A stretch of 64,000 bases of DNA from Dipteris shenzhenensis (taxonomy: Eukaryota): the NCBI GenBank assembly GCA_047967505.1, contig CM106538.1. The stretch is one strand, 5' to 3'. Position numbers and translations under genes: made by a program. The notes under the pieces were generated by a model that was given only the letters and a program-made list of their open reading frames with translations, was not told where the DNA came from and ran no database searches. Positions 1-64,000 of the stretch are shown here, in pieces; the stretch's first letter is position 1; the number at the start of each line of letters is the position of its first letter.

Positions 1-1350
1 TTTATGTGAGAAAAATAGAGAAAGGCATTATGCTGCTTGTCATTTATGTTGATGATTTGATCATCATAGGTGATTATCCTTCACATGAAAATGCTATTGA
101 AGCAGAAGTTTGAGATGAAGGATTTGGGAGAGCCACATTACTTCTTAGGCATTGAGGTGATTAGATCCACAAGTGGGATATGGCTCTTGCAGAGGCAGTA
201 TGGATTGGACATGCTATCCAAATATGGGATGACAGGTTGTAAGCCTATTTCAATTCCTTTGGAGCAGAATGTGAAGTTGAGTGCAGATGCAAGTGAGGTT
301 CTGGAAGATCCTACTATGTACATATGCATAGTAGGAAGTTTGATTTATATGACTATTACCAAGCCAAATTTGAGCTATGCTATTGCATTGGTAAGTCAGT
401 TTATGCAGGCTCCAAGGAAACTGCATTTGGATGCGGCTAGATGCATACTGAGGTATGTGAAGTCCACATTGCAGTATGGACTATTTTTTGATACTGGGGT
501 TCAAAGACAGTTGCATGGATACATTGATGCTGATTGGGCTGGTAGAATTTCTGATAGACGATCTACAAGTGGATATATGTTCTCTTTTGGAAGTGCTGCA
601 GTCACTTGGAGCAGTAAGAAATAGTCTACAGTTGCCTTATCGAGCACAGAGGCTGAGTACAGGGGTGCAGCAATGGTTGCATGTGAGGCAGCTTGGTTGC
701 ATAAGCTACTTTATGATATGCATCAGTCTATAGGTGGGCCAGTTGTCATTTATTGCAACAAGATGAACAGTATACACTTGGCAAATAACCCAGTCTATCC
801 TGCTAGAACAAAGCACATTGAGGTGCATTATCACTATGTGCGGGAGAAGCTTCTAGTAGGTTTTATTGATCTAGTTTATGTAAGCACAGAGGATCAGGTA
901 GCTGACATATTCACAGAGGAATTGGGCGTAGAGAAGCTGTGCAAGTTTAGAGATGTGCTTGGTGTGGAAGAATTGGAATTGAGCTCGAGGGGAGGTGTTG
1001 AGATATCGAGCTCCACTTGTGATATGCCAAGGTGATCGTTGTGCATTTATGTCACCGACTTGTTAGCTGTAGATGCGGTTGGTACACCACCCATGAATAA
1101 TAGCTGGATGACAGCTATCTTTATGTACTCTAGTTAGTGGCTCAGTTAGTATGCCACCTTAGTTAGGTGAGTTTGGTTTGAGACCCATATATAGGGTTAA
1201 TCTATTCTTTTGTACTAAGAAAGTTTTTTTGGCTTTCACAACTAAGAAGAGGAAAACTGTTTTCAGCCTCCACCTTTGTGTGTATTCCCCCATTGTGTAT
1301 GTCAAAACGCTACAAGTGAGACTCCTTACTTCTGTCCCACTTTCTTTACA
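1..1350 (+). mobile_element. Ty1/Copia LTR retrotransposon, family A copy 1 (3' part: RT end, RNase H, PPT, 3' LTR); degenerate
   Basis: YVDDL, FEMKDLG, DADWAG and ARTKHIEVHYHYVRE motifs with in-frame stops; polypurine tract at ~987-995; LTR TGTTGAGAT...TTTACA at 996-1350, homologous to LTRs at 16883, 21984, 56825 and 62366. Confidence 0.95.
996..1350 (+). repeat. 3' LTR of Copia family A copy 1 (355 bp)
   Basis: TG...CA ends, immediately after the PPT, aligns with four other LTRs in the window. Confidence 0.93.
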
Positions 1351-3660
1351 ATCACATGCTCAATTAAGACACCAACTCGAACATAGAAAACACCTAGATT
1401 AAGTGAAAGACTTGCTTGTTTGCAATGTTCAAACACTTTTTCCAAAAACCATAGATGATCTTTACTTGTAGAATACACATTGAAATCATCCAAATAAGTT
1501 GCTATAAACTCAGTCAGATAGTCCCAGAAAGGTTTTATCATGAACTTATGAACTATTAATTGCGCATTTCTCAACCCAAAAGGCATAACTTGAGTTGCAT
1601 AAGCACCCCACTCTGTGATAAATGTAGTATTAGATTGATCTTTCGGAGCTACAATGATTTGATTATAGCCACTGTAACCATCCATAAATCATGTCCTACA
1701 ACCTGATCTAAGATCCCATGTAAAAATGGTATTGAAAATGGGCTAGGAATAGTTTGAGCATTTAATTTCTAGTAATCCACACATACTTGGAGTTTTACAT
1801 TTTTCTTCAGCACTACCACAATAAGAAATAACCAATCACTGTGGTCAATAGCATAAATGAATATGAAGAAGTTGATCCAATTCAACTTGGCATAATTCAA
1901 ATTCATTCTATATCTATGTTGATAGATTGGTTTGGCATCTGGTACCAAAGGAATACTCAGGAGGAACTCCCAAAAGATAAGTGTAATTCCAAGTAAAAAC
2001 ATCTTTGTACCTGGTGAAAAGTTTTGATGACTTGGAGTTGCTCAATCGAAAGATTGGTAGCTACCACAACAGTTGTAGGCTTTTCATCCATGCCAAGGTA
2101 AAGTTCTTATGTCAGCCCAAGAACTAACTGATCAATTTTGAGTCATGTAATAGTGGCTAGTGTCTCTGCCTTCTCTTTCCCTTCAATATCTTTAGTGAAG
2201 TTGCTTGGAAATAGATCTTTTCATCTTGCAATTTGCTCGGTCTTTAATTGCTTGATATCAATAGACACTTGAAAACTATCAATTTCATCGATAGGAAGGA
2301 TCTACAATTCCATCAAGTGTGACTCCATATCTTGAGAAAATGGGTCTGTAACTTCCAAAATCCTTAGGCCAATAGGAATGCACACTTTTGTGCTATCAGT
2401 TTGATGATCATTTCCTCTAATCCCCAAGTGTGCAGCACCTTAGCATGCTTATTAAGCCAAGAACATCCCAACAAAATAGGCAAGTCAATGCCAATGAGAC
2501 TAACTATGTAATGAATACCTTTTAAAAAAATATCAACATCTTGTAGCATACCTTTTGGTTCAACTAGTCGTTGACTTGCCATTCCTACTCGGAAAGGAGA
2601 TGGCTTGGATGTCTTAAACTTTAGTTGTTTTACAATATCTTTAGAATTAATATTAAATATTGAACCACCATCCACGATCACATCTAGTATAATATGTTTC
2701 TTGACTTTGATGATGATGATTGGTACTTATTCATCCACTGTAGGTGTGTCGATGACGAGAATGGTAACTAAAGAGTCTTCTTCCTTTGGGTGTTCTTCAG
2801 ATTCTTTGATTTGCTTGGTGAAAATTCCATGGCAATACAGAGCTATTCGCATCAATCCATCAATGTAAGGATTATATTCATGCTCTTGAATATTTCCCAT
2901 GCTCAAGCTAGATCTATGGTAGAAATTGATGGAGTACTCGGTTCTTGATCCATACTTTTGTTCGTTGGACTTTGAGGACTCACCTGGTTTAGTTGTAAAA
3001 AGTGGTTGGGACTGCCCTCCTCCAATTCTCTAACAATTTTGGTAGCTACCTCCTTTTGTGTTTTCCAATTAATATGTTTGGCTGATGAAACACTATTTGT
3101 AGAGGTTGCCTCTAGACCCTTTGACTTGGTGATCACTCGAGCCTCTACTGTGTCTAGTAGCTTGGCTCCAACTGCTTGACACTTTGGATCTATTTCCTTA
3201 CATTCCATATTGGTTTCAAGAAATTTCAATTGCTCATCCCAAACTGGACATTTAGAATGAAGATGATTCTCTCCACAATAGAAACATCGGATCTTTGAAG
3301 GAGCTGTATTCTTTTCCTTGCCATTCTTGCCTTTGTCTGTACTACTTTGCTCGGAGCGTGGTAGTTTACCACTTGTGGGCTGAGTGTTAGTTGTCACCTT
3401 GTTGGCAGATACTTGGCAACTTTTGCAATTGAACCAATAACTTAGTGTAGGTGTTGCAATACTTGGTTTTTCAATCTTCTTTATGGTGTCATTCCTAGAA
3501 CACTTATTGCACCATTTCTCATTACTGCTTGGATTCCCTTGCATGCACCCTTTTTAGCTCAAACTTGAGCTTATCCTTCTTTGCTAGTGTGTCTTCAGTG
3601 TCACTGGCTACATCTTTCTTCTTTTCCTTGCCCTTAAGGCCTTCACTTTTTCCAAAGATA
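1351..3660 (-). mobile_element. Ty3/Gypsy gag-protease-RT fragment, degenerate, interrupted in RT by Copia A copy 1
   Basis: Zinc knuckle CFYCGENHLHSKC (2903-3544), protease IVDGGS (2364-2681), RT motifs VCVDY, DGYSGYNQI, MPFGLRNA, YLDD (1351-2002). Confidence 0.9.
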
Positions 3661-3684
3661 TAGCTCGGTCAAGAAATTCCTCAA

Positions 3685-5242
3685 ATGCATAAGAAAGACT
3701 ATCCATTCTACTTCATCAGTCGACAACTCAATGATGCAGAGATCAACTATACCACTACAGAAAGAGAAGCCCTAGCAATGCTATATAGTATAAAGAAATT
3801 TCGGCACTATCTCCTGGCAAATGATTTTGTCTTCTACACTGACCATCAAGCATTGCTTTATCTTGTGAACCGTTCGTGTACAATAGAAAGAATAACCAGA
3901 TGGCTCCTCTTGCTTCAAGAATTCAACTTCAAAATAGTGGTCTGCAAAGGTGTCCAACACTACATTGCCGATCATGTCTCATGTCAAGTTGGGAGAAGAA
4001 GCCACTAGAGTAGAAGATGACTTACCAGATGCCACACTATTTCAAATAGATGCTATTCTAGAGTGGTGTGGAGATATCATTGGGTACTTAATGACAAGAA
4101 GACCACCCCTGAAATGAAAGCAGTAGATGACAAAAAACTAATTCTAAAGGCTGCACCCTATCAACTTATTACAGGACATCTATATAAGGTGGGCAAGGAC
4201 CAGGTATTAAGAAGATGTGTAATGCCTCATGAGATCATGCCAATCCTGAGTGAAGTCCATGAAGGCATTGTAGGAGGACACTTTCAAGGGGAAGCCACAA
4301 TAAAAAAAGTTCTCCTCGCAGGCTACTAGTAGCCAACACTATGGGCAGATGCCTATGAATATGTAAAAGGCCGTGATGTATGCCAACAAACTAGTAAACC
4401 ACAACACAAAGACTTCAATCCCCTAACAATAGTTGTTGCACAAAAACATTTGAAAAATGGGGGATTGACTATGTGGGTCCCATCCATCCAGCAGCAAAAG
4501 GGACATAGGCACGCTACATCATTGTGGCCACTGATTACTTTACAAATTGGGTTGAAGCTAAAGCAGTCAAAAAGGCAGATGTCAGAAGCACACCAAGATC
4601 CTTATACAAAAATGTGATCACTTGATTTGGATGCCCCATTGAAATTTTGTCGGATAGAGGCACATATTTTTTCAATGAGGTAATCCAAGAACTCTTGTCT
4701 AGCTTTATGGTAATCCATAGAAAAAGCACACCCTACTAACCCCCAGGGAATGCACAGGCTGAATCCACCAACAAAATAATATGCATTATCCTCACGAAGG
4801 TAGTAGAACCACATAATTTTGATTGGGCCGAGAAACTGAATTAGCCTTATGGGCATACAGAACCACACTCAAGGTCAGTACAAGGAACACACCTTTTGAA
4901 TTGGTGTACGGCCTTGAAGCTATGGTCCCACTAGAATTTGTAATACCAAGCCTATGCATAGCAGTACTGGAATACATGGGAGACCATGAATCCTTGAAAG
5001 AAAGACTCTATCACTTGGACAAGCATACAGAAATAAGACTAGTCACCTACCATGCCATGACAATAGAAGAACGTAGAAGAAAGGCATGGTTTGACAGAAA
5101 TCTTAAAGCTAAAGACATCAAGGAAGGTGACTTGTTCCTGTTATACAATGCCAAAGTACACAAGGGGATACTGAAGTATAGATCTAGGTCAAGGACCCTA
5201 TCGAGTAAGAAAGATGAATCCCATCGGAGCACTGCTAACTAA
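3685..5242 (+). mobile_element. Ty3/Gypsy RNase H-integrase fragment, degenerate
   Basis: SRQLNDAEINYTTTEREAL, FRHYLL, TDHQAL; integrase HEGIVGGHF, WGIDYVGP, DYFTNWVEA, ALWAYRT, TPFELVYG. Confidence 0.9.
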
Positions 5243-5714
5243 AGCACTACTACTTCAACATGCAAGCCACCCCCCAAAAAAACAAAGATTTGGGAAACCA
5301 AGTCTTCCTTAGTTGAGATTAGATTGTATCAGGAGCACTCACTAGCATATGCATGTTTTTGCACATATAGTTTGCACTAGATTGTTACACACACACTCAC
5401 TGGCATATGCACGTTTTTGCACATTTAGGAAGACCTAATCAATTTTGTATTAGGGATGATTGAGTCTTAGTTTCCCTATTAAATCCCACAAATAAGCATA
5501 TAGTTAGACACATCACGTGCACTGACACAATTTTGCATAAGCACATAATAGATTGCATCACTAATAGTATCACACACTTTCATTCCATACTCTCAAAGCA
5601 TGCAATGAATTCACAAGCAGGATAAGAAGCTATGCCAAAACTCAAGATGAATTGGCAAAAGAGTCTGCAGCCTCAACAACAAGACCCCGGCCAAACATCA
5701 CAGTCATCTACTAT

Positions 5715-7740
5715 ATGCAAAAATATCAGACTTGCATACAAACTTATCTACAAGCTCAACGATACGGGTGCAATCACTCCTATCTTGTTGAATGTCACCT
5801 CATGGTCAAGGTCACTTATGGAAGCAATTGATAGCGAATTTCTCTTGATTTGTGGAACATACAACACATTAGATAGTTTCTTAACATTTCCATTTTAGAT
5901 AGTTTATTAACATCTCCATTTACAGAACAAATGAAACCGTACCTATACCCTCAACAGGGCATTTTGGGTTATTACCAACCATCACGGTGATGGGTTCCTA
6001 TAGAGGCTGCATGGAACAATATAGATGCTTCTTGCAGGTTATGTGACAGGAGGCACCACTATCCAACACCCATGGATCCGTGGTTGAAGCTTCTTGAATT
6101 GAGGAACACTCTTCCTCAATGGCCAAAAATAGATCCAACTCTGCTTCTGCTGTGTTAGCTGATTCTTTCCACTTATCTATCCTCTTCAGGGTACCATTTT
6201 TTTCATTTTCTTTCTTAACCTGGCAATCTGCAATCACATGGCCCTTCTTCTTGTAGTAGAAGCATTCTCCCTGAAAATTCTTCTTGCCACCCTTCTTCTT
6301 TTTGTCACCACTAGTAGAGGACTCACCTTTGCTGGAGGAACCACCTTTGCCTTTCGCAATGGCAGAGAATGCAGCATCCCCATTGCCGCCTCCATCTCGA
6401 GCTTTAAGCCTCAATTCCTCTGGCATAAGTAAAGCACAAAACTCCTCAAATGACAATGGTTGGTGTCTCACCTGAGTGCTAAGCGATGTTACCAGTCCAT
6501 CAGACCTTGGTGGACATACCCGGAGACACTGCCAAGCTAGCTCTTCGCTAGTCTTTTGTATCCCAGCACCAACCATCTAGTCACGCAGATTTTTGATTCG
6601 GGTTATGAATGCCTCCACTGTCTCTCCTTTATTAAACTTCTCAGCTGCGAGCTAATTCTCTAGGTTCTAGAAGCTTGTCTGATTCCATGTCTCATACTAA
6701 CTCTTCAATATGTTCCAGGCCACAGTTGCCTTATAGATGTATGCTGAATTAAGGTCAAAACACTATTAGTAGTACTTGTAACCAGGGCACATAGAGCATC
6801 TACATTCCTACGTTTCCAAGCTCATAGAAGGTTGGCATTAGGAGGTATTGTACTCCTCAAATTTGTTGGGTCGGGGGTTCCTTCTGGTTTTGGGTCCATC
6901 CCCAGTACTATCTCCAGAAGCTCATATGAATCCAGAATAGCAGTAATTTTAAACTTCCACAGAGTGTAGTTTGTACCACCTACTTGCCTTTAGTGAAGGC
7001 TGGTGGGCAAGTCCACGCCTGGATTATTGGTGAAGCTATTGCAGCTCTAGCTGTTGAACTCGAGCCGCATCCCGTTGCCATCACTCCACATGCTATTGAA
7101 GCCCTCGCCTCTCTTCTATTCTTCGATCCTTAGTGCCGATACCATGTTGAATTACACGGTGTAGCGGAATAAAAACTGAACAAAGAATAGAGAGTACACA
7201 ACAAACTAGAGATGAACAAAATTTTTCTTCAATACTGATGTAGTACAGATGATGGCTCCGTCCATCCGTGTGCTCCCACATTGGAGCTTAGATGGTGATC
7301 TAGACAGATACTAGGTCAAGAGCTACTAGCTAGAAGATCTCTGCTAGAAGATCTCATCTAGTACAATGGACTAGGAAGGTCGCCTCTTTATAGCTATGAG
7401 GGCGGTAGTCGGATCAACGTAGTTGGTGGAACCGACCAATCAACCTAGTCGGTGGAACCGACTAGTTGTCCATGGAATATTTATACCGTCGCCTATCAAA
7501 ACAATGTGCCTCATTGTGCTACTAGCCTTACCTACCCTACCTAGCCCATAGGATAGACTCACATAGATCACCTTTATACCATCAACGGTCTCATTGATAG
7601 ACCTCATCTGACATGCAAGTCAGCATCCATCTAGTGTCCCGGGCTCACACATGGCTTCTCCTCATATGGGGGCCTTACACCTTGAGCACCTTGGACCACT
7701 GGTGGTTACCAGGAGGGTGGGGCATTGAGCATATCTAACA
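5715..7740 (-). mobile_element. Ty1/Copia family B, 5' half (5' LTR 7145-7740, degenerate PBS, gag, zinc knuckle, protease)
   Basis: LTR is the reverse complement of LTRs at 10742, 23808 and 32817; TGGTATC follows it on the minus strand; ORF 5998-6576 has CFYYKKKGHVIADC and WVLDSGASCH; left boundary approximate. Confidence 0.9.
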
Positions 7741-7779
7741 AGATGCACCCAAGTAGACTTGTGCAAGATAAATTTTATG

Positions 7780-9300
7780 GAGAGATCCAAGATTGTGAAT
7801 TGAAGGAAAAAGTGGACTCCTGCGACCTTTGTGGACATGCCATTTACTATTCCCAAGGGTTTAGCCCGTGAATCATCGGCAAGGCATATGTTGAAATTAG
7901 CCTTTTGAATTGGTGGGAGACCCCATTCTTCATAGAGCTCCTTTGATAGGACATTTACACCTGCTCCACCATCCACTATGGTTTGGACTTCATTATATGC
8001 CTTGTGGATCAAAGGCACAGTAATGTTGCGTATGTCATCTCTCTCACCCATTTGTACAGGGATATCTTTGATGTCATTCATAGGTGGAGAGGGATTTGTG
8101 AGTTCAATCCATCCTTTGAAACTCTCCCAAAGATTGGGACGATTTTGTAGGAGGATTCCGATGGGAATTGACATAGGGCAACTCAGGATGCTAGAGAGTA
8201 CAACTCCTTCAAGTTGACGTGGCAGTACATTATGTTGTGGAGTCTGTTGTTGGAACAGAGACTCAAGTATAGTATCAATACTTTGTGGGGCCAAGTCATG
8301 GATTGGGTCTTGAGCTTGTTTCTCAACCTCAAATTGAGCTTGTTTCTTAGCCACAAATTGAGCTTGTTCCTTTTGTACCCATTGTTGAAGTGCCTGAAAA
8401 CGAGCCTTCTCCACCTCTGCATTTGGGTATGGAGCTTCTTTTATTTGAGGCTCGGGAGTTGATGTGGATGAGCTCGGCTGCTCATTGCTTAGCGGAGGTG
8501 GAGGCACTTGTGCTTTCTTTTTAAGAAGTCACTTTGGTTGGATTGGAATGTTAGGGTCCTTGATGGCCTCTTTCTGTTGGTGTGTAATTACATTTACACG
8601 TTGTGATATTACACTTGTCGGACCCAGACTTTGATGGTCCACTCCAATGATGCCGATTGGGACGTCAAGCTTAACCTCTGTCTATTGTGGGACCTTATTT
8701 TTGATGGGACAATCCATATAGGCATGTCCTATGCCACAATCTCTGTAGAGTGGTTGGAAAGTAGCAGGGCTACCACGATGAGGGAACTCTGCGATCTGGT
8801 GATTTTCTCCACAACTGTAGCACTTAATTGGTGCTCGATATGTGTTGGGACATACTTGATTTGTATAAACTGGTATTAGACCCTCTGTAGCTTCTACATA
8901 GTACACTGGGTACTTTTCTTCATACTCAAATGGTGAGTCTACTTCCTCGGCTTGTAATTGATGTATTGGAACTGCTCGAGGAGTTGGATTTGGTGCTCTT
9001 GGATATGGTCGTGGATTCAGATTCCTGAGTAGTTGTGGGACTTGTGTCTAAATGGGAATAGGATTTAGCCTCAGAGCTAGGGGCGCTTGTACAAGTCCCG
9101 ATTGCTTGTACACTGGCATGGGTGCCGCTTGGTATTGTTGAGATCGAGGCGGGTTGTTGTGCATGTTGAAGATGCAACTTTTTTCATCATGCCCGCCGAT
9201 GATGCAGATATGGCACCACAACCTTGGCAGTGGATTTTCTTGTGCAGTGATCCTGGCTCTTAGGACCGGGCACTCATTTGTTGTATGATTGGCTATGCAG
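7780..9300 (-). mobile_element. Ty3/Gypsy gag-protease fragment, degenerate
   Basis: Knuckle-like CHICIIGGHDEKSC and CYSCGENHQ; aspartic protease IVDGGAGVNVL...LADDSRAKPLG. Confidence 0.8.
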
Positions 9301-9599
9301 TGTGGAGGCGAGGGTAGGAGGGGCGGATGGAGGTGGCGTGGAGGCGAGGTGTGCTGGGGCATGGGGTGGGAAGATGGAGTTAGGGCAGGATGCCGCAGAG
9401 GAGTGGAGGCAGGTGACGCAGGGGAGGCGAGGCACGGGGTGGGTGTTGCATTGCCCTGGGCGGGCATTATGCACGAGCATTGCCTTGCCGATGGGTGTTG
9501 TTACAAGCGCTGCTACAATTAGCACAGCTACAGCAAGGGCTTAGGCCCTTGCTATTATATTAGTTTATTAGGTAGTTTAGGGGAGGAGCAGCCGGTGAG

Positions 9600-9677
9600 G
9601 GGGGGTAGAGAGAGAGAGAGAAGAGAGAGGGGGACCTAGAGAGAGAGAGGGGGGAGGGAAAGAGAGAGAGAGAGGGG

Positions 9678-9737
<60 letters not shown>

Positions 9738-9754
9738 AAGAGAGACAGAGGGGG

Positions 9755-9788
<34 letters not shown>

Positions 9789-9817
9789 GGAGGGGGAGGT
9801 AAGAGAGAGGGAGAGGG

Positions 9818-9873
<56 letters not shown>

Positions 9874-9902
9874 GAGGGAAAGAGAGAGAGAGAGAGGGGG
9901 GG

Positions 9903-9988
<86 letters not shown>

Positions 9989-10035
9989 GGTATAGTAGAG
10001 AGAGGGGGAGAAAAGAGAGAGAAAGAGGGGGGGGG
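9600..10035. repeat. Compound (GA)n/polypurine microsatellite
   Basis: About 430 bp of almost pure purine on the + strand. Confidence 0.97.
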
Positions 10036-10552
10036 AAGGATGGGCTCGAAGTAACTTACCGTGTGAGGATGGGAGTAGGGTGGTGGTTGTTGTTGAGGAT
10101 GAATGGACAGTGGGTGGATGACTAGGTTATTGCTGTGTGAGATGGGCTCAAAGTAACTCACCATGTGAGGATGGGACTAGGGTGGTGGTCGATGGAGAGG
10201 GAGGAGTGTCTTGCGTAGGGCTCGGAATGGGGAAGAGGATGGAGGCAAGATGTGAAAGAAAAAGTATGAGAGGGATGGGTGCTCTTTTATAGGGAAGGAG
10301 GAGAGCTGTGGGTTTAGTCAAAGATATGTGCACCTTTGAATTTGTCCACTTTTGAGTAGTCAAATACATGTGCAGCTTTGAATTTGTCACGTTTGACTAG
10401 GGAGGTGGTTTTAATTTTTCTTTTGGGTTATGTTGTTTTGAACCTTTAATCATCGATTGCCCATAACTTTTGGTGGTTGTGTCAAAATGTGCTTCCATAA
10501 AAAGGAAAAATGTTCAAAATTTCAAGCTCTACACTCTGACAACCATCACATG

Positions 10553-11360
10553 GTCAATATCACTATGTGCATGATTTGATTGAGGATGCATGATAGTGGA
10601 AATGGTCTACTATCCAACAGAGCAAAATGGAGCAGATATCTTCACCAAGACACTCGGGAAGGATCAGCTTCAGGGTCATCTTCAGAGACTTGGCATTGGG
10701 CCAAGAAAGTAGTCCACCTATGGGTGGACATTGAGGGGGTGTGTTAGATATGCTCAATGCCCCACCCTCCTAGTAACCACCAGTGGTCCAAGGTGCTCCA
10801 GTTGTAAGGCCCCCATATGAGGAGAAGCCATGTGTGAGCCCAGGACACTGGGATGGATCCTGACTTGCATGTCAGATGAGGTCTATCAATGAGATCGTTG
10901 ATGGTAGAAAGGTGATCTATATGAGTCTAGCCTATGGGCTAGGCAGGGTAGGTAAGCTGGTAGCACAACGAGGCACATTGTCTTGATTGTGTGGGAGCCC
11001 CTTACTCTTGCTGGGGCCTGGAATATTCCATGGATGACTAGTCGGTTCCACCGACTAGGTTGACTGTGGTCGGTTCCACCAACTACGTTGATCCAACTAC
11101 CGCCCTCATAGCTATAAAGAAGCGACCTTCCTAGTCCATTGTGCTAGATCACATATTCCAGCAGAGATCTTCCAGCTAGTAGCTCTTCACCTAGTATCTG
11201 TCTAGATCACCATCTAAGCTCCACTGTGGAAGTGCACGGGTGGACAAAGCCATCATCTGTACTACATCAGTATTGAAGGAAAATTTTGTTCATCTCTAGT
11301 TTGCTATGTACTCTCTATTCTTTTTTCAGTTTCTGTTCCGCTGTGCCGTGTAATTTAACA
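10553..11360 (+). mobile_element. Ty1/Copia family B, 3' end (RNase H tail, PPT, 3' LTR 10742-11360)
   Basis: QYHYVH...ADIFTKTLG; GAGGGGGTG PPT; LTR TGTTAGATATG...ATTTAACA. Confidence 0.9.
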
Positions 11361-11565
11361 CATCCCATAACCAACTAGGCTCTCATGGACTTGCCACTTG
11401 GCATAGTAGTCAATTGGTTGATAAGAGCCTGCATCCAAAGCACAACGTCTTGGACTGACTCACCCTTCTTTTGTTTTAGTTTGCTAAGCTTGGTGTCAGA
11501 TATTCCTCATTAACTTTTTGTCTGAACCAATGTAAGATGCTTTAGACATATCATAACCACTGAGA

Positions 11566-11723
11566 AAATACCAATGGGAAATTGGTTGAACCATCTCTAT
11601 GCATTTTTTATCAAGATACATGAAAAATAGTCCATATCTGTCAAATACCAATGGGAAATTGGTTGGACCATCACTATGCATTTTTTATCAAGGTACATGA
11701 AAAATAGTCCATATTTGTCAAAT
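11566..11723. repeat. Tandem duplication of about 77 bp
   Basis: AAATACCAATGGGAAATTGGTTG...AGTCCATAT recurs at 11566 and 11643. Confidence 0.85.
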
Positions 11724-12194
11724 TGATGTGCATGAATGAAGAGGGGATATAGAACAAATCCACCTCTACATGTCATGAAGGGGAGAAACATAAAATTTTG
11801 ACACGTTGTTATGCATGCACCCTATTTTGTAGTGGCCTTTCATCACACTCCCGTTTGACGGTGCATATTCAATACGAATGACACATGGACTAGGATTTCC
11901 CCACACTCCCATGTACACAAATAACATGAAAAATTATTTTCCCTTTGCCAAGAGGAACCATCACTAATGCCTTCCCCATGTGGTAGGCCAAAAGTTGGCT
12001 CAAGGCCCAATATTGTTTCCAATCCCTTATTATATTAGCAATAAAATTGTGTTGGGTCTAAAAATTCTTTACATCCCAAAAAATATATCAAATGCATAGA
12101 TGACATTTGATGTAGGAATGCTACTTAGCACTATACATGGATTTTGCTTTGCAAATTTACACTAGGACACAATCCAAATCCCTAAATTATGCAT

Positions 12195-12366
12195 TCCAAA
12201 GTTTCAACAAAGGACTACCTATGGAATAAGTGTTGAGGATGGTGTAAATTACACCATACCTTAAGGACATTAAGGGAAAACCCTAACCCTAATGGGTTCT
12301 CATGTGTATATTCATGATTATGGTTCAATACAACATAGTGTATAGAAGTTATATCGTGTGCACTCC
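12195..12366 (+). repeat. LTR-like repeat family C fragment, split by the LINE and resuming at ~22690
   Basis: Near-identical to 22948-23125; an inverted partial copy lies at ~30452-30598. Confidence 0.75.
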
Positions 12367-15300
12367 ATTGACCTCTTTGGTTCCCTACCTCGTTTAAGCC
12401 CCCTGGGGTTCCTCCCTTCATGGGGGGGGGTACATACTCCCACTCCCGCAATAAGACTAAGACCTACACCGAACACGGGTCTGTCAAACAAAATGGGAAA
12501 AGGTGGCAAGGATACAAATAAAGCCGCCAAGAAAGATGACAACAAAACCAAGAAACAAACACAACTGAAACCCGAAGATGTGAACACACGCTACAACCGT
12601 AGTGGACTCGGAGTGGACAACAAAGCAAAGGTAGGACCCATCTCTACCTCAGATTTAGTCACAACTTCAGCTTTAGTCTGAGCCTCGGTCTTAGCTACAT
12701 CCTCATCCTCGGCCTCAGTGCCAGCCCCAGCTTCAGCTCTAGTTACAATTTCAGTTACACTTTTAGCTCCACTTACGCCCACAACCTCTACAATTATAGC
12801 CACTGGCTCTGATATACCCCTACACATGACATCAATTGTTCCACCCTCCCCTAGGATAGAGGGGTTGCTACTGACACCATCTCTTCCATCTCTCCCTTCT
12901 TCTCCCACTACAAAGTCTCTCTCTGATTATGACACCTACTTTGGAGGGATCATACACTATTTTGCACTACTTGACCTTCCTCCCCCCTTTGCCTCTCAGT
13001 CAGCCCATGCTCCCACACCTTGCTGGGATCGCCTCATCTAGGCCACTATCATCTCCATACTGCACCTATCACCCAACCTCTAGTGTCATCCTCACACTTT
13101 TAGGCCACAATCCTTTTAGTTTTTGTTAGGGCACGGAGGAGCTGACCCATTAGATGCATGGGAGCACTTGTTGATGGAGGTCATGAGCATCCGAGAGCAT
13201 GAGAGGAAGATGTCACACTTCGCATAAGAGTAGATACACTTCACCCAAGAATAGGCACGTCTCATACAATAACAGTCTCAGGCTATCCGAGTCTAGGCTA
13301 ATCTTTTTCAGGGGCTCAAATAGGAGATCTCACAACTCTGATAGGAGGTCACTGCTATATGTACAATCCCAGGGAGCACCCGAGTTGTGGAGGCACAGAT
13401 TGCAAGCATGCAATCTGCCATCGAGGAGACATCCAGATGGGTCGACATAGCCAAACGAGAACCTGCAAGGGTAATTGTTTTGGTTACCCTCCTGGAGTAG
13501 TAGCAGAGAGCTAACAAGGCTCTCAGCATTAGAGTACATGGGATTTCCTGCACTGAGGCTACCCCAATGGTAGATGCATAGGCCTTCATGACCAATACCC
13601 TAGGGGTGACCGAGAACAAGATTGAGAGAGCATGGTAGGTTGGGAGGGACCCCAACCAAGAGCAGTACCTTATCATACGGTTCCATGATGCCTAGGCACG
13701 ACTTTTGACTTTACGTCATAGGTTAGCCTTACGAGACTAGCCAACGATCTCCATGGATGAGGACCTCACTCCACTACAGGTTGAGGAGAGGCATTTTCTG
13801 TTATAGCAGCGGGATCAAGCCCACAAGGAGGGGAAGTGGGCAATAGTATGAGACGGACTAAAATGCAGCATCTAGTTGTAATGGGGGTGACCCAAACTTC
13901 GCTCGAATGATCTGGTGAGGGACGAATGGCTTACCACAGATCATCCATGATAACATGAGAACCTATAACTGCTCCACCTTGGCCCACTCTGTATCTGACA
14001 AGTCTGGCCCCCAACATGGACTACCATACATCCCTACTGGGTGGACCAAGGAGTCAAGCAACTTTTGGGTCCATGGATCCTGAAAGTGAGAGCGGAAGCA
14101 CTGTCTCTCTAGTCTAGCCAACGAATCATATCCTCTACTCAGGCGTGCATGCATCACGAGTCTCATGGTGAAGATGGGTCCAAAAAAGATGACCCCAAGA
14201 TAAGTGTATGATGAAATTATCTCAACAGGGGACCCATCAAATGCAAAACGCTCATCACGCATGATGGCTCGACATGTATTGAAGATCATAACCTTGGTTT
14301 TACCCAAGTTGACCTTCAAATCATGAGACTCACAAAAGGACTGTAGTGCATCAAGGTATCCTTGGAGCCCCTCTACCGAGGAAGACAAGAGAGCCACATC
14401 ATCTACGTAAAGTAGTATTTGGATCAACGTGCCCCAAGAGAGGAGCTTGTCAATGTAGAGGCCAAACAAGATAAGAGATAATGGACACCCTTGTTTGACC
14501 CTAGTAGTGCTCATGATCTCTTCTATCCATCCAGATCCTGTCTGGACTCTACTTGAAACTTGATCATAAAGTGCTATGACAACCCAAATGATCTCCTGGT
14601 TGTAACCCAAATTCTATAGGCATCATATGAGGCGAGCTCTTGGAACGGTGTCAAATGCCTTGTAGAAATCCACAAAGCAAACCCTTTGCTTTTGTGCCCT
14701 CGCCTCCTTGATGATACATCTGAGCATGAAAATATGGTCCATGGTCCCATGATCCCACCTGAAATTGGCCTGTCCTACTGCTCTGAGTCCTCGAGACTCC
14801 GCAAAGCTGCTGACCTCAGAATCAAGCACTGATGTATAAATCTTGGACATGACATGTCCAATCATAATGGTCCTGTAACTTGGGTTCACGGGATCCCCTG
14901 CCTTGTGGATGGGTGAGATAGTGTTGATGGTATAGGTGCATGGGAACCCTAAGCAAACAGCTTCATTAAATAGCTTGGCTAAGATCAGGGCTAGGAGGTT
15001 AATCCCATATGCAATGAACTCAGTGCATAGTACCTCATGATCCTTCGCTCGACCATTATGAAGTTTCATTATGGCATCCTTTACCACCCCCCCTAGTGAA
15101 GAGGGTGCCAGATGTGGGGCATGGCATATGTGATCAGTTCGGGGCTGGCTGATTTGGGATATCATAGAGCGTGCATTCATAATCAGGCCACACTTGAGTG
15201 TCAGTGAGTGGTGGGGGGGAGTCCCTCTAGAAATCTCTACCAAAAGTCCTTAGAGTTGTTACTGAATAGAATGTGCAGTAGCTCCTCATTCCGATGCACG

Positions 15301-18300
15301 AAGTTAAGTTTTTTCCTGCATACCAGACGATGGTACTTGCATAGCATCTCTAGTTCGCTCGGAAGGCTATTTTTTGTTTCGAATCTGAGCTGATGGCATA
15401 AAGCCTTATACTCATCATCGTACCAACTACTACAAAGTATGGTCTCAAGTGGTGGTGGGTGGGTGGAGCAAGTGGTGTGGGGAAAGGCATGAAGAGCAAC
15501 CTTGTGTAGTGAGCGAGTGACTAGGGAAGCACGATTCTCTAATAGGGGTATAAAGTCAACGTATGTAAGAAGTATGTACAGACGGCTAGAGTAAGTAGGT
15601 GAGTGATCGTGATGAAAGCATATATCATGGTAGGTGGAGTAAGAACTCAATGAGGTGGAAAGTGTTGTGCGGTGGGGGGTAGAAATGCTAAAGAAAAGAT
15701 AGGTATGATTAGCCTCTGGAGGGAGAGGTGCTACGATAAAGTCAGTGATGTGAGATGTTAAGGTAGGGGATCCCACACACTACAGCCTCCCCCGTGTGGA
15801 AAGCAAGTGAAGCCACCTGATGCAGCCCATCTGTCAAGACCATTATAGATAATGAGATCATGCATCCTGTTGAGGTGTAATATGGCCTGCCCATAACATG
15901 TGAGTGGTCCTCGTCTGTCAGCCAAAACTCATAGCATACCTACCTCCTCAAGGTCAATGTCTGGCAGTACAGTGGAATCATCCCTGAAGTCGAGGAGTGG
16001 TGCCTGATGAGAGCCTATCCTCGCATTGAAGTCCCCAACTAGGAGGACTTCCCTGCAGCTAGAAAAGTCAACAATGGACTGGTAAGGACTGGTAAAGAGC
16101 AGCAAATGAGGATGTCTCATTCTCCCCTCGAATATCTCTAAAAAGCGGGAGGTCTCGAGGGGGAAGTAGCAAACTACAATAAACAAATCTTGGCTATCCA
16201 TGTGTCGCCCGAGAGATACCTAGAGTGTGGATCTCTCTACTCCACTAAGATGGCCCCCAAAAGTGTGGATCTGTAAAGGAATGCGATGGTGGATACACAG
16301 AGATTCGCCTACCCCACTCACTGAGGATCTCTCTTGGGCAGCAGTTCTGGGTCTCTTCAACTAGACTTCATATTGAGAACGGCGGCAGAGCAGAGCAGTT
16401 ACCTAGGGAGAGGTGCATATGCACATTGTATGACATGCAGGAGGTTGAGACATAGGAGCATTTCATCTTTAGGTGTCCTATTTACTATGAGATTCGAGGG
16501 CGTTTCTACTGCATCTTCAGAGATAGTTATAGGGTTTTGGCTCATTTCCTCTCCTACCCAGGCCAGTGATGTTTGTATGGTTTCATTCATGAGGTGCTCA
16601 GACACCACAATAGTATACTCTGATCATAGAGACAAGAGTAGACTTCTTCCTCGACTGATACCTCTCAAAGCTCTATCACGGAGTTCTTTCTGCCAGATCA
16701 CATAGACCCCCATGAGGCAAGACCTCGACATGACTGTGACTCAGAGCCTGTGACCCGACAACTTAGATAGAGGATTGACTCACAAATCATACTTGGGGAC
16801 ATCCCCTCCTTGTTTAGGGTCAAATCTCGACCGATGGAGGTCACAGTGGGCCTAGCTAGATGCAAATCTATGACTAGAGATGTGCTGAGATGGGTGACCA
16901 TTGTGCATTTATGTCACTGACTTGTTAGCTGCAGATGCAGTTACTTGTTAGCTGCAGATGCGGTTGATACACCGCCCATGAATAATAGCTGGATGACAAC
17001 TATCTTTATGTACTCTAGTTAGTGGCTCAATTAGTATGCCACCTTAGCTAAGTTTGGTTTGAGACCCACATATAGGGTTCACCTATTCTTTTGTACTAAG
17101 AGAGTTCTTTTGGCTTTCAAAACTAAGAAGAGAAAAATTATTTTTAGCCTCCACCTTTTTGTATATTCCCCCATTGTGTATGTGAGAAAGTTGCAAGTGA
17201 GACTCCTTCCTTCTCTCCCACTCTCTTCACATGGTATCAGAGCTCGGTTTGTGGTAAGGAGCTCAAGAAAGCAAACCAAGTTGGTAGTGCCCTAGTAAGA
17301 GGATCAGTGTTGCTTTCCTTTTTTTCGAGTTTGGGAGCAAATCTCTGCAGGTAGCACAGCCGAAAAGTGCAAGAGTGCACTATCTCAGATCAAGATGCCC
17401 TTCGCAGCCATTTTGGGGCCCGTTTTGGTGGCAAAAGTTTTCTGTAGGCACTCAGGAAAGTGCCCTATTTTTGCTATGCGACCACTGTTCTGTAGGTCGG
17501 TGAAAAGTTATCGCAGAAATTACATCGCATGCATGTGCGTAGAGATATTGGGAGTGACAAAATCATTGTTATCGCCTGTTGATGCATAATCCTCACTAGG
17601 AAGTGACTGTGTGGTCAAATACCACTCTCGTCAGTCCTGCAGATTTGCCCTTGTGAGGCAGAAGTTGTGTATTTTTGTAGTGACAGAATATTTTGCAGTG
17701 TTTTGTAATGGCATCTGATGCTCTTTCACAAATTTTCACTGAAAAGCTTGACAAGAACAACTTCCAAGCATGGAACTTTAGAATGACGAATTTCCTTAAG
17801 GGAAAAGGCTATTGGGAGTTCATTATTGGAGCTGAACAAGAACCAGTTATTCCTAATGTTCCCAATCAATAGGAGTTGCATGCATTTAAAGGCTGGCATG
17901 AGAGCCAGAAAAGTTATGTACTGGCTGTCTATCAGTATTTCAGATTCTATGATTGTGCATATTCAGGATGCAAGCATGCCGAAGGAGGCATGGGATACTT
18001 TGACAAAAATGTATAGCACAAATACGCAAGCCAGGAAAAAGCAGCTCAAGCAGGAGTTGCATAATGTGCAGAGAGAAAATATGAGCATCAATGACTACCA
18101 CATGAAGGTGAAGAAGATCGCAGATGCACTTGCTTTTATTGGGTCACCAGTGGAAGATGATGATTTAGTTTATGTGACCTTGAATGGTCTAGGAAAGGAT
18201 TATGCACAATTTCGGACATCCATTCCCATCCGTGAAAATTTTCCTAATTTTGAGGAGTTGATTGCTCTTTTAATTTTTGAAGAGCAGAGAAATGGTGGTG

Positions 18301-21300
18301 CATCTTCTTCAGAAGGAACTTCAAAAGAAGCTGTCTTCTACTCAAATGCTAGAAGAGGTAGAGGTAGAGGAAGAGGTAGAGGTAGAACTAGAGCAGGCCG
18401 ATTTGGAGGCCATGGCAAAAATTAGAATATGTAGCAAATTCAAGAAAACCAGTCCTATGGAGGAGGACATGGTAACTTTAGAGGCAGGGGGAGCCAAAGA
18501 GGTCGTGGTGGATCGCAGAGAGGCCAAAATGCAAACAACAATGTTGAATGCTACTACTATGGTAAAATGGGTCATATGGTTAAAGACTGCTATAAAAAGC
18601 AGAATGACATTATGATTGGAAAATTGCAGCAAGGCAATTATGCATCCTCTAATAGACAGGGTGATGACAAAAATGAGCATCTGTTTATGGTGCAGCACAT
18701 GACCAATTGTGTGATTATGATGTGTGGTATGTTGACTCAGGTGCATCAAACCACATGACAGGTCATGCAGAATGGATGCAGGATAATGGATGCAGGATGT
18801 AAGGAAAATGGAAAGACTAGGATTTGTGGAGACTGGTGATGATACTGCACATCCTATTGTGCAGATTGGTAAAATTCCTTTGTCTATGTAGGATGGAAAA
18901 AAGAAATACCTGTTTGATGTATTTCATGTCTCGAATACCACCAAGAATGTGGTTTCTATTGGTCAAATGGTTGAGCAGGGCTTGCAAGTCAGATTTAATC
19001 GTAATGGATGCTTTGTTGAGGATATGAAAAATAAAGGTCGCTTGATAGCAAAAGGGAAGAAGAAGGGCAAGATGTTTACGTTGGATGCAAACATGCCTGA
19101 ATTGAGTGCAGCAATATTTGCACATGGGACCACTGTAGTTGCAGATATTGATATCTGGCATAAATGCATTGGTCATGTTAATGTACAGTGACTTAAATTA
19201 ATGCAGGCCCAAAATATTTTTGTAGGATTGCCTAAGTTCAAGGTTGCAGAAATGCATAAGATATGTGAAGCCTGTCAATTTGGAAAACAGGCAAGGAAAC
19301 CATTTCCGAGACATGTTCAAGAGAGTAAGAGGCCATTGGAATTAATCCACTCTGATGTGTGGACTACTAAAGCTGCATCTATTGGAGGCTGTCATTATTT
19401 TGTCACTTTTATATGACTACAATAGAAAAGTTTGGGTGTATTTTATGAAAAAGAAAAGTGAAGTGTTTGGGCATTTCAAATCTTTTAAAGCTATGGTTGA
19501 AAAAGAAACAGGCCTGCAAATAAAATGCCTAAGGTTAGATGGAGGGGGAGAGTACCTCTCAAATGAGTTTGCAAGTTTTCTACAGGAGCATGGCATAAAG
19601 CAGCAATATTCATGCAGTCATACCCCACAACAAAATGGACTTGTAGAAAGGAAAAACAGGCATATTGGAGAGGTATCTCGTGCCATGCTTAATGAAAAAG
19701 GCCTGCTAGATTATTATTGGGCTGAAGCAGTTGCTACAGTAGTCTACATAATGAACAGGACTCCCACTGTAGCAACACATGGCATGACGCCAGAGGAGAG
19801 GTATACTGGTAGGAAACCAGATATTTCTCATTTGAATGTTTTTGGTTGCATTGCCTATGTTCTTGTGCCAGATGAGTTGAGATGCAACAAAGAGGGTATA
19901 CATGCTATAACCCTTCTACTCGTAAGTTTATGGTGAGCAAAGATGTTGTTTTTGATGAGATGAGCAGCTGGTATAAACCAAATGTGATTGATGATGTGGA
20001 TGCACAAAATGGTAATGCTACACAAAATTCACAACAGCAATGACAAAATATTAGTGGATCTATAGTGTCCTCTAGCAGTGGTTCACATACTTCGCCATGG
20101 ATATGCAGATTGAGATCAGGAGGATCTCCTCAAAGCAATGCAGATAGTGGTATGCAAGTATCATGAAAAGGAAAAGAGAAAGTGGATCAGCCCATGGTTG
20201 ATGTGAATGCAGGTCACTCTTATGTGGATGGTGAATCCAGTGGCTCAGAACAGAGCCTTGATGATGAGTTGGGTATTCCTTCTGTTGTTACACCTAGAGT
20301 AAGGAAGACAAGGGATGTTTTGAGAGCACCTAGTAGTGAGCCTATTTTGCGTAGGTCTATCAGAGCTAGGTATCCTATGGATAGGCTGAAATATGATGGA
20401 TTTACAGCCATTCATTATGCCTATATGGTCAAAGTGATACAGGGACTAGAACCCACTTATTTTGAGCAAGCCATGGGAAAAGAAAAATGGAAGAAAGCCA
20501 TGTATGAAGAAATGGATGCCTTGGAAGCAAATGCTACATGGGAATTGGTGCCTTTGCCTAAAGACAAGAGTGCAATTGGCTGCAAGTGGGTTTATAAGGT
20601 GAAGCACAATGCAGATGGTTCTGTGAACAGATACAAGGCAAGATTAGTTGTCAAGGGGTATGCACAGACATATGGCATTGATTATGAAGAAACATTTAGT
20701 CCGGTTGCAAGGATGGCAACCGTAAGAGCAGTCATTGCTATGGCTACATCAAAGGGATGGTCTTTACATGAGATGGATGTAAAAAATGCTTTCTTGCATG
20801 GTGATTTGCAAGAAGAGGTCTATATTGAGGAGCCACCAGGTTATGTTCATGCTGTTCATATTGAGTTTGTTTGTAGGTTGAAGAAAGCCTTGTATGGCTT
20901 GAAGCAAGCACCTAGAGCATGATCTGACAAGATAGGATAGTATGTTGTCACTATTGGCTTTCAGATTTTCAAGGCAGAGTTCTCCCTTTATGTGAGAAAA
21001 ACATAGAAAGGCATTATGCTGCTTGTCATTTATGTTGATGATTTGATCATCACAGGTGATAGTAATGAAGATATCATTCATGTGAAAATGCTATTGAAGT
21101 AGAAGTTTGAGATGAAGGATTTGGGAGAGCTGCGTTACTTCTTGGGCATTGAGGTGATTAGATCCACAAGTGGGATATGGCTATTGCAGAGGTAGTATGG
21201 ATTGGACATGCTGTCCAAATATGGGATGATAGGGTGTAAGCCTATTTCTATTCCTTTGGAGCAGCATGTGAAGTTGAGCGCAGATGTAGGTGAGCTTTTG

Positions 21301-22690
21301 GAAGACCCTACTATGTGCAGACGCATTGTAGCAAGTTTGATTTATATGACTATTACTAGGCCAGATTTGAGCTATGCTGTTGGATTGGTAAGTCAGTTTA
21401 TGCAGGCTCCAAGGAAACTGCATTTGGATGCGGCTAGATGCATACTGAGGTATGTGAAGTCCACATTGCAGTATGAACTATTTTATGAGACTGGGGTTCA
21501 GATACAATTGCATGGATACACTGATGTTGATTGGGCTGGTAGTATTTCTGATAGACGATCTGCTAGTGGGTATGTGTTCTCTTTTGGGAGTGCTGCAGTC
21601 ACTTGGAGCAGCAAGAAATAGCCTACAGTTGCCTTATCGAGCATAGAGGCTGAGTATAGGGGTGTAGCAATGGTTGCATGTGAGGCAGCTTGGTTGCATA
21701 AGCTACTTTATGATATGCATCATGGGCCAATTGTCATTTATTGTGACAACATGAGCAGTATACACTTGGCAAATAACCCAGTCTATCATGCTAGAACAAA
21801 GCACATTGAGGTGCATTATCACTATGTGCGGGATAAGGTTCTAGTAGGCTTTATTGATCTAGTTTATGTCAGCACAGAGGATCAGGTAGCTGACGTATTC
21901 ACGAAGGCATTGGGTGCAAAGAAGCTGCGCAAGTTCAGAGACCTGCTTGGTGTGCAGGAATTGGGATTGAGCTCAAGGGGGAGTTTTGAGATATCGAGCT
22001 CCACTGGTGATATGCCAGGGTGACCGTTGTGCATTTATGTCACCGACTTGTTAGCTGCAGATGCGGTTGGTACACCACCCATGAATAATAGCCGGATGAC
22101 AGCTATCTTTATGTACTCTAGTTAGTGGCTCAGTTAGTATGCCACCTTAGTTAGGTGAGTTTGGTTTGAGACCCATATATAGGGCTAATCTATTCTTTTG
22201 TACTAAGAAAGTTTTTTTGGCTTTCACAACTAAGAAGAGGAAAACTGTTTTCAGCCTCCACCGTTGTGCATATTCCCTCATTGTGTATATGAAAAAGTTG
22301 CAAGTGAGACTGCTTCCTTGTCTCCCACTCTCTTCACAAGATGTACTAGGATTGCACCCTTGGGGAGGAGACATCGCTCTATTGGTGACCTCATGCCTCG
22401 ACTTCCACAGCCTTATCCATCCTGATGGCTTGCCTGCTAATCATGATGATGATGATGGTTATGATCATGTCGAGATAATGATGCAAAGATTGATATATAT
22501 AGTCAAGATATGACTATGTTGTACTTAGGAATTCGTACTGCCATTTTGCATTGCACTTTTTTGCATTCTGCATTGGTGTGGATGCTCGTTTAGTAGCTCC
22601 ACTACCACAGCTCATTGTATCAAGTTTTTCACAGTCTCATAGACCCATCGGTCTTCCGAAGACTTTAATAAAACTTTCTTTCTTTCTTTC
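12367..22690 (+). mobile_element. Two-ORF non-LTR retrotransposon (LINE, RTE/RTEX-like by inference), degenerate, with internal inversion and a nested Copia
   Basis: ORF1-like on + (12492-~13858, ...MDEDLTPLQVEER); endonuclease (LLVGDFNARIG) and RT (GQANFR, FVDFYKAFDTV, KQGCPLS, YVDDVAL) on - at ~13860-16290; C-terminal zinc-knuckle region (RLHIENG...CICTL...EHFIFRCPIYYEIR) on + from ~16290; AATAAA at 22667 followed by a (CTTT)4 tail. Confidence 0.85.
16883..22338 (+). mobile_element. Ty1/Copia family A copy 2, full-length, degenerate
   Basis: 5' LTR 16883-17231, PBS TGGTATCAGAGC 17232-17243 (initiator-Met tRNA type), gag-PR-INT-RT-RH fragments, 3' LTR 21984-22338, TSD AGATG at 16878-16882 and 22339-22343. 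Confidence 0.97.
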
Positions 22691-23460
22691 TCCCTCCCTC
22701 TTTCACTCCCCACTTTACCATGATATCAGAGCCTTTGGTGCTTCCAAGGAGTTCCAAGCCCCTGCTTCTTGTCAAGGCACCAACCCTCCTTATGTGAGGC
22801 ACCCTCCATCTCCCGACATGAGAGATCCACAAGGTTCATTCTTTATGTGAGAGAGTTTTCATGAGAGAGAGGGGCAAGCCCTTGATCGTCAAGGCAACAA
22901 GACCTCCCTCGTGAGGCATCTTCATTTCTACTCTATTTCTTATGCTTTCCAAAGTTTCAAGAAAGGACTACCTATGGAATAAGTGTTGAGGATGGTGTAA
23001 ATTGCACCATACCTTAAGGGCATTAGGGAAAATCCCTAACCCTAACCCTAAGTGGTTCTCATGTATATATTCATGATTATGTTCAATAAAATGTAGTGTA
23101 TGAATAGTTATATTGTGTGCACTCCTATCTCTCTCCCTCTATCACTCCCTAATCTATCATGATATCAGAGTCTACTCATGATTATGTTAAATGCAATGTA
23201 GTGTATGGATAGTTATATCATGTGCACTCCTCTCTCTCTCACTTCCCACTTCATCATGATATCAGAGCCTATGGTGCTCCCAAGCCCTTGCTTCTTGTCA
23301 AGGCACCAAGCCCTCCTTGTGCGAGGCACCCTCCATCTCTCATACAAGAGATCTGCAAGGTCCATTATTTATGTGAGAGAGTTTTCATATGAGATAGTGC
23401 TAGCCCTTCCGTCAAGGCAAAAAGCCCTCCCTCATGAGGCATCTTTATTTCTAATGTAGC
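22690..23460 (+). repeat. Tandem partial copies of family C LTR end, PBS-like site and leader
   Basis: CATGATATCAGAG (variant of CA-TGGTATCAGAG) at ~22719, ~23158 and ~23256; ~200-bp leader repeated at 22719-22930 and 23256-23453. Confidence 0.75.
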
Positions 23461-26400
23461 TCTTCTTGTAGAGCAAAAAAGTAGGGAAAAAGCTCATGAT
23501 CCTGATATCTGAAGCTTTACTTCTATTCATTTCAAGTTTTCCTTCCTTCTTTGAGGCCTCTTGAGTTCATTCCTTGAGTTTTTTGAGTTCTCTTGAGTTC
23601 ATTATTTAAGAGGTGAGTATTTGATGGATTTAGTATTCTAAGAGGTGTGAGGAAGAGGTGTAAGGTTCCTTAAGCTAGTTTTGATCCATCCATCTAGTTT
23701 TGGTTTTGGTCATAGTGACCTAAGTCAAGGCTTCTTGAAACGCCTCTCAATAAGCTCCTATCATTCACAACCACTCTGCACAACTGCAATAAATTCCTTC
23801 TCAAGGATGTTAGATATGCTCAATGCCCCACCCTCTTGGTAACCACCAGTGGTCCAAGGTGCTCAAGTTGTAAGGCCCCCATATGAGGAGAAGCCATGTG
23901 TTAGTGGATCCTGACTTGCATGTCATATGAGGTCTATCACGATGGGATCATTGATGGTAGAAAGGTGATCTATGTGAGTCTAGCCTATGGGCTAGGCAAG
24001 GTAGTTAAGCTGATAGCACAATGAGGCACATTGTCTTGATAGGCGACGGTATAGGGAATATTCCTTGAATATTCCATGGACGACTAGTTGGTTCCACCGA
24101 CTAGGTTGACTGGTTGGCTCCACCGACTAGGTTGACCAGTCAGCTCCACTAACTAAATTGATCCAACTACCGCCCTCATAGCTATAAAGAGGCGACCTTC
24201 CTAGTCCATTAAATTAGATCAGACCTTCTAGCTAGTAGCTCTTCACCTACTATCTGTCTAGATCACCATCTAAGCTCCACTGTGGGAGCGCACGGGTGGA
24301 TGGACCCATCATCTGTACTACATCAGTATTGAAGGAAAATTTTGTTAGTCTCTAGTTTAACATGGTATCAGAGCCTAGGCGACTCTAAGGATCGAAGAGT
24401 AGAAGAGAGGCGAGGGCTTCAACAGCATACAGAGTGATGGCATCGGGAAACGGCTCAAGTTCAGCAGCTGCAGCGACAATCCAGGCGTTGAGGATTGGCC
24501 CACCAGCCTTCATTGAAGGCAAGCTAGATGGTATGAGCTACACGCTGTGGAAGTTTAAAATTACTGCTATTTTGGATTCGTATGAGCTTTTAGAGATAGT
24601 ACTGGGGACTGCTGAACCAGAACCAGAAGAAACCCCCGACCTAGCAAATGCGGGGAGAATGATACCTCCTAATGCTGACCTTCTACGAGCTTGGAAATGT
24701 AGGAACGCAGATGCTTTATGTGCCCTGGTTACAAGTACTACTATTAGTGTTTTGACCTTGATTCAACATACATCTAAGGCATTTATGGCCTGGAACATAT
24801 TGAAGAGTCAATATGAGATGCGGAATTAGACAAGGATCTAGAACCTAGAGAATCAGCTCGCAGCTGAGAAGTTTAATGAAGGAGAGACAGCGGAGGCGTT
24901 CATAACCTGAATAAAAAATCTGCATGACCAGATGGCTGGTGCTGGGATACAAAATACTAGTGAAGAGCTAGCTCGACGGTGTCTCCAGATATGTCCACCA
25001 AGGTTTGATGGATTGGTAATAGCGCTTAACACTCAGGTGAGACCCCAACCATTGACATTTGAGGATTTTTGTGCTTTACTTATATGGAGGAGAAATTGAG
25101 GCTTAAAGCTCAAGATGGAGGTGGCAATGGGGATGCTGCATTCTCTGCCACTGTGAAAGGCAAAGGTGGTTCCTCTACTAATGGTGATAAAAGGAAGAAG
25201 GGTGGCAAGAAGAAGTTTTAGGGGGAATGCTTCTATTGCAAGAAGAAGGGTCATGTTATTTTTACACTACGGAAGTAGAGTTGGATCTATTTTTTGCCAT
25301 TGAGGAAGAGTGTTCCTTAGTTCAAGAAGCTTCAACCAATGATTCATGGGTGTTGGATAGTGGTGCCTCCCATCACATGACCTACAAGAAGGGTCTATAT
25401 TGTTCCATGAGATGGGGAGGTGTATGTTGAAAGGTGCTAAACTGCCAAACCACTTTTCGGCTGAGGCTATCAATACTACGGTTTACATCCTTAATCGTAG
25501 CTATACAAAGGCAGTCGAAGGAAAAACACCACATGAGGCTTACAACAGTAAGAAGCCATCTTTCTCCAACTTCAAGATGTTTGGGTGTGAATGTTATGTG
25601 CATGTACCAGGAAGAGAGAGAAACAAGCTACAACCAAAAAGCACCAAATGTATCTTCTTAGGCTATTGTGATGAGAAGAAAGCCTATAAGTTGTATGACC
25701 AAGAGGCGAAGCGAGCAGCGATGTGGTGTTCAGGGAGCAGCCACATGCAGTGGAGGCAGAGAAGAGCTCTTCCACTTTATCATCAAGCGAAGAGGTAATT
25801 CACCATGGACCTCTCCCAGGAGCTATAAAGGAGGAGGAAATATTAGATGATGAAGGTACAAGTCACCAACCTATTGTTACACCACTAGAAAAGCCATTGC
25901 TATGATGGGTAAGGTAGCTCTACGACCATGACAACCAGATGCCTATGTCTATTAGGCAGCATGCAGATGGACCAAGGCGGTCTCAGAGAATCTAGGAGCA
26001 AAGGAGGGCTTCTACTCACATAGTCAATATGGCCTTGATGGTTGAGATTATTGCAAAAGTAAAGGAGCTTGTGAGTTTGGAGGAAGGACTTGCAGACCAA
26101 GATTGGAAGAACGCTGTGCAAGTAGAACATGACAGCATCATGAAGAATGAAACTTGGGAGTTGGTAGATCGACCACCTAACAGAAGGGTTATTGGCACCA
26201 AGTGGGTTTGGAAGGTAAAGTACAAGATGTGCCTCAGTATGTGTACAGAAAATTGTTCTATATGTGGATTATCTCCTCATTACAGGTGACTATGAAGACA
26301 AGATCCAACAGACTAGAAAGGTGTTGAGCACTGAGTTTGAGATGACAGACTTAGGCTTGATGCACTACTATTTGGGGATTGAAGTCTGGCAAGAGCCAGG

Positions 26401-27064
26401 CAAGATCTTCATCTCTCAGCAGAAATATGCAAGGGAGATCTTGAAGGCATTTGGTATGTCCGAGTGCAAGGAGATAGCTACACCTATGGAGGTGAATGCA
26501 AGGATATCTATGGAGGATGCCTCACCACCGCACACATCGGGAGGTGCAGGAAGTTGGTCAGTCGTATCATCTATTTGTGCAACACCAAACCGGACATCAG
26601 TTTTACTATTGGCGTTTTGAGCAGGTTCTCCAATAAGCCTCGAGAGAATCATTGGAATGCAGGGATGCAGGTGCTCAGGTATGTGAAGCGCACTCTTGAT
26701 TATGGCATCACCTATGGTACGAGCACTTCCTAGGCTGGACATTGTGACTCAGATTGGGGCTGGAGATGTTGATTCTAGGAAATCAGTTTCTGGATATTGT
26801 TTCTCTTTAGGTTCAGGTATCTTCTCTTGGATCAATAAGAAACAACCAACAGTGGCATTGTCCTCTACCCAGGCTGAGTACAAGGTAGCATGTTTTGTTG
26901 CATGTGAAGCAGTGTGGCTGAGGAGGATCTTATGGCACACCGGAGTGCAAGAGGATGAGGCAATTGTGCTGAGGTGTGACAATCAAAGTTGGAGGACAGC
27001 CTCGTGGAGTGTGTGACTAATCAAGGCAACACGGTCCTCTATGAGTGGTATGTGATTGATGTAG

Positions 27065-27205
27065 GCCTACATGCATGTTCTACATGCAAGTTCTACATGC
27101 AACTCCTACATGCTCCTCCTACATGCATGTTCTACATGCAAGTCCTACATGCAACATGCAACTTGCAACTCCTACATGCAACTTCTAGATGCAAGTTCTA
27201 CATGT
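27065..27205. repeat. Short degenerate tandem repeat, CTACATGCA core
   Basis: About 9 copies of a 12-14-bp unit; followed by a TATA-like site and a ~61-bp duplication at 27356-27466 (LTR-like segment). Confidence 0.8.
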
Positions 27206-30004
27206 AGAGAGAGAATGTCTTACAATTCCTATATTCAGAGAGATAAGCTCTCCAACTTGTATAAATAACCCATAATGGAATGAATCCCACACTCTTTGGG
27301 GCATTGTGTTGCTCTACTTTGGTATTCCAAGCAATTGTCTACAAGTGTCCGTGCTACCTTGCACTCCACATCCAAAAGCATGTCCTAACCTTGCAACTCC
27401 TCCTCCCCTCTCCTCCAACCTTGCACTCCACATCCAAAAGCATGTCCTAACCTTGCAACTCCTCCTTCCCTCTGTGAAGATAGTGGGAGAGAGGGAAGGA
27501 GTCTCACTTACAGCTTTCTCACATGCACAATGGGGGAATACACACAAAGGTGGAGGCTGAAAACAGTTTTACCCACATTAAGCTATCTTTAAATCTTACA
27601 ATAATTTCTCAGAGGACTAGGTTGGAACTAATTAATGGGAATTTCCCATTTTTTGCTATATGGGGGACATATTCATATTGCAATAGCTTATTTGTGCTGG
27701 TACTTTGATTGCTCACATTGCCATGATATAACTTAGATATAAGGCAAAGTTCTTAGATAAAAGTTGATACACAATACAAAGGATCGTAATTACTACATGC
27801 ATTCCATGGCCTTATTTTTGGCTTCTTTGCCACAATTCCTTTCTTGAGATATAGTATGGTTAATGGTCAAGGAGAGTTGCAAGATTCACACAAAAAGTGC
27901 ACTCAGGTAGACTCAATGAGATGCTAGATTCTTTGCAACATTTTTGCCCACTTAAATGGGGTGGGCCTCTTGGTTATATATACACACAAAATACTGGTAA
28001 TGGCCACAAACTTTTTGATAGTGTTTGAGACAATGGGTGATACTATCCTTACTATCCTTTCTATTTTTCATGCATTAGAAAAGCTCTGTCTATAATATCT
28101 AATGCATTCACAAAGGCATGAAAATCAAGCATCCAATCTGGTGGTTGCAATACTGGTTATTCAACTAGAATTTTTTTAAGGATTAAAATGTTTGTTCTTG
28201 TTATGCCTTGTATATATCTATTATGTCCATGTCGACAGTGGCATGTGGAGGCATTTATTCTCCTAAAATGGATGCTATATTTATTGAAATTGGAGGATGA
28301 CATCCCTATGATGATAAAACACAAGATCAAAGAGATTTGCTTCAAAATCAATAGATGAGTGAATATGATCTACATGCACAAGTGACAAAACCAATGGTGG
28401 TTTCTAAAAAATTGTGACTAAAAGCGCAACCAAATAAGGCCAAAATTTCTCTACATGGTGGAAGAGGTTAATGGGAAGCTATAGGGACTGAATTTAGACA
28501 TCCCATTCAGATACGACTCTCTTGTATCAGATGAAACAACTATCAATGATCTCATGAACCATCAGTACTTACTAAGAAAGAAGTTGATCCATAGGGTAGG
28601 GTCACATTTACAATATTGAGACAATATTCATTGTCATAGCAAAGTAAAAAACTACATGAAATAATAGACATCTATCCAAGAATGTAAACTGTGTACACAA
28701 AAGTAGATAGGAGCTAAGCATAAAGTTTCTACTAAATTGTCCTACATTTAGACTCTATAGTGCCCCCTATTGATCTCTATTGGGCTTGGAGGGTCACATA
28801 GTGAAAAGCATAGGATCAACTCCTTGTCAAGGACAATGAGCCATATGTACAGAACTTGGAGCAAGAAAATAGTCATGTGGTGAGTAGCCACTAGAGCAAT
28901 AAATCATGGGAGGAAGAGTAGCCACTAGAGCAATAAATCATGGGAGGAAGGTTGAAGCCACCCAATGTGAGTTTTTAGCCACAAATTAGTTGAACTCTAA
29001 ACTCCAAGAGCTCACCAAACAAGTCATTTAGATCCAACCCAAAGCTGAGCACTCACAGTCCAAGGCTTGCTACTTGCTACAACATCAAGTATCGACCAAC
29101 AAAGTAGCCACTACAAGAGCGAGTGTCAATTAAAAAGCTTCATGCAACAAAGCAAAAGCCAAGGACAACAAGAAGATGAGCCTCACCATGATCTCCATCC
29201 AAGATGTTCGATAAATAGTGAAAGCTATAGGCATATTCATATATCATAAGCCCTAAAAGAATAACCTAAAAATAGATAACCACAACTTAATGCTAAGACG
29301 TGACCATTAAAACCCTTGCACGATCCCCATAAAGAGAAAAATCACTCATCGAACACCTAGGCTTGTCTCTGGAAGGCCAAAAATGGATGCATGAAGATGA
29401 GCCTTGGAGAAGAAGTCGCTCTATCAAGCTATGGCAACAAATGAGGTTTCAACTAGCTGAAGGGGTTCCAAATCCATCAAGGAATCTATACAAAGTTTTG
29501 GTTATGGTAACGAGAATCATTTTCATACTCTTTGTGATGCAGACAAAGTTTTTGCCTAATAATGGAGTGAGTATGAGCAGAGAGTCAAGGAAGAATGCTC
29601 CACCATTGTCAGCTATTTTATCCTGGAACCAAAGCTGTGCAATAATAAGAATAAATAAAAGGGGTGTTTAGTAGTCATTATGGAGGTAAGGCCCTAAAAG
29701 TTATATTGCTATAGGAAATTAATTGCTATTTCATTAAACTTTTAATCACCCATTTCTTGGACCATGTCCTGGACATTAGTGACATGGCTCCATATAATTT
29801 ATCTTGACAGCATCAAATATCGTTGAGATGGAGGGGTCAAACAAAGTCAAGGGGCATCTATTCTCCAAGATCTCTAACATATAGGTAATGAATGTTGCAA
29901 TAAGAGCAAACCATGCTAGGGTCTCTTGGGTTAGCATAGAATGAAGGGGTGAGTATGCTTGTGAGTACATGGTAGTTAACATGGGTAGTTGGGCTACAAC
30001 TACA

Positions 30005-30266
30005 CCCAGGGGGGCCACTATGTACAAACACCATATAGCATGTGCGATCAAGGGGTATTAGAAAAAACCCCCACCTATGGGTTTTTATAACCTATATACA
30101 CCCCTTTTGTAAAATTTAAGATGATTAAAGTATCCCTTATGTATGAAAATTCACTTCTTGAATTAAAAAATCGCTAATGTTTGTATATTTTCTGTAACCC
30201 CATAAAAATATAAAACCCCTTTTGTTGATCGCACGTGCTATCTTACATATTTCTTAGTGACCCAAG
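30005..30266. mobile_element. MITE, homologous to 52304-52573
   Basis: Aligns along its length with the 52304 copy; ends CCCAGGGGGGCCACTA / TAGTGACCC; no TSD recognised. Confidence 0.75.
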
Positions 30267-30453
30267 TCTTTATGTTATGTAGAGGAGTCTTTTTCAATTT
30301 AGAGGATTCTAAATTTATTCAAATTTTCTTGAAAAGTGCATATAAAATGAGTTTTGGAGAGCATAGTAGTCTAAAATTAGTGAAATATGTGTTATTAGTC
30401 TCCTTGATGCTTGCATGTTTGGTTTCAAGCTTTGTCTTTATGTGAAGAAACCA

Positions 30454-30496
<43 letters not shown>

Positions 30497-30619
30497 CACA
30501 TGATATAGCTACCTATACATCATGTTGTATTGAACATAATCATGAATATATACATGAGAACCCCTTAGCATTAGGGTTAGGGTTTTCCCCTAATGCCCAA
30601 GTATTCTCGAATTGAGGCT

Positions 30620-32350
30620 CCCTTAATCCTTGCAAGTGTGTGTCTTTTTCTCTTCAAGGGCATTGTTGATGTACATTTTTGAGTGAAGGGATCATGATGG
30701 AGAAAATAAAGATTGATGCCATTTAGAAGATGGAGTCATTGTATGGAAGCAAGCTTTCTTGTTTGCAAGATTTCTAAGTCTCTATAAGAGGTTCATCAAG
30801 AAGCTAGCTAAGTGGCCAAACTACTGCATAACAACATACAATGCAAGAAACAAAGTTCAAATGGAACAATGAATGAGTCGAATCATTTTCAAATTCTATA
30901 AGAGATGGTAGTGAAATCACCAATACTCACAAAACCTATTGGAACAAGATTTTGCATGTGCATGTTGATGCATTGGGGATGGCAATTTGATCAATTTTGA
31001 TTCAATCCGAAGGGAGCATGCACATGCATTGGGGATTGCAATTGGGTCAATTATGATTCAATTTGAAGGGAACGTGGATGACCCAATCTCTTTTGCAAGA
31101 CAAATGTTATCGATTGTAGAAAATAAATACTCCATAACTAAATGAAAAGACCTAGGAATGACACACAATGTTCAAAGGTTTTGGCACTATTTGCTAGGCA
31201 ATCCTTTCTTGCTAGGCAATTATTTCATCTTCTTTATGGATCATTGAGCATTGTTATAATCGATTAATAAAACATTTATGAAACTTAGATGATAAGTGGA
31301 TGCTTCTATCGTGCAGGAGTTCATTTTCAAGATAATTCATGAGCTTGGTTCCCCTTGGATTCATCTCATCGTGGGGTAGATTATTAATCTCACACTAAAG
31401 ATCAAAGATCCAAAGAGGATGTCGATGATAAGCTACCCCCAATGCAAGGTTGTTTTGCTGTGTCGATGTGTGAAGACAAGCACGAAGAAATCATTTAGTA
31501 TCTCCCCACATCAATATTCCTTTATAGTGCTTCAACAGATGAGAGGTGAAAGAATGCACTTAAATTCTAGAACTATACATGGATCACAAAAACCTTTATG
31601 ATATGATCCTACAAAGATGCAACCTTCCACATAACAAGATGATAGTAATGGTGGTTGCAGGTCATCCAACGAGTGCAAAGAGTCCATTTCTCAACGAAAG
31701 CCACAATGAGGAGGATATTGAATGCTAGGTTGTGGTGGAGTACAATATATGCAAATGTAACAAAGCATTACAAAAGGTGTGATAAAGGCTAGCAAGTGGG
31801 TAAACTAAAGGTTGAATATCATATGCCACTCAATCCCACATAGCCATGGGAACCCTTTCAATAGTTGGGCTTAGATTTCATAGGTCCATTCAATGTTGCA
31901 ATGCATCCAAGTGGAAATAACTACATCATTGTGGCCACCGAGTATGTACCCAAATGGTCTTAAGCAAAGGCTTTAAGAGACAACAAAACATCAAGATTCT
32001 TTTGTGAGAATATCATATGCAAGTTAGGATGCCCTATTTAATCAAGGGGTTCACTCCAAATTATGTGATTTGTGTAAGTTGGGCATACTCAGCGAAACCA
32101 TTTTCAAAGAAGTTATAATGGTCGAGATATCCAAGATTGAGGCTACCAAAGATATTCTTAAGCCTATCACTTTGCATAATCTTTGATCACTCATTATTTT
32201 GACTAGCTACTACATGCAATTCACTAAGGATTTCACTAGAGTCAGTAAGCCACTTTATGAATTAACAAGAAAATAAACTTGCTTTCTATGGAATGAGGAA
32301 TGAGCACAACCATTTTTAGAACTCAAAGACCATGATGTGAAAATGCACAT
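30620..32350 (+). mobile_element. Highly degenerate Ty3/Gypsy RT-RNase H-integrase remnant inside the Copia B insert
   Basis: Broken motifs HVDALG, FWHYLLGN, GLDFIGPF, GNNYIIVATEYVPKW. Confidence 0.75.
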
Positions 32351-34198
32351 TTTATAAGCCTCCATGCAAAAGTAAAGGGATGGATAGGTACATATATAGA
32401 CCACGAATTCAAAAAAAAGAATTTTTATGGACTATATTGACAACGATATACATGAATTGAAAATGAGATGGTTTACAAATGATTGAAAATGAATATTGCA
32501 TGACTTCAGGATTGGAATTTTATGTGTGTCTAGATGCATATACTATAGCTTATGGTGCCATCTACCATGCTCATATGACATTGCCATTGCTAAAATGTAG
32601 CGTTTCATGCATGCACAAAACATATAGAGATCCAATATCACTATGTGCATGAATTGATTGAGGACGGGATAGTGGAATTGGTCTACTATCCAATAGAGCA
32701 AAATGGAGCAGATATCTTCACCAAGGCACTTAGGAAGGATTAGCTTTAGGGTCATCTTCAAAGACTCAGCTTTGGGCTGAGAAGGTAGTTCACCTACGGG
32801 TGGACATTGAGGGGGGTGTTAGATATGCTCAATTCCCCACCCTCCTGGTGACCACCAGTGGTCTAAGGTGCTCAAGTTGTAAGGCTCCCATATGAGGAGA
32901 AGCCATGTGTGAGCCTGAGACACTGGATGGATCCTGACTTGCATGTTAGATGAGGTCTATCAATGAGACCATTGATGGTAGAAAGGTGATCTATGTGAGT
33001 CTAGCCTATGGGCTAGGGACGGTAGGTAAGCTGGTAGCACAACGAGGCACATTGTCTTGATAGGTGACGAAATAGGAAATATTCCTTGAATATTCCATGG
33101 ACGACTAGTTGGTTCCACTGACTAGGTTGACTTGTCGGCTCCACTGACTACATTGATCTGACTACCACCCTCATAGCTATAAAGAGGTGACCTTCCTAGT
33201 CCATTGTATCAAATCAGATCTTCTAGCTAGTAGCTCTTCACCTAGTATTTGTCGAGATTGCCATCTAAGCTTCACTGTGGGAATGCATGGGTGGATGGAG
33301 CCATCATATGTACTACATCAGTATTGAAGGAAAATTTTGATCGTCTCCAATTTGCTATGTACTCTCTATTCTTTGTTTAGTTTTTGTTTCGCTGCGCCGT
33401 GTAATTTAACAAAGGACAAAATCTACAAACGGTATCCAAATTCCTTGGCAATCTCACACATAGCGACTCGCAGCTCACGACTTGCAACTCAACAGACAGC
33501 CGCATTCTTCAACATAGACTACTAGGCTTGGCTCAACAGACATGATTAATCAACAATGCCTTCGAACAAGGTGGAAACAAGCAACAGATGACTAAAGAAA
33601 CACATGATATGGGCACAAAAAATATGGCCATCTTGATAGCTTTCGCTACCACAGCACGTCTAGCTCTAAAAAGGACCTGACATGGGATGACAGTGTGACC
33701 TCCTATGACCAACATAGCTTCTACAGAGCTTCTATGCTTCTACACACTCAACAATAATGACTGACTATATGGTGTTAGTCGTTGCAATGGTTAACAGTTC
33801 ATGTACCATGATTAAGCAAAGATGTAGGAGAGAGTGTAAGGAGTAGCATATGATAACTACCTTGGAGCCAAATAGGCCCAAGTGGTTGTAATACGAGAGG
33901 AGAGACGTACATGAGAATACAAGGGTTAGCCCTCCCTTCAAAAAGTGGATATGTAAGAAAGGTCAAAAGTTTGACTTTGTTCTTCATTGTCTACTAGCAA
34001 GATTTGGAATAGAAGCTCTCTCCTTCTCCTCATTCTCTTGCAGTGAGTCTTCTTGCTCTTTCTTGCTAAGTTGTCTTGTGTTTGCCACTCTTCCTTTCCC
34101 TCGATCTTCTCTCTGTCATGCTCTCATTCCCTTTCACCTCCCTTCTTCCCTCTCCTCTCTCCCCTCATGGAATCACTTGCACATGATCCGGTAGATGC

Positions 34199-34454
34199 TA
34201 TCGGGGGAATGCACCACTTAGAAACCCTATGTATCATGTGTGTTCAAGGGATATTAAAAAAACCCTTATCTACAATATTTCCCCCAATAAACCCACCCCT
34301 CTTTACTTATGAACTAATGGATTTTTTTCAAAATTGCAATTTAAAATCCCTCTTGGTATTGTAATCCTGTTAATTTTTTTTTGAAACTTGAATTAAAATA
34401 CCCCTCCTTTTAAATGCACATGGTACACTAAAATTTTGTGAGTGAACCCCTTGA
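34199..34454. mobile_element. MITE with degenerate TIRs
   Basis: Flanking direct repeat GTAGATGC(T) at 34191 and 34455; ends TCGGGGGAATGCAC / GTGAACCCCTTGA; AT-rich interior. Confidence 0.7.
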
Positions 34455-36103
34455 GTAGATGCTTGGGTGACACAAGCAGCTAGTTTGTGCACACGAAGCT
34501 CTCAAAAGGAGTTGTTTGAGAGAAGAGACTTTGATGGCATTCCCCCAGGATCCCCATGACATGTGAGTCACCATCGACTTCACATTTTTTGGTGCTATTG
34601 TCGGGGAGTCCAAGGTATGTTTCCTTATTGCATAGGCTTTCTATCATTATTCTCTCATTTCAAAATTCTTCTAGCTTATCTAGAGGTGTTCTTAGTGGAG
34701 AATAAGCTGGTTTTTCAGGAGAAAAGTGTGAGTTATGGAGTAGGAAAAGTAGAAACTACCACTTCTATCCATAGAGTATAACATTTGAGCTTATTTTTTT
34801 ATGTTTTTTTTTGTCACATTGTAGGAATAGCTAGTAGGGATGATTGCAAAAGTGTGTGTGGTGTCACATCTCACTTATAAACACTAAAGGGAAGTAGCAA
34901 GCTAAGGGTGTCCACTTTTTGTTCACTCCCCAATCCTTAGGAGGTGGAAAAACAAGCTTTTTAGCACACAAAAATGCAAATCTCACCTACTTCCCTATGG
35001 ATCTAGTCTTTGAAGTCTTCTGACACAACATCACACTTGCTATTGTGCACACAATCGTATAGTCTGATCGAAAATTTGATGCACACACAAAAAATTTCTT
35101 TGTGTCACACGGCATGGTTCCAGGGTGGTCACATGTTTGTCACGAACAGAGAGTGTCATATTAAATTCTAAATTTCTCACTCATTTTAGATTAAATGTTA
35201 TTGAAACTTTGTAAGTGGTCTCTTTGCATTATGTAGAGCTTAACTTGATTTATTGGTAATTTTTTGAATGATTTATCTAATTATAAATAATTATTTATAA
35301 TAAATAAAGTCATAAAATACATGCATTTTAGTAGCACACCACATTTTTTAAGTATTTTGAATAATTAAGCAAATCCAATTCGATGGAAGGCTAGTAGGCA
35401 CATAAGGGTGTGTGGTTGAATCATCAAATCCCAAATCCAACGGTTAGATTTAGGAAGATTGAAGTTTAATTTTTACTTTTACTCCTTAGGGGATCAATAA
35501 AGAATATTAAAAATAAATCTAGTAATTCTCAAACATAACCAAACATTTAAAAAATGTCAATATTTTTAGTCCTCTGCATGATGAATAAGAGGAAAAAATT
35601 TTGGTTAAATTTGAGTAAGGGAAACATACGATATGCCCTCCAACAATTAAATCTCCCTTTTGTGGGGGAAAAAGGGCCACCCAAGCCTAATACCAAGACA
35701 AGGTAAGCTTGGTATTAGGCTTGGTGAGGTAGGTTAGGAGCATCACCGACCCTAGTGGCAAGCCTTTGGAGTCTGCATGCTGCCCATGTGGAAGGCTGAG
35801 TCATCAAAACCATGCCACGTTGTTAGACCACATGGTGCCATCTCATCAAGGAGATGTGACATCACTCCTTGCCATGTCACCTTACATTGCCACACGTGCT
35901 GCCACATGTGCCACCTCATCATTCCACATCATGAGCCATGTGATCACACAATGCCACCTTGGCATACCTCCTCAACCTTGCCACATCACCAATCCCTCCA
36001 CCTCAATTTGCCATGTCAATCTACCACCTCATGAATGCCAACTCATCATGCCACATCACCTTTCAATGTCATGGAAGAGACTATATTACCACATCATGAC
36101 CAT

Positions 36104-36349
36104 CTCAGGGGGGTCACTCATCATATGTAACCCTATCACGTGAGTTCAACAGAAGGATATTTTTTATTTCTAAAATTTACAGAAATAAATATACATAAGG
36201 GACTATTTAAAATATTTTTGAGAAAAATTTACAGATTTGTATAGAAAAGGGGTAGATTTTATTAATGAAAAATTTAGAGATAAGGGATTTTAGAAATAGG
36301 CCTTGAACGCAGGTGGTATAGAGGGTTTAAACATAGTGACCCCCCCGAG
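36104..36349. mobile_element. MITE nested in the Sola2-like element
   Basis: TIRs CTCAGGGGGGTCACT / AGTGACCCCCCCGAG; perfect 8-bp TSD ATGACCAT at 36096-36103 and 36350-36357. Confidence 0.9.
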
Positions 36350-36410
36350 ATGACCATGCATGGTGCCACACCAGCTAGATGTATACACATGACGATGTGC
36401 GAGGCATACA

Positions 36411-36602
36411 ATACCTCGATCGAGGTATATGACCTGGGTGAGGCATACAATACCTCGATCGAGGTATATGACCGAGGACACCTAGGGATACCTCGATCGA
36501 GGTTTATACATGCGTAATGCACTGAATACCTCGATCGAGGTATATGGTCTGATCGAGGTATATGATCGGGGCTCTGGGCATAGCAGACCTCGATCGAGGT
36601 CT
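36411..36602. repeat. Left array of 18-bp palindrome ATACCTCGATCGAGGTAT
   Basis: Copies at 36411, 36450, 36488, 36526 and 36585 plus a partial copy at ~36551. Confidence 0.92.
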
Positions 36603-36833
36603 TTAAAGGTACAAAACTTAGCCAATTAGTATCAATCTTAGCACCAAAACTTAGCCAATTAGTTTCAATCTTAGCACCTCTCCACCAATAATAATGAAGA
36701 GCAATCTAAGAGCAATCTAGTGGATGAGTTGAGGCTCTCTATAAGACACCACGTTTTGGTTCATTTCACCCATTCTTAGCCATTCTTGCCTCCTCATCAC
36801 TTTGTCACACCTTCCATCCTACTTTCATTGAGA

Positions 36834-39686
36834 ATGGGTTCTCAAAGCCGTAGAGCTAGTAGACGTGAAAGATGTAGGAACCCCCCCCCAAATCTCATTG
36901 ACGAGGAGCGCAAGCGGAAGGCTCGTGAGTGCAAGAGAGCCTCTCGAGCTCGAGCTCGCGCTGCCACCACTGATCCACCTCCAGCTCTACCTCTACATCC
37001 CACCTCCACCCCCACCTCCACCCCCACCCCCACCTCCATTGTCCCCCCATCCTCATCTGCTCCCCTACCTCTAGCCTTTGCCCTTCCCCTAGCCACCTAC
37101 ATTTTGGCCTCCACCTCTACCTCTTCCCCGTCCACCCTCCCCCCTCCCCCTCCCCCTCCCCCTCCCCCTCCCCCCGCTCCGCTTGGCGCCTCCCTTCCCC
37201 CGTCCACCCTACCATCTCCCATTGATCCCCTTGCCCCACCTTGCAGCAGCAGTGTTGCTTCACGACGTGACTTGCCGAAGTCCACTATCCGTCGTCGTAC
37301 TAGCAAGATTGTGCAGTCTTTTTTTTGTGACCTCACGCCAGCTTCACAGTCTTCTCTTCTCACATCCCTAATTGATCACCCTGACTTGGTAGAGTGTAGG
37401 AGGCTTGTTGGTCTTGGTGCACATAGAGATAGGGTTGTATCTAGCGAGGTCCTTAGCAGTGTTTGACGTACCTATGCTTCTATTAAGCATAGGAACTCCA
37501 GTGATGTCTTGGCAGCACATCGTGCACATTGCGAGCAGGCATCATTAGGAGGCAAAGTCTAGAGGATAGTGAGACTGATGCTCTTTGGGCTTCGAGTGGT
37601 CGTGCACCTCGCAGCGATCGATTGTTGGATGATTCCACTAGGTCCATACAACAGTTTTGGGAGGAGCATTGCAGAGCATCCCCGGTGTTCAAGAAGGCAT
37701 TGTGGAAGAGGGTGTCACGCGGTGTGTACATTGAGCATGGTGCATGTTTTTTGGAGTGTACCCAGACTGAGTTGTACACTCAGCTTGTAGAGGCGCACCC
37801 GGAGTTCAAGATTGGGCAGAGGTCATCTGAGCGATGTAGGCCATGGTTTGTGTGATGCTCTCAGGAGCGTGACACATGCTGTTGTCGCCACCATGTGGAT
37901 TTTGGATTGATGTATGACATATTCCGTTCCCTTGATGGTCATAGGGGAGTGGTTCCTACTAGCCCTCGCGACTTCATTCATTCCATATTGTGTACACGAG
38001 ATGGTGATGCTTTATTCCACTCCCTTGATTGTGTGGAAGGCACGTGTACTTTGTGTGGTGACTTTGCTAGAGTGCCATGAGTTGCACTAGATACTTGTGA
38101 TGTGCAGATGGTTCATTGGCAGTAGTATGAGTACTGTACCTTGACATTAGATGGTGGTGCACAGTCGAGGAGGTTGCAGCTTGTGGGGAAGGAGACACCA
38201 CGTGTTGTATTCATTGATAGTTTTCGAGGGAAGTTGTACTGCTACATACACCACTCGCACAGTGCGAAATGGGAGGATCGTCAGTTTCGTGCATGTTTGA
38301 GGACATTTCCTACAGGGGTGGTTGTCTCAGTGGTGGACTTTGCGGAGAATTACACCTTTGCACCATAGCATGAGATCCAATCGGAGTATTATTTCTCCGA
38401 ACAGGTGACGTGTGATTGAGTATTGATTTTTTCCCCGCCTCATTATATTGAATTATTTCAATAGTCATATTTTTTTTCAATGCCATATTGCAGGTTGCTA
38501 TATTTGTGCACATTAGCTATCGTCATGCACAGGCTCATGTGGATGGCATTGATAGCACCATGGACTCACGCGTCATTGTGCAAGAGTATCACTTCTACAT
38601 TAGTGATGATCGATCGCATGATGCCCATTTTGTGCAGCATTGCTTCACTTTGCATGATAGTTTCTTGAGGGATCATGGTGTCACATGGCAGCGTCACTGG
38701 ATCTGGTCAGACGGTTGCGGTGGTCAGTTCAAATCCGCTAGACAGTTTTATTGGTTCTGCAAATGGCACCGTGAGACAGGCATTCCGATTACATGGAGCT
38801 ACTTCGAGACAGGGCACGGTAAGGGAGAGCACGATGGTGCAGGTGCTTGCGTAAAGCATGTTTTGCATCGATACCAGTTGTGTCATAGTGCCGATCGCTT
38901 CAAGGATGCACATGATGTGGTGCAGCCAGCACTTATCCATGAGTGCTACCTCCTCGTTTCAGTCGCGTGACGATAGGGTGGTGAGCCGGTATTTTTGGTG
39001 CGTGGACATTGGGAGTCTTGATCGGTCTAGGCCTTTTGATTGTTGTTTTGTGCCTGGCACTCTTGATTTCCATTCCATCAGGAGCGTAGGTGAGTCTCAC
39101 CCCGCGATCTTTTCTCGACGGTTTGCATGTTTTTGCTCTGCATGCATTGATGATGATTGGGGAGGGTGCTCCATGATACCATGGGCCGATCCATGGGTAT
39201 GGTGAGTGCTTTCTCCCTTCTAGACTTGGGAGGAGGTACATATGATGATCAGGATGCGGGATTCAGTTCCTCTAGAGATTATGACCAGCTTACAGATATT
39301 TTGCGTATTGGTGATATTTCGCGGTTATTGCTTCGGAGGGCAATGAGGAGGGTGTGGATTATTACTTGTTGCGATGCTCTATGCTGAAGAGTGTGTTGAA
39401 TGAGGATACAGTGGATGGGCATGGGATGCACTTCAATGCTCATAGCATGATCGTAGGTGGCCACTATTTTCAGCAGATACAGAGGCGTGGTTGCTATATT
39501 GAGTTCCAGGAGTACATGGCGGATCAGGAGGCATACATGTATTCTCATCTTGTTGTTGGGATCAAGATTACTTTGAGTCGTGTTCGCACTCGCAAGGCGA
39601 CGTCCACTCCACGATGGCGCCTTGCAGTGGCAGATCACGAGAGCATACTTGCAACTATTGGCATGAGAGCTGATCCTGAGGAGTAG
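36834..39686 (+). pseudogene. Sola2-like DDD transposase pseudogene with one spliceosomal intron (38405-38493)
   Basis: Basic/Pro-rich N-terminus; ELY..HPEFKIG..RPWFV; Cys motifs; VVDFAENY, WSDGCGGQFK, GHGKGEHDGAG; GT..AG intron joins YFSEQ|VAIFVH in phase 0; several stops and frameshifts. Confidence 0.85.
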
Positions 39687-40009
39687 CACATTACATATCA
39701 TATTTTTTGGGATCATCAGTTGATCAGATTGATTTTTATTGGGTATCACTGGTTGATTACACTTTTTTGTATTTGATATGTATAGGCTCACTGTGTGACC
39801 GTACCATTGTAATTTTCATGGACTCATATTTTGTATTTCACTATGATGGCTGTATACACGTTCATACACATCATTGTATTAGATTCTATTTTTTACATGA
39901 TGTCCGATGTCTTCTCAATGGGATTTGTTGTGTTTGTAAAACAAAAAATTATTTATTAGTAGTAATGTTGTAATTTGTTTTGTGCTTTAGGACATTTTAA
40001 AAACGTGAC

Positions 40010-43000
40010 TAAGAAAATTCGTGCACGTACTAACGAAATACGCGTGTGGACTTGTTGGGGATGAAACTTCGCACGACTCTTAGGCCACCCTAGACATACA
40101 TCCACACGAGATTTGGTCTGAACTGATTTGGTATGCGCCACGTGGAAGGTACAATGCGTACATTTTTACAATCCCTACTAGCACGACTGTGGCAAAGCTA
40201 TGGCGCATGTACTAACGAAATACGCATGTGGACTTATCTGTTGGGAATGAAACTTTGCAAGACTCTTAGGCCACCCTAGACATACATCCACGCAAGATCT
40301 GGTCTCCAACTTATTTGGTATGCGCCACGTGGAAGGTATAATGCGTACATTTTTATAATCCCTACTAGTACGACTACGTGTGAAAAATGGTGCACGTACT
40401 AACCAAATATGCATGTGGACTTATCTGTTGGAGATTAAACTTTGCACGGCTCTTAGGCTACCATAGACGTACATTCACGCAAGATTTGGTGCCCAACTGA
40501 TTCGGTATGCGCCACGTAGAAGGACAGCTGCGTACATTTTTACAATCCCTACTAGCATGACTACGTATGAAAAATGGCACACATACTAATGAAATATGCA
40601 CGTGGACTTATCTGTTGGGGATGAAACTTCACATGGATCTTAGGCTATCCTGGACGTACATCCACACAAGATTTGGTCTCCAACTGATCTGGTATGCGCC
40701 ACGTGGAAGGACAAATGCGTACATTTTTACAATCCCTACTAGCACGACTACGTGTGAAAAATGGCACACGTACTAACGAAATATGCATGTGGACTTATCT
40801 GTTGGAGATTAAACTTTGCACGGCTCTTAGGCTGTCGTAGAAGTACATCCACGCAAGATTTGGTCTCCAACTGATTTGGTATGCGCCACGTGGAAGGATA
40901 GTCACATATATTTTTACAATCCCTACTAGCACGACTATGTATGAAAAATGGCGCACGTACTAATGAAATACGCACGTGGACTTATCTGTTGGGGACGAAA
41001 CTTCACATGTCTCTTAGGCTACTTTAGACGTACATCCACGCAAGATTTGGTCTCCAACTGATTTGGTATGTGCCACGTGGAAGGACAAATGTGTACATTT
41101 TTACAATCCCTACTAGCACGACTACATGTGAAAAATGGCGCACGTACTAACGAAATATGCATGTGGACTTATCTGTTGGAGATTAAACATTGCACGGCTC
41201 TTAGGCTGCTGTAGACGTACATCCACGCAAGATTTGGTCTCGAACTGATTTGGTATGCACCACGTGGAAGGATAGTTGCGTACATTTTTACAATCCCTAC
41301 TAGCACGACTACGTATGAAAAATGGCGCACATACTAATGAAATATGCACGTGGACTTATCTGTTGGGGACGAAACTTCACACGCCTCTTAGGCTACCCTA
41401 GACGTACATCCATGCAAGATTTGGTCTCCAACTGATTTGGTATGCAGCACATGGAAGGACAAATGCGTACATTTTTACAATCCCTACTAGCACGACTACG
41501 TGTGAAAAATGGCGCACGTACTAACGAAATATGCATGTGGACTTATCTGTTGGAGATTAAACTTTGCACGGCTCTTAGGCTACCGTAGACATACATCCAC
41601 GCAAGATTTGGTCTCCAACTGATTTGGTATGCACCACGTGGAAGGGCAGCTGCGTAGATTTTTACAATCCCTACAAGCATGACTACGTATGAAAAATGGC
41701 ACACGTACTAATGAAATACGCACGTGGACTTATCTGTTGGGGACAAAACTTCACACACCTCTTAGGCTACCCTAGATGTACATCCACGCAAGATTTGGTC
41801 TCCAACTGATTTGGTATGCACCACGTGGAAGGACAAATGCGTATATTTTTATAATCCCTACTAGCACGACTACGTGTGAAAAATGGCGCACGTACTAACG
41901 AAATATGCATGTGGACTTAGCTATTGGAGATTAAACTTTGCACGGCTCTTAGGCTGCCGTAGATGTAAATCCATGCAAGATTTGGTCTCCAACTAATTTG
42001 GTATGCGCCACGTGGAAGGACAGCTGCGTACATTTTTACAATCCCTACTAGCATGACTACGTATGAAAAATGGCGCACATACTAATGAAATACGCACGTG
42101 GGCTTATCTGTTGGGGACGAAACTTCACACGCCTCTTAGGCTACCCTAGACCTACATCCACGCAAGATTTGGTCTCCAACTGATTTGGTATGCACCACGT
42201 GGAAGGACAAATGCATACATTTTTACAATCCCTATTAGCACGACTAAACCCTAAACCCTAAATCCTGAACCCTAAATCCTAAACCCTGTTCGGGATAAAA
42301 CTTCACACGCCTCTTAGGCTCCTAGACGTACATCCACGCAAGATTTGGTCTCCAACTGATTTGGTATGCGCCACGTGGAAGGACAAATGCATACATTTTT
42401 ACAATCCCTACTAGCACGACTACGTGTGAAAAATGGCGCACGTACTAACGAAATATGCATGTGGACTTATCTGTTGGAGATTAAACTTTGCACGGCTCTT
42501 AGGCTGCTGTAGACGTACATCCACGCAAGATTTGGTCTCCAACTGATTTGGTATGCGCCACGTGGAAGGACAGTTGCGTACATTTTTACAATCCCTACTA
42601 GCACGACTGCGTATGAAAAATGGCGCACGTACTAATGAAATACGGACGTGGACTTATTTGTTGGGGACAAAACTTCACACGCCTCTTAGGCTACCATAGA
42701 CGTACATCCACGCAAGATTTGGTCTCCAACTGATTTGGTATGTGCCATGTGGAAGGACAAATGCGTACATTTTTACAATCCCTACTAGCACGACTAAACC
42801 CTAAACCCTGAACCCTAAATCCTAAACCCTGTTGGGGACGAAACTTCACACGCCTCTTAGGCTACCCTAGATGTACATCCATGCAAGATTTGGTCTCCAA
42901 CTGATTTGGTTTGTGCCACGTAGAAGCAATCCCTACTAGCACGACTAAACCCTAAACCCTAAACCCTAAACCCTAAATCTTGAACCCTAAATCCTAAACC

Positions 43001-43475
43001 CTGTTGGGGACGAAACTTCACACGCCTCTTAGGCTACCCTAGACATACATCCACACAAGATTTGGTCTCCAACTGATTTGGTATGCGCCACGTGGAAGGT
43101 ATAATGCGTACATTTTTACAATCCCTACTAGCATGACTAAACCCTAAACCCTAAACCCTGAACCCTAAATCCTAAACCCTGTTGGGGACGAAACTTCACA
43201 CGCCTCTTAGGCTACCCTAGACGTACATCCACGCAAGATTTGGTCTCCAACTGATTTGGTATGCGCTACATGGAAGGTATAATGCGTACATTTTTATAAT
43301 CCCTACTAGCACGACTAAACCCTAAACCCTAAACCTTGAACCCTAAATCCTAAACCCTGTTGGGGATGAAACTTCACATGGCCCTTAGGCTACCCTAGAC
43401 GTACATCCACGCAAGATTTGGTCTCCAACTGATCTGGTTTGTGCCACGTGGAAGGTATAATGCATACATTTTTGC
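40010..43475. repeat. Satellite array: ~19 monomers of 187 bp, alternating A/B variants, five monomers carrying (CCCTAAA)n tracts
   Basis: CTAGCACGACT-type anchor at 40178, 40365, 40552, 40739 and onward (187-bp period); telomeric tracts at ~42245, ~42795, ~42945, ~43138 and ~43316. Confidence 0.95.
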
Positions 43476-43480
43476 AAGCA

Positions 43481-43830
43481 CCTTTTCAATGCTTAATGTT
43501 TACAATTACGACACACGGCATTATTTTTAAAATACATTATGTATTAGATGTGTGAATTGAGATATCTGAAATTCAAAATCATACTCTTAATTTTAAATAC
43601 GCACATGGGGATGAAACTTCGCACGGCTCTTAGGTTTAGTGTAATAATTGCAAGCATTGATATATACGAAATTCAATATGATATTCAAAATGATAAAGTT
43701 GGAACTTGAACACTTTTTCAATGCTTAATGTTTACAATTACTTCACATGGCATTCTTTTTTAAATACCTTATGTATTAGATGTGTGAATTGAGATATTCG
43801 AAATTCAAAATCATACTCCTAATTTTAAAT
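43481..43830. repeat. Direct duplication of about 120 bp
   Basis: TTTTCAATGCTTAATGTTTACAATTAC...AATTTTAAAT at ~43482 and ~43714. Confidence 0.8.
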
Positions 43831-44021
43831 GTTTATGTTACATTTAAACAAACTATAAACTGAGATAAACAAAGTGTGAAGAACATCATGAAAGTACGAA
43901 AATGCTCATACATCATAAAAGTGGGAACAATATCATGAAAGTACCAAAATGAATCTGTACATCATCATCATCATGCTGCAGAAGTGCATCCCTATACAAG
44001 AAACGTGTGAAGCCTAAACAA

Positions 44022-45957
44022 TCAATCTGAATCCGAATCTGATAGCTCTACATATGATCCTCTAGTGGAACGCTGACGTGGCTCCTGTATGACCCATTGC
44101 CCAACCGTCCGCTGTGTGCCCTCAGGCAAAGCCGGCTCAGATGGGCCAGCCTCATCACCTACATGGAATGGGCCAGCCTCATCCTGATGAAGAGGAGGGC
44201 ATGCTGCACGCACCACCGCTGGCATCTCTGCCTCCCTCGCCTCCTTTATGTATGCGCGTCTTAGCTCCCATAGCCGTGCATCTGCGAATACTCGTGCCTC
44301 AAATCTAGCGTGAGTAATCGTCTCTACATGTAGAAGACGCTAGTCTCAACCCCGCCCTAGCTGCTGCTCCACCCACTGCTGCAATGATGTTTGCAGCTCT
44401 GCCTCTCGCTCAATCCGGCGTGCCTCCTCTGCTCGTGCCTCGTCACCTGGCATGAAATCACCATACGAAAAGCGTCATGGAACGCATGCTACAACCACAA
44501 TGTATCAGCACCCTCCTGCATCAGCAACGCTCTCTGTGCCTCCTCCCTGTAGTGCTCTGTCAAGACTACGCGGGCGAATGGATCAATGGCTTGACGATGA
44601 CCAGGATATAGATCATCCATGCCTAGTCCTCTGTATGTGGCCACATCAATGTCAGCAAAGCATACAGGGCACACTGATCGTGCCACCATGTGGCGGGTCA
44701 TGCAATGGAGATGTGCGATGTAGCCGCACCCTAGTCCAACGCACCCTAGTCCAAACCACCCTACGGTGTCAAACTCCTCGTGGCAAAGGACGCAAGTGGC
44801 AGTAGGAAGCCTGGCTATGACTGCTGCATCTATGGGTGTCCTAGTCAGCACATCTACAGGAGGAGCGGGGTATAGGGCCACGCTAGGGTCGATCCTATGG
44901 CAAGATGGATCACGACTAATATGCCTCATCTGCAAAATATAGTGCTCTACACGATGGTATGCTATGCATGTTCGAATCCTCTGCTCCTCCAAATCTGTCT
45001 GCAACAGTCGTATGCGAGACTCCATCTCCTGACGCAATAGATGTGCCTGCAATACAAACATGTCACGTACATGGTGAGAATTAACCAAAAAACTTCAGTT
45101 CAAAACACGCTACAAAAAAATAAACTAACATAATCAAAATAACTAACCTCGTCCCTAGACTCGGCCAACAATGCCTCCAACTCTGCAATCCGTGTGTCTC
45201 GAGCCTCCAACTCGTGCTGAGGCAGTGTATATTGGGAGGTGGTGTAGATGTGGGAGGCTCCATCGATGATCGAGGTGGGGGAGGTGGAATCGCAATAGAT
45301 CTCGATAGGGCAGAGACCATGTGCTGCAAGGATGATGCCACTGAATGAACATCCCCCCTAATCTGTCCTCCCACCACTCGCAATGCCGGTGCAGGGATGG
45401 TGTGCAACTCTCGTGCCTTGCGTCGATGCCAACACCTGCAATCTGACGCTCCTGACGCCCCATCCTACCATGTCCTGCTCCTGGACGGGTACTAAGGTAG
45501 TCCACCCGATGACTAAGCACAAACTTAGTGTATAGCTGCATGGCAAACGACTTGGCTATCTGACGGTTGTGAGGCAATGGACCACCATTCGCAGCGAGAT
45601 ATCTCGGATAAATGTGTGATGCTATGATGGGGTGCCTACAACGTAAAATATGCAAGGGGAGCCCTGATCGTGGTCGCATCGCCTCGGTGTGACCATCCCA
45701 AAACATATCCTCTAAGGCCTGCCTGTGATGATGCGACTCATGCTCAAACAACTGTCGAATGGCTCTCCAATCCAAGCCACCACCTCAACCTGTGCATGAA
45801 AGCTATCCACAACGTCCTCAACTGTCTCCAATCGACCCAGAGCCTCAATAACTGAATCTAGACTCGCAACCAAGTGAGGGGGTGCCCTAGCATCCTGCAG
45901 TGCCCTCATCTTAGCTCTCAGCATCTCTATCTGCATACGAATAGTGGTGCTAGAACC
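44022..45957 (-). pseudogene. Transposon-borne multi-exon gene for a coiled-coil + RING-finger protein, disrupted; probable first exon near 48488-48620
   Basis: CVLC...CGYIAHLHC...CPVC RING-like motif (44489-45046); GT..AG intron 45147-45047 joins ALLAESRDE|AHLLRQEMESR in phase 0; acidic end SYVELSDSDSD* at 44022; stops and frameshifts. Confidence 0.7.
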
Positions 45958-46899
45958 TGTGCGCTGGCTGGTGCATGCACAAAAAAAACACATGGAAATT
46001 AATATTCTATTTGGGTAATGAAAATAATATTCTATTCAATATGACTTATAATCTATTTACATAATGAAAACTATTTGTATGTACTCCTTGATGAGGTAGG
46101 ATGTCGTTGGGATCATCGTATGCACCTACTGGTAGATGGGCCAAATGTGTGGCTCAATATTAATCAATATTATTAAAAATTCTTAATTTTGATTAGAATT
46201 TTTTCAAACTCTAGTTGTTGCATTTTAAAACTTAGATGTCTCAAATATTTTTTCCTTATATGTTTCCCTTTTTTCACTTTTTATCCAATATGAAACTTTT
46301 CCACATGTGGTGTAAGGACCACATTGTCCACTTATGGCCCCTATACTAAGGACAGATAGTGGAGAGGTTTGGTTAATAAGACCTTCTTTGAATGCTTTAC
46401 TGCCTTGGGTTTGCAATAGATATGGAGGAGATAGAAGGATACCTAATACATTACTTTGAACGATACACAAGCAAGGTGCATCTAGTATTTCTCGGACTAC
46501 ACATTAAAAAAGAGAGCGGGTTCACACTACAGACCTTTTAAAGCGAGAACTTTGAGAAAATAATTAAGCCTTTTCAATATTATCTATTTTGGTTGGGCAA
46601 TCCACCTCAACTAGTGGCCATTCCTATAGATCATCACTTGGTTCCCATGCTTGGGGAGAGAGGAGACCTTTGGACAATCATAAATTACATATGTGTTTTC
46701 GATGCGTTGGTGCATTTACAAGATCCAATTAGCCATATGCTTATGCATCTAATTACTCTAGTGTTGGGGTCTTTGCCCATGTGGTGTGGTGTTTTAGGGA
46801 TAATGCCCATGTGGTGTTTTATACAGCCTACTTACTCTACCTAAATTATGAAACAACTCTTAACCAACTATATAATCTATAATATTCCACATAAACGAT

Positions 46900-48480
46900 G
46901 ATTTTTTAAAAGATGGTTTTGAAGACTAAAATTTAAACGTTTTTTTATTTAAATAAAAATAGCACCAATTTTAAAAATAGCATAGAACCTACTTTAATCT
47001 CTCTTTTTCTTGTTTTCTTATTTTTAATACATGATTTTCTTATTTTAACAAAATTCTTATTTTCTTGTTCTTGATACATGATTTCTAAAAACAAAATTTA
47101 AACGTTATATTAAATTCAAAACTTCAGTAATTTGTAAACTTCACTTATAAATTTTTTTTAATAGATTATTTTAAAAAACAAATTATATACTTTTTGACAT
47201 TTAAATACAAACTTCACTAACTTAAACTCTTATTTTCTTTTTTTTAAAAGATCATTTTTAAAAATAAAATTTAAACGTTTTTTTATTTAAATATAAATAA
47301 CACTAATAAAAAAAATATCTTTAATCTCTTTTTTTTAAAAGATAATTTCAAAAAACAAAATATATACATTTTCAGGCTTTAAATAAAAAATTACGTAATT
47401 CCAAAAATAATTTAAAAAACTTTAAAATGCATTTCAAATTTAGAAATATTTTATAATTATTCCTATAAACTAAAATTTAAACGTTTCTTCATTTAAATAA
47501 AAATAGCACTAATTTAAAAAATAACTTTAATCTCTTTTCTTTAAAAGATGATTTTAAAAACAAAATATTTACATTTTCACATTTTAAATAAATAATTACG
47601 TAATTCCAAAAATGATTTAAAAAACTTTAAAATGCATTTCAATTTTAAAAATATTTTATAATTATTCCTACAAACTAAGATTTAAACGTTTTTTATTTCA
47701 ATAAAAATAGCTCTAATTTAAAAAAATAACTTTAATCTCTTTTTTTCCAAAGATGATTTTTAAAAACCTAATTTTTACATTTTCACATTTTAAATAAAAA
47801 TTTAAAATGCATTTGAAATTTGAAATATTTTATAATTATTCCTATGAACTAAAATTTAAACGTTTTTTTAAAAAATAACTTTAATCTCTTTTTTTTCAAA
47901 GATGATTTTAAAAAACAGAATTTTTACATTTTCACATTTTGAATTAAAAATGTCGTAATTCAAAAATTTAAAAAAAACTTTTAAATGCATTTCAAATTTA
48001 AAAATATTTTAGAATCATTCCTGTGAACTAAAATTTAAAAGTTTTTTTATTTAATTAAAAATAGCTCTAATTAAAAAAATAACTTTAATCTTTTTTTTTT
48101 TCAAAGATGATTTTAAAAAACAGAATTTTTATATTTTCACATTTTGAATAAAAAATGCCTCATTAAACGTTTTTTAAATTTAAAATTTTCACATTTTAAA
48201 TTATAAATGTCGTAATTCAAAAATTTAAAAAAAATTTACAAATGCATTTCAAATTTATAAATATTTTATAATTATTCCTATGAACGTTTTTTTATTTAAT
48301 AAAAATAGCTCTATTTTAAAGTTATTTTTTTCATTTTCACATTTTAAATAAAAAATGTCGTAATTCATAAATTTCAAAAAAACATTAAAATGCATTTGAA
48401 ATTTAGAAAATTTTTATAATTTTTCTTATAAACTAAAATTTAATTAAATTTTACCAAAAAGAAAATGCTACATTAAAAAA
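46900..48480. repeat. Very AT-rich degenerate tandem repeat, ~205-bp unit
   Basis: TAAAATTTAAACG-type anchor at ~47265, ~47471, ~47676, ~47850 and ~48028, with truncated units. Confidence 0.8.
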
Positions 48481-48631
48481 ACCCTACCTAGACTCTCCCG
48501 CTCCGTCCATCTCCGTCGATGTCCGTCGGTCGCTCTCCGTCGCTCGTGCAATTCCGTCGACGTCCTGCAAATCCGAAATCGGTGGATGAGGAGGAGCTCG
48601 ATTGAGGTATGCGGAATGAGGGGGGTCGCTC

Positions 48632-48657
48632 TCCTTTTATAAGAAAAATTAGGGTTT
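48632..48657 (-). promoter_or_regulatory. Putative promoter of the RING gene: telo-box AAACCCTA directly upstream of TATAAAA
   Basis: Minus strand reads GAGAAACCCTAATTTTTCTTATAAAAGG, then a GC-rich leader, ATG at 48510 and donor AG|GTAGGG at 48487. Confidence 0.5.
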
Positions 48658-48659
48658 CT

Positions 48660-49114
48660 CTACCTCGATCGAGGTATTCCGCATGCATGCCACAATACCT
48701 CGATCGAGGTATTGTGACATGCCCATACATCTCGGTACATCTACCTCGATCGAGGTATTTACATGCCATGATACCTCGATCGAGGTATGTCGGCAGCAGC
48801 CGGATGCCAAGTCATCGGTCCAGCATACCTCGATCGAGGTATGTCATCTGCCCTGTCGGCTGCCCTGTTGAATGGCACATACCTCGATCGAGGTATGCTG
48901 GACATGCCACCTTACCTCGATCGAGGTTGAGCTGGATTGCCAGGATACCTCGAACGAGGTAGATGTGGCATGTATAGGTGGCTTGCCAGCAAACCTCGAT
49001 CGAGGTAGAGGCTCGGTCCGGTGAAAAAAGCCCAGTACCTCGATCGAGGTATTGGCTTGGCTCGGTTGTCCTCGTGTGTGATTTTCATTGGAGCTAATAC
49101 CTCAATCGAGGTAT
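48660..49114. repeat. Right array of 18-bp palindrome ATACCTCGATCGAGGTAT
   Basis: About 11 copies with 30-62-bp spacing, ending ~70 bp inside the right TIR. Confidence 0.92.
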
Positions 49115-49446
49115 TGGAGACCGAAGCAAAACCTTTGTATTTTCACTCGAGCGGGTGTCACACTCACCCGAAAGTGGTCCAGAAGTGGACACCCTTAGCT
49201 TGCTACCACCCTAAAAATGTGTTTGAATTAGTGCAAGCTGACACACGAGTGAGTTCTCAGTCACCACCTTCAAAACTCCTCTGTTTGATCTTTTGAGTAG
49301 TTGTTTTTTGTGTTTTTTTGGTTTGAGTAGGATCAAATGGTGTTCTATGTTCTTCCACAAGTAATGCATATGTGGAAGTGTGTATGAAAGTGGTCAATTC
49401 TAAACATTAAATTGTGTTCTTTGTTTCGCTAAAAGCAATGGTCATT

Positions 49447-49447
49447 T

Positions 49448-49495
<48 letters not shown>

Positions 49496-49682
49496 AGAGA
49501 GAGAGAGAGAGAGAGAATAGGAAAGGGATGGGGGGATTGGAGAGAGGGAGAGGGAGAGGGAGAGATGGAGAGACAAGGGATAAGACACAGATGGGGGAGG
49601 GGACAAATAGGAAGGGGGTAAGAGAGAGAGAGAGAGAGAGAGAGAGATATGGGGGGAGGGAGGGAGGGAGGGAGGGAGGGAA
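49447..49682. repeat. (GA)n / (GGGA)n microsatellite cluster
   Basis: Direct reading; another (GA)n tract at ~49962-49998. Confidence 0.95.
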
Positions 49683-49958
49683 GCACTCACCATTTTTGTG
49701 CATGCTTGCCAAAAGATGCTAGCCAAAAAACATCCCCCCTTCCTTAGAGTTTTTAAATATTGGAACTGTGAGGCACATGCAATTTATGAATTCAAGGGTT
49801 TTGTCTTTCATACTCATATGTTAGTATATATACATTCTAGCATGTAGCTATCACTTTCTACGAAGCCCCAATGGCTAGGGAATATTATTCCCATTCATTT
49901 GGTTGGGGCTATGGAATCCCTTGTCATGAGATTTTAGATGTACATTTTTTGGACTAGG

Positions 49959-50000
<42 letters not shown>

Positions 50001-50755
50001 GGGTAAAAGCAAATTAAAAAATAGTTAAGCAAAGAATTTAAAAATAAACATGTTAAAAGTCATACTAATCAACTTTAAATGCTTGCTTGGTAACAACAAA
50101 ACCACTAAGGGCCTTTTCCACTATTAATTAAAAAGTATTGTTAAGGATTTTAACAAAAGGGTGCATTTCAATTCAAATTTAAGGGGATCGAGTTATGTTA
50201 AATCTCTTGACTGCATGTTAAAGATGCTTCAAAAGTTAACCCTTAGAAAAGGTAGTTGAAATATAGAAAATAAGTGTTTCACTTAAGTGTGGTGGGTAGC
50301 AGGAATGCTACTTTATTGAAGAGCTTCGTTAGGTATTTTTAATGGTCGTGTGTAAATCGAAACTATATAATATGGGTACTTGATTGAAAGCCCTTGAAAA
50401 GAAGAAGCCGTGAGTGTAAGCTTTGAGAATGACTATCATAGTGTAAAGATATGCCATTTTGTGTGGAAAAGATCCAAATTTCCTTGTTATGACAACTTTA
50501 TGAATAATACAACAGGAATTGATGGAAATGGAAGTGTGTTGTTAACTTTAATGTAACTTGAATATAACTTGGAGTAATATAGGCACTATGGCAAAACTAC
50601 ATAATCGTGGTCCCAAAACCCAAAAGGTAGGTATAAAGCCAAAACTCTCGACGAGGCGGGACAAGCTAAGCTTTAGAAAGGCTTCTACACACAACCAGGT
50701 CTTACTTATGGAAGGACCACCTCTAGCATATCTTGTACATACTGAAGCGTCCACT

Positions 50756-51381
50756 TCATGCGCTGTACTCGTTGTGTTTCAGCAAGTAAGCCTCGACTGC
50801 CTTTATGGACTTGATGAAGCCTTCCGTAATACGATCAGGAATCTTCTGCTGGTCAGTAACGGTTTCGTATATAATAGTCCAATGCACCACACAAGTATTT
50901 GCATGGGCTCCTTCGATTTCAATCTTGGATTTCATAGTCTTGAAAGTGGTACCCAACAAGCCCCCTTCCACCACAACAGTCGTGTACTTCAATGACTCCT
51001 GATCCACTTCTTCTACCTTCTCTTTCACGTAGAGCACGCCCTCCGCTTCACTATGAGCTGTGGCCAACCATCGAATGACAATGGTGCAGGATTAGTATAT
51101 TGAAAGGAGCGTCCGATGTAAAACGACAACAGTATGCAAAGGCTAGCAATACGAAAGAAAACAGAATGCCTTCAGAAGGCATGCACAGATGACCCACCCT
51201 TATTGAACTTCATGGTTCTCACACAGCCGACCTCTGTTGCCTGGCCTTCTGTGTATTCTACAGCAGCAATTTTGTAAGACAAGGCCTTGGGGAGGCAGTT
51301 ATGGGCATCCTTAACAAGGCCGCACCACATCCTCTTGGCGGAAACCTGCACTTCGATCTCTTGGCTGAAGACCTTTGCCAT
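50756..51381 (-). CDS. Bet v 1 / PR-10 / major latex protein-like gene, 2 exons (51381-51198, 51057-50756), 161 aa
   Basis: Spliced ORF MAKVFSQEIEVQVSAKRMW...EGQATEVGCVRTMKFNK|AHSEAEGVLYVKEKVEEVD...KYTTVVVEGGLLG...KAVEAYLLKHNEYSA*; 140-bp GT..AG phase-1 intron in codon 62, the usual position for this family. Confidence 0.93.
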
Positions 51382-51508
51382 TGCTGCGGGAGGAGCTATG
51401 AGATGAGAAACAAGTTAGAAGGAAAAAGAAAAATGGAGAGGTAGATATCTTTGTGGAGAAAGGTTTTGCAGGGCAAATGGATATCCTTCCTCGGGCACAG
51501 GGCGCTGT

Positions 51509-51515
51509 ATTTATA
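51509..51515 (-). promoter_or_regulatory. TATA box of the Bet v 1-like gene
   Basis: TATAAAT on the minus strand ~130 bp upstream of the ATG, followed by a pyrimidine-rich leader. Confidence 0.65.
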
Positions 51516-52303
51516 AGGCTTGTGGCACAATCATACTTGCGTGCTTATCCAACTTATGTCGAAAAGTCAATTGGATAAGGAGAAAAACAATTTAACTTTC
51601 TGCCTCTCCGACATCAACTAGCAACTAGTTTTCTATTGTATTCATCCACCATGTGCTAAACGATAAAAAATATCAGTCACAAGCCGACATATCTTGAACA
51701 AAAAGTCGGACGATAAAAAGCATATAGAGAAATGCAAGGCCCGAAAGTATAAAGCTTTTGAAAATTGACGATGGCCTCCCAAGCGGGACCCTTCGATCTT
51801 CTAGAAACCCAAGTAGTTTAGATCCTTACGTCTCTTTTGACGTACACTTTCTTACAAGTTCAATAGGATACTTGTGATAATTGGAGAGTGCTTCCTTCTT
51901 CACCCTTCACTTCCATCAATGGATCAATGCGTGTCACCAGAAATAGCTAAGCTTGGACATCAAATCTACCTCATTTACATGGTGATGCAGTGACTAACTT
52001 ACCAATGCACAATGGTTAGGCATTATTAGGTAGTTAAGATGATTGGCAACTATTTGGAGGGTCAATACCACCCTAAGTGGATCATAATTGACGTGTGTAC
52101 AAAGTGTCTATGAGCAAAGTTCCCAATACATAGCTTGGCTCACATAGCTTCGCTCACTAGTTAAACACATAGGAGGTCGATACCACCCTAAGCGTATCAC
52201 GGGTAATGCATCTATGTAGAGAGCTCACCATAGTGAGGCAAAAAGAGATATAAAGCATAAATCTTGGTGGGCAATGCCTTATAATGAAAGTTCAACTAGG
52301 ACT

Positions 52304-52573
52304 CCCGAGAGGGCCACTATGTACAAACGCCATATATAAGAGGTGCAATCGAGGGGTATTTAAAAAAACCCCTACCTACAAATCTTTCTAACCTGTATAC
52401 ACCCCTTCTGTAAATTTTGAGATGATTCTGAGTATCCTTTCTGAATGAAAAATTTCACTTTTTGAATTGAAAAAACTCTTATGTATGTATATTTTTTGTA
52501 ACTCTATAAAAATATAAAACCCCTTTCGTTGATCACACCTCCTATCTTACATATTTCTTAGTCACCCCCAGGG
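52304..52573. mobile_element. MITE (270 bp)
   Basis: Ends CCCGAGAGGGCCACTA / TAGTCACCCCCAGGG; TSD CTAGGACT / CTAGGATT (7/8); homologue at 30005. Confidence 0.85.
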
Positions 52574-53214
52574 CTAGGATTGAAAGATACATATAAACAA
52601 AGTAGATAAGAGTTAAGTAGGTCCCCCAATTGAAAAGTGAGTGACACAGTTAAGTTGCACCAAAAGATTAGAAGCAATTGTAAACTCTTGTAATATTTAT
52701 AATGGTGTTAACAAACACCTTCAAAAAGTTACAATAAGCCTCCAGATTATTATCACTGAAAGGCATTAGCATTTACTATTTCTATCTGAGATTCAACCCA
52801 GTCCTATGTTGCCACCATCTCATCATGGTCAATGTAATTATAAATGAAAAAGAGAAATAAGAAATTGTTAATTTTTTCATGGATAGCACTTTCTTGGTTT
52901 CGTATGGCTTGCTCTTCATGTGGTGGAAATCTCCCTTGATGAGTGCTAGGAGTAGTAACCTCACTTATAAACTCTACCAGTTCTCTCCTATATGAAATTT
53001 TCTTTCGGTAGTAGACCTACTTATTTTTTCTCTCTCTTGCATCTCTAGGCACTTCTGAAGAGCAAACTCCTCTTTTTCAACCTAGGTAAGTGGAACACAT
53101 TGTCTCTTTCTCTACTCTTTGTTTGCCTCACTCTCCGTAATCCAATTTTTATTGCTACTAATGGCAACCTCCATAGAGGAGTTGACTTCAAAAAGATCCA
53201 TGAAGTGTTGAGCT

Positions 53215-53545
53215 AAGAGAAGATGGAATGAGGAATGGGAAGATGGAAGATCCATGAAGTAAGAGAGTAAGGTGAGATGGAAGTAGAGTGCGAGAGTAAG
53301 GCTGAAGACAAAGAAGAATGCAAGAGTAAGGTTGCGGATACGAGAATGGTAATTGGAACAAAAGTCCAAGGCGAGATGGAAGAATGAGTAAGGCTGAGGA
53401 TCTCGGAGAATGGTAATGAGAGAAGATTCCAAGGCGAGATGGAAAAAGAGTTCGAGAGTAAGGCTACGGACAAGATGGAAGAAGGAGTAAGCCCGAGGAT
53501 AGGAGAGTGGTAATGAGAGCAAAACTTCGAGATCAGATAGAAGAT
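53215..53545. repeat. Degenerate purine-rich tandem repeat (GAGTAAGG / GAGATGGAAG cores)
   Basis: Recurring GAGTAAGGC, GAGATGGAA and GAGAATGGTAAT motifs; a separate ~170-bp direct repeat follows at ~53690-53870 and ~53985-54150. Confidence 0.65.
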
Positions 53546-55050
53546 GAACAAGTAGAGATGAATTTAAGGAAGTACAAACTCATAATGTGAGATGAAAGAT
53601 TTAGAATAAAGTGATTGAAGTGAAAGACTCCAGAATAAAGTGAGTTGAAGATTTGAAAAGAAGTGAGAGGCTCAGATGTCACTATGATGATGGTTGGAGA
53701 ATGCTCTACTAGATTGTGTGAAGTAATAGATACAAGACCATAACGTGAGACATGTGAGATGATAGATTTTGAATACATTGAAATCTATGAAATAAAGTGA
53801 TCAAAGCCAAGAATGATATAATTATTAGATTCTTATCATGATATATTTATTATATATAATAAATTGGACTTCCAATAAAGTGAAACCAATTAAATAAATT
53901 GAGAGCAGATGAGTTGTCTATGATGGTAAGAGAATGGTCTAGCTTCTAGGTATAAAGTGGGAGGATGATATTTGCTATGATGAAGTTAGGAAAATGCTCT
54001 ACTAGATAGTGTGAGGTAACAAGTGCAAGACTGTAATGTGAGACATCAAATTTTGAATAAAGTCAAATCTATGAAATAAAGTGATCGAATTAATATAATT
54101 ATTACATTCTTACCATGAGAGTCCATTTAATGTATATAATAAATTGAACTAAAAGATGTTTTTATTTCCATCATCACACATTTATATGTATCCATGTTAA
54201 CTTCCCCTTATGTATCCATGAGTAAATGAAGCTGATAAATTCACACATTTAATATAATCAACCACAATAACATTATGATCCAACAAATAAATACAAAGTT
54301 AAGATATTGCAACTATAGATATCCAAGACGACAGTCCCTCGAGTCACCTATTGAAAAGGTCAGCTATTGTATCCAAGCCATTTGGACTGTATATTGGGGT
54401 GTGTAGAGCACAGCACAGAGCTGTTGTATCGAAGCCATTTAGGCTAAGTAATTTATGGGATATTTATATGTCTGTATGTTGATTTTATATGGCTCATTTT
54501 GATTTTATATGTCTAGCTTTATATGATTCACTATGATTTTTGATGGTCCATTATGATTGTATGTTTATATGTTTATTATGGTTCATAATGCTCATATGTT
54601 TATTTCAAATCTGATTATGATCTACTTAAATCTATTCAGGTTTGTTTAAATCTATGTTTTCTTTGATTTAAATTTGCTCAAAATTGTTTAAATCTTATTT
54701 AAACATGTATTTCAAATCTGTCCAGATATAATTATACCAGACAATCTGTGCAGATATAATTATACCAGACAATATGGTCCTTGATTCATTACACGTGGAA
54801 GAGACAAAAGCAGAATTGTAGTTGTCCATCCATGTCAATAGCAATCTTGAAAAGAATGAATTCCCAAAATCAATCACTAGCTGGCGAAAGAGGCAGTAGA
54901 GGAGGGAAGCAACAAAATGGGATCGAATTTATAGGTGGCATTTGGACATATTAGAAACAGTGGAGGCAAATGGATCATCCTCAACTCTTGTGCCTACCTC
55001 CACACCCACCAAAAGTGGTACCAACACCTCTCCATAAAGAATGAAGAGCT

Positions 55051-55704
55051 ATGATCTTAGACTTGAATGGCCTTCTAGTAAAGGTTGTTGAGTCATATCA
55101 TGGAGATATACCCCCACCTTATGAAAACCTAATGGAAAAACATAAAGAGTCCAAGGGACGGACCATGTTTATTCGTAGAGATGCTATTGCCTTCTTGGAA
55201 TTTTGTGTGTCATGGTTTGAAGTGTTTATTTGGAGCACATCTAGAAGAAAAAAAGTAAACAAAATCCTCCGTGCATGCTTTCCACAACATTTTGAAAAGA
55301 TAACAATTCTGGATCAGGAAGCTTGCTATAGTGTTGGACTCATGGTGGTGAACAGAAATGGAGAGTTGTTGAATGAGAAGCCTGTCATCTTCAAGCACTT
55401 TCCAACCATTTGGAACCATTTCACACACTTGTCGGCAACCAACAATATTATTTTGGATGACTCCTTATACAAGATTTGTAGAAACCCATCTGGAACATGG
55501 AGAGTACTTCCAAAGTTTGAGATGCAAGGTCTTGAAGAAATGTGCTCCCATTTGATGGATGATGTCGCACTGTGGCTATATGTCTAGCTTCAAATGGAGG
55601 ATCGGCAATCCTACACATCACCTAAGCATGACATGTTCCATGATACGGAATACATTGACATTTTGGAGTATATGGTCAAATACAGTTGCTGGACTGAGTT
55701 ATGA
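55051..55704 (+). pseudogene. Intronless FCP1/NIF-homology (HAD phosphatase-like) domain ORF, probably pseudogene
   Basis: ILDLNGLLV, FLEFCVSWFEVFIWST, DQEAC, KPVIFK, IILDDSLYK..NP; TAG at 55585 with the frame staying open to TGA at 55704; stops immediately upstream. Confidence 0.7.
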
Positions 55705-56209
55705 AGATGGAAGCAAAGGCATATAGTGGATACCAACTTCTTTTGTATATAAATATTCACTTTAATAGAATTCATTCTTTTTTGCTCCTATGTTGCCTGT
55801 TTGGAAATCGCTGACTGATTAGATTCCTTTTCCTATTGCAAAATAGACTTGTTTGAAGTGTTCTTATTTCAACTCTTGCTTCGTGTCTTCGAAACTTTTG
55901 CCTTTTCATGTGTGCTCTTAAGAACCTTCTTGGAATGCAATGACCAAATAAGACTATCATTTGTGGAATGGTATAGCAAGGCAATGTTTCTCTCAATGCA
56001 ATATTATTATAATTTATCGTATGAGAAATGCCCTTGTTCTTTCAATGCAATGGTCTCGCACTTAGTACATGGCAATATTATATTCAAGCTATTCCAATAT
56101 AATGTTGTTGTTTAGCAAGGCAATGTTGCTATTATAGTGTAATGTAAATATAATTAATACAATGTCCTTGGAATGCACATAGCATCACAAGCTATCATCT
56201 TCTAATGCT

Positions 56210-56560
56210 ATGTAGTAGCACTAGTAAAAGAACCAACCACTAGCAACAGCACTAACTATTAGCAACATCCCTAACCACCAGTAGCAGCACCGAGCAACAG
56301 CACCAACATAGTAGGAGTAGCACTAACAAAAGCACTAAAAATAGCACCAACCACTAGCAACTGACTAACAACAACAATAGAAGTAGCACCAATCGCTAGT
56401 AGTTGCACTAGCATAACCACTATAGCAGCTACACCAAACACTAGCAGCACTACAGTAGCACTAGCAACACCAACCACTAGCAACTACACTAGTAGCAGCA
56501 CTATAGTAGCTACACCAACCACTACCAGCAGCAACATCACTAACTAGCAAGCACCCAATC
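56210..56560. repeat. Low-complexity repeat (ACCAACCACTAGCA / TAGCAGCAC)
   Basis: Direct reading. Confidence 0.7.
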
Positions 56561-56824
56561 ACTATATATATGCCCTAAAAAGATCGTAGCCATTTAGAGT
56601 ATGGGAAAAGAACCATTATAAGAGGGATGTAGGCCAAGATTATAGCAACACACACTATTGTAGGGACATTAAGGGACAATATGTTTATCAATGCAACTAC
56701 TATTAAATAATGTCAAGGATTACAAGGATGCAAAGAAAAGGAACCATTGATCGTACGATGGAAAAACCTAAACAGATTTAAGCAAATAATAGTAAGATTT
56801 GAAATAAACATATGAGCATAATGA

Positions 56825-59800
56825 TGTTGAGATATCGAGCTCCACTCATGATATGCCAGGGTGACCATTGTGCATTTATGTCACTGACTTGTTAGCTGCA
56901 GATGCAGTTGGTACACCACCCATGAATAATAGCTGGATGACATCTATCTTTATGTACTCTAATTAGTGGCTCAATTAGTATGCCACCTTAGTTAGCTGAG
57001 TTTGGTTTGAGACACACATATGGGGTTCACCTATTCTTTCATACAGAGAGAGTTCTTTTGGCTTTCAAAACTAAGAAGAGAAAAACTGTTTTCAACCTCC
57101 ACCTTTGTGTATATTCCCCCATTGTGTATGTGAGAAAGCTGCAAGTGAGACTCCTTCTTCTCTCTCACTCTCTTCACATGGTATCAGAGCTCGGTTTGTG
57201 GTAAGGAGCTCAAGAAAGCAAACCAAGTTCGCGGTGTCCTAGTAAGAGGATCAGTGTTGCTTTCCTTTTTTTTTTCGAGTTTGGGAGCAAATCTCTACAG
57301 GTAGCACAGCTGGAAAGTGCAAGAGTGCACTGTCTCAGATTGGGACGCCCTTTGCGGTGTGGCGAGAGGGTAGTATATGCTGTGGGATAAGGCAAAGCCC
57401 TTGGTTACATTACTTTTTGGATTCGAGTCCATTTCAGGCCCATTTTGGTGGCGGAAGTTCTACACAGGCACTCAGAAAACTGCCCTCTTTTTGCTCTGCA
57501 GCCACTGTTCTGTAGGTCAGTGAAAAGTTATCAGAGAAATTACATCGTATGCATGTGCGCAGAGATATTAGGAGTGACAAAATCATTCTGATTGCCTGTT
57601 GATGCATAATCGTCACTAGGAAGTGACTGTGTGGTCAAATACCACTTTTGTCAGTTTTGTAGATTTGCCCTTGTGAGGCAAAAGTTGTGTTTTTTTGTAG
57701 TGACAGAATATTTGCAGTGTTCTGTAATGGCGTTTGATGCTCTTTCACAGATTGTCACTGAAAATCTTGACAAGAACAACTTCCAAGCATGGAAGTTTAG
57801 AATGACGAATTTCCTTAAGGGAAAAGGCTATTGGGAGTTCATTACTGGAGCAGAACAAGAACTAGTTATTCCTAATGTTCCTAATCAACAGGAGTTGCAG
57901 GCATTCAAAGGATAGCATGAGAGAGCTAGAAAAGTTATGTACTGGTTGTCTATCAGTATTTCAGATTCTATGATTGTGCATATTCAGGATGCAAGCACGC
58001 CGAAGGAGTCGTGGGATATTTTGACAAAAATGTATAGCACAAATACACAAGCCAGGAAAATGTAGCTCAAGCAAGAGTTGCATAATGTGCAGAGAGAAAA
58101 TAAGAGCATCAATGACTACCACATGAACGTGAAGAATATTACAGATGCACTTGCTTCTATTGGGTCACCAGTGGAAGATGATGATTTAGTTTCTATGAAC
58201 TTGAATGGTCTAGGAAAGGATTATGCACAATTCTGGACATCCATTGCCGTCCGTGAGAATTTTTCTGATTTTGAGGAGTTGATTGCTCTTCTTATTTATG
58301 AAGAGCAAAGAAATTGTGGTGCATCTTCTTCAGGAGGAACTTCAAAAGAAGTTGTCTTCTACTCAAATGCTGGAAGAGGTAGAGGCAGAGGTAGAGTAGG
58401 CTAATTCGGAGGCCGTAGCAGAAATCAGAATATGCAGCAAATTCAAGAAAACCAGTCCTATGGAGGAGGACGTGGTAACTTTAGAGGCAAGGGGAGCCAA
58501 AGAGGTCGTGGTGGATGGCATAGAGGCCAAAATGCAAACACCAATGTTGAATGCTACTACAATGCTAAAATGGGTCATATGGTTAAAGACTACTATAAAA
58601 AGCAGAATGACATCATGACTAGAAAATTGTAGCAAGGCAATTATGCATCCTCTAGTAGACAGGGTGATGACAGAAATGAACATCTGTTTATGGTGTAGCA
58701 CATGACCAATTTTGTGACAAGTGCAAAAGAAAGCAATGATGTGTGGTATGTTGACTCAAGTGTGTCAAACCACATGATAGGTCATGTAGAATGGATGCAC
58801 GATGCAAGGAAAATGGAAAGACCAGGATTTGTGAAGACTGGTGATGATACTGCACATCCTATTGTGCAGATTGGTAAAATTTCTTTGTATATGGAGGATG
58901 GAAAAAAGAAATACCTATCTGATGTATTTCATGTCCCAAATATCACCAAGAATGTGGTTTCTGTTGGTCAAATGGTTGAGGAGGGCTTGTAGGTCAGATT
59001 TTATCCTCATGGATGCTTTGTTGAGGATATGAAAAATAAAGGTCGCTTGATAGCAAAAGGGAAGAAGAAGGGCAAGATGTTTACGTTGGATGCAGACATG
59101 CCTAAATTGAGTGCAGCAATATTTGCACATGGGACCGGTGTAGTTGCACATATTGATATCTGGCATAAATGCATTGGTCATGTTAATGTACAACGACTTA
59201 AATTAATGCAGGCCCAAAATATTGTTGTAGGATTGCCTAAGTTCAAGGTTGCAAAAATGCATAAGATATGTGAATCCTGTCAATTTGGAAAACAGGCAAG
59301 AAAACCATTTCCTAGACATGTTCAAGAGAGTAAGAGGCCATTGGAATTGATCCACTCTGATGTGTGGACTACTAAAGTTGCATCTATTGGAGCTGTCATT
59401 ATTTTGTCACTTTTACTGATGACTATAGCAAAAAAGTTTGGGTGTATTTTATGAAAAAGAAAAGTGAAGTGTTTGGGCATTTCAAAGCTTTTAAAGCTAT
59501 GGTTGAAAAAGAAACAGGCCTGCAAATAAAATGCCTAAGGTTAGATGGAGGGGGAGAGTACCTTTCAAATGAGTTTACAAGTTTTCTACAGGAGCATGGC
59601 ATAAAGCAACAATATTCATGTAGTCATACCCCACAGCTAAATGGACTTGCAGAAAGGAAAAACAGGCATATTGGAGTGGTATCTCGTGTCATGCTCAACA
59701 AAAAAAGCTTGCCATATTATTATTGGGCTGAAGCAGTTGCTACAGTAGTCTACATAATGAACAAGACTCCCATTGTAGTAATACATTGCATGATGCCAGA

Positions 59801-62739
59801 TGAGAGGTACACTGGTAGGAAACCATATATTTCTAATTTGGAAGTTTTTGGTTGCATTTCCTATGTTCATGTGCCAGATGAGTTGAGATCCAAGTTGGAT
59901 CCAAAAGCTGAGAAGTGCATCTTTATTGGTTATTCTGTGTAGCAGAAAGGGTATAGATGCTATAACCCTTCTACTCGTAAGTTTACAGTGAGAAAAGATG
60001 TTTTTGATGAGATGAGTAGCTGGTATAAACCAGTAAATGTGATTGATGATGTAGATGCATAAAATGGTAATGCTGCACAGAATTCACAGTAGCAATCATA
60101 AAATATTAGTGGACTTGTAGTGTCCTCTAGTAGTGGTTCACATACTTCGCCATGGACAGGCACATTGAGATCAGGAGGATCTCCTCAAAGCAATGCAGAT
60201 AGTAGTATGCAAGTATCACGAAAAGGAAAAGAGAAAGTAGATCAGCCCATGGTTGATGTGAATGCAGGTCACTCTTATGTGGATGGTGAATCCAGTGGCT
60301 CAGAATAGAGCCTTGATGATGAGTTGGGTATTCCTTCTGTTACACCTAGAGTAAGGAAGAGAAGGGATGTTTTGAGAGCACTTGGTAGTGAGCCTATTTT
60401 GCGTAGGTCTACCAGAGCTAGGTATCCTGTGGATAGGCTTAAATATGATGGATTTACAGCCATTCACTATGCCTATATGGTCAAAGTGATACATGAACTA
60501 GAACCCACTTCTTTTGAGCAAGCCATGGGAAAAGAAAAATGGGAGAAAGCCATGGATGCCTTGGAAGCAAATGCTACATGGGAATTGGTGCCTTTTCCTA
60601 AAGACAAGAATGCAATTGGCTGCAAGTGGGTTTATAAGGTGAAGCACAATGTAGATGGTTCTATGAACAGATCCCGGGGGATTCACTCTTCATTAAAGGG
60701 GGACGTCACCTGCGTGGATGAACTTCAAGAAAACCCCCTATTTAAGATCCATGTAGGATGATAAAACACCCCTATTTAAGCTTATAAGATACCACCAAAA
60801 TTCTATTATGTCCCCCCCTTTCCTTAAATCTACGTTCTTTCTGAAGAATTTAGATTACACAATAAGAAATTTTAGACTACTTTCCTTGTCACTATTTAAA
60901 ACCATACACAAAACCAAACTTGTTCGGACTAGTTACCCAAGGTAGCCTATACTATGTCCCCCCCTCTTAAATATGGCATGGTCACCCTAACTTAAATTCA
61001 ATATTGAGAAAAAATAAAAAGGGCCCCCACCCCTAATGTATAAGCTTATTCCTCATTTTAGAAAACCCCCTATTGTACACTCACGTGATATCATAAGTTC
61101 CCCCATGTGAATCCCCCGGGGAACAGATACAAGGCAAGATTAGTTGTCAAGGGGTATGCATAGACATATGGCATTAATTATGAAGAAACATTCAGTCCGA
61201 TTGCAAGGATGGCAACCGTAAGAGCAGTCATTTCTATGGCTGCATCAAAGGGATGGTCTTTACATCAGATGGATGTAAAGAATGCTTTCTTGAATGGTGA
61301 TTTGCAAGAAGAGTTCTATATGGAGCAGCCACCAGGTTATGTTCATGTTGTTCATCCTGAGTTTGTTTGTAGGTTGAGGAAAGCCTTGTATTTCTTGAAG
61401 CAAGCACCCAGAGCATGGTTTGACAAGATAGGACAATATCTTGTCACTCTTGGATTTCAAATTTCCAAGGCAGATTCTCACTTTATGTGAGAAAAATAGA
61501 GAAAGGCATTCTGTTGCTTGTCATGATTTGATCATCACACGTGATAGTGATGAAAATATCCTTCATGTGACAATGCTATTGAAGTAGAAGTTTGAGATGA
61601 AAGATTTGGGAGAGATACGTTACCTCTTGGGCATTGAGATGATTAGATCCACAAGTTGGATATGGCTCTTGTAGAGGCAGTATTGATTGGACATGCTGTC
61701 CAAATATGGGATGATAGGCTGTAAGCCTATTTCAGTTCCTTTGAAGCAAAATGTGAAGTTGAGCGCAGATGCAGGTTCGCTTCTGGAAGACCCTACTATG
61801 TACAGACGCATAGTAGGAAGTTTGATTTATATGACTATTACCAGGCCAGATTTGAGCTATGTTGTTGGGTTGGTAAGTCAGTTTATGTAGGCTCCAAGGA
61901 AACCACATTTGGATGCGGCTAGACACATACTGAGGTATGTGAAGTCCACATTACAGTATGGACTATTTTATGAGACTCGGGTTCAGATACAGTTGCATGG
62001 ATACCCTGATACTGATTGGGATGGTAGTATTTCTGATAGACGATCTACCAGTGGATAACATGAGCAGTTTACACTTGGCAAATAACATGAGTAGCTGATT
62101 GGGATGGGCCAGTTGTCATTTATTGTGACAACATGAGTAGTATACACTTGGCAAATAACCCAGTCTATCATGCTAGAACAAAGCATATTGACGTGCATTA
62201 TCACTATGTGCGGGAGAAGGTTCTAGTAGGTTTTATTGATCTAGTTTATGTCAGCACAGAGGATCAAGTAGCTGACATATTCACAAACGCATTGGGTGCA
62301 GAGAAGCTGCGCAAGTTCAGAGACCTGCTTGGTGTGCAGGAATTGGGATTGAGCTCGAGGGGGAGTGTTGAGATATCAAGCTCCACTCGTGATATGCCAG
62401 GGTGACCATTGTGCATTTATGTCACTGACTTGTTAGTTGTAGATGCGGTTGGTACACTGCCCATGAATAATAGCTGGATGACAACTATCTTTATGTACTC
62501 TAATTAGTGGTATGTACTCTAATTAGTGGCTCAGTTAGTATGCCAACTTAGTTAGCTGAGTTTGGTTTGACACCCACATATAGGGTTCACCTATTATTTT
62601 GTATAGAGAGAGTTCTTTTGTCTTTCACAACTAAGAAGAGGAAAACTGTTCTCAGCCTCCACCTTTGTGTATATTCCCCCATTGTGTATGTGAGAAAGCT
62701 GCAAGTGAGACTCCTTCCTTCTCTCCCACTCTCTTCACA
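56825..62739 (+). mobile_element. Ty1/Copia family A copy 3, full-length, degenerate
   Basis: 5' LTR 56825-57178, PBS TGGTATCAGAGC 57179-57190, gag-pol fragments, 3' LTR 62366-62739, TSD AATGA at 56820-56824 and 62740-62744. Confidence 0.97.
60673..61120. mobile_element. MITE (448 bp) inserted in Copia RT
   Basis: Perfect 14-bp TIR CCCGGGGGATTCAC / GTGAATCCCCCGGG; perfect 8-bp TSD GAACAGAT (60665-60672, 61121-61128); the site is empty in copy 2 (~20626). Confidence 0.97.
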
Positions 62740-62929
62740 AATGAACCATAAGAAAAGGATGCAGGCTAAAACAACTTTGTAGTATACAAAATACCACTTT
62801 GCATTGAGTGGTTCTGTTTCATGAAAGTATGGCCCTTGAGGGGTCCCCTTTAGGGGCAAGGGCCATATAGACATGCAACATATGTCCAATGGCAAGTCGA
62901 TATGTCCCTTGCCCCAAGGGCTATATCGT

Positions 62930-63150
62930 TTACTTATGTTAGCATACTTGTTAGCACACTTATGTCAGGATACTGATGTTAGCATACTTGTTAGCATATA
63001 CATTTGCATAGTTATGTTAAGATACCGTTGTTAGCATACTTGTTAGCATATATATGCTAGCATACTTATGTTAGCATTCTTATGTCAGGATACTGATGGT
63101 AACATACTTGTTAGCATACTTATGTTAGTGTACTCATGTTAGCATATGTG
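62930..63150. repeat. Tandem repeat, TGTTAGCATACT core
   Basis: More than a dozen degenerate 11-14-bp units. Confidence 0.85.
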
Positions 63151-63284
63151 TTAACACAAATTAGCTTTTGAATGCTTCCAAACAGTTAGTATTGCAAAAA
63201 TTGCAAACACTTCATATTGCAACTATTCCTCAAAGAATAGTTGTTACATGTCAACATCAAAGGGCATGCTGTTATATATGACTT

Positions 63285-64000
63285 CGTGTCGTTGCTGCTT
63301 ATCATCTGAAATGAAGAAGTGAACAATTTTAAAAAAATTTTCCACCTTATGGTAGTAAGTTATATGAACAAAAATTAAGACCTATACACTGAATGCCAGT
63401 GCATTTATTGAATCTCATTCTATTCTTTGAAAGCATAATTTTTTGCAAAGTCTACAACTGACACAACCATATCATCAGGGAATTTGAGAATACATTCCTT
63501 GAATTGAGGAGCTTGCCATCGGGCTATGTAGTTGTGTTGATAAAGTGCTTCATTTTTACTTTTCAAGAACTGCAAAAACTCCCAATATTGCATGTCTTTG
63601 TTCACAAGATCTTTCCTCTTCTTCTTATTTCCATGCTTTCTACAGTATCCACATATTCAAATACTTTCATAGTGATAGTTTTTCCTTCCTTCATTGTCTC
63701 TAAGGGGCAGCAAGCCAACTTCTTTATGCCACAATCCTTGCATTCACCCATTAAACACTTCCTATGATGGAAGGTTGCATCATTATGTGTTGGAAAAATA
63801 AATAATTCCCACAAATGAGCAACACCTTTGTAAGTGTGCAAAGTAGATGAACATATGTTGCTTGTGTCATCACTAGTACAGACAATGCATTTGCATTGAC
63901 ATTTCAAATGAATGCCAAACTTTTTATTGAGCATCACATTCAACTCATCTTTCAAAAAGGACATCTATACATGGTATTCATATCAAGCTGTCCTTTAACT
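63285..64000 (-). pseudogene. Second Sola2-like transposase fragment (divergent family), running off the window
   Basis: CLMGECKDCG, HNYIARWQAPQFKECI, VVSVVDFAKNYAFKE*NEIQ, VLIFVHITY, VHFFISDD; collinear with the 38000-38610 region. Confidence 0.8.

Follow-up and report, generated by a model that had tools for sequence, protein, structure and literature searches.

Accessory genes are the means by which transposons deal with their hosts. To our knowledge, few of them are understood, and the plant examples are mainly TnpA, PIF ORF1, MURB, and VANC. Subterminal repeat arrays are present in En/Spm, while the ORF1 of PIF/Harbinger is Myb-like, with a DNA-binding domain and without a RING. Among viruses, ICP0-type RING proteins destroy host restriction factors. 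In the cited extract, TnpA of En/Spm (CACTA) is an accessory factor which is modelled as binding both DNA and the transposase (PMC13547354). VANC, of the Mutator-like VANDAL elements of Arabidopsis, is a sequence-specific DNA-binding anti-silencing factor, and the extracts that describe it mention neither a RING nor a ligase (PMC5735166, PMC10398659). For the N-terminal RING of RAG1 both dimerisation and E3 ligase activity have been reported, again in a source cited in extract (PMC1131882). Full-text searches of open-access papers gave no description of a RING-H2 accessory gene in plant transposons, and the words “RING” and “ligase” have zero occurrences in the main text of an atlas, dated 2026, of the products of Arabidopsis transposons.

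Here we describe such a gene, ORF2, carried together with a transposase gene by a 14.3-kb transposon of the cut-and-paste type at 34889-49211 of a 64-kb stretch of DNA (the window, meaning the whole stretch that was analysed). The region 44022-48657 probably holds ORF2, the second of this DNA transposon's genes, in decayed form, and the intact gene would most likely have encoded a RING E3 ligase. The intact protein, of ~627 residues, would consist of an N-terminal region apparently common solely to the ORF2 of related elements, followed by a long helix, a RING-H2 finger, a conserved C-terminal region and an acidic Ser/Asp tail. Working as a ubiquitin ligase, the protein would bring in a host E2 through its RING, while the element-specific N- and C-terminal parts may select the substrate, for which an element-limiting host factor or the transposase itself are candidates. 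The window copy would no longer be capable of this role.

Like VANC, ORF2 is an accessory protein beside the transposase of a plant DNA transposon, and VANDAL elements resemble the window element in having repeated short motifs in noncoding regions (PMC5735166, PMC10398659, both in extract), however, the transposase superfamily differs and the likeness is by description only. For the intact ORF2, the anti-silencing or transposase-regulating role that the original prediction derived from VANC is a conjecture. TnpA and the Myb-like ORF1 of PIF/Harbinger are likewise second proteins of cut-and-paste elements, but these have DNA-binding domains and no RING, whereas ORF2 has a RING. RAG1 and RAG1-like proteins, with their Transib-derived cores, share with ORF2 a RING tied to a transposase lineage. 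In RAG1, however, an animal protein derived from a transposase, the RING is part of the same polypeptide, whereas ORF2 stands as a gene of its own in a plant element whose transposase has another fold subtype.

The boundaries of the element are marked by a TAAA target site duplication (TSD), with the same four nucleotides at both flanks (34885-34888 and 49212-49215). The left terminal inverted repeat (TIR; 34889-34927, plus strand) starts with GGG and the right TIR (49173-49211, minus strand) ends with CCC, the left end matching the reverse complement of the right end at 27 of the first 30 and at 33 of 39 nt. Within the window, the 22-nt TIR core is found at the two element ends only. Two contigs from a DNA run of the same organism (X1) match the window as far as 49212 and diverge beyond. 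Inside the TIRs lie two subterminal arrays of the 14-bp palindrome ACCTCGATCGAGGT, with five copies on the left (36413-36600) and 11 on the right (48662-49112). Allowing at most one mismatch, the window has 16 copies where 0 are expected, and every one lies in these terminal arrays, which stand directly upstream of both element genes. The original prediction that the array on the ORF2 side mirrors that on the transposase side was correct in this respect. An internal satellite of 187/374-bp units and plant telomere-type heptamer blocks (40023-43477) separates the transposase gene from ORF2. The element may be viewed as symmetric, with each end comprising a short TIR, a palindrome array, a promoter-like region and an inward-driven gene. 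Since each end would drive a gene inward (the DDE transposase on the left and ORF2 on the right), the two genes converge on the satellite. The distance from TIR to palindrome array, 1.5 kb on the left vs. 60 nt on the right, counts against this reading.

The partner gene is a DDE transposase or integrase with an RNase H-like fold as judged from a structural model, in which the catalytic residues are putative. In the window it is a pseudogene with a DDE/RNase H-like core (36836-39686, plus strand), recovered as five tblastn pieces that correspond to residues 79-919 of the homologue P0001. These pieces lie in frames 3/2/1/2/3 with six in-frame stops, and over the 158-aa core exon the identity to P0001 is 66%. 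There are 44 homologues, with records including gymnosperm, fern, and moss. The predicted core of a relative of the window transposase (pLDDT 83.8, pTM 0.83) is best matched by Mos1 (Z 10.1 over 168 residues), with the PFV, RSV, and MMTV integrases at Z 9.8-9.9 and Metnase at 9.6, and the best 20 solved chains listed (Z of at least 8) are all transposases or integrases. In an alignment of 30 sequences the D of SDGC and the GKG..DGAG motif are invariant, and the D of DFAENY is nearly so. The superfamily has no solved relative by sequence search, Pfam gives no match for the transposase, an Atlas search with it gave, apart from eukaryotic clusters, a lead to DUF7869 at 0.92 and nothing further, and its motif words were absent from relevant papers in a literature search. 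The transposase tree was built from sequences other than L032 and L031, the cores of which are split by an intron, and says nothing on the clade of the RING-bearing elements.

A 4-bp TSD and a transposase without a Pfam model are features that we associate with the Sola superfamily. With its TSD of 4 bp and no Pfam match for its transposase, the window element may be a candidate for Sola, by description only. Sola cores are known to have no Pfam similarity (PMC5751038). The GingerRoot superfamily, according to an extract of its description, has a 6-bp TSD, TIRs of 100-150 bp ending in 5'-TA...TA-3' and a DDE domain like that of Ginger/Gypsy integrase (PMC6839031). Membership of GingerRoot was rejected for the window element, which in the one copy seen has a 4-bp TSD, TIRs of ~30-39 bp and GGG...CCC termini, and six homologues of its transposase gave no Pfam rve match at E 0.1.

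ORF2 is read on the minus strand. A putative promoter and exon 1 (48488-48657) are assigned by motif presence only, with a telo-box AAACCCTAA at 48657-48649 and then TATAAAA at 48641-48635, the two motifs that had been claimed to lie upstream of a minus-strand gene. The putative exon 1 would begin with an ATG at 48510-48508 and end at a GT donor at 48487. Putative intron 1 (45968-48487) has a GC content of 22% and contains tandem repeats of 86-205 bp. Splicing from its GT (48487) to its AG (45969-45968) would keep the frame, and a Met at 45993 is an alternative start. Exon 2 (45148-45967), comprising the N-terminal region and the start of the coiled coil, has coding signal in three frames with four frameshifts, and its N-terminal region gives a local match to that of the ORF2 on an unrelated metagenome contig, L032 (E 6e-5). 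Putative intron 2 (45047-45147; GT..AG, 101 nt) is 30% GC and 50% T, whereas the exons on either side are 53-54% GC. A clean phase-0 intron within the coiled coil had been predicted at this position. It is in phase 0 and in frame in the window copy, but the form of the gene in deep contigs (see below) is in frame solely with a GT 4 nt further in, at 45143. The possibility that these 101 nt are decayed coding sequence was rejected on account of the composition, the stops inside, and the colinearity with the intronless L032 ORF2 that the product retains when they are removed, apart from gaps of one residue at the joint and of 13 residues a further six residues along.

The last exon (44022-45046) encodes the end of the coiled coil, the RING-H2 finger (~44794-44660), the conserved C-terminal region and the acidic tail. 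Scored with the family HMM, a 185-codon ORF (45046-44489), which holds the RING-like Cys/His motif, has an E-value of 1.8e-47, and the ORF of the tail (44339-44025) has one of 5e-12. Searching the last exon by tblastn with the family member P0068 yields two pieces in different frames. The ORF2 coding signal in the window is far beyond chance. From three RNA runs labelled as the same species, with ~10-13 million records read from each, 0, 1, and 0 reads fell on the region, too few to speak for or against expression or the splice joints.

The window ORF2 is a pseudogene copy, a fossil, and its transposase is broken too. It has five frameshifts, four of them upstream of intron 2 and one at ~44499 where a base is missing, a premature stop at 44491-44489, and more stops near 44478 and 44348-44340. 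The finger retains seven of its eight ligands, with Tyr in place of His4, and has a five-residue insertion from a 15-bp tandem duplication (44725-44739). The exon scores 21.1 bits (E 3.7e-4) with Pfam zf-RING_2 (PF13639), below the cut-off of 27.3 bits. Of the minus-strand gene proposed in the original prediction, the named sequence features are in place but an intact gene is not. An intact form may be approached through X1 contigs with a depth of about 280-480 that span 43900-48475. Compared with the window these have +13, +1, +1, and +2 nt at 45782, 45430, 45232, and 45159, and with those four indels the exon 2 region becomes one open frame. Applying all the contig differences, nine indels and 40 listed substitutions, gives a last exon of 337 codons with the terminal stop alone, and 304 codons are open upstream of it. 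The reading frame that results runs over two exons and 627 codons and encodes a canonical RING with all eight ligands. This 627-residue product matches the family HMM at 1.7e-70 and the L032 ORF2 at 1.8e-16 over 289 columns. Transitions make up 36 of the 40 listed substitutions, and 31 of the 40 are G/C in the contig and A/T in the window. The contig-window differences look like decay of the window copy.

The family defined by the ORF2 last exon is rare, with 22 matches at E ≤0.001 among 1.84 billion representatives. A profile search gave 14 family proteins, four of which are common to the 22, and the members other than the window and L032 are Logan or ENA records. They have a common architecture from the coiled coil through to the acidic tail. 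The RING-like motif that had been noted in the window is canonical in this family. Ligand conservation, chosen beforehand as the check on this claim, is complete, as all eight RING-H2 ligands are kept in the 15 members that span the finger (and in the deep-contig form), each with the pattern C-x2-C-x13-C-x-H-x2-H-x2-C-x10-C-x2-C. With zf-RING_2, P0068 and P0047 score 34.2 and 35.6 bits, above the cut-off, and the truncated L032 ORF2 scores 24.1 bits, below it. The family profile matched 57 RING E3 chains of solved structure, the best being Arkadia at 4.3e-8. In the AlphaFold model of P0068 the finger has a block-mean pLDDT of ~68-84 and is matched by Foldseek to RNF165 (TM 0.85, rmsd 1.7 over 51) and also to RNF38. 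The top Foldseek rows for the model are RING E3s throughout, with E-values of 0.027 or weaker because the finger is a small part of it.

The RING-H2 E3s Arkadia/RNF165, RLIM, RNF38, and HRD1 share with ORF2 the eight-ligand C3H2C3 pattern, its spacing and a hydrophobic residue at C1+2, however, the likeness is limited to ~50-65 residues, the helix Trp is not conserved in ORF2 and the ORF2 gene is transposon-borne. We take the E2-contact positions of RING E3s to be a hydrophobic residue at C1+2, the helix Trp, a Pro after C7 and an Arg after C8. In the family, C1+2 is hydrophobic in 16/16, Pro follows C7 in 10/18 and Arg follows C8 in 12/18, and Trp is present in 0/16. From the finger sequence and the model we infer that ORF2 could have E3 ligase activity. 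Outside the RING, no relatives of the N-terminal region, long helix or C-terminal region were found in Pfam or among solved structures, and an Atlas search with the N-terminal region gave no lead (best score 0.77). A word-based search with the RING exon had no match, and a metagenome scan with the RING alignment matched 115 pattern stretches, with no relative among them. The P0068 model also contains a 92-residue helix (residues 2-93) with a block-mean pLDDT of ~90 over residues 11-70, which is probably a coiled coil. As this helix is its basis, we only infer that ORF2 may dimerise.

Such a helix would also suit a different role, in which ORF2 would assist transposition as an architectural or DNA-binding cofactor, similar to TnpA or PIF ORF1. 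Its coiled-coil dimer would read the palindromes and its RING would be a zinc-stabilised contact or dimerisation module with no ligase function. We consider this unlikely, even though palindromic sites fit a dimeric binder, the arrays are immediately upstream of both genes and the canonical E2-contact Trp is missing from all 16 sequences. The RING of RAG1, according to the extract cited, also serves dimerisation (PMC1131882). Against this role, the eight ligands and the hydrophobic C1+2 are retained in every member, all of the closest relatives with solved structures are active E3s, Pfam finds no DNA-binding domain in ORF2, and most transposase loci are without ORF2.

That a RING gene belongs to the element at all is supported by L032, in which a transposase (632-3483) is followed by an ORF2 of at least 403 codons (3709-4917; HMM 2.8e-51). 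The transposases of L032 and the window are 39% identical and the ORF2s 27% identical. As a point against the proposed reading, the two genes are in tandem in L032 and not convergent as in the window element. The presence of ORF2 beside so distant a transposase indicates that the gene travels with the transposase, and the divergence of the ORF2s to 27% that the link is old. The original prediction of a resident second gene as opposed to randomly captured DNA gains from this pairing of the same kinds of gene in a divergent element, and from the very deep X1 contigs in which the region is found. The expected co-occurrence with the transposase is borne out in the window and L032, but L032 is the only one of 80 transposase loci with a RING ORF2 by the family HMM. 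A flank of 1 kb or more is available to one side at 52 of the 80 loci, and at 51 of the 79 without ORF2. No RING ORF2 was found in the 2.4-4.4 kb downstream of the transposase at L001, L004, L017, and L020. With one locus in 80, ORF2 is lineage-specific and cannot be essential for the transposase superfamily. Further, weak tblastn RING matches at L066, L068, and L076 (E 3.5e-5 to 2e-3) and at L080 were dropped, having no family-HMM support (E 0.1).

Alternatively, ORF2 could be a host gene or gene piece that was transduplicated and passively amplified with no role for the element. Plant DNA transposons often carry gene fragments, for example GingerRoot (PMC6839031, in extract), 79 of the 80 transposase loci are without ORF2, and one member, P0047, carries a KIX_2 domain of host type as a fusion (86 bits), so the family does recombine with host sequence. 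Nonetheless, capture without function is improbable considering that ORF2 is a whole gene with a promoter-like region, putative introns, start and stop and not a mere fragment, that the same ORF2 stands beside a 39%-identical transposase in L032 through an old link, and that none of the 14 profile-search proteins comes from an annotated genome.

Returning to ORF2 as a resident gene with a probable E3 function, a broader scenario can be offered tentatively, though we think it rather doubtful as a whole. A land-plant transposon lineage of the cut-and-paste type may use a stand-alone RING-H2 E3 to mark a host factor of silencing, chromatin or repair, or else the element's transposase, for ubiquitination, sister lineages may carry a convergent NIF/FCP1-like (CTD-phosphatase-like) gene instead, and the superfamily may repeatedly recruit host-regulatory enzymes. 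If ORF2 is a ligase, the accessory functions of plant transposons would come to include ubiquitination, through a RING-H2 protein. Such a protein would also be a testable candidate for the way in which an element of very high read depth eluded or coped with host control in a large plant genome. In annotation, the ORF2 family and the adjoining transposase should be assigned to transposons and not to the host.

The depth of the element in X1 is uneven. In a comparison covering the ORF2 region and the palindrome/TIR side, depth is ~341 over 43900-48475 vs. 3-10 in the contigs of the palindrome array and TIR, and on these depths ORF2 could be part of a more abundant repeat. It is very improbable, however, that the RING gene belongs to a different repeat nested in the element by chance, as inverted-repeat and self-comparison searches found no second TIR or LTR pair around ORF2 in 34000-51000, its promoter-like region adjoins the innermost palindrome of the right array, L032 has the same gene pairing, and the drop in depth can be explained by variable arrays assembling as many shallow contigs.

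Large DNA viruses offer a parallel in the form of RING E3s of the herpesvirus ICP0 type, which like ORF2 provide a genetic parasite with its own RING, and the RING of EHV-1 (1chc) is matched by the ORF2-family profile at E 0.0028. Herpesvirus RINGs are, however, viral and C3HC4, whereas that of ORF2 is transposon-borne and RING-H2, and they have no architecture in common. A scan of viral contigs returned 25 loci matching the bare finger alone (~81-194 of P0045, most ~95-170), which were set aside as generic RING domains. These RING loci were mostly in giant-virus bins.

The RING-like motif of ORF2, the minus-strand coiled-coil gene at 44022-48657, belongs to a small protein family whose finger is a canonical RING-H2. 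A full HMMER search of 1.84 billion representatives with the 185-residue exon found 22 proteins at E <=0.001, seven of them at E <=1e-10, and an ORF2 profile search found 14 proteins, four common to both sets; all 14 are unnamed records of Logan or ENA assemblies. Nine of ten family clusters checked have one member and the tenth has two. The longer relatives (364-437 residues) have one common architecture, in which a coiled-coil segment and a conserved block precede the finger, and after it come a second conserved block and a helical C-terminal region, then an acidic Ser/Asp tail that is also present in the last ORF of the window. The original prediction would have fallen had the RING ligands not been conserved in the family; the eight-ligand pattern C-x2-C-x13-C-x-H-x2-H-x2-C-x10-C-x2-C occurs in all 15 family members spanning the finger. 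Two family proteins (P0068 and P0047) exceed the Pfam cut-off for zf-RING_2, and the family profile matched 57 solved RING E3 chains at E <=0.01 (best Arkadia, 4.3e-8), with matches confined to the finger. In the AlphaFold model of P0068 (mean pLDDT 64, pTM 0.33), residues 2-93 form a helix, with block means of about 90 across residues 11-70, and the finger has block-mean pLDDT of 68-84. The top Foldseek rows of this model are RING E3 domains without exception, although no row gets to E 0.001, and the finger superposes on RNF165 with a TM of 0.85 (rmsd 1.7 over 51 columns). P0047, from a 1655-nt Logan contig, carries a KIX_2 (Med15-like) domain (86 bits) fused before the coiled coil and RING, which may be a captured host exon or a domesticated fusion.

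ORF2 is a resident gene of its element, as originally proposed, since the same rare gene stands beside a diverged transposase in a metagenome contig locus, L032. Scanning metagenome contigs with the RING alignment turned up no relative; scanning them with a transposase alignment turned up 296. Among all six-frame ORFs of the best 80 of these 296 loci and of the window, the family HMM matched in L032 (2.8e-51) and the window only. The L032 transposase (632-3483) is 39% identical to P0001, a 942-residue transposase relative, and ORF2 follows on the same strand after 225 nt, with at least 403 open codons before it runs off the contig; its N-terminus is basic, and it has a stretch resembling a coiled coil as well as a complete RING-H2. 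ORF2 as recovered from high-depth contigs of X1, a coded DNA run with the same organism label, aligns to it from the N-terminal region through the finger (E 1.8e-16, 289 columns, 27% identity), with a 1-residue gap at the exon joint and one of 13 residues six positions further on, and the N-terminal frame of the window itself gives a local match (E 6e-5). The presence of the same rare gene in two elements whose transposases and ORF2s are deeply diverged argues for an association that is old and inherited, rather than for a chance neighbor or a recent capture. The two genes are in tandem in L032 and convergent in the window. In 52 of the best 80 loci the flank measures at least 1 kb on one side or more, yet L032 alone has ORF2, with several close transposase relatives lacking it across 2.4-4.4 kb downstream; this rarity counts against a general role.

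On our reading, 34889-49211 is a single 14,323-bp element flanked by a 4-bp target duplication. Its terminal inverted repeats (TIRs; 34889-34927, terminus GGG, and 49173-49211, terminus CCC) agree at 27 of the first 30 nt and 33 of 39 nt, TAAA abuts both on the outer side, and their 22-nt core has no further occurrence in the window. Two X1 contigs agree with the window to 49212 and continue into unlike sequence, as expected for the edge of a repeat. Inside the TIRs, two arrays of the palindrome ACCTCGATCGAGGT (five copies at 36413-36600, 11 at 48662-49112) hold all 16 window copies at <=1 mismatch, against 0 expected. The distance from TIR to array is 1.5 kb on the left and 60 nt on the right, an asymmetry without explanation; the left gap (34928-36412) may hold a nested insertion. 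A 24-nt inverted pair (36095-36118/36335-36358) also lies there. In one X1 contig 48714 is followed directly by 49182, so that 467 nt of the palindrome array are absent, and another has unrelated letters between 49115 and 48661, so the arrays differ in length between copies. Between transposase and ORF2 lies an internal satellite (40023-43477; about 9-19 copies of 187/374-bp units) that includes blocks of plant telomere-type heptamer; 11 of the 14 window matches to AAACCCTAA fall at 42246-43332.

The partner gene (36836-39686, plus strand) matches P0001 over residues 79-919 in five pieces, and its frame changes (3/2/1/2/3) and six in-frame stops mean that it is broken. For its 158-residue core exon, 44 relatives were detected at E <=0.001; those with names belong to Taxus, Cryptomeria, Ceratodon and Adiantum, while many come from unnamed records, and the family occurs in gymnosperm, fern and moss records. 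Six relatives gave no Pfam domain at E 0.1, and sequence search found no solved relative of the family. Across a 30-sequence alignment the GKG..DGAG motif and the D of SDGC never vary, and the D of DFAENY is almost invariant. The core model of a relative (L014:2807-3730; pLDDT 83.8, pTM 0.83) best matches the Mos1 catalytic domain (Z 10.1, 168 residues, rmsd 3.3) and also resembles retroviral integrases (Z 9.8-9.9), Metnase and IstA; among the matches listed (ranks 1-20), 20 of 20 solved chains at Z >=8 are transposases or integrases, and Foldseek alone gave weak RNase H-like rows only. Together with the conserved motifs, these model matches indicate that the gene, broken in the window, encodes a DDE-type transposase. 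In language-model features the transposase family resembles unnamed clusters labeled arthropod and diatom, as well as DUF7869 (0.92), which is a lead only, and a Sola-like identity is likewise a lead. GingerRoot was rejected, as its definition (6-bp target duplication, 100-150-bp TIRs ending in TA; PMC6839031) differs from the 4-bp duplication and GGG...CCC termini of this one copy.

The predicted features of a spliced ORF2 are present on the minus strand, namely a telo-box (48657-48649), TATAAAA (48641-48635), a putative 101-nt GT..AG intron within the coiled coil (45147-45047) and the Cys/His motif in a 185-codon ORF (45046-44489), but the window copy is a fossil with broken frames. Ahead of the short intron, coding signal is split over three frames, and a stop at 44489 precedes an ORF (44339-44022) that still matches the C-terminal end of relatives, so this copy is broken. 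From an ATG at 48510-48508, a first exon and a 2.5-kb intron are predicted; a putative donor GT at 48487 and an AG at 45969-45968 join in frame; a Met at 45993 is an alternative start. GC content is 53-59% in exons, 30% in the short intron and 22% in the long one, a contrast which backs the exon/intron reading. The core of the putative long intron (46900-48480) has 15% GC and tandem repeats of 86-91 and 205 bp, and X1 contigs reach the same depth there as over coding sequence.

Besides premature stops, the window copy carries a 15-bp tandem duplication (44725-44739) that adds five residues inside the finger, a change of the fourth ligand from His to Tyr (44722) and missing bases at 45782 (13 nt), 45430, 45232 and 44499 (1 each) and 45159 (2). 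Mean word depth of X1 contigs is about 280-480 over 43900-48475 and 3-10 over 48606-49300. Alignment of a 2865-nt X1 contig (43900-46259) to the window shows 74 substitutions and 45 gap letters, of which all nine indels and the 40 substitutions up to 45224 were used. Transitions make up 36 of these 40, and 31 have G/C in the contig and A/T in the window, as decay of the window copy through cytosine deamination would be expected to leave. Applying the listed differences to the window sequence by script gives a last exon of 337 codons with a terminal stop only, against a first stop after 185 codons in the window, and 304 open codons upstream. The exons of this form are in frame only via GT 45143, 4 nt inside the predicted donor; those of the window copy are in frame with GT at 45147. 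The two-exon product from Met 45993 has 627 residues, the canonical RING pattern and an E of 1.7e-70 against the family HMM.

Intact ORF2 proteins would act as E3 ligases, the RING recruiting a host E2 and element-specific parts selecting the substrate. At the positions that we take to contact the E2, a hydrophobic residue follows the first Cys in 16 of 16 family sequences, Arg follows the last Cys in 12 of 18 and Pro the seventh Cys in 10 of 18, and the helix Trp occurs in 0 of 16. Judged from sequence and models, ligase activity in intact members seems slightly the better bet, and the long modeled helix suggests a dimer. The chief alternative function would be that of an architectural cofactor which, like TnpA, reads the palindromes; TnpA (PMC13547354) and VANC (PMC5735166 and PMC10398659) are known second genes of plant cut-and-paste elements. 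The anti-silencing role originally suggested for ORF2 we regard as improbable. RAG1 offers a case of a RING tied to a transposase lineage (PMC1131882). Full-text searches of open-access papers gave no description of a plant DNA transposon with a separate RING-H2 accessory gene, and "RING" and "ligase" have 0 occurrences in the main text of an atlas of Arabidopsis transposon products from 2026.

At its right edge the window holds another, distinct element whose transposase belongs to the same superfamily (transposase pieces at 63408-63964, minus strand, HMM positions 157-297). About 8 kb away and pointing towards it is a NIF/FCP1-like ORF (55045-55587, plus strand; Pfam NIF 36.8 bits, cut-off 21.8). 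Minus-strand NIF ORFs also lie close to the transposase, and convergent with it, in two metagenome loci, L030:3148-3663 (38% identical to the window ORF, E 3.5e-34) and L031:5322-6104 (27.1 bits), and the NIF ORF looks like another lineage-specific convergent accessory gene. The window and L031 ORFs have DLNG in place of DxDxT, which we take to be the catalytic motif of the domain. The window as a whole looks like transposon-rich land-plant genome. It has long GA/CT microsatellites (9560-10176 and 49407-49783), and many decayed retroelement ORFs lie at 1-34000 and 57000-62000, with copia-like integrase, reverse transcriptase (RT) and RNase H (70-1035, 19346-22023 and 58993-60761) and a LINE-like RT (13963-15249).
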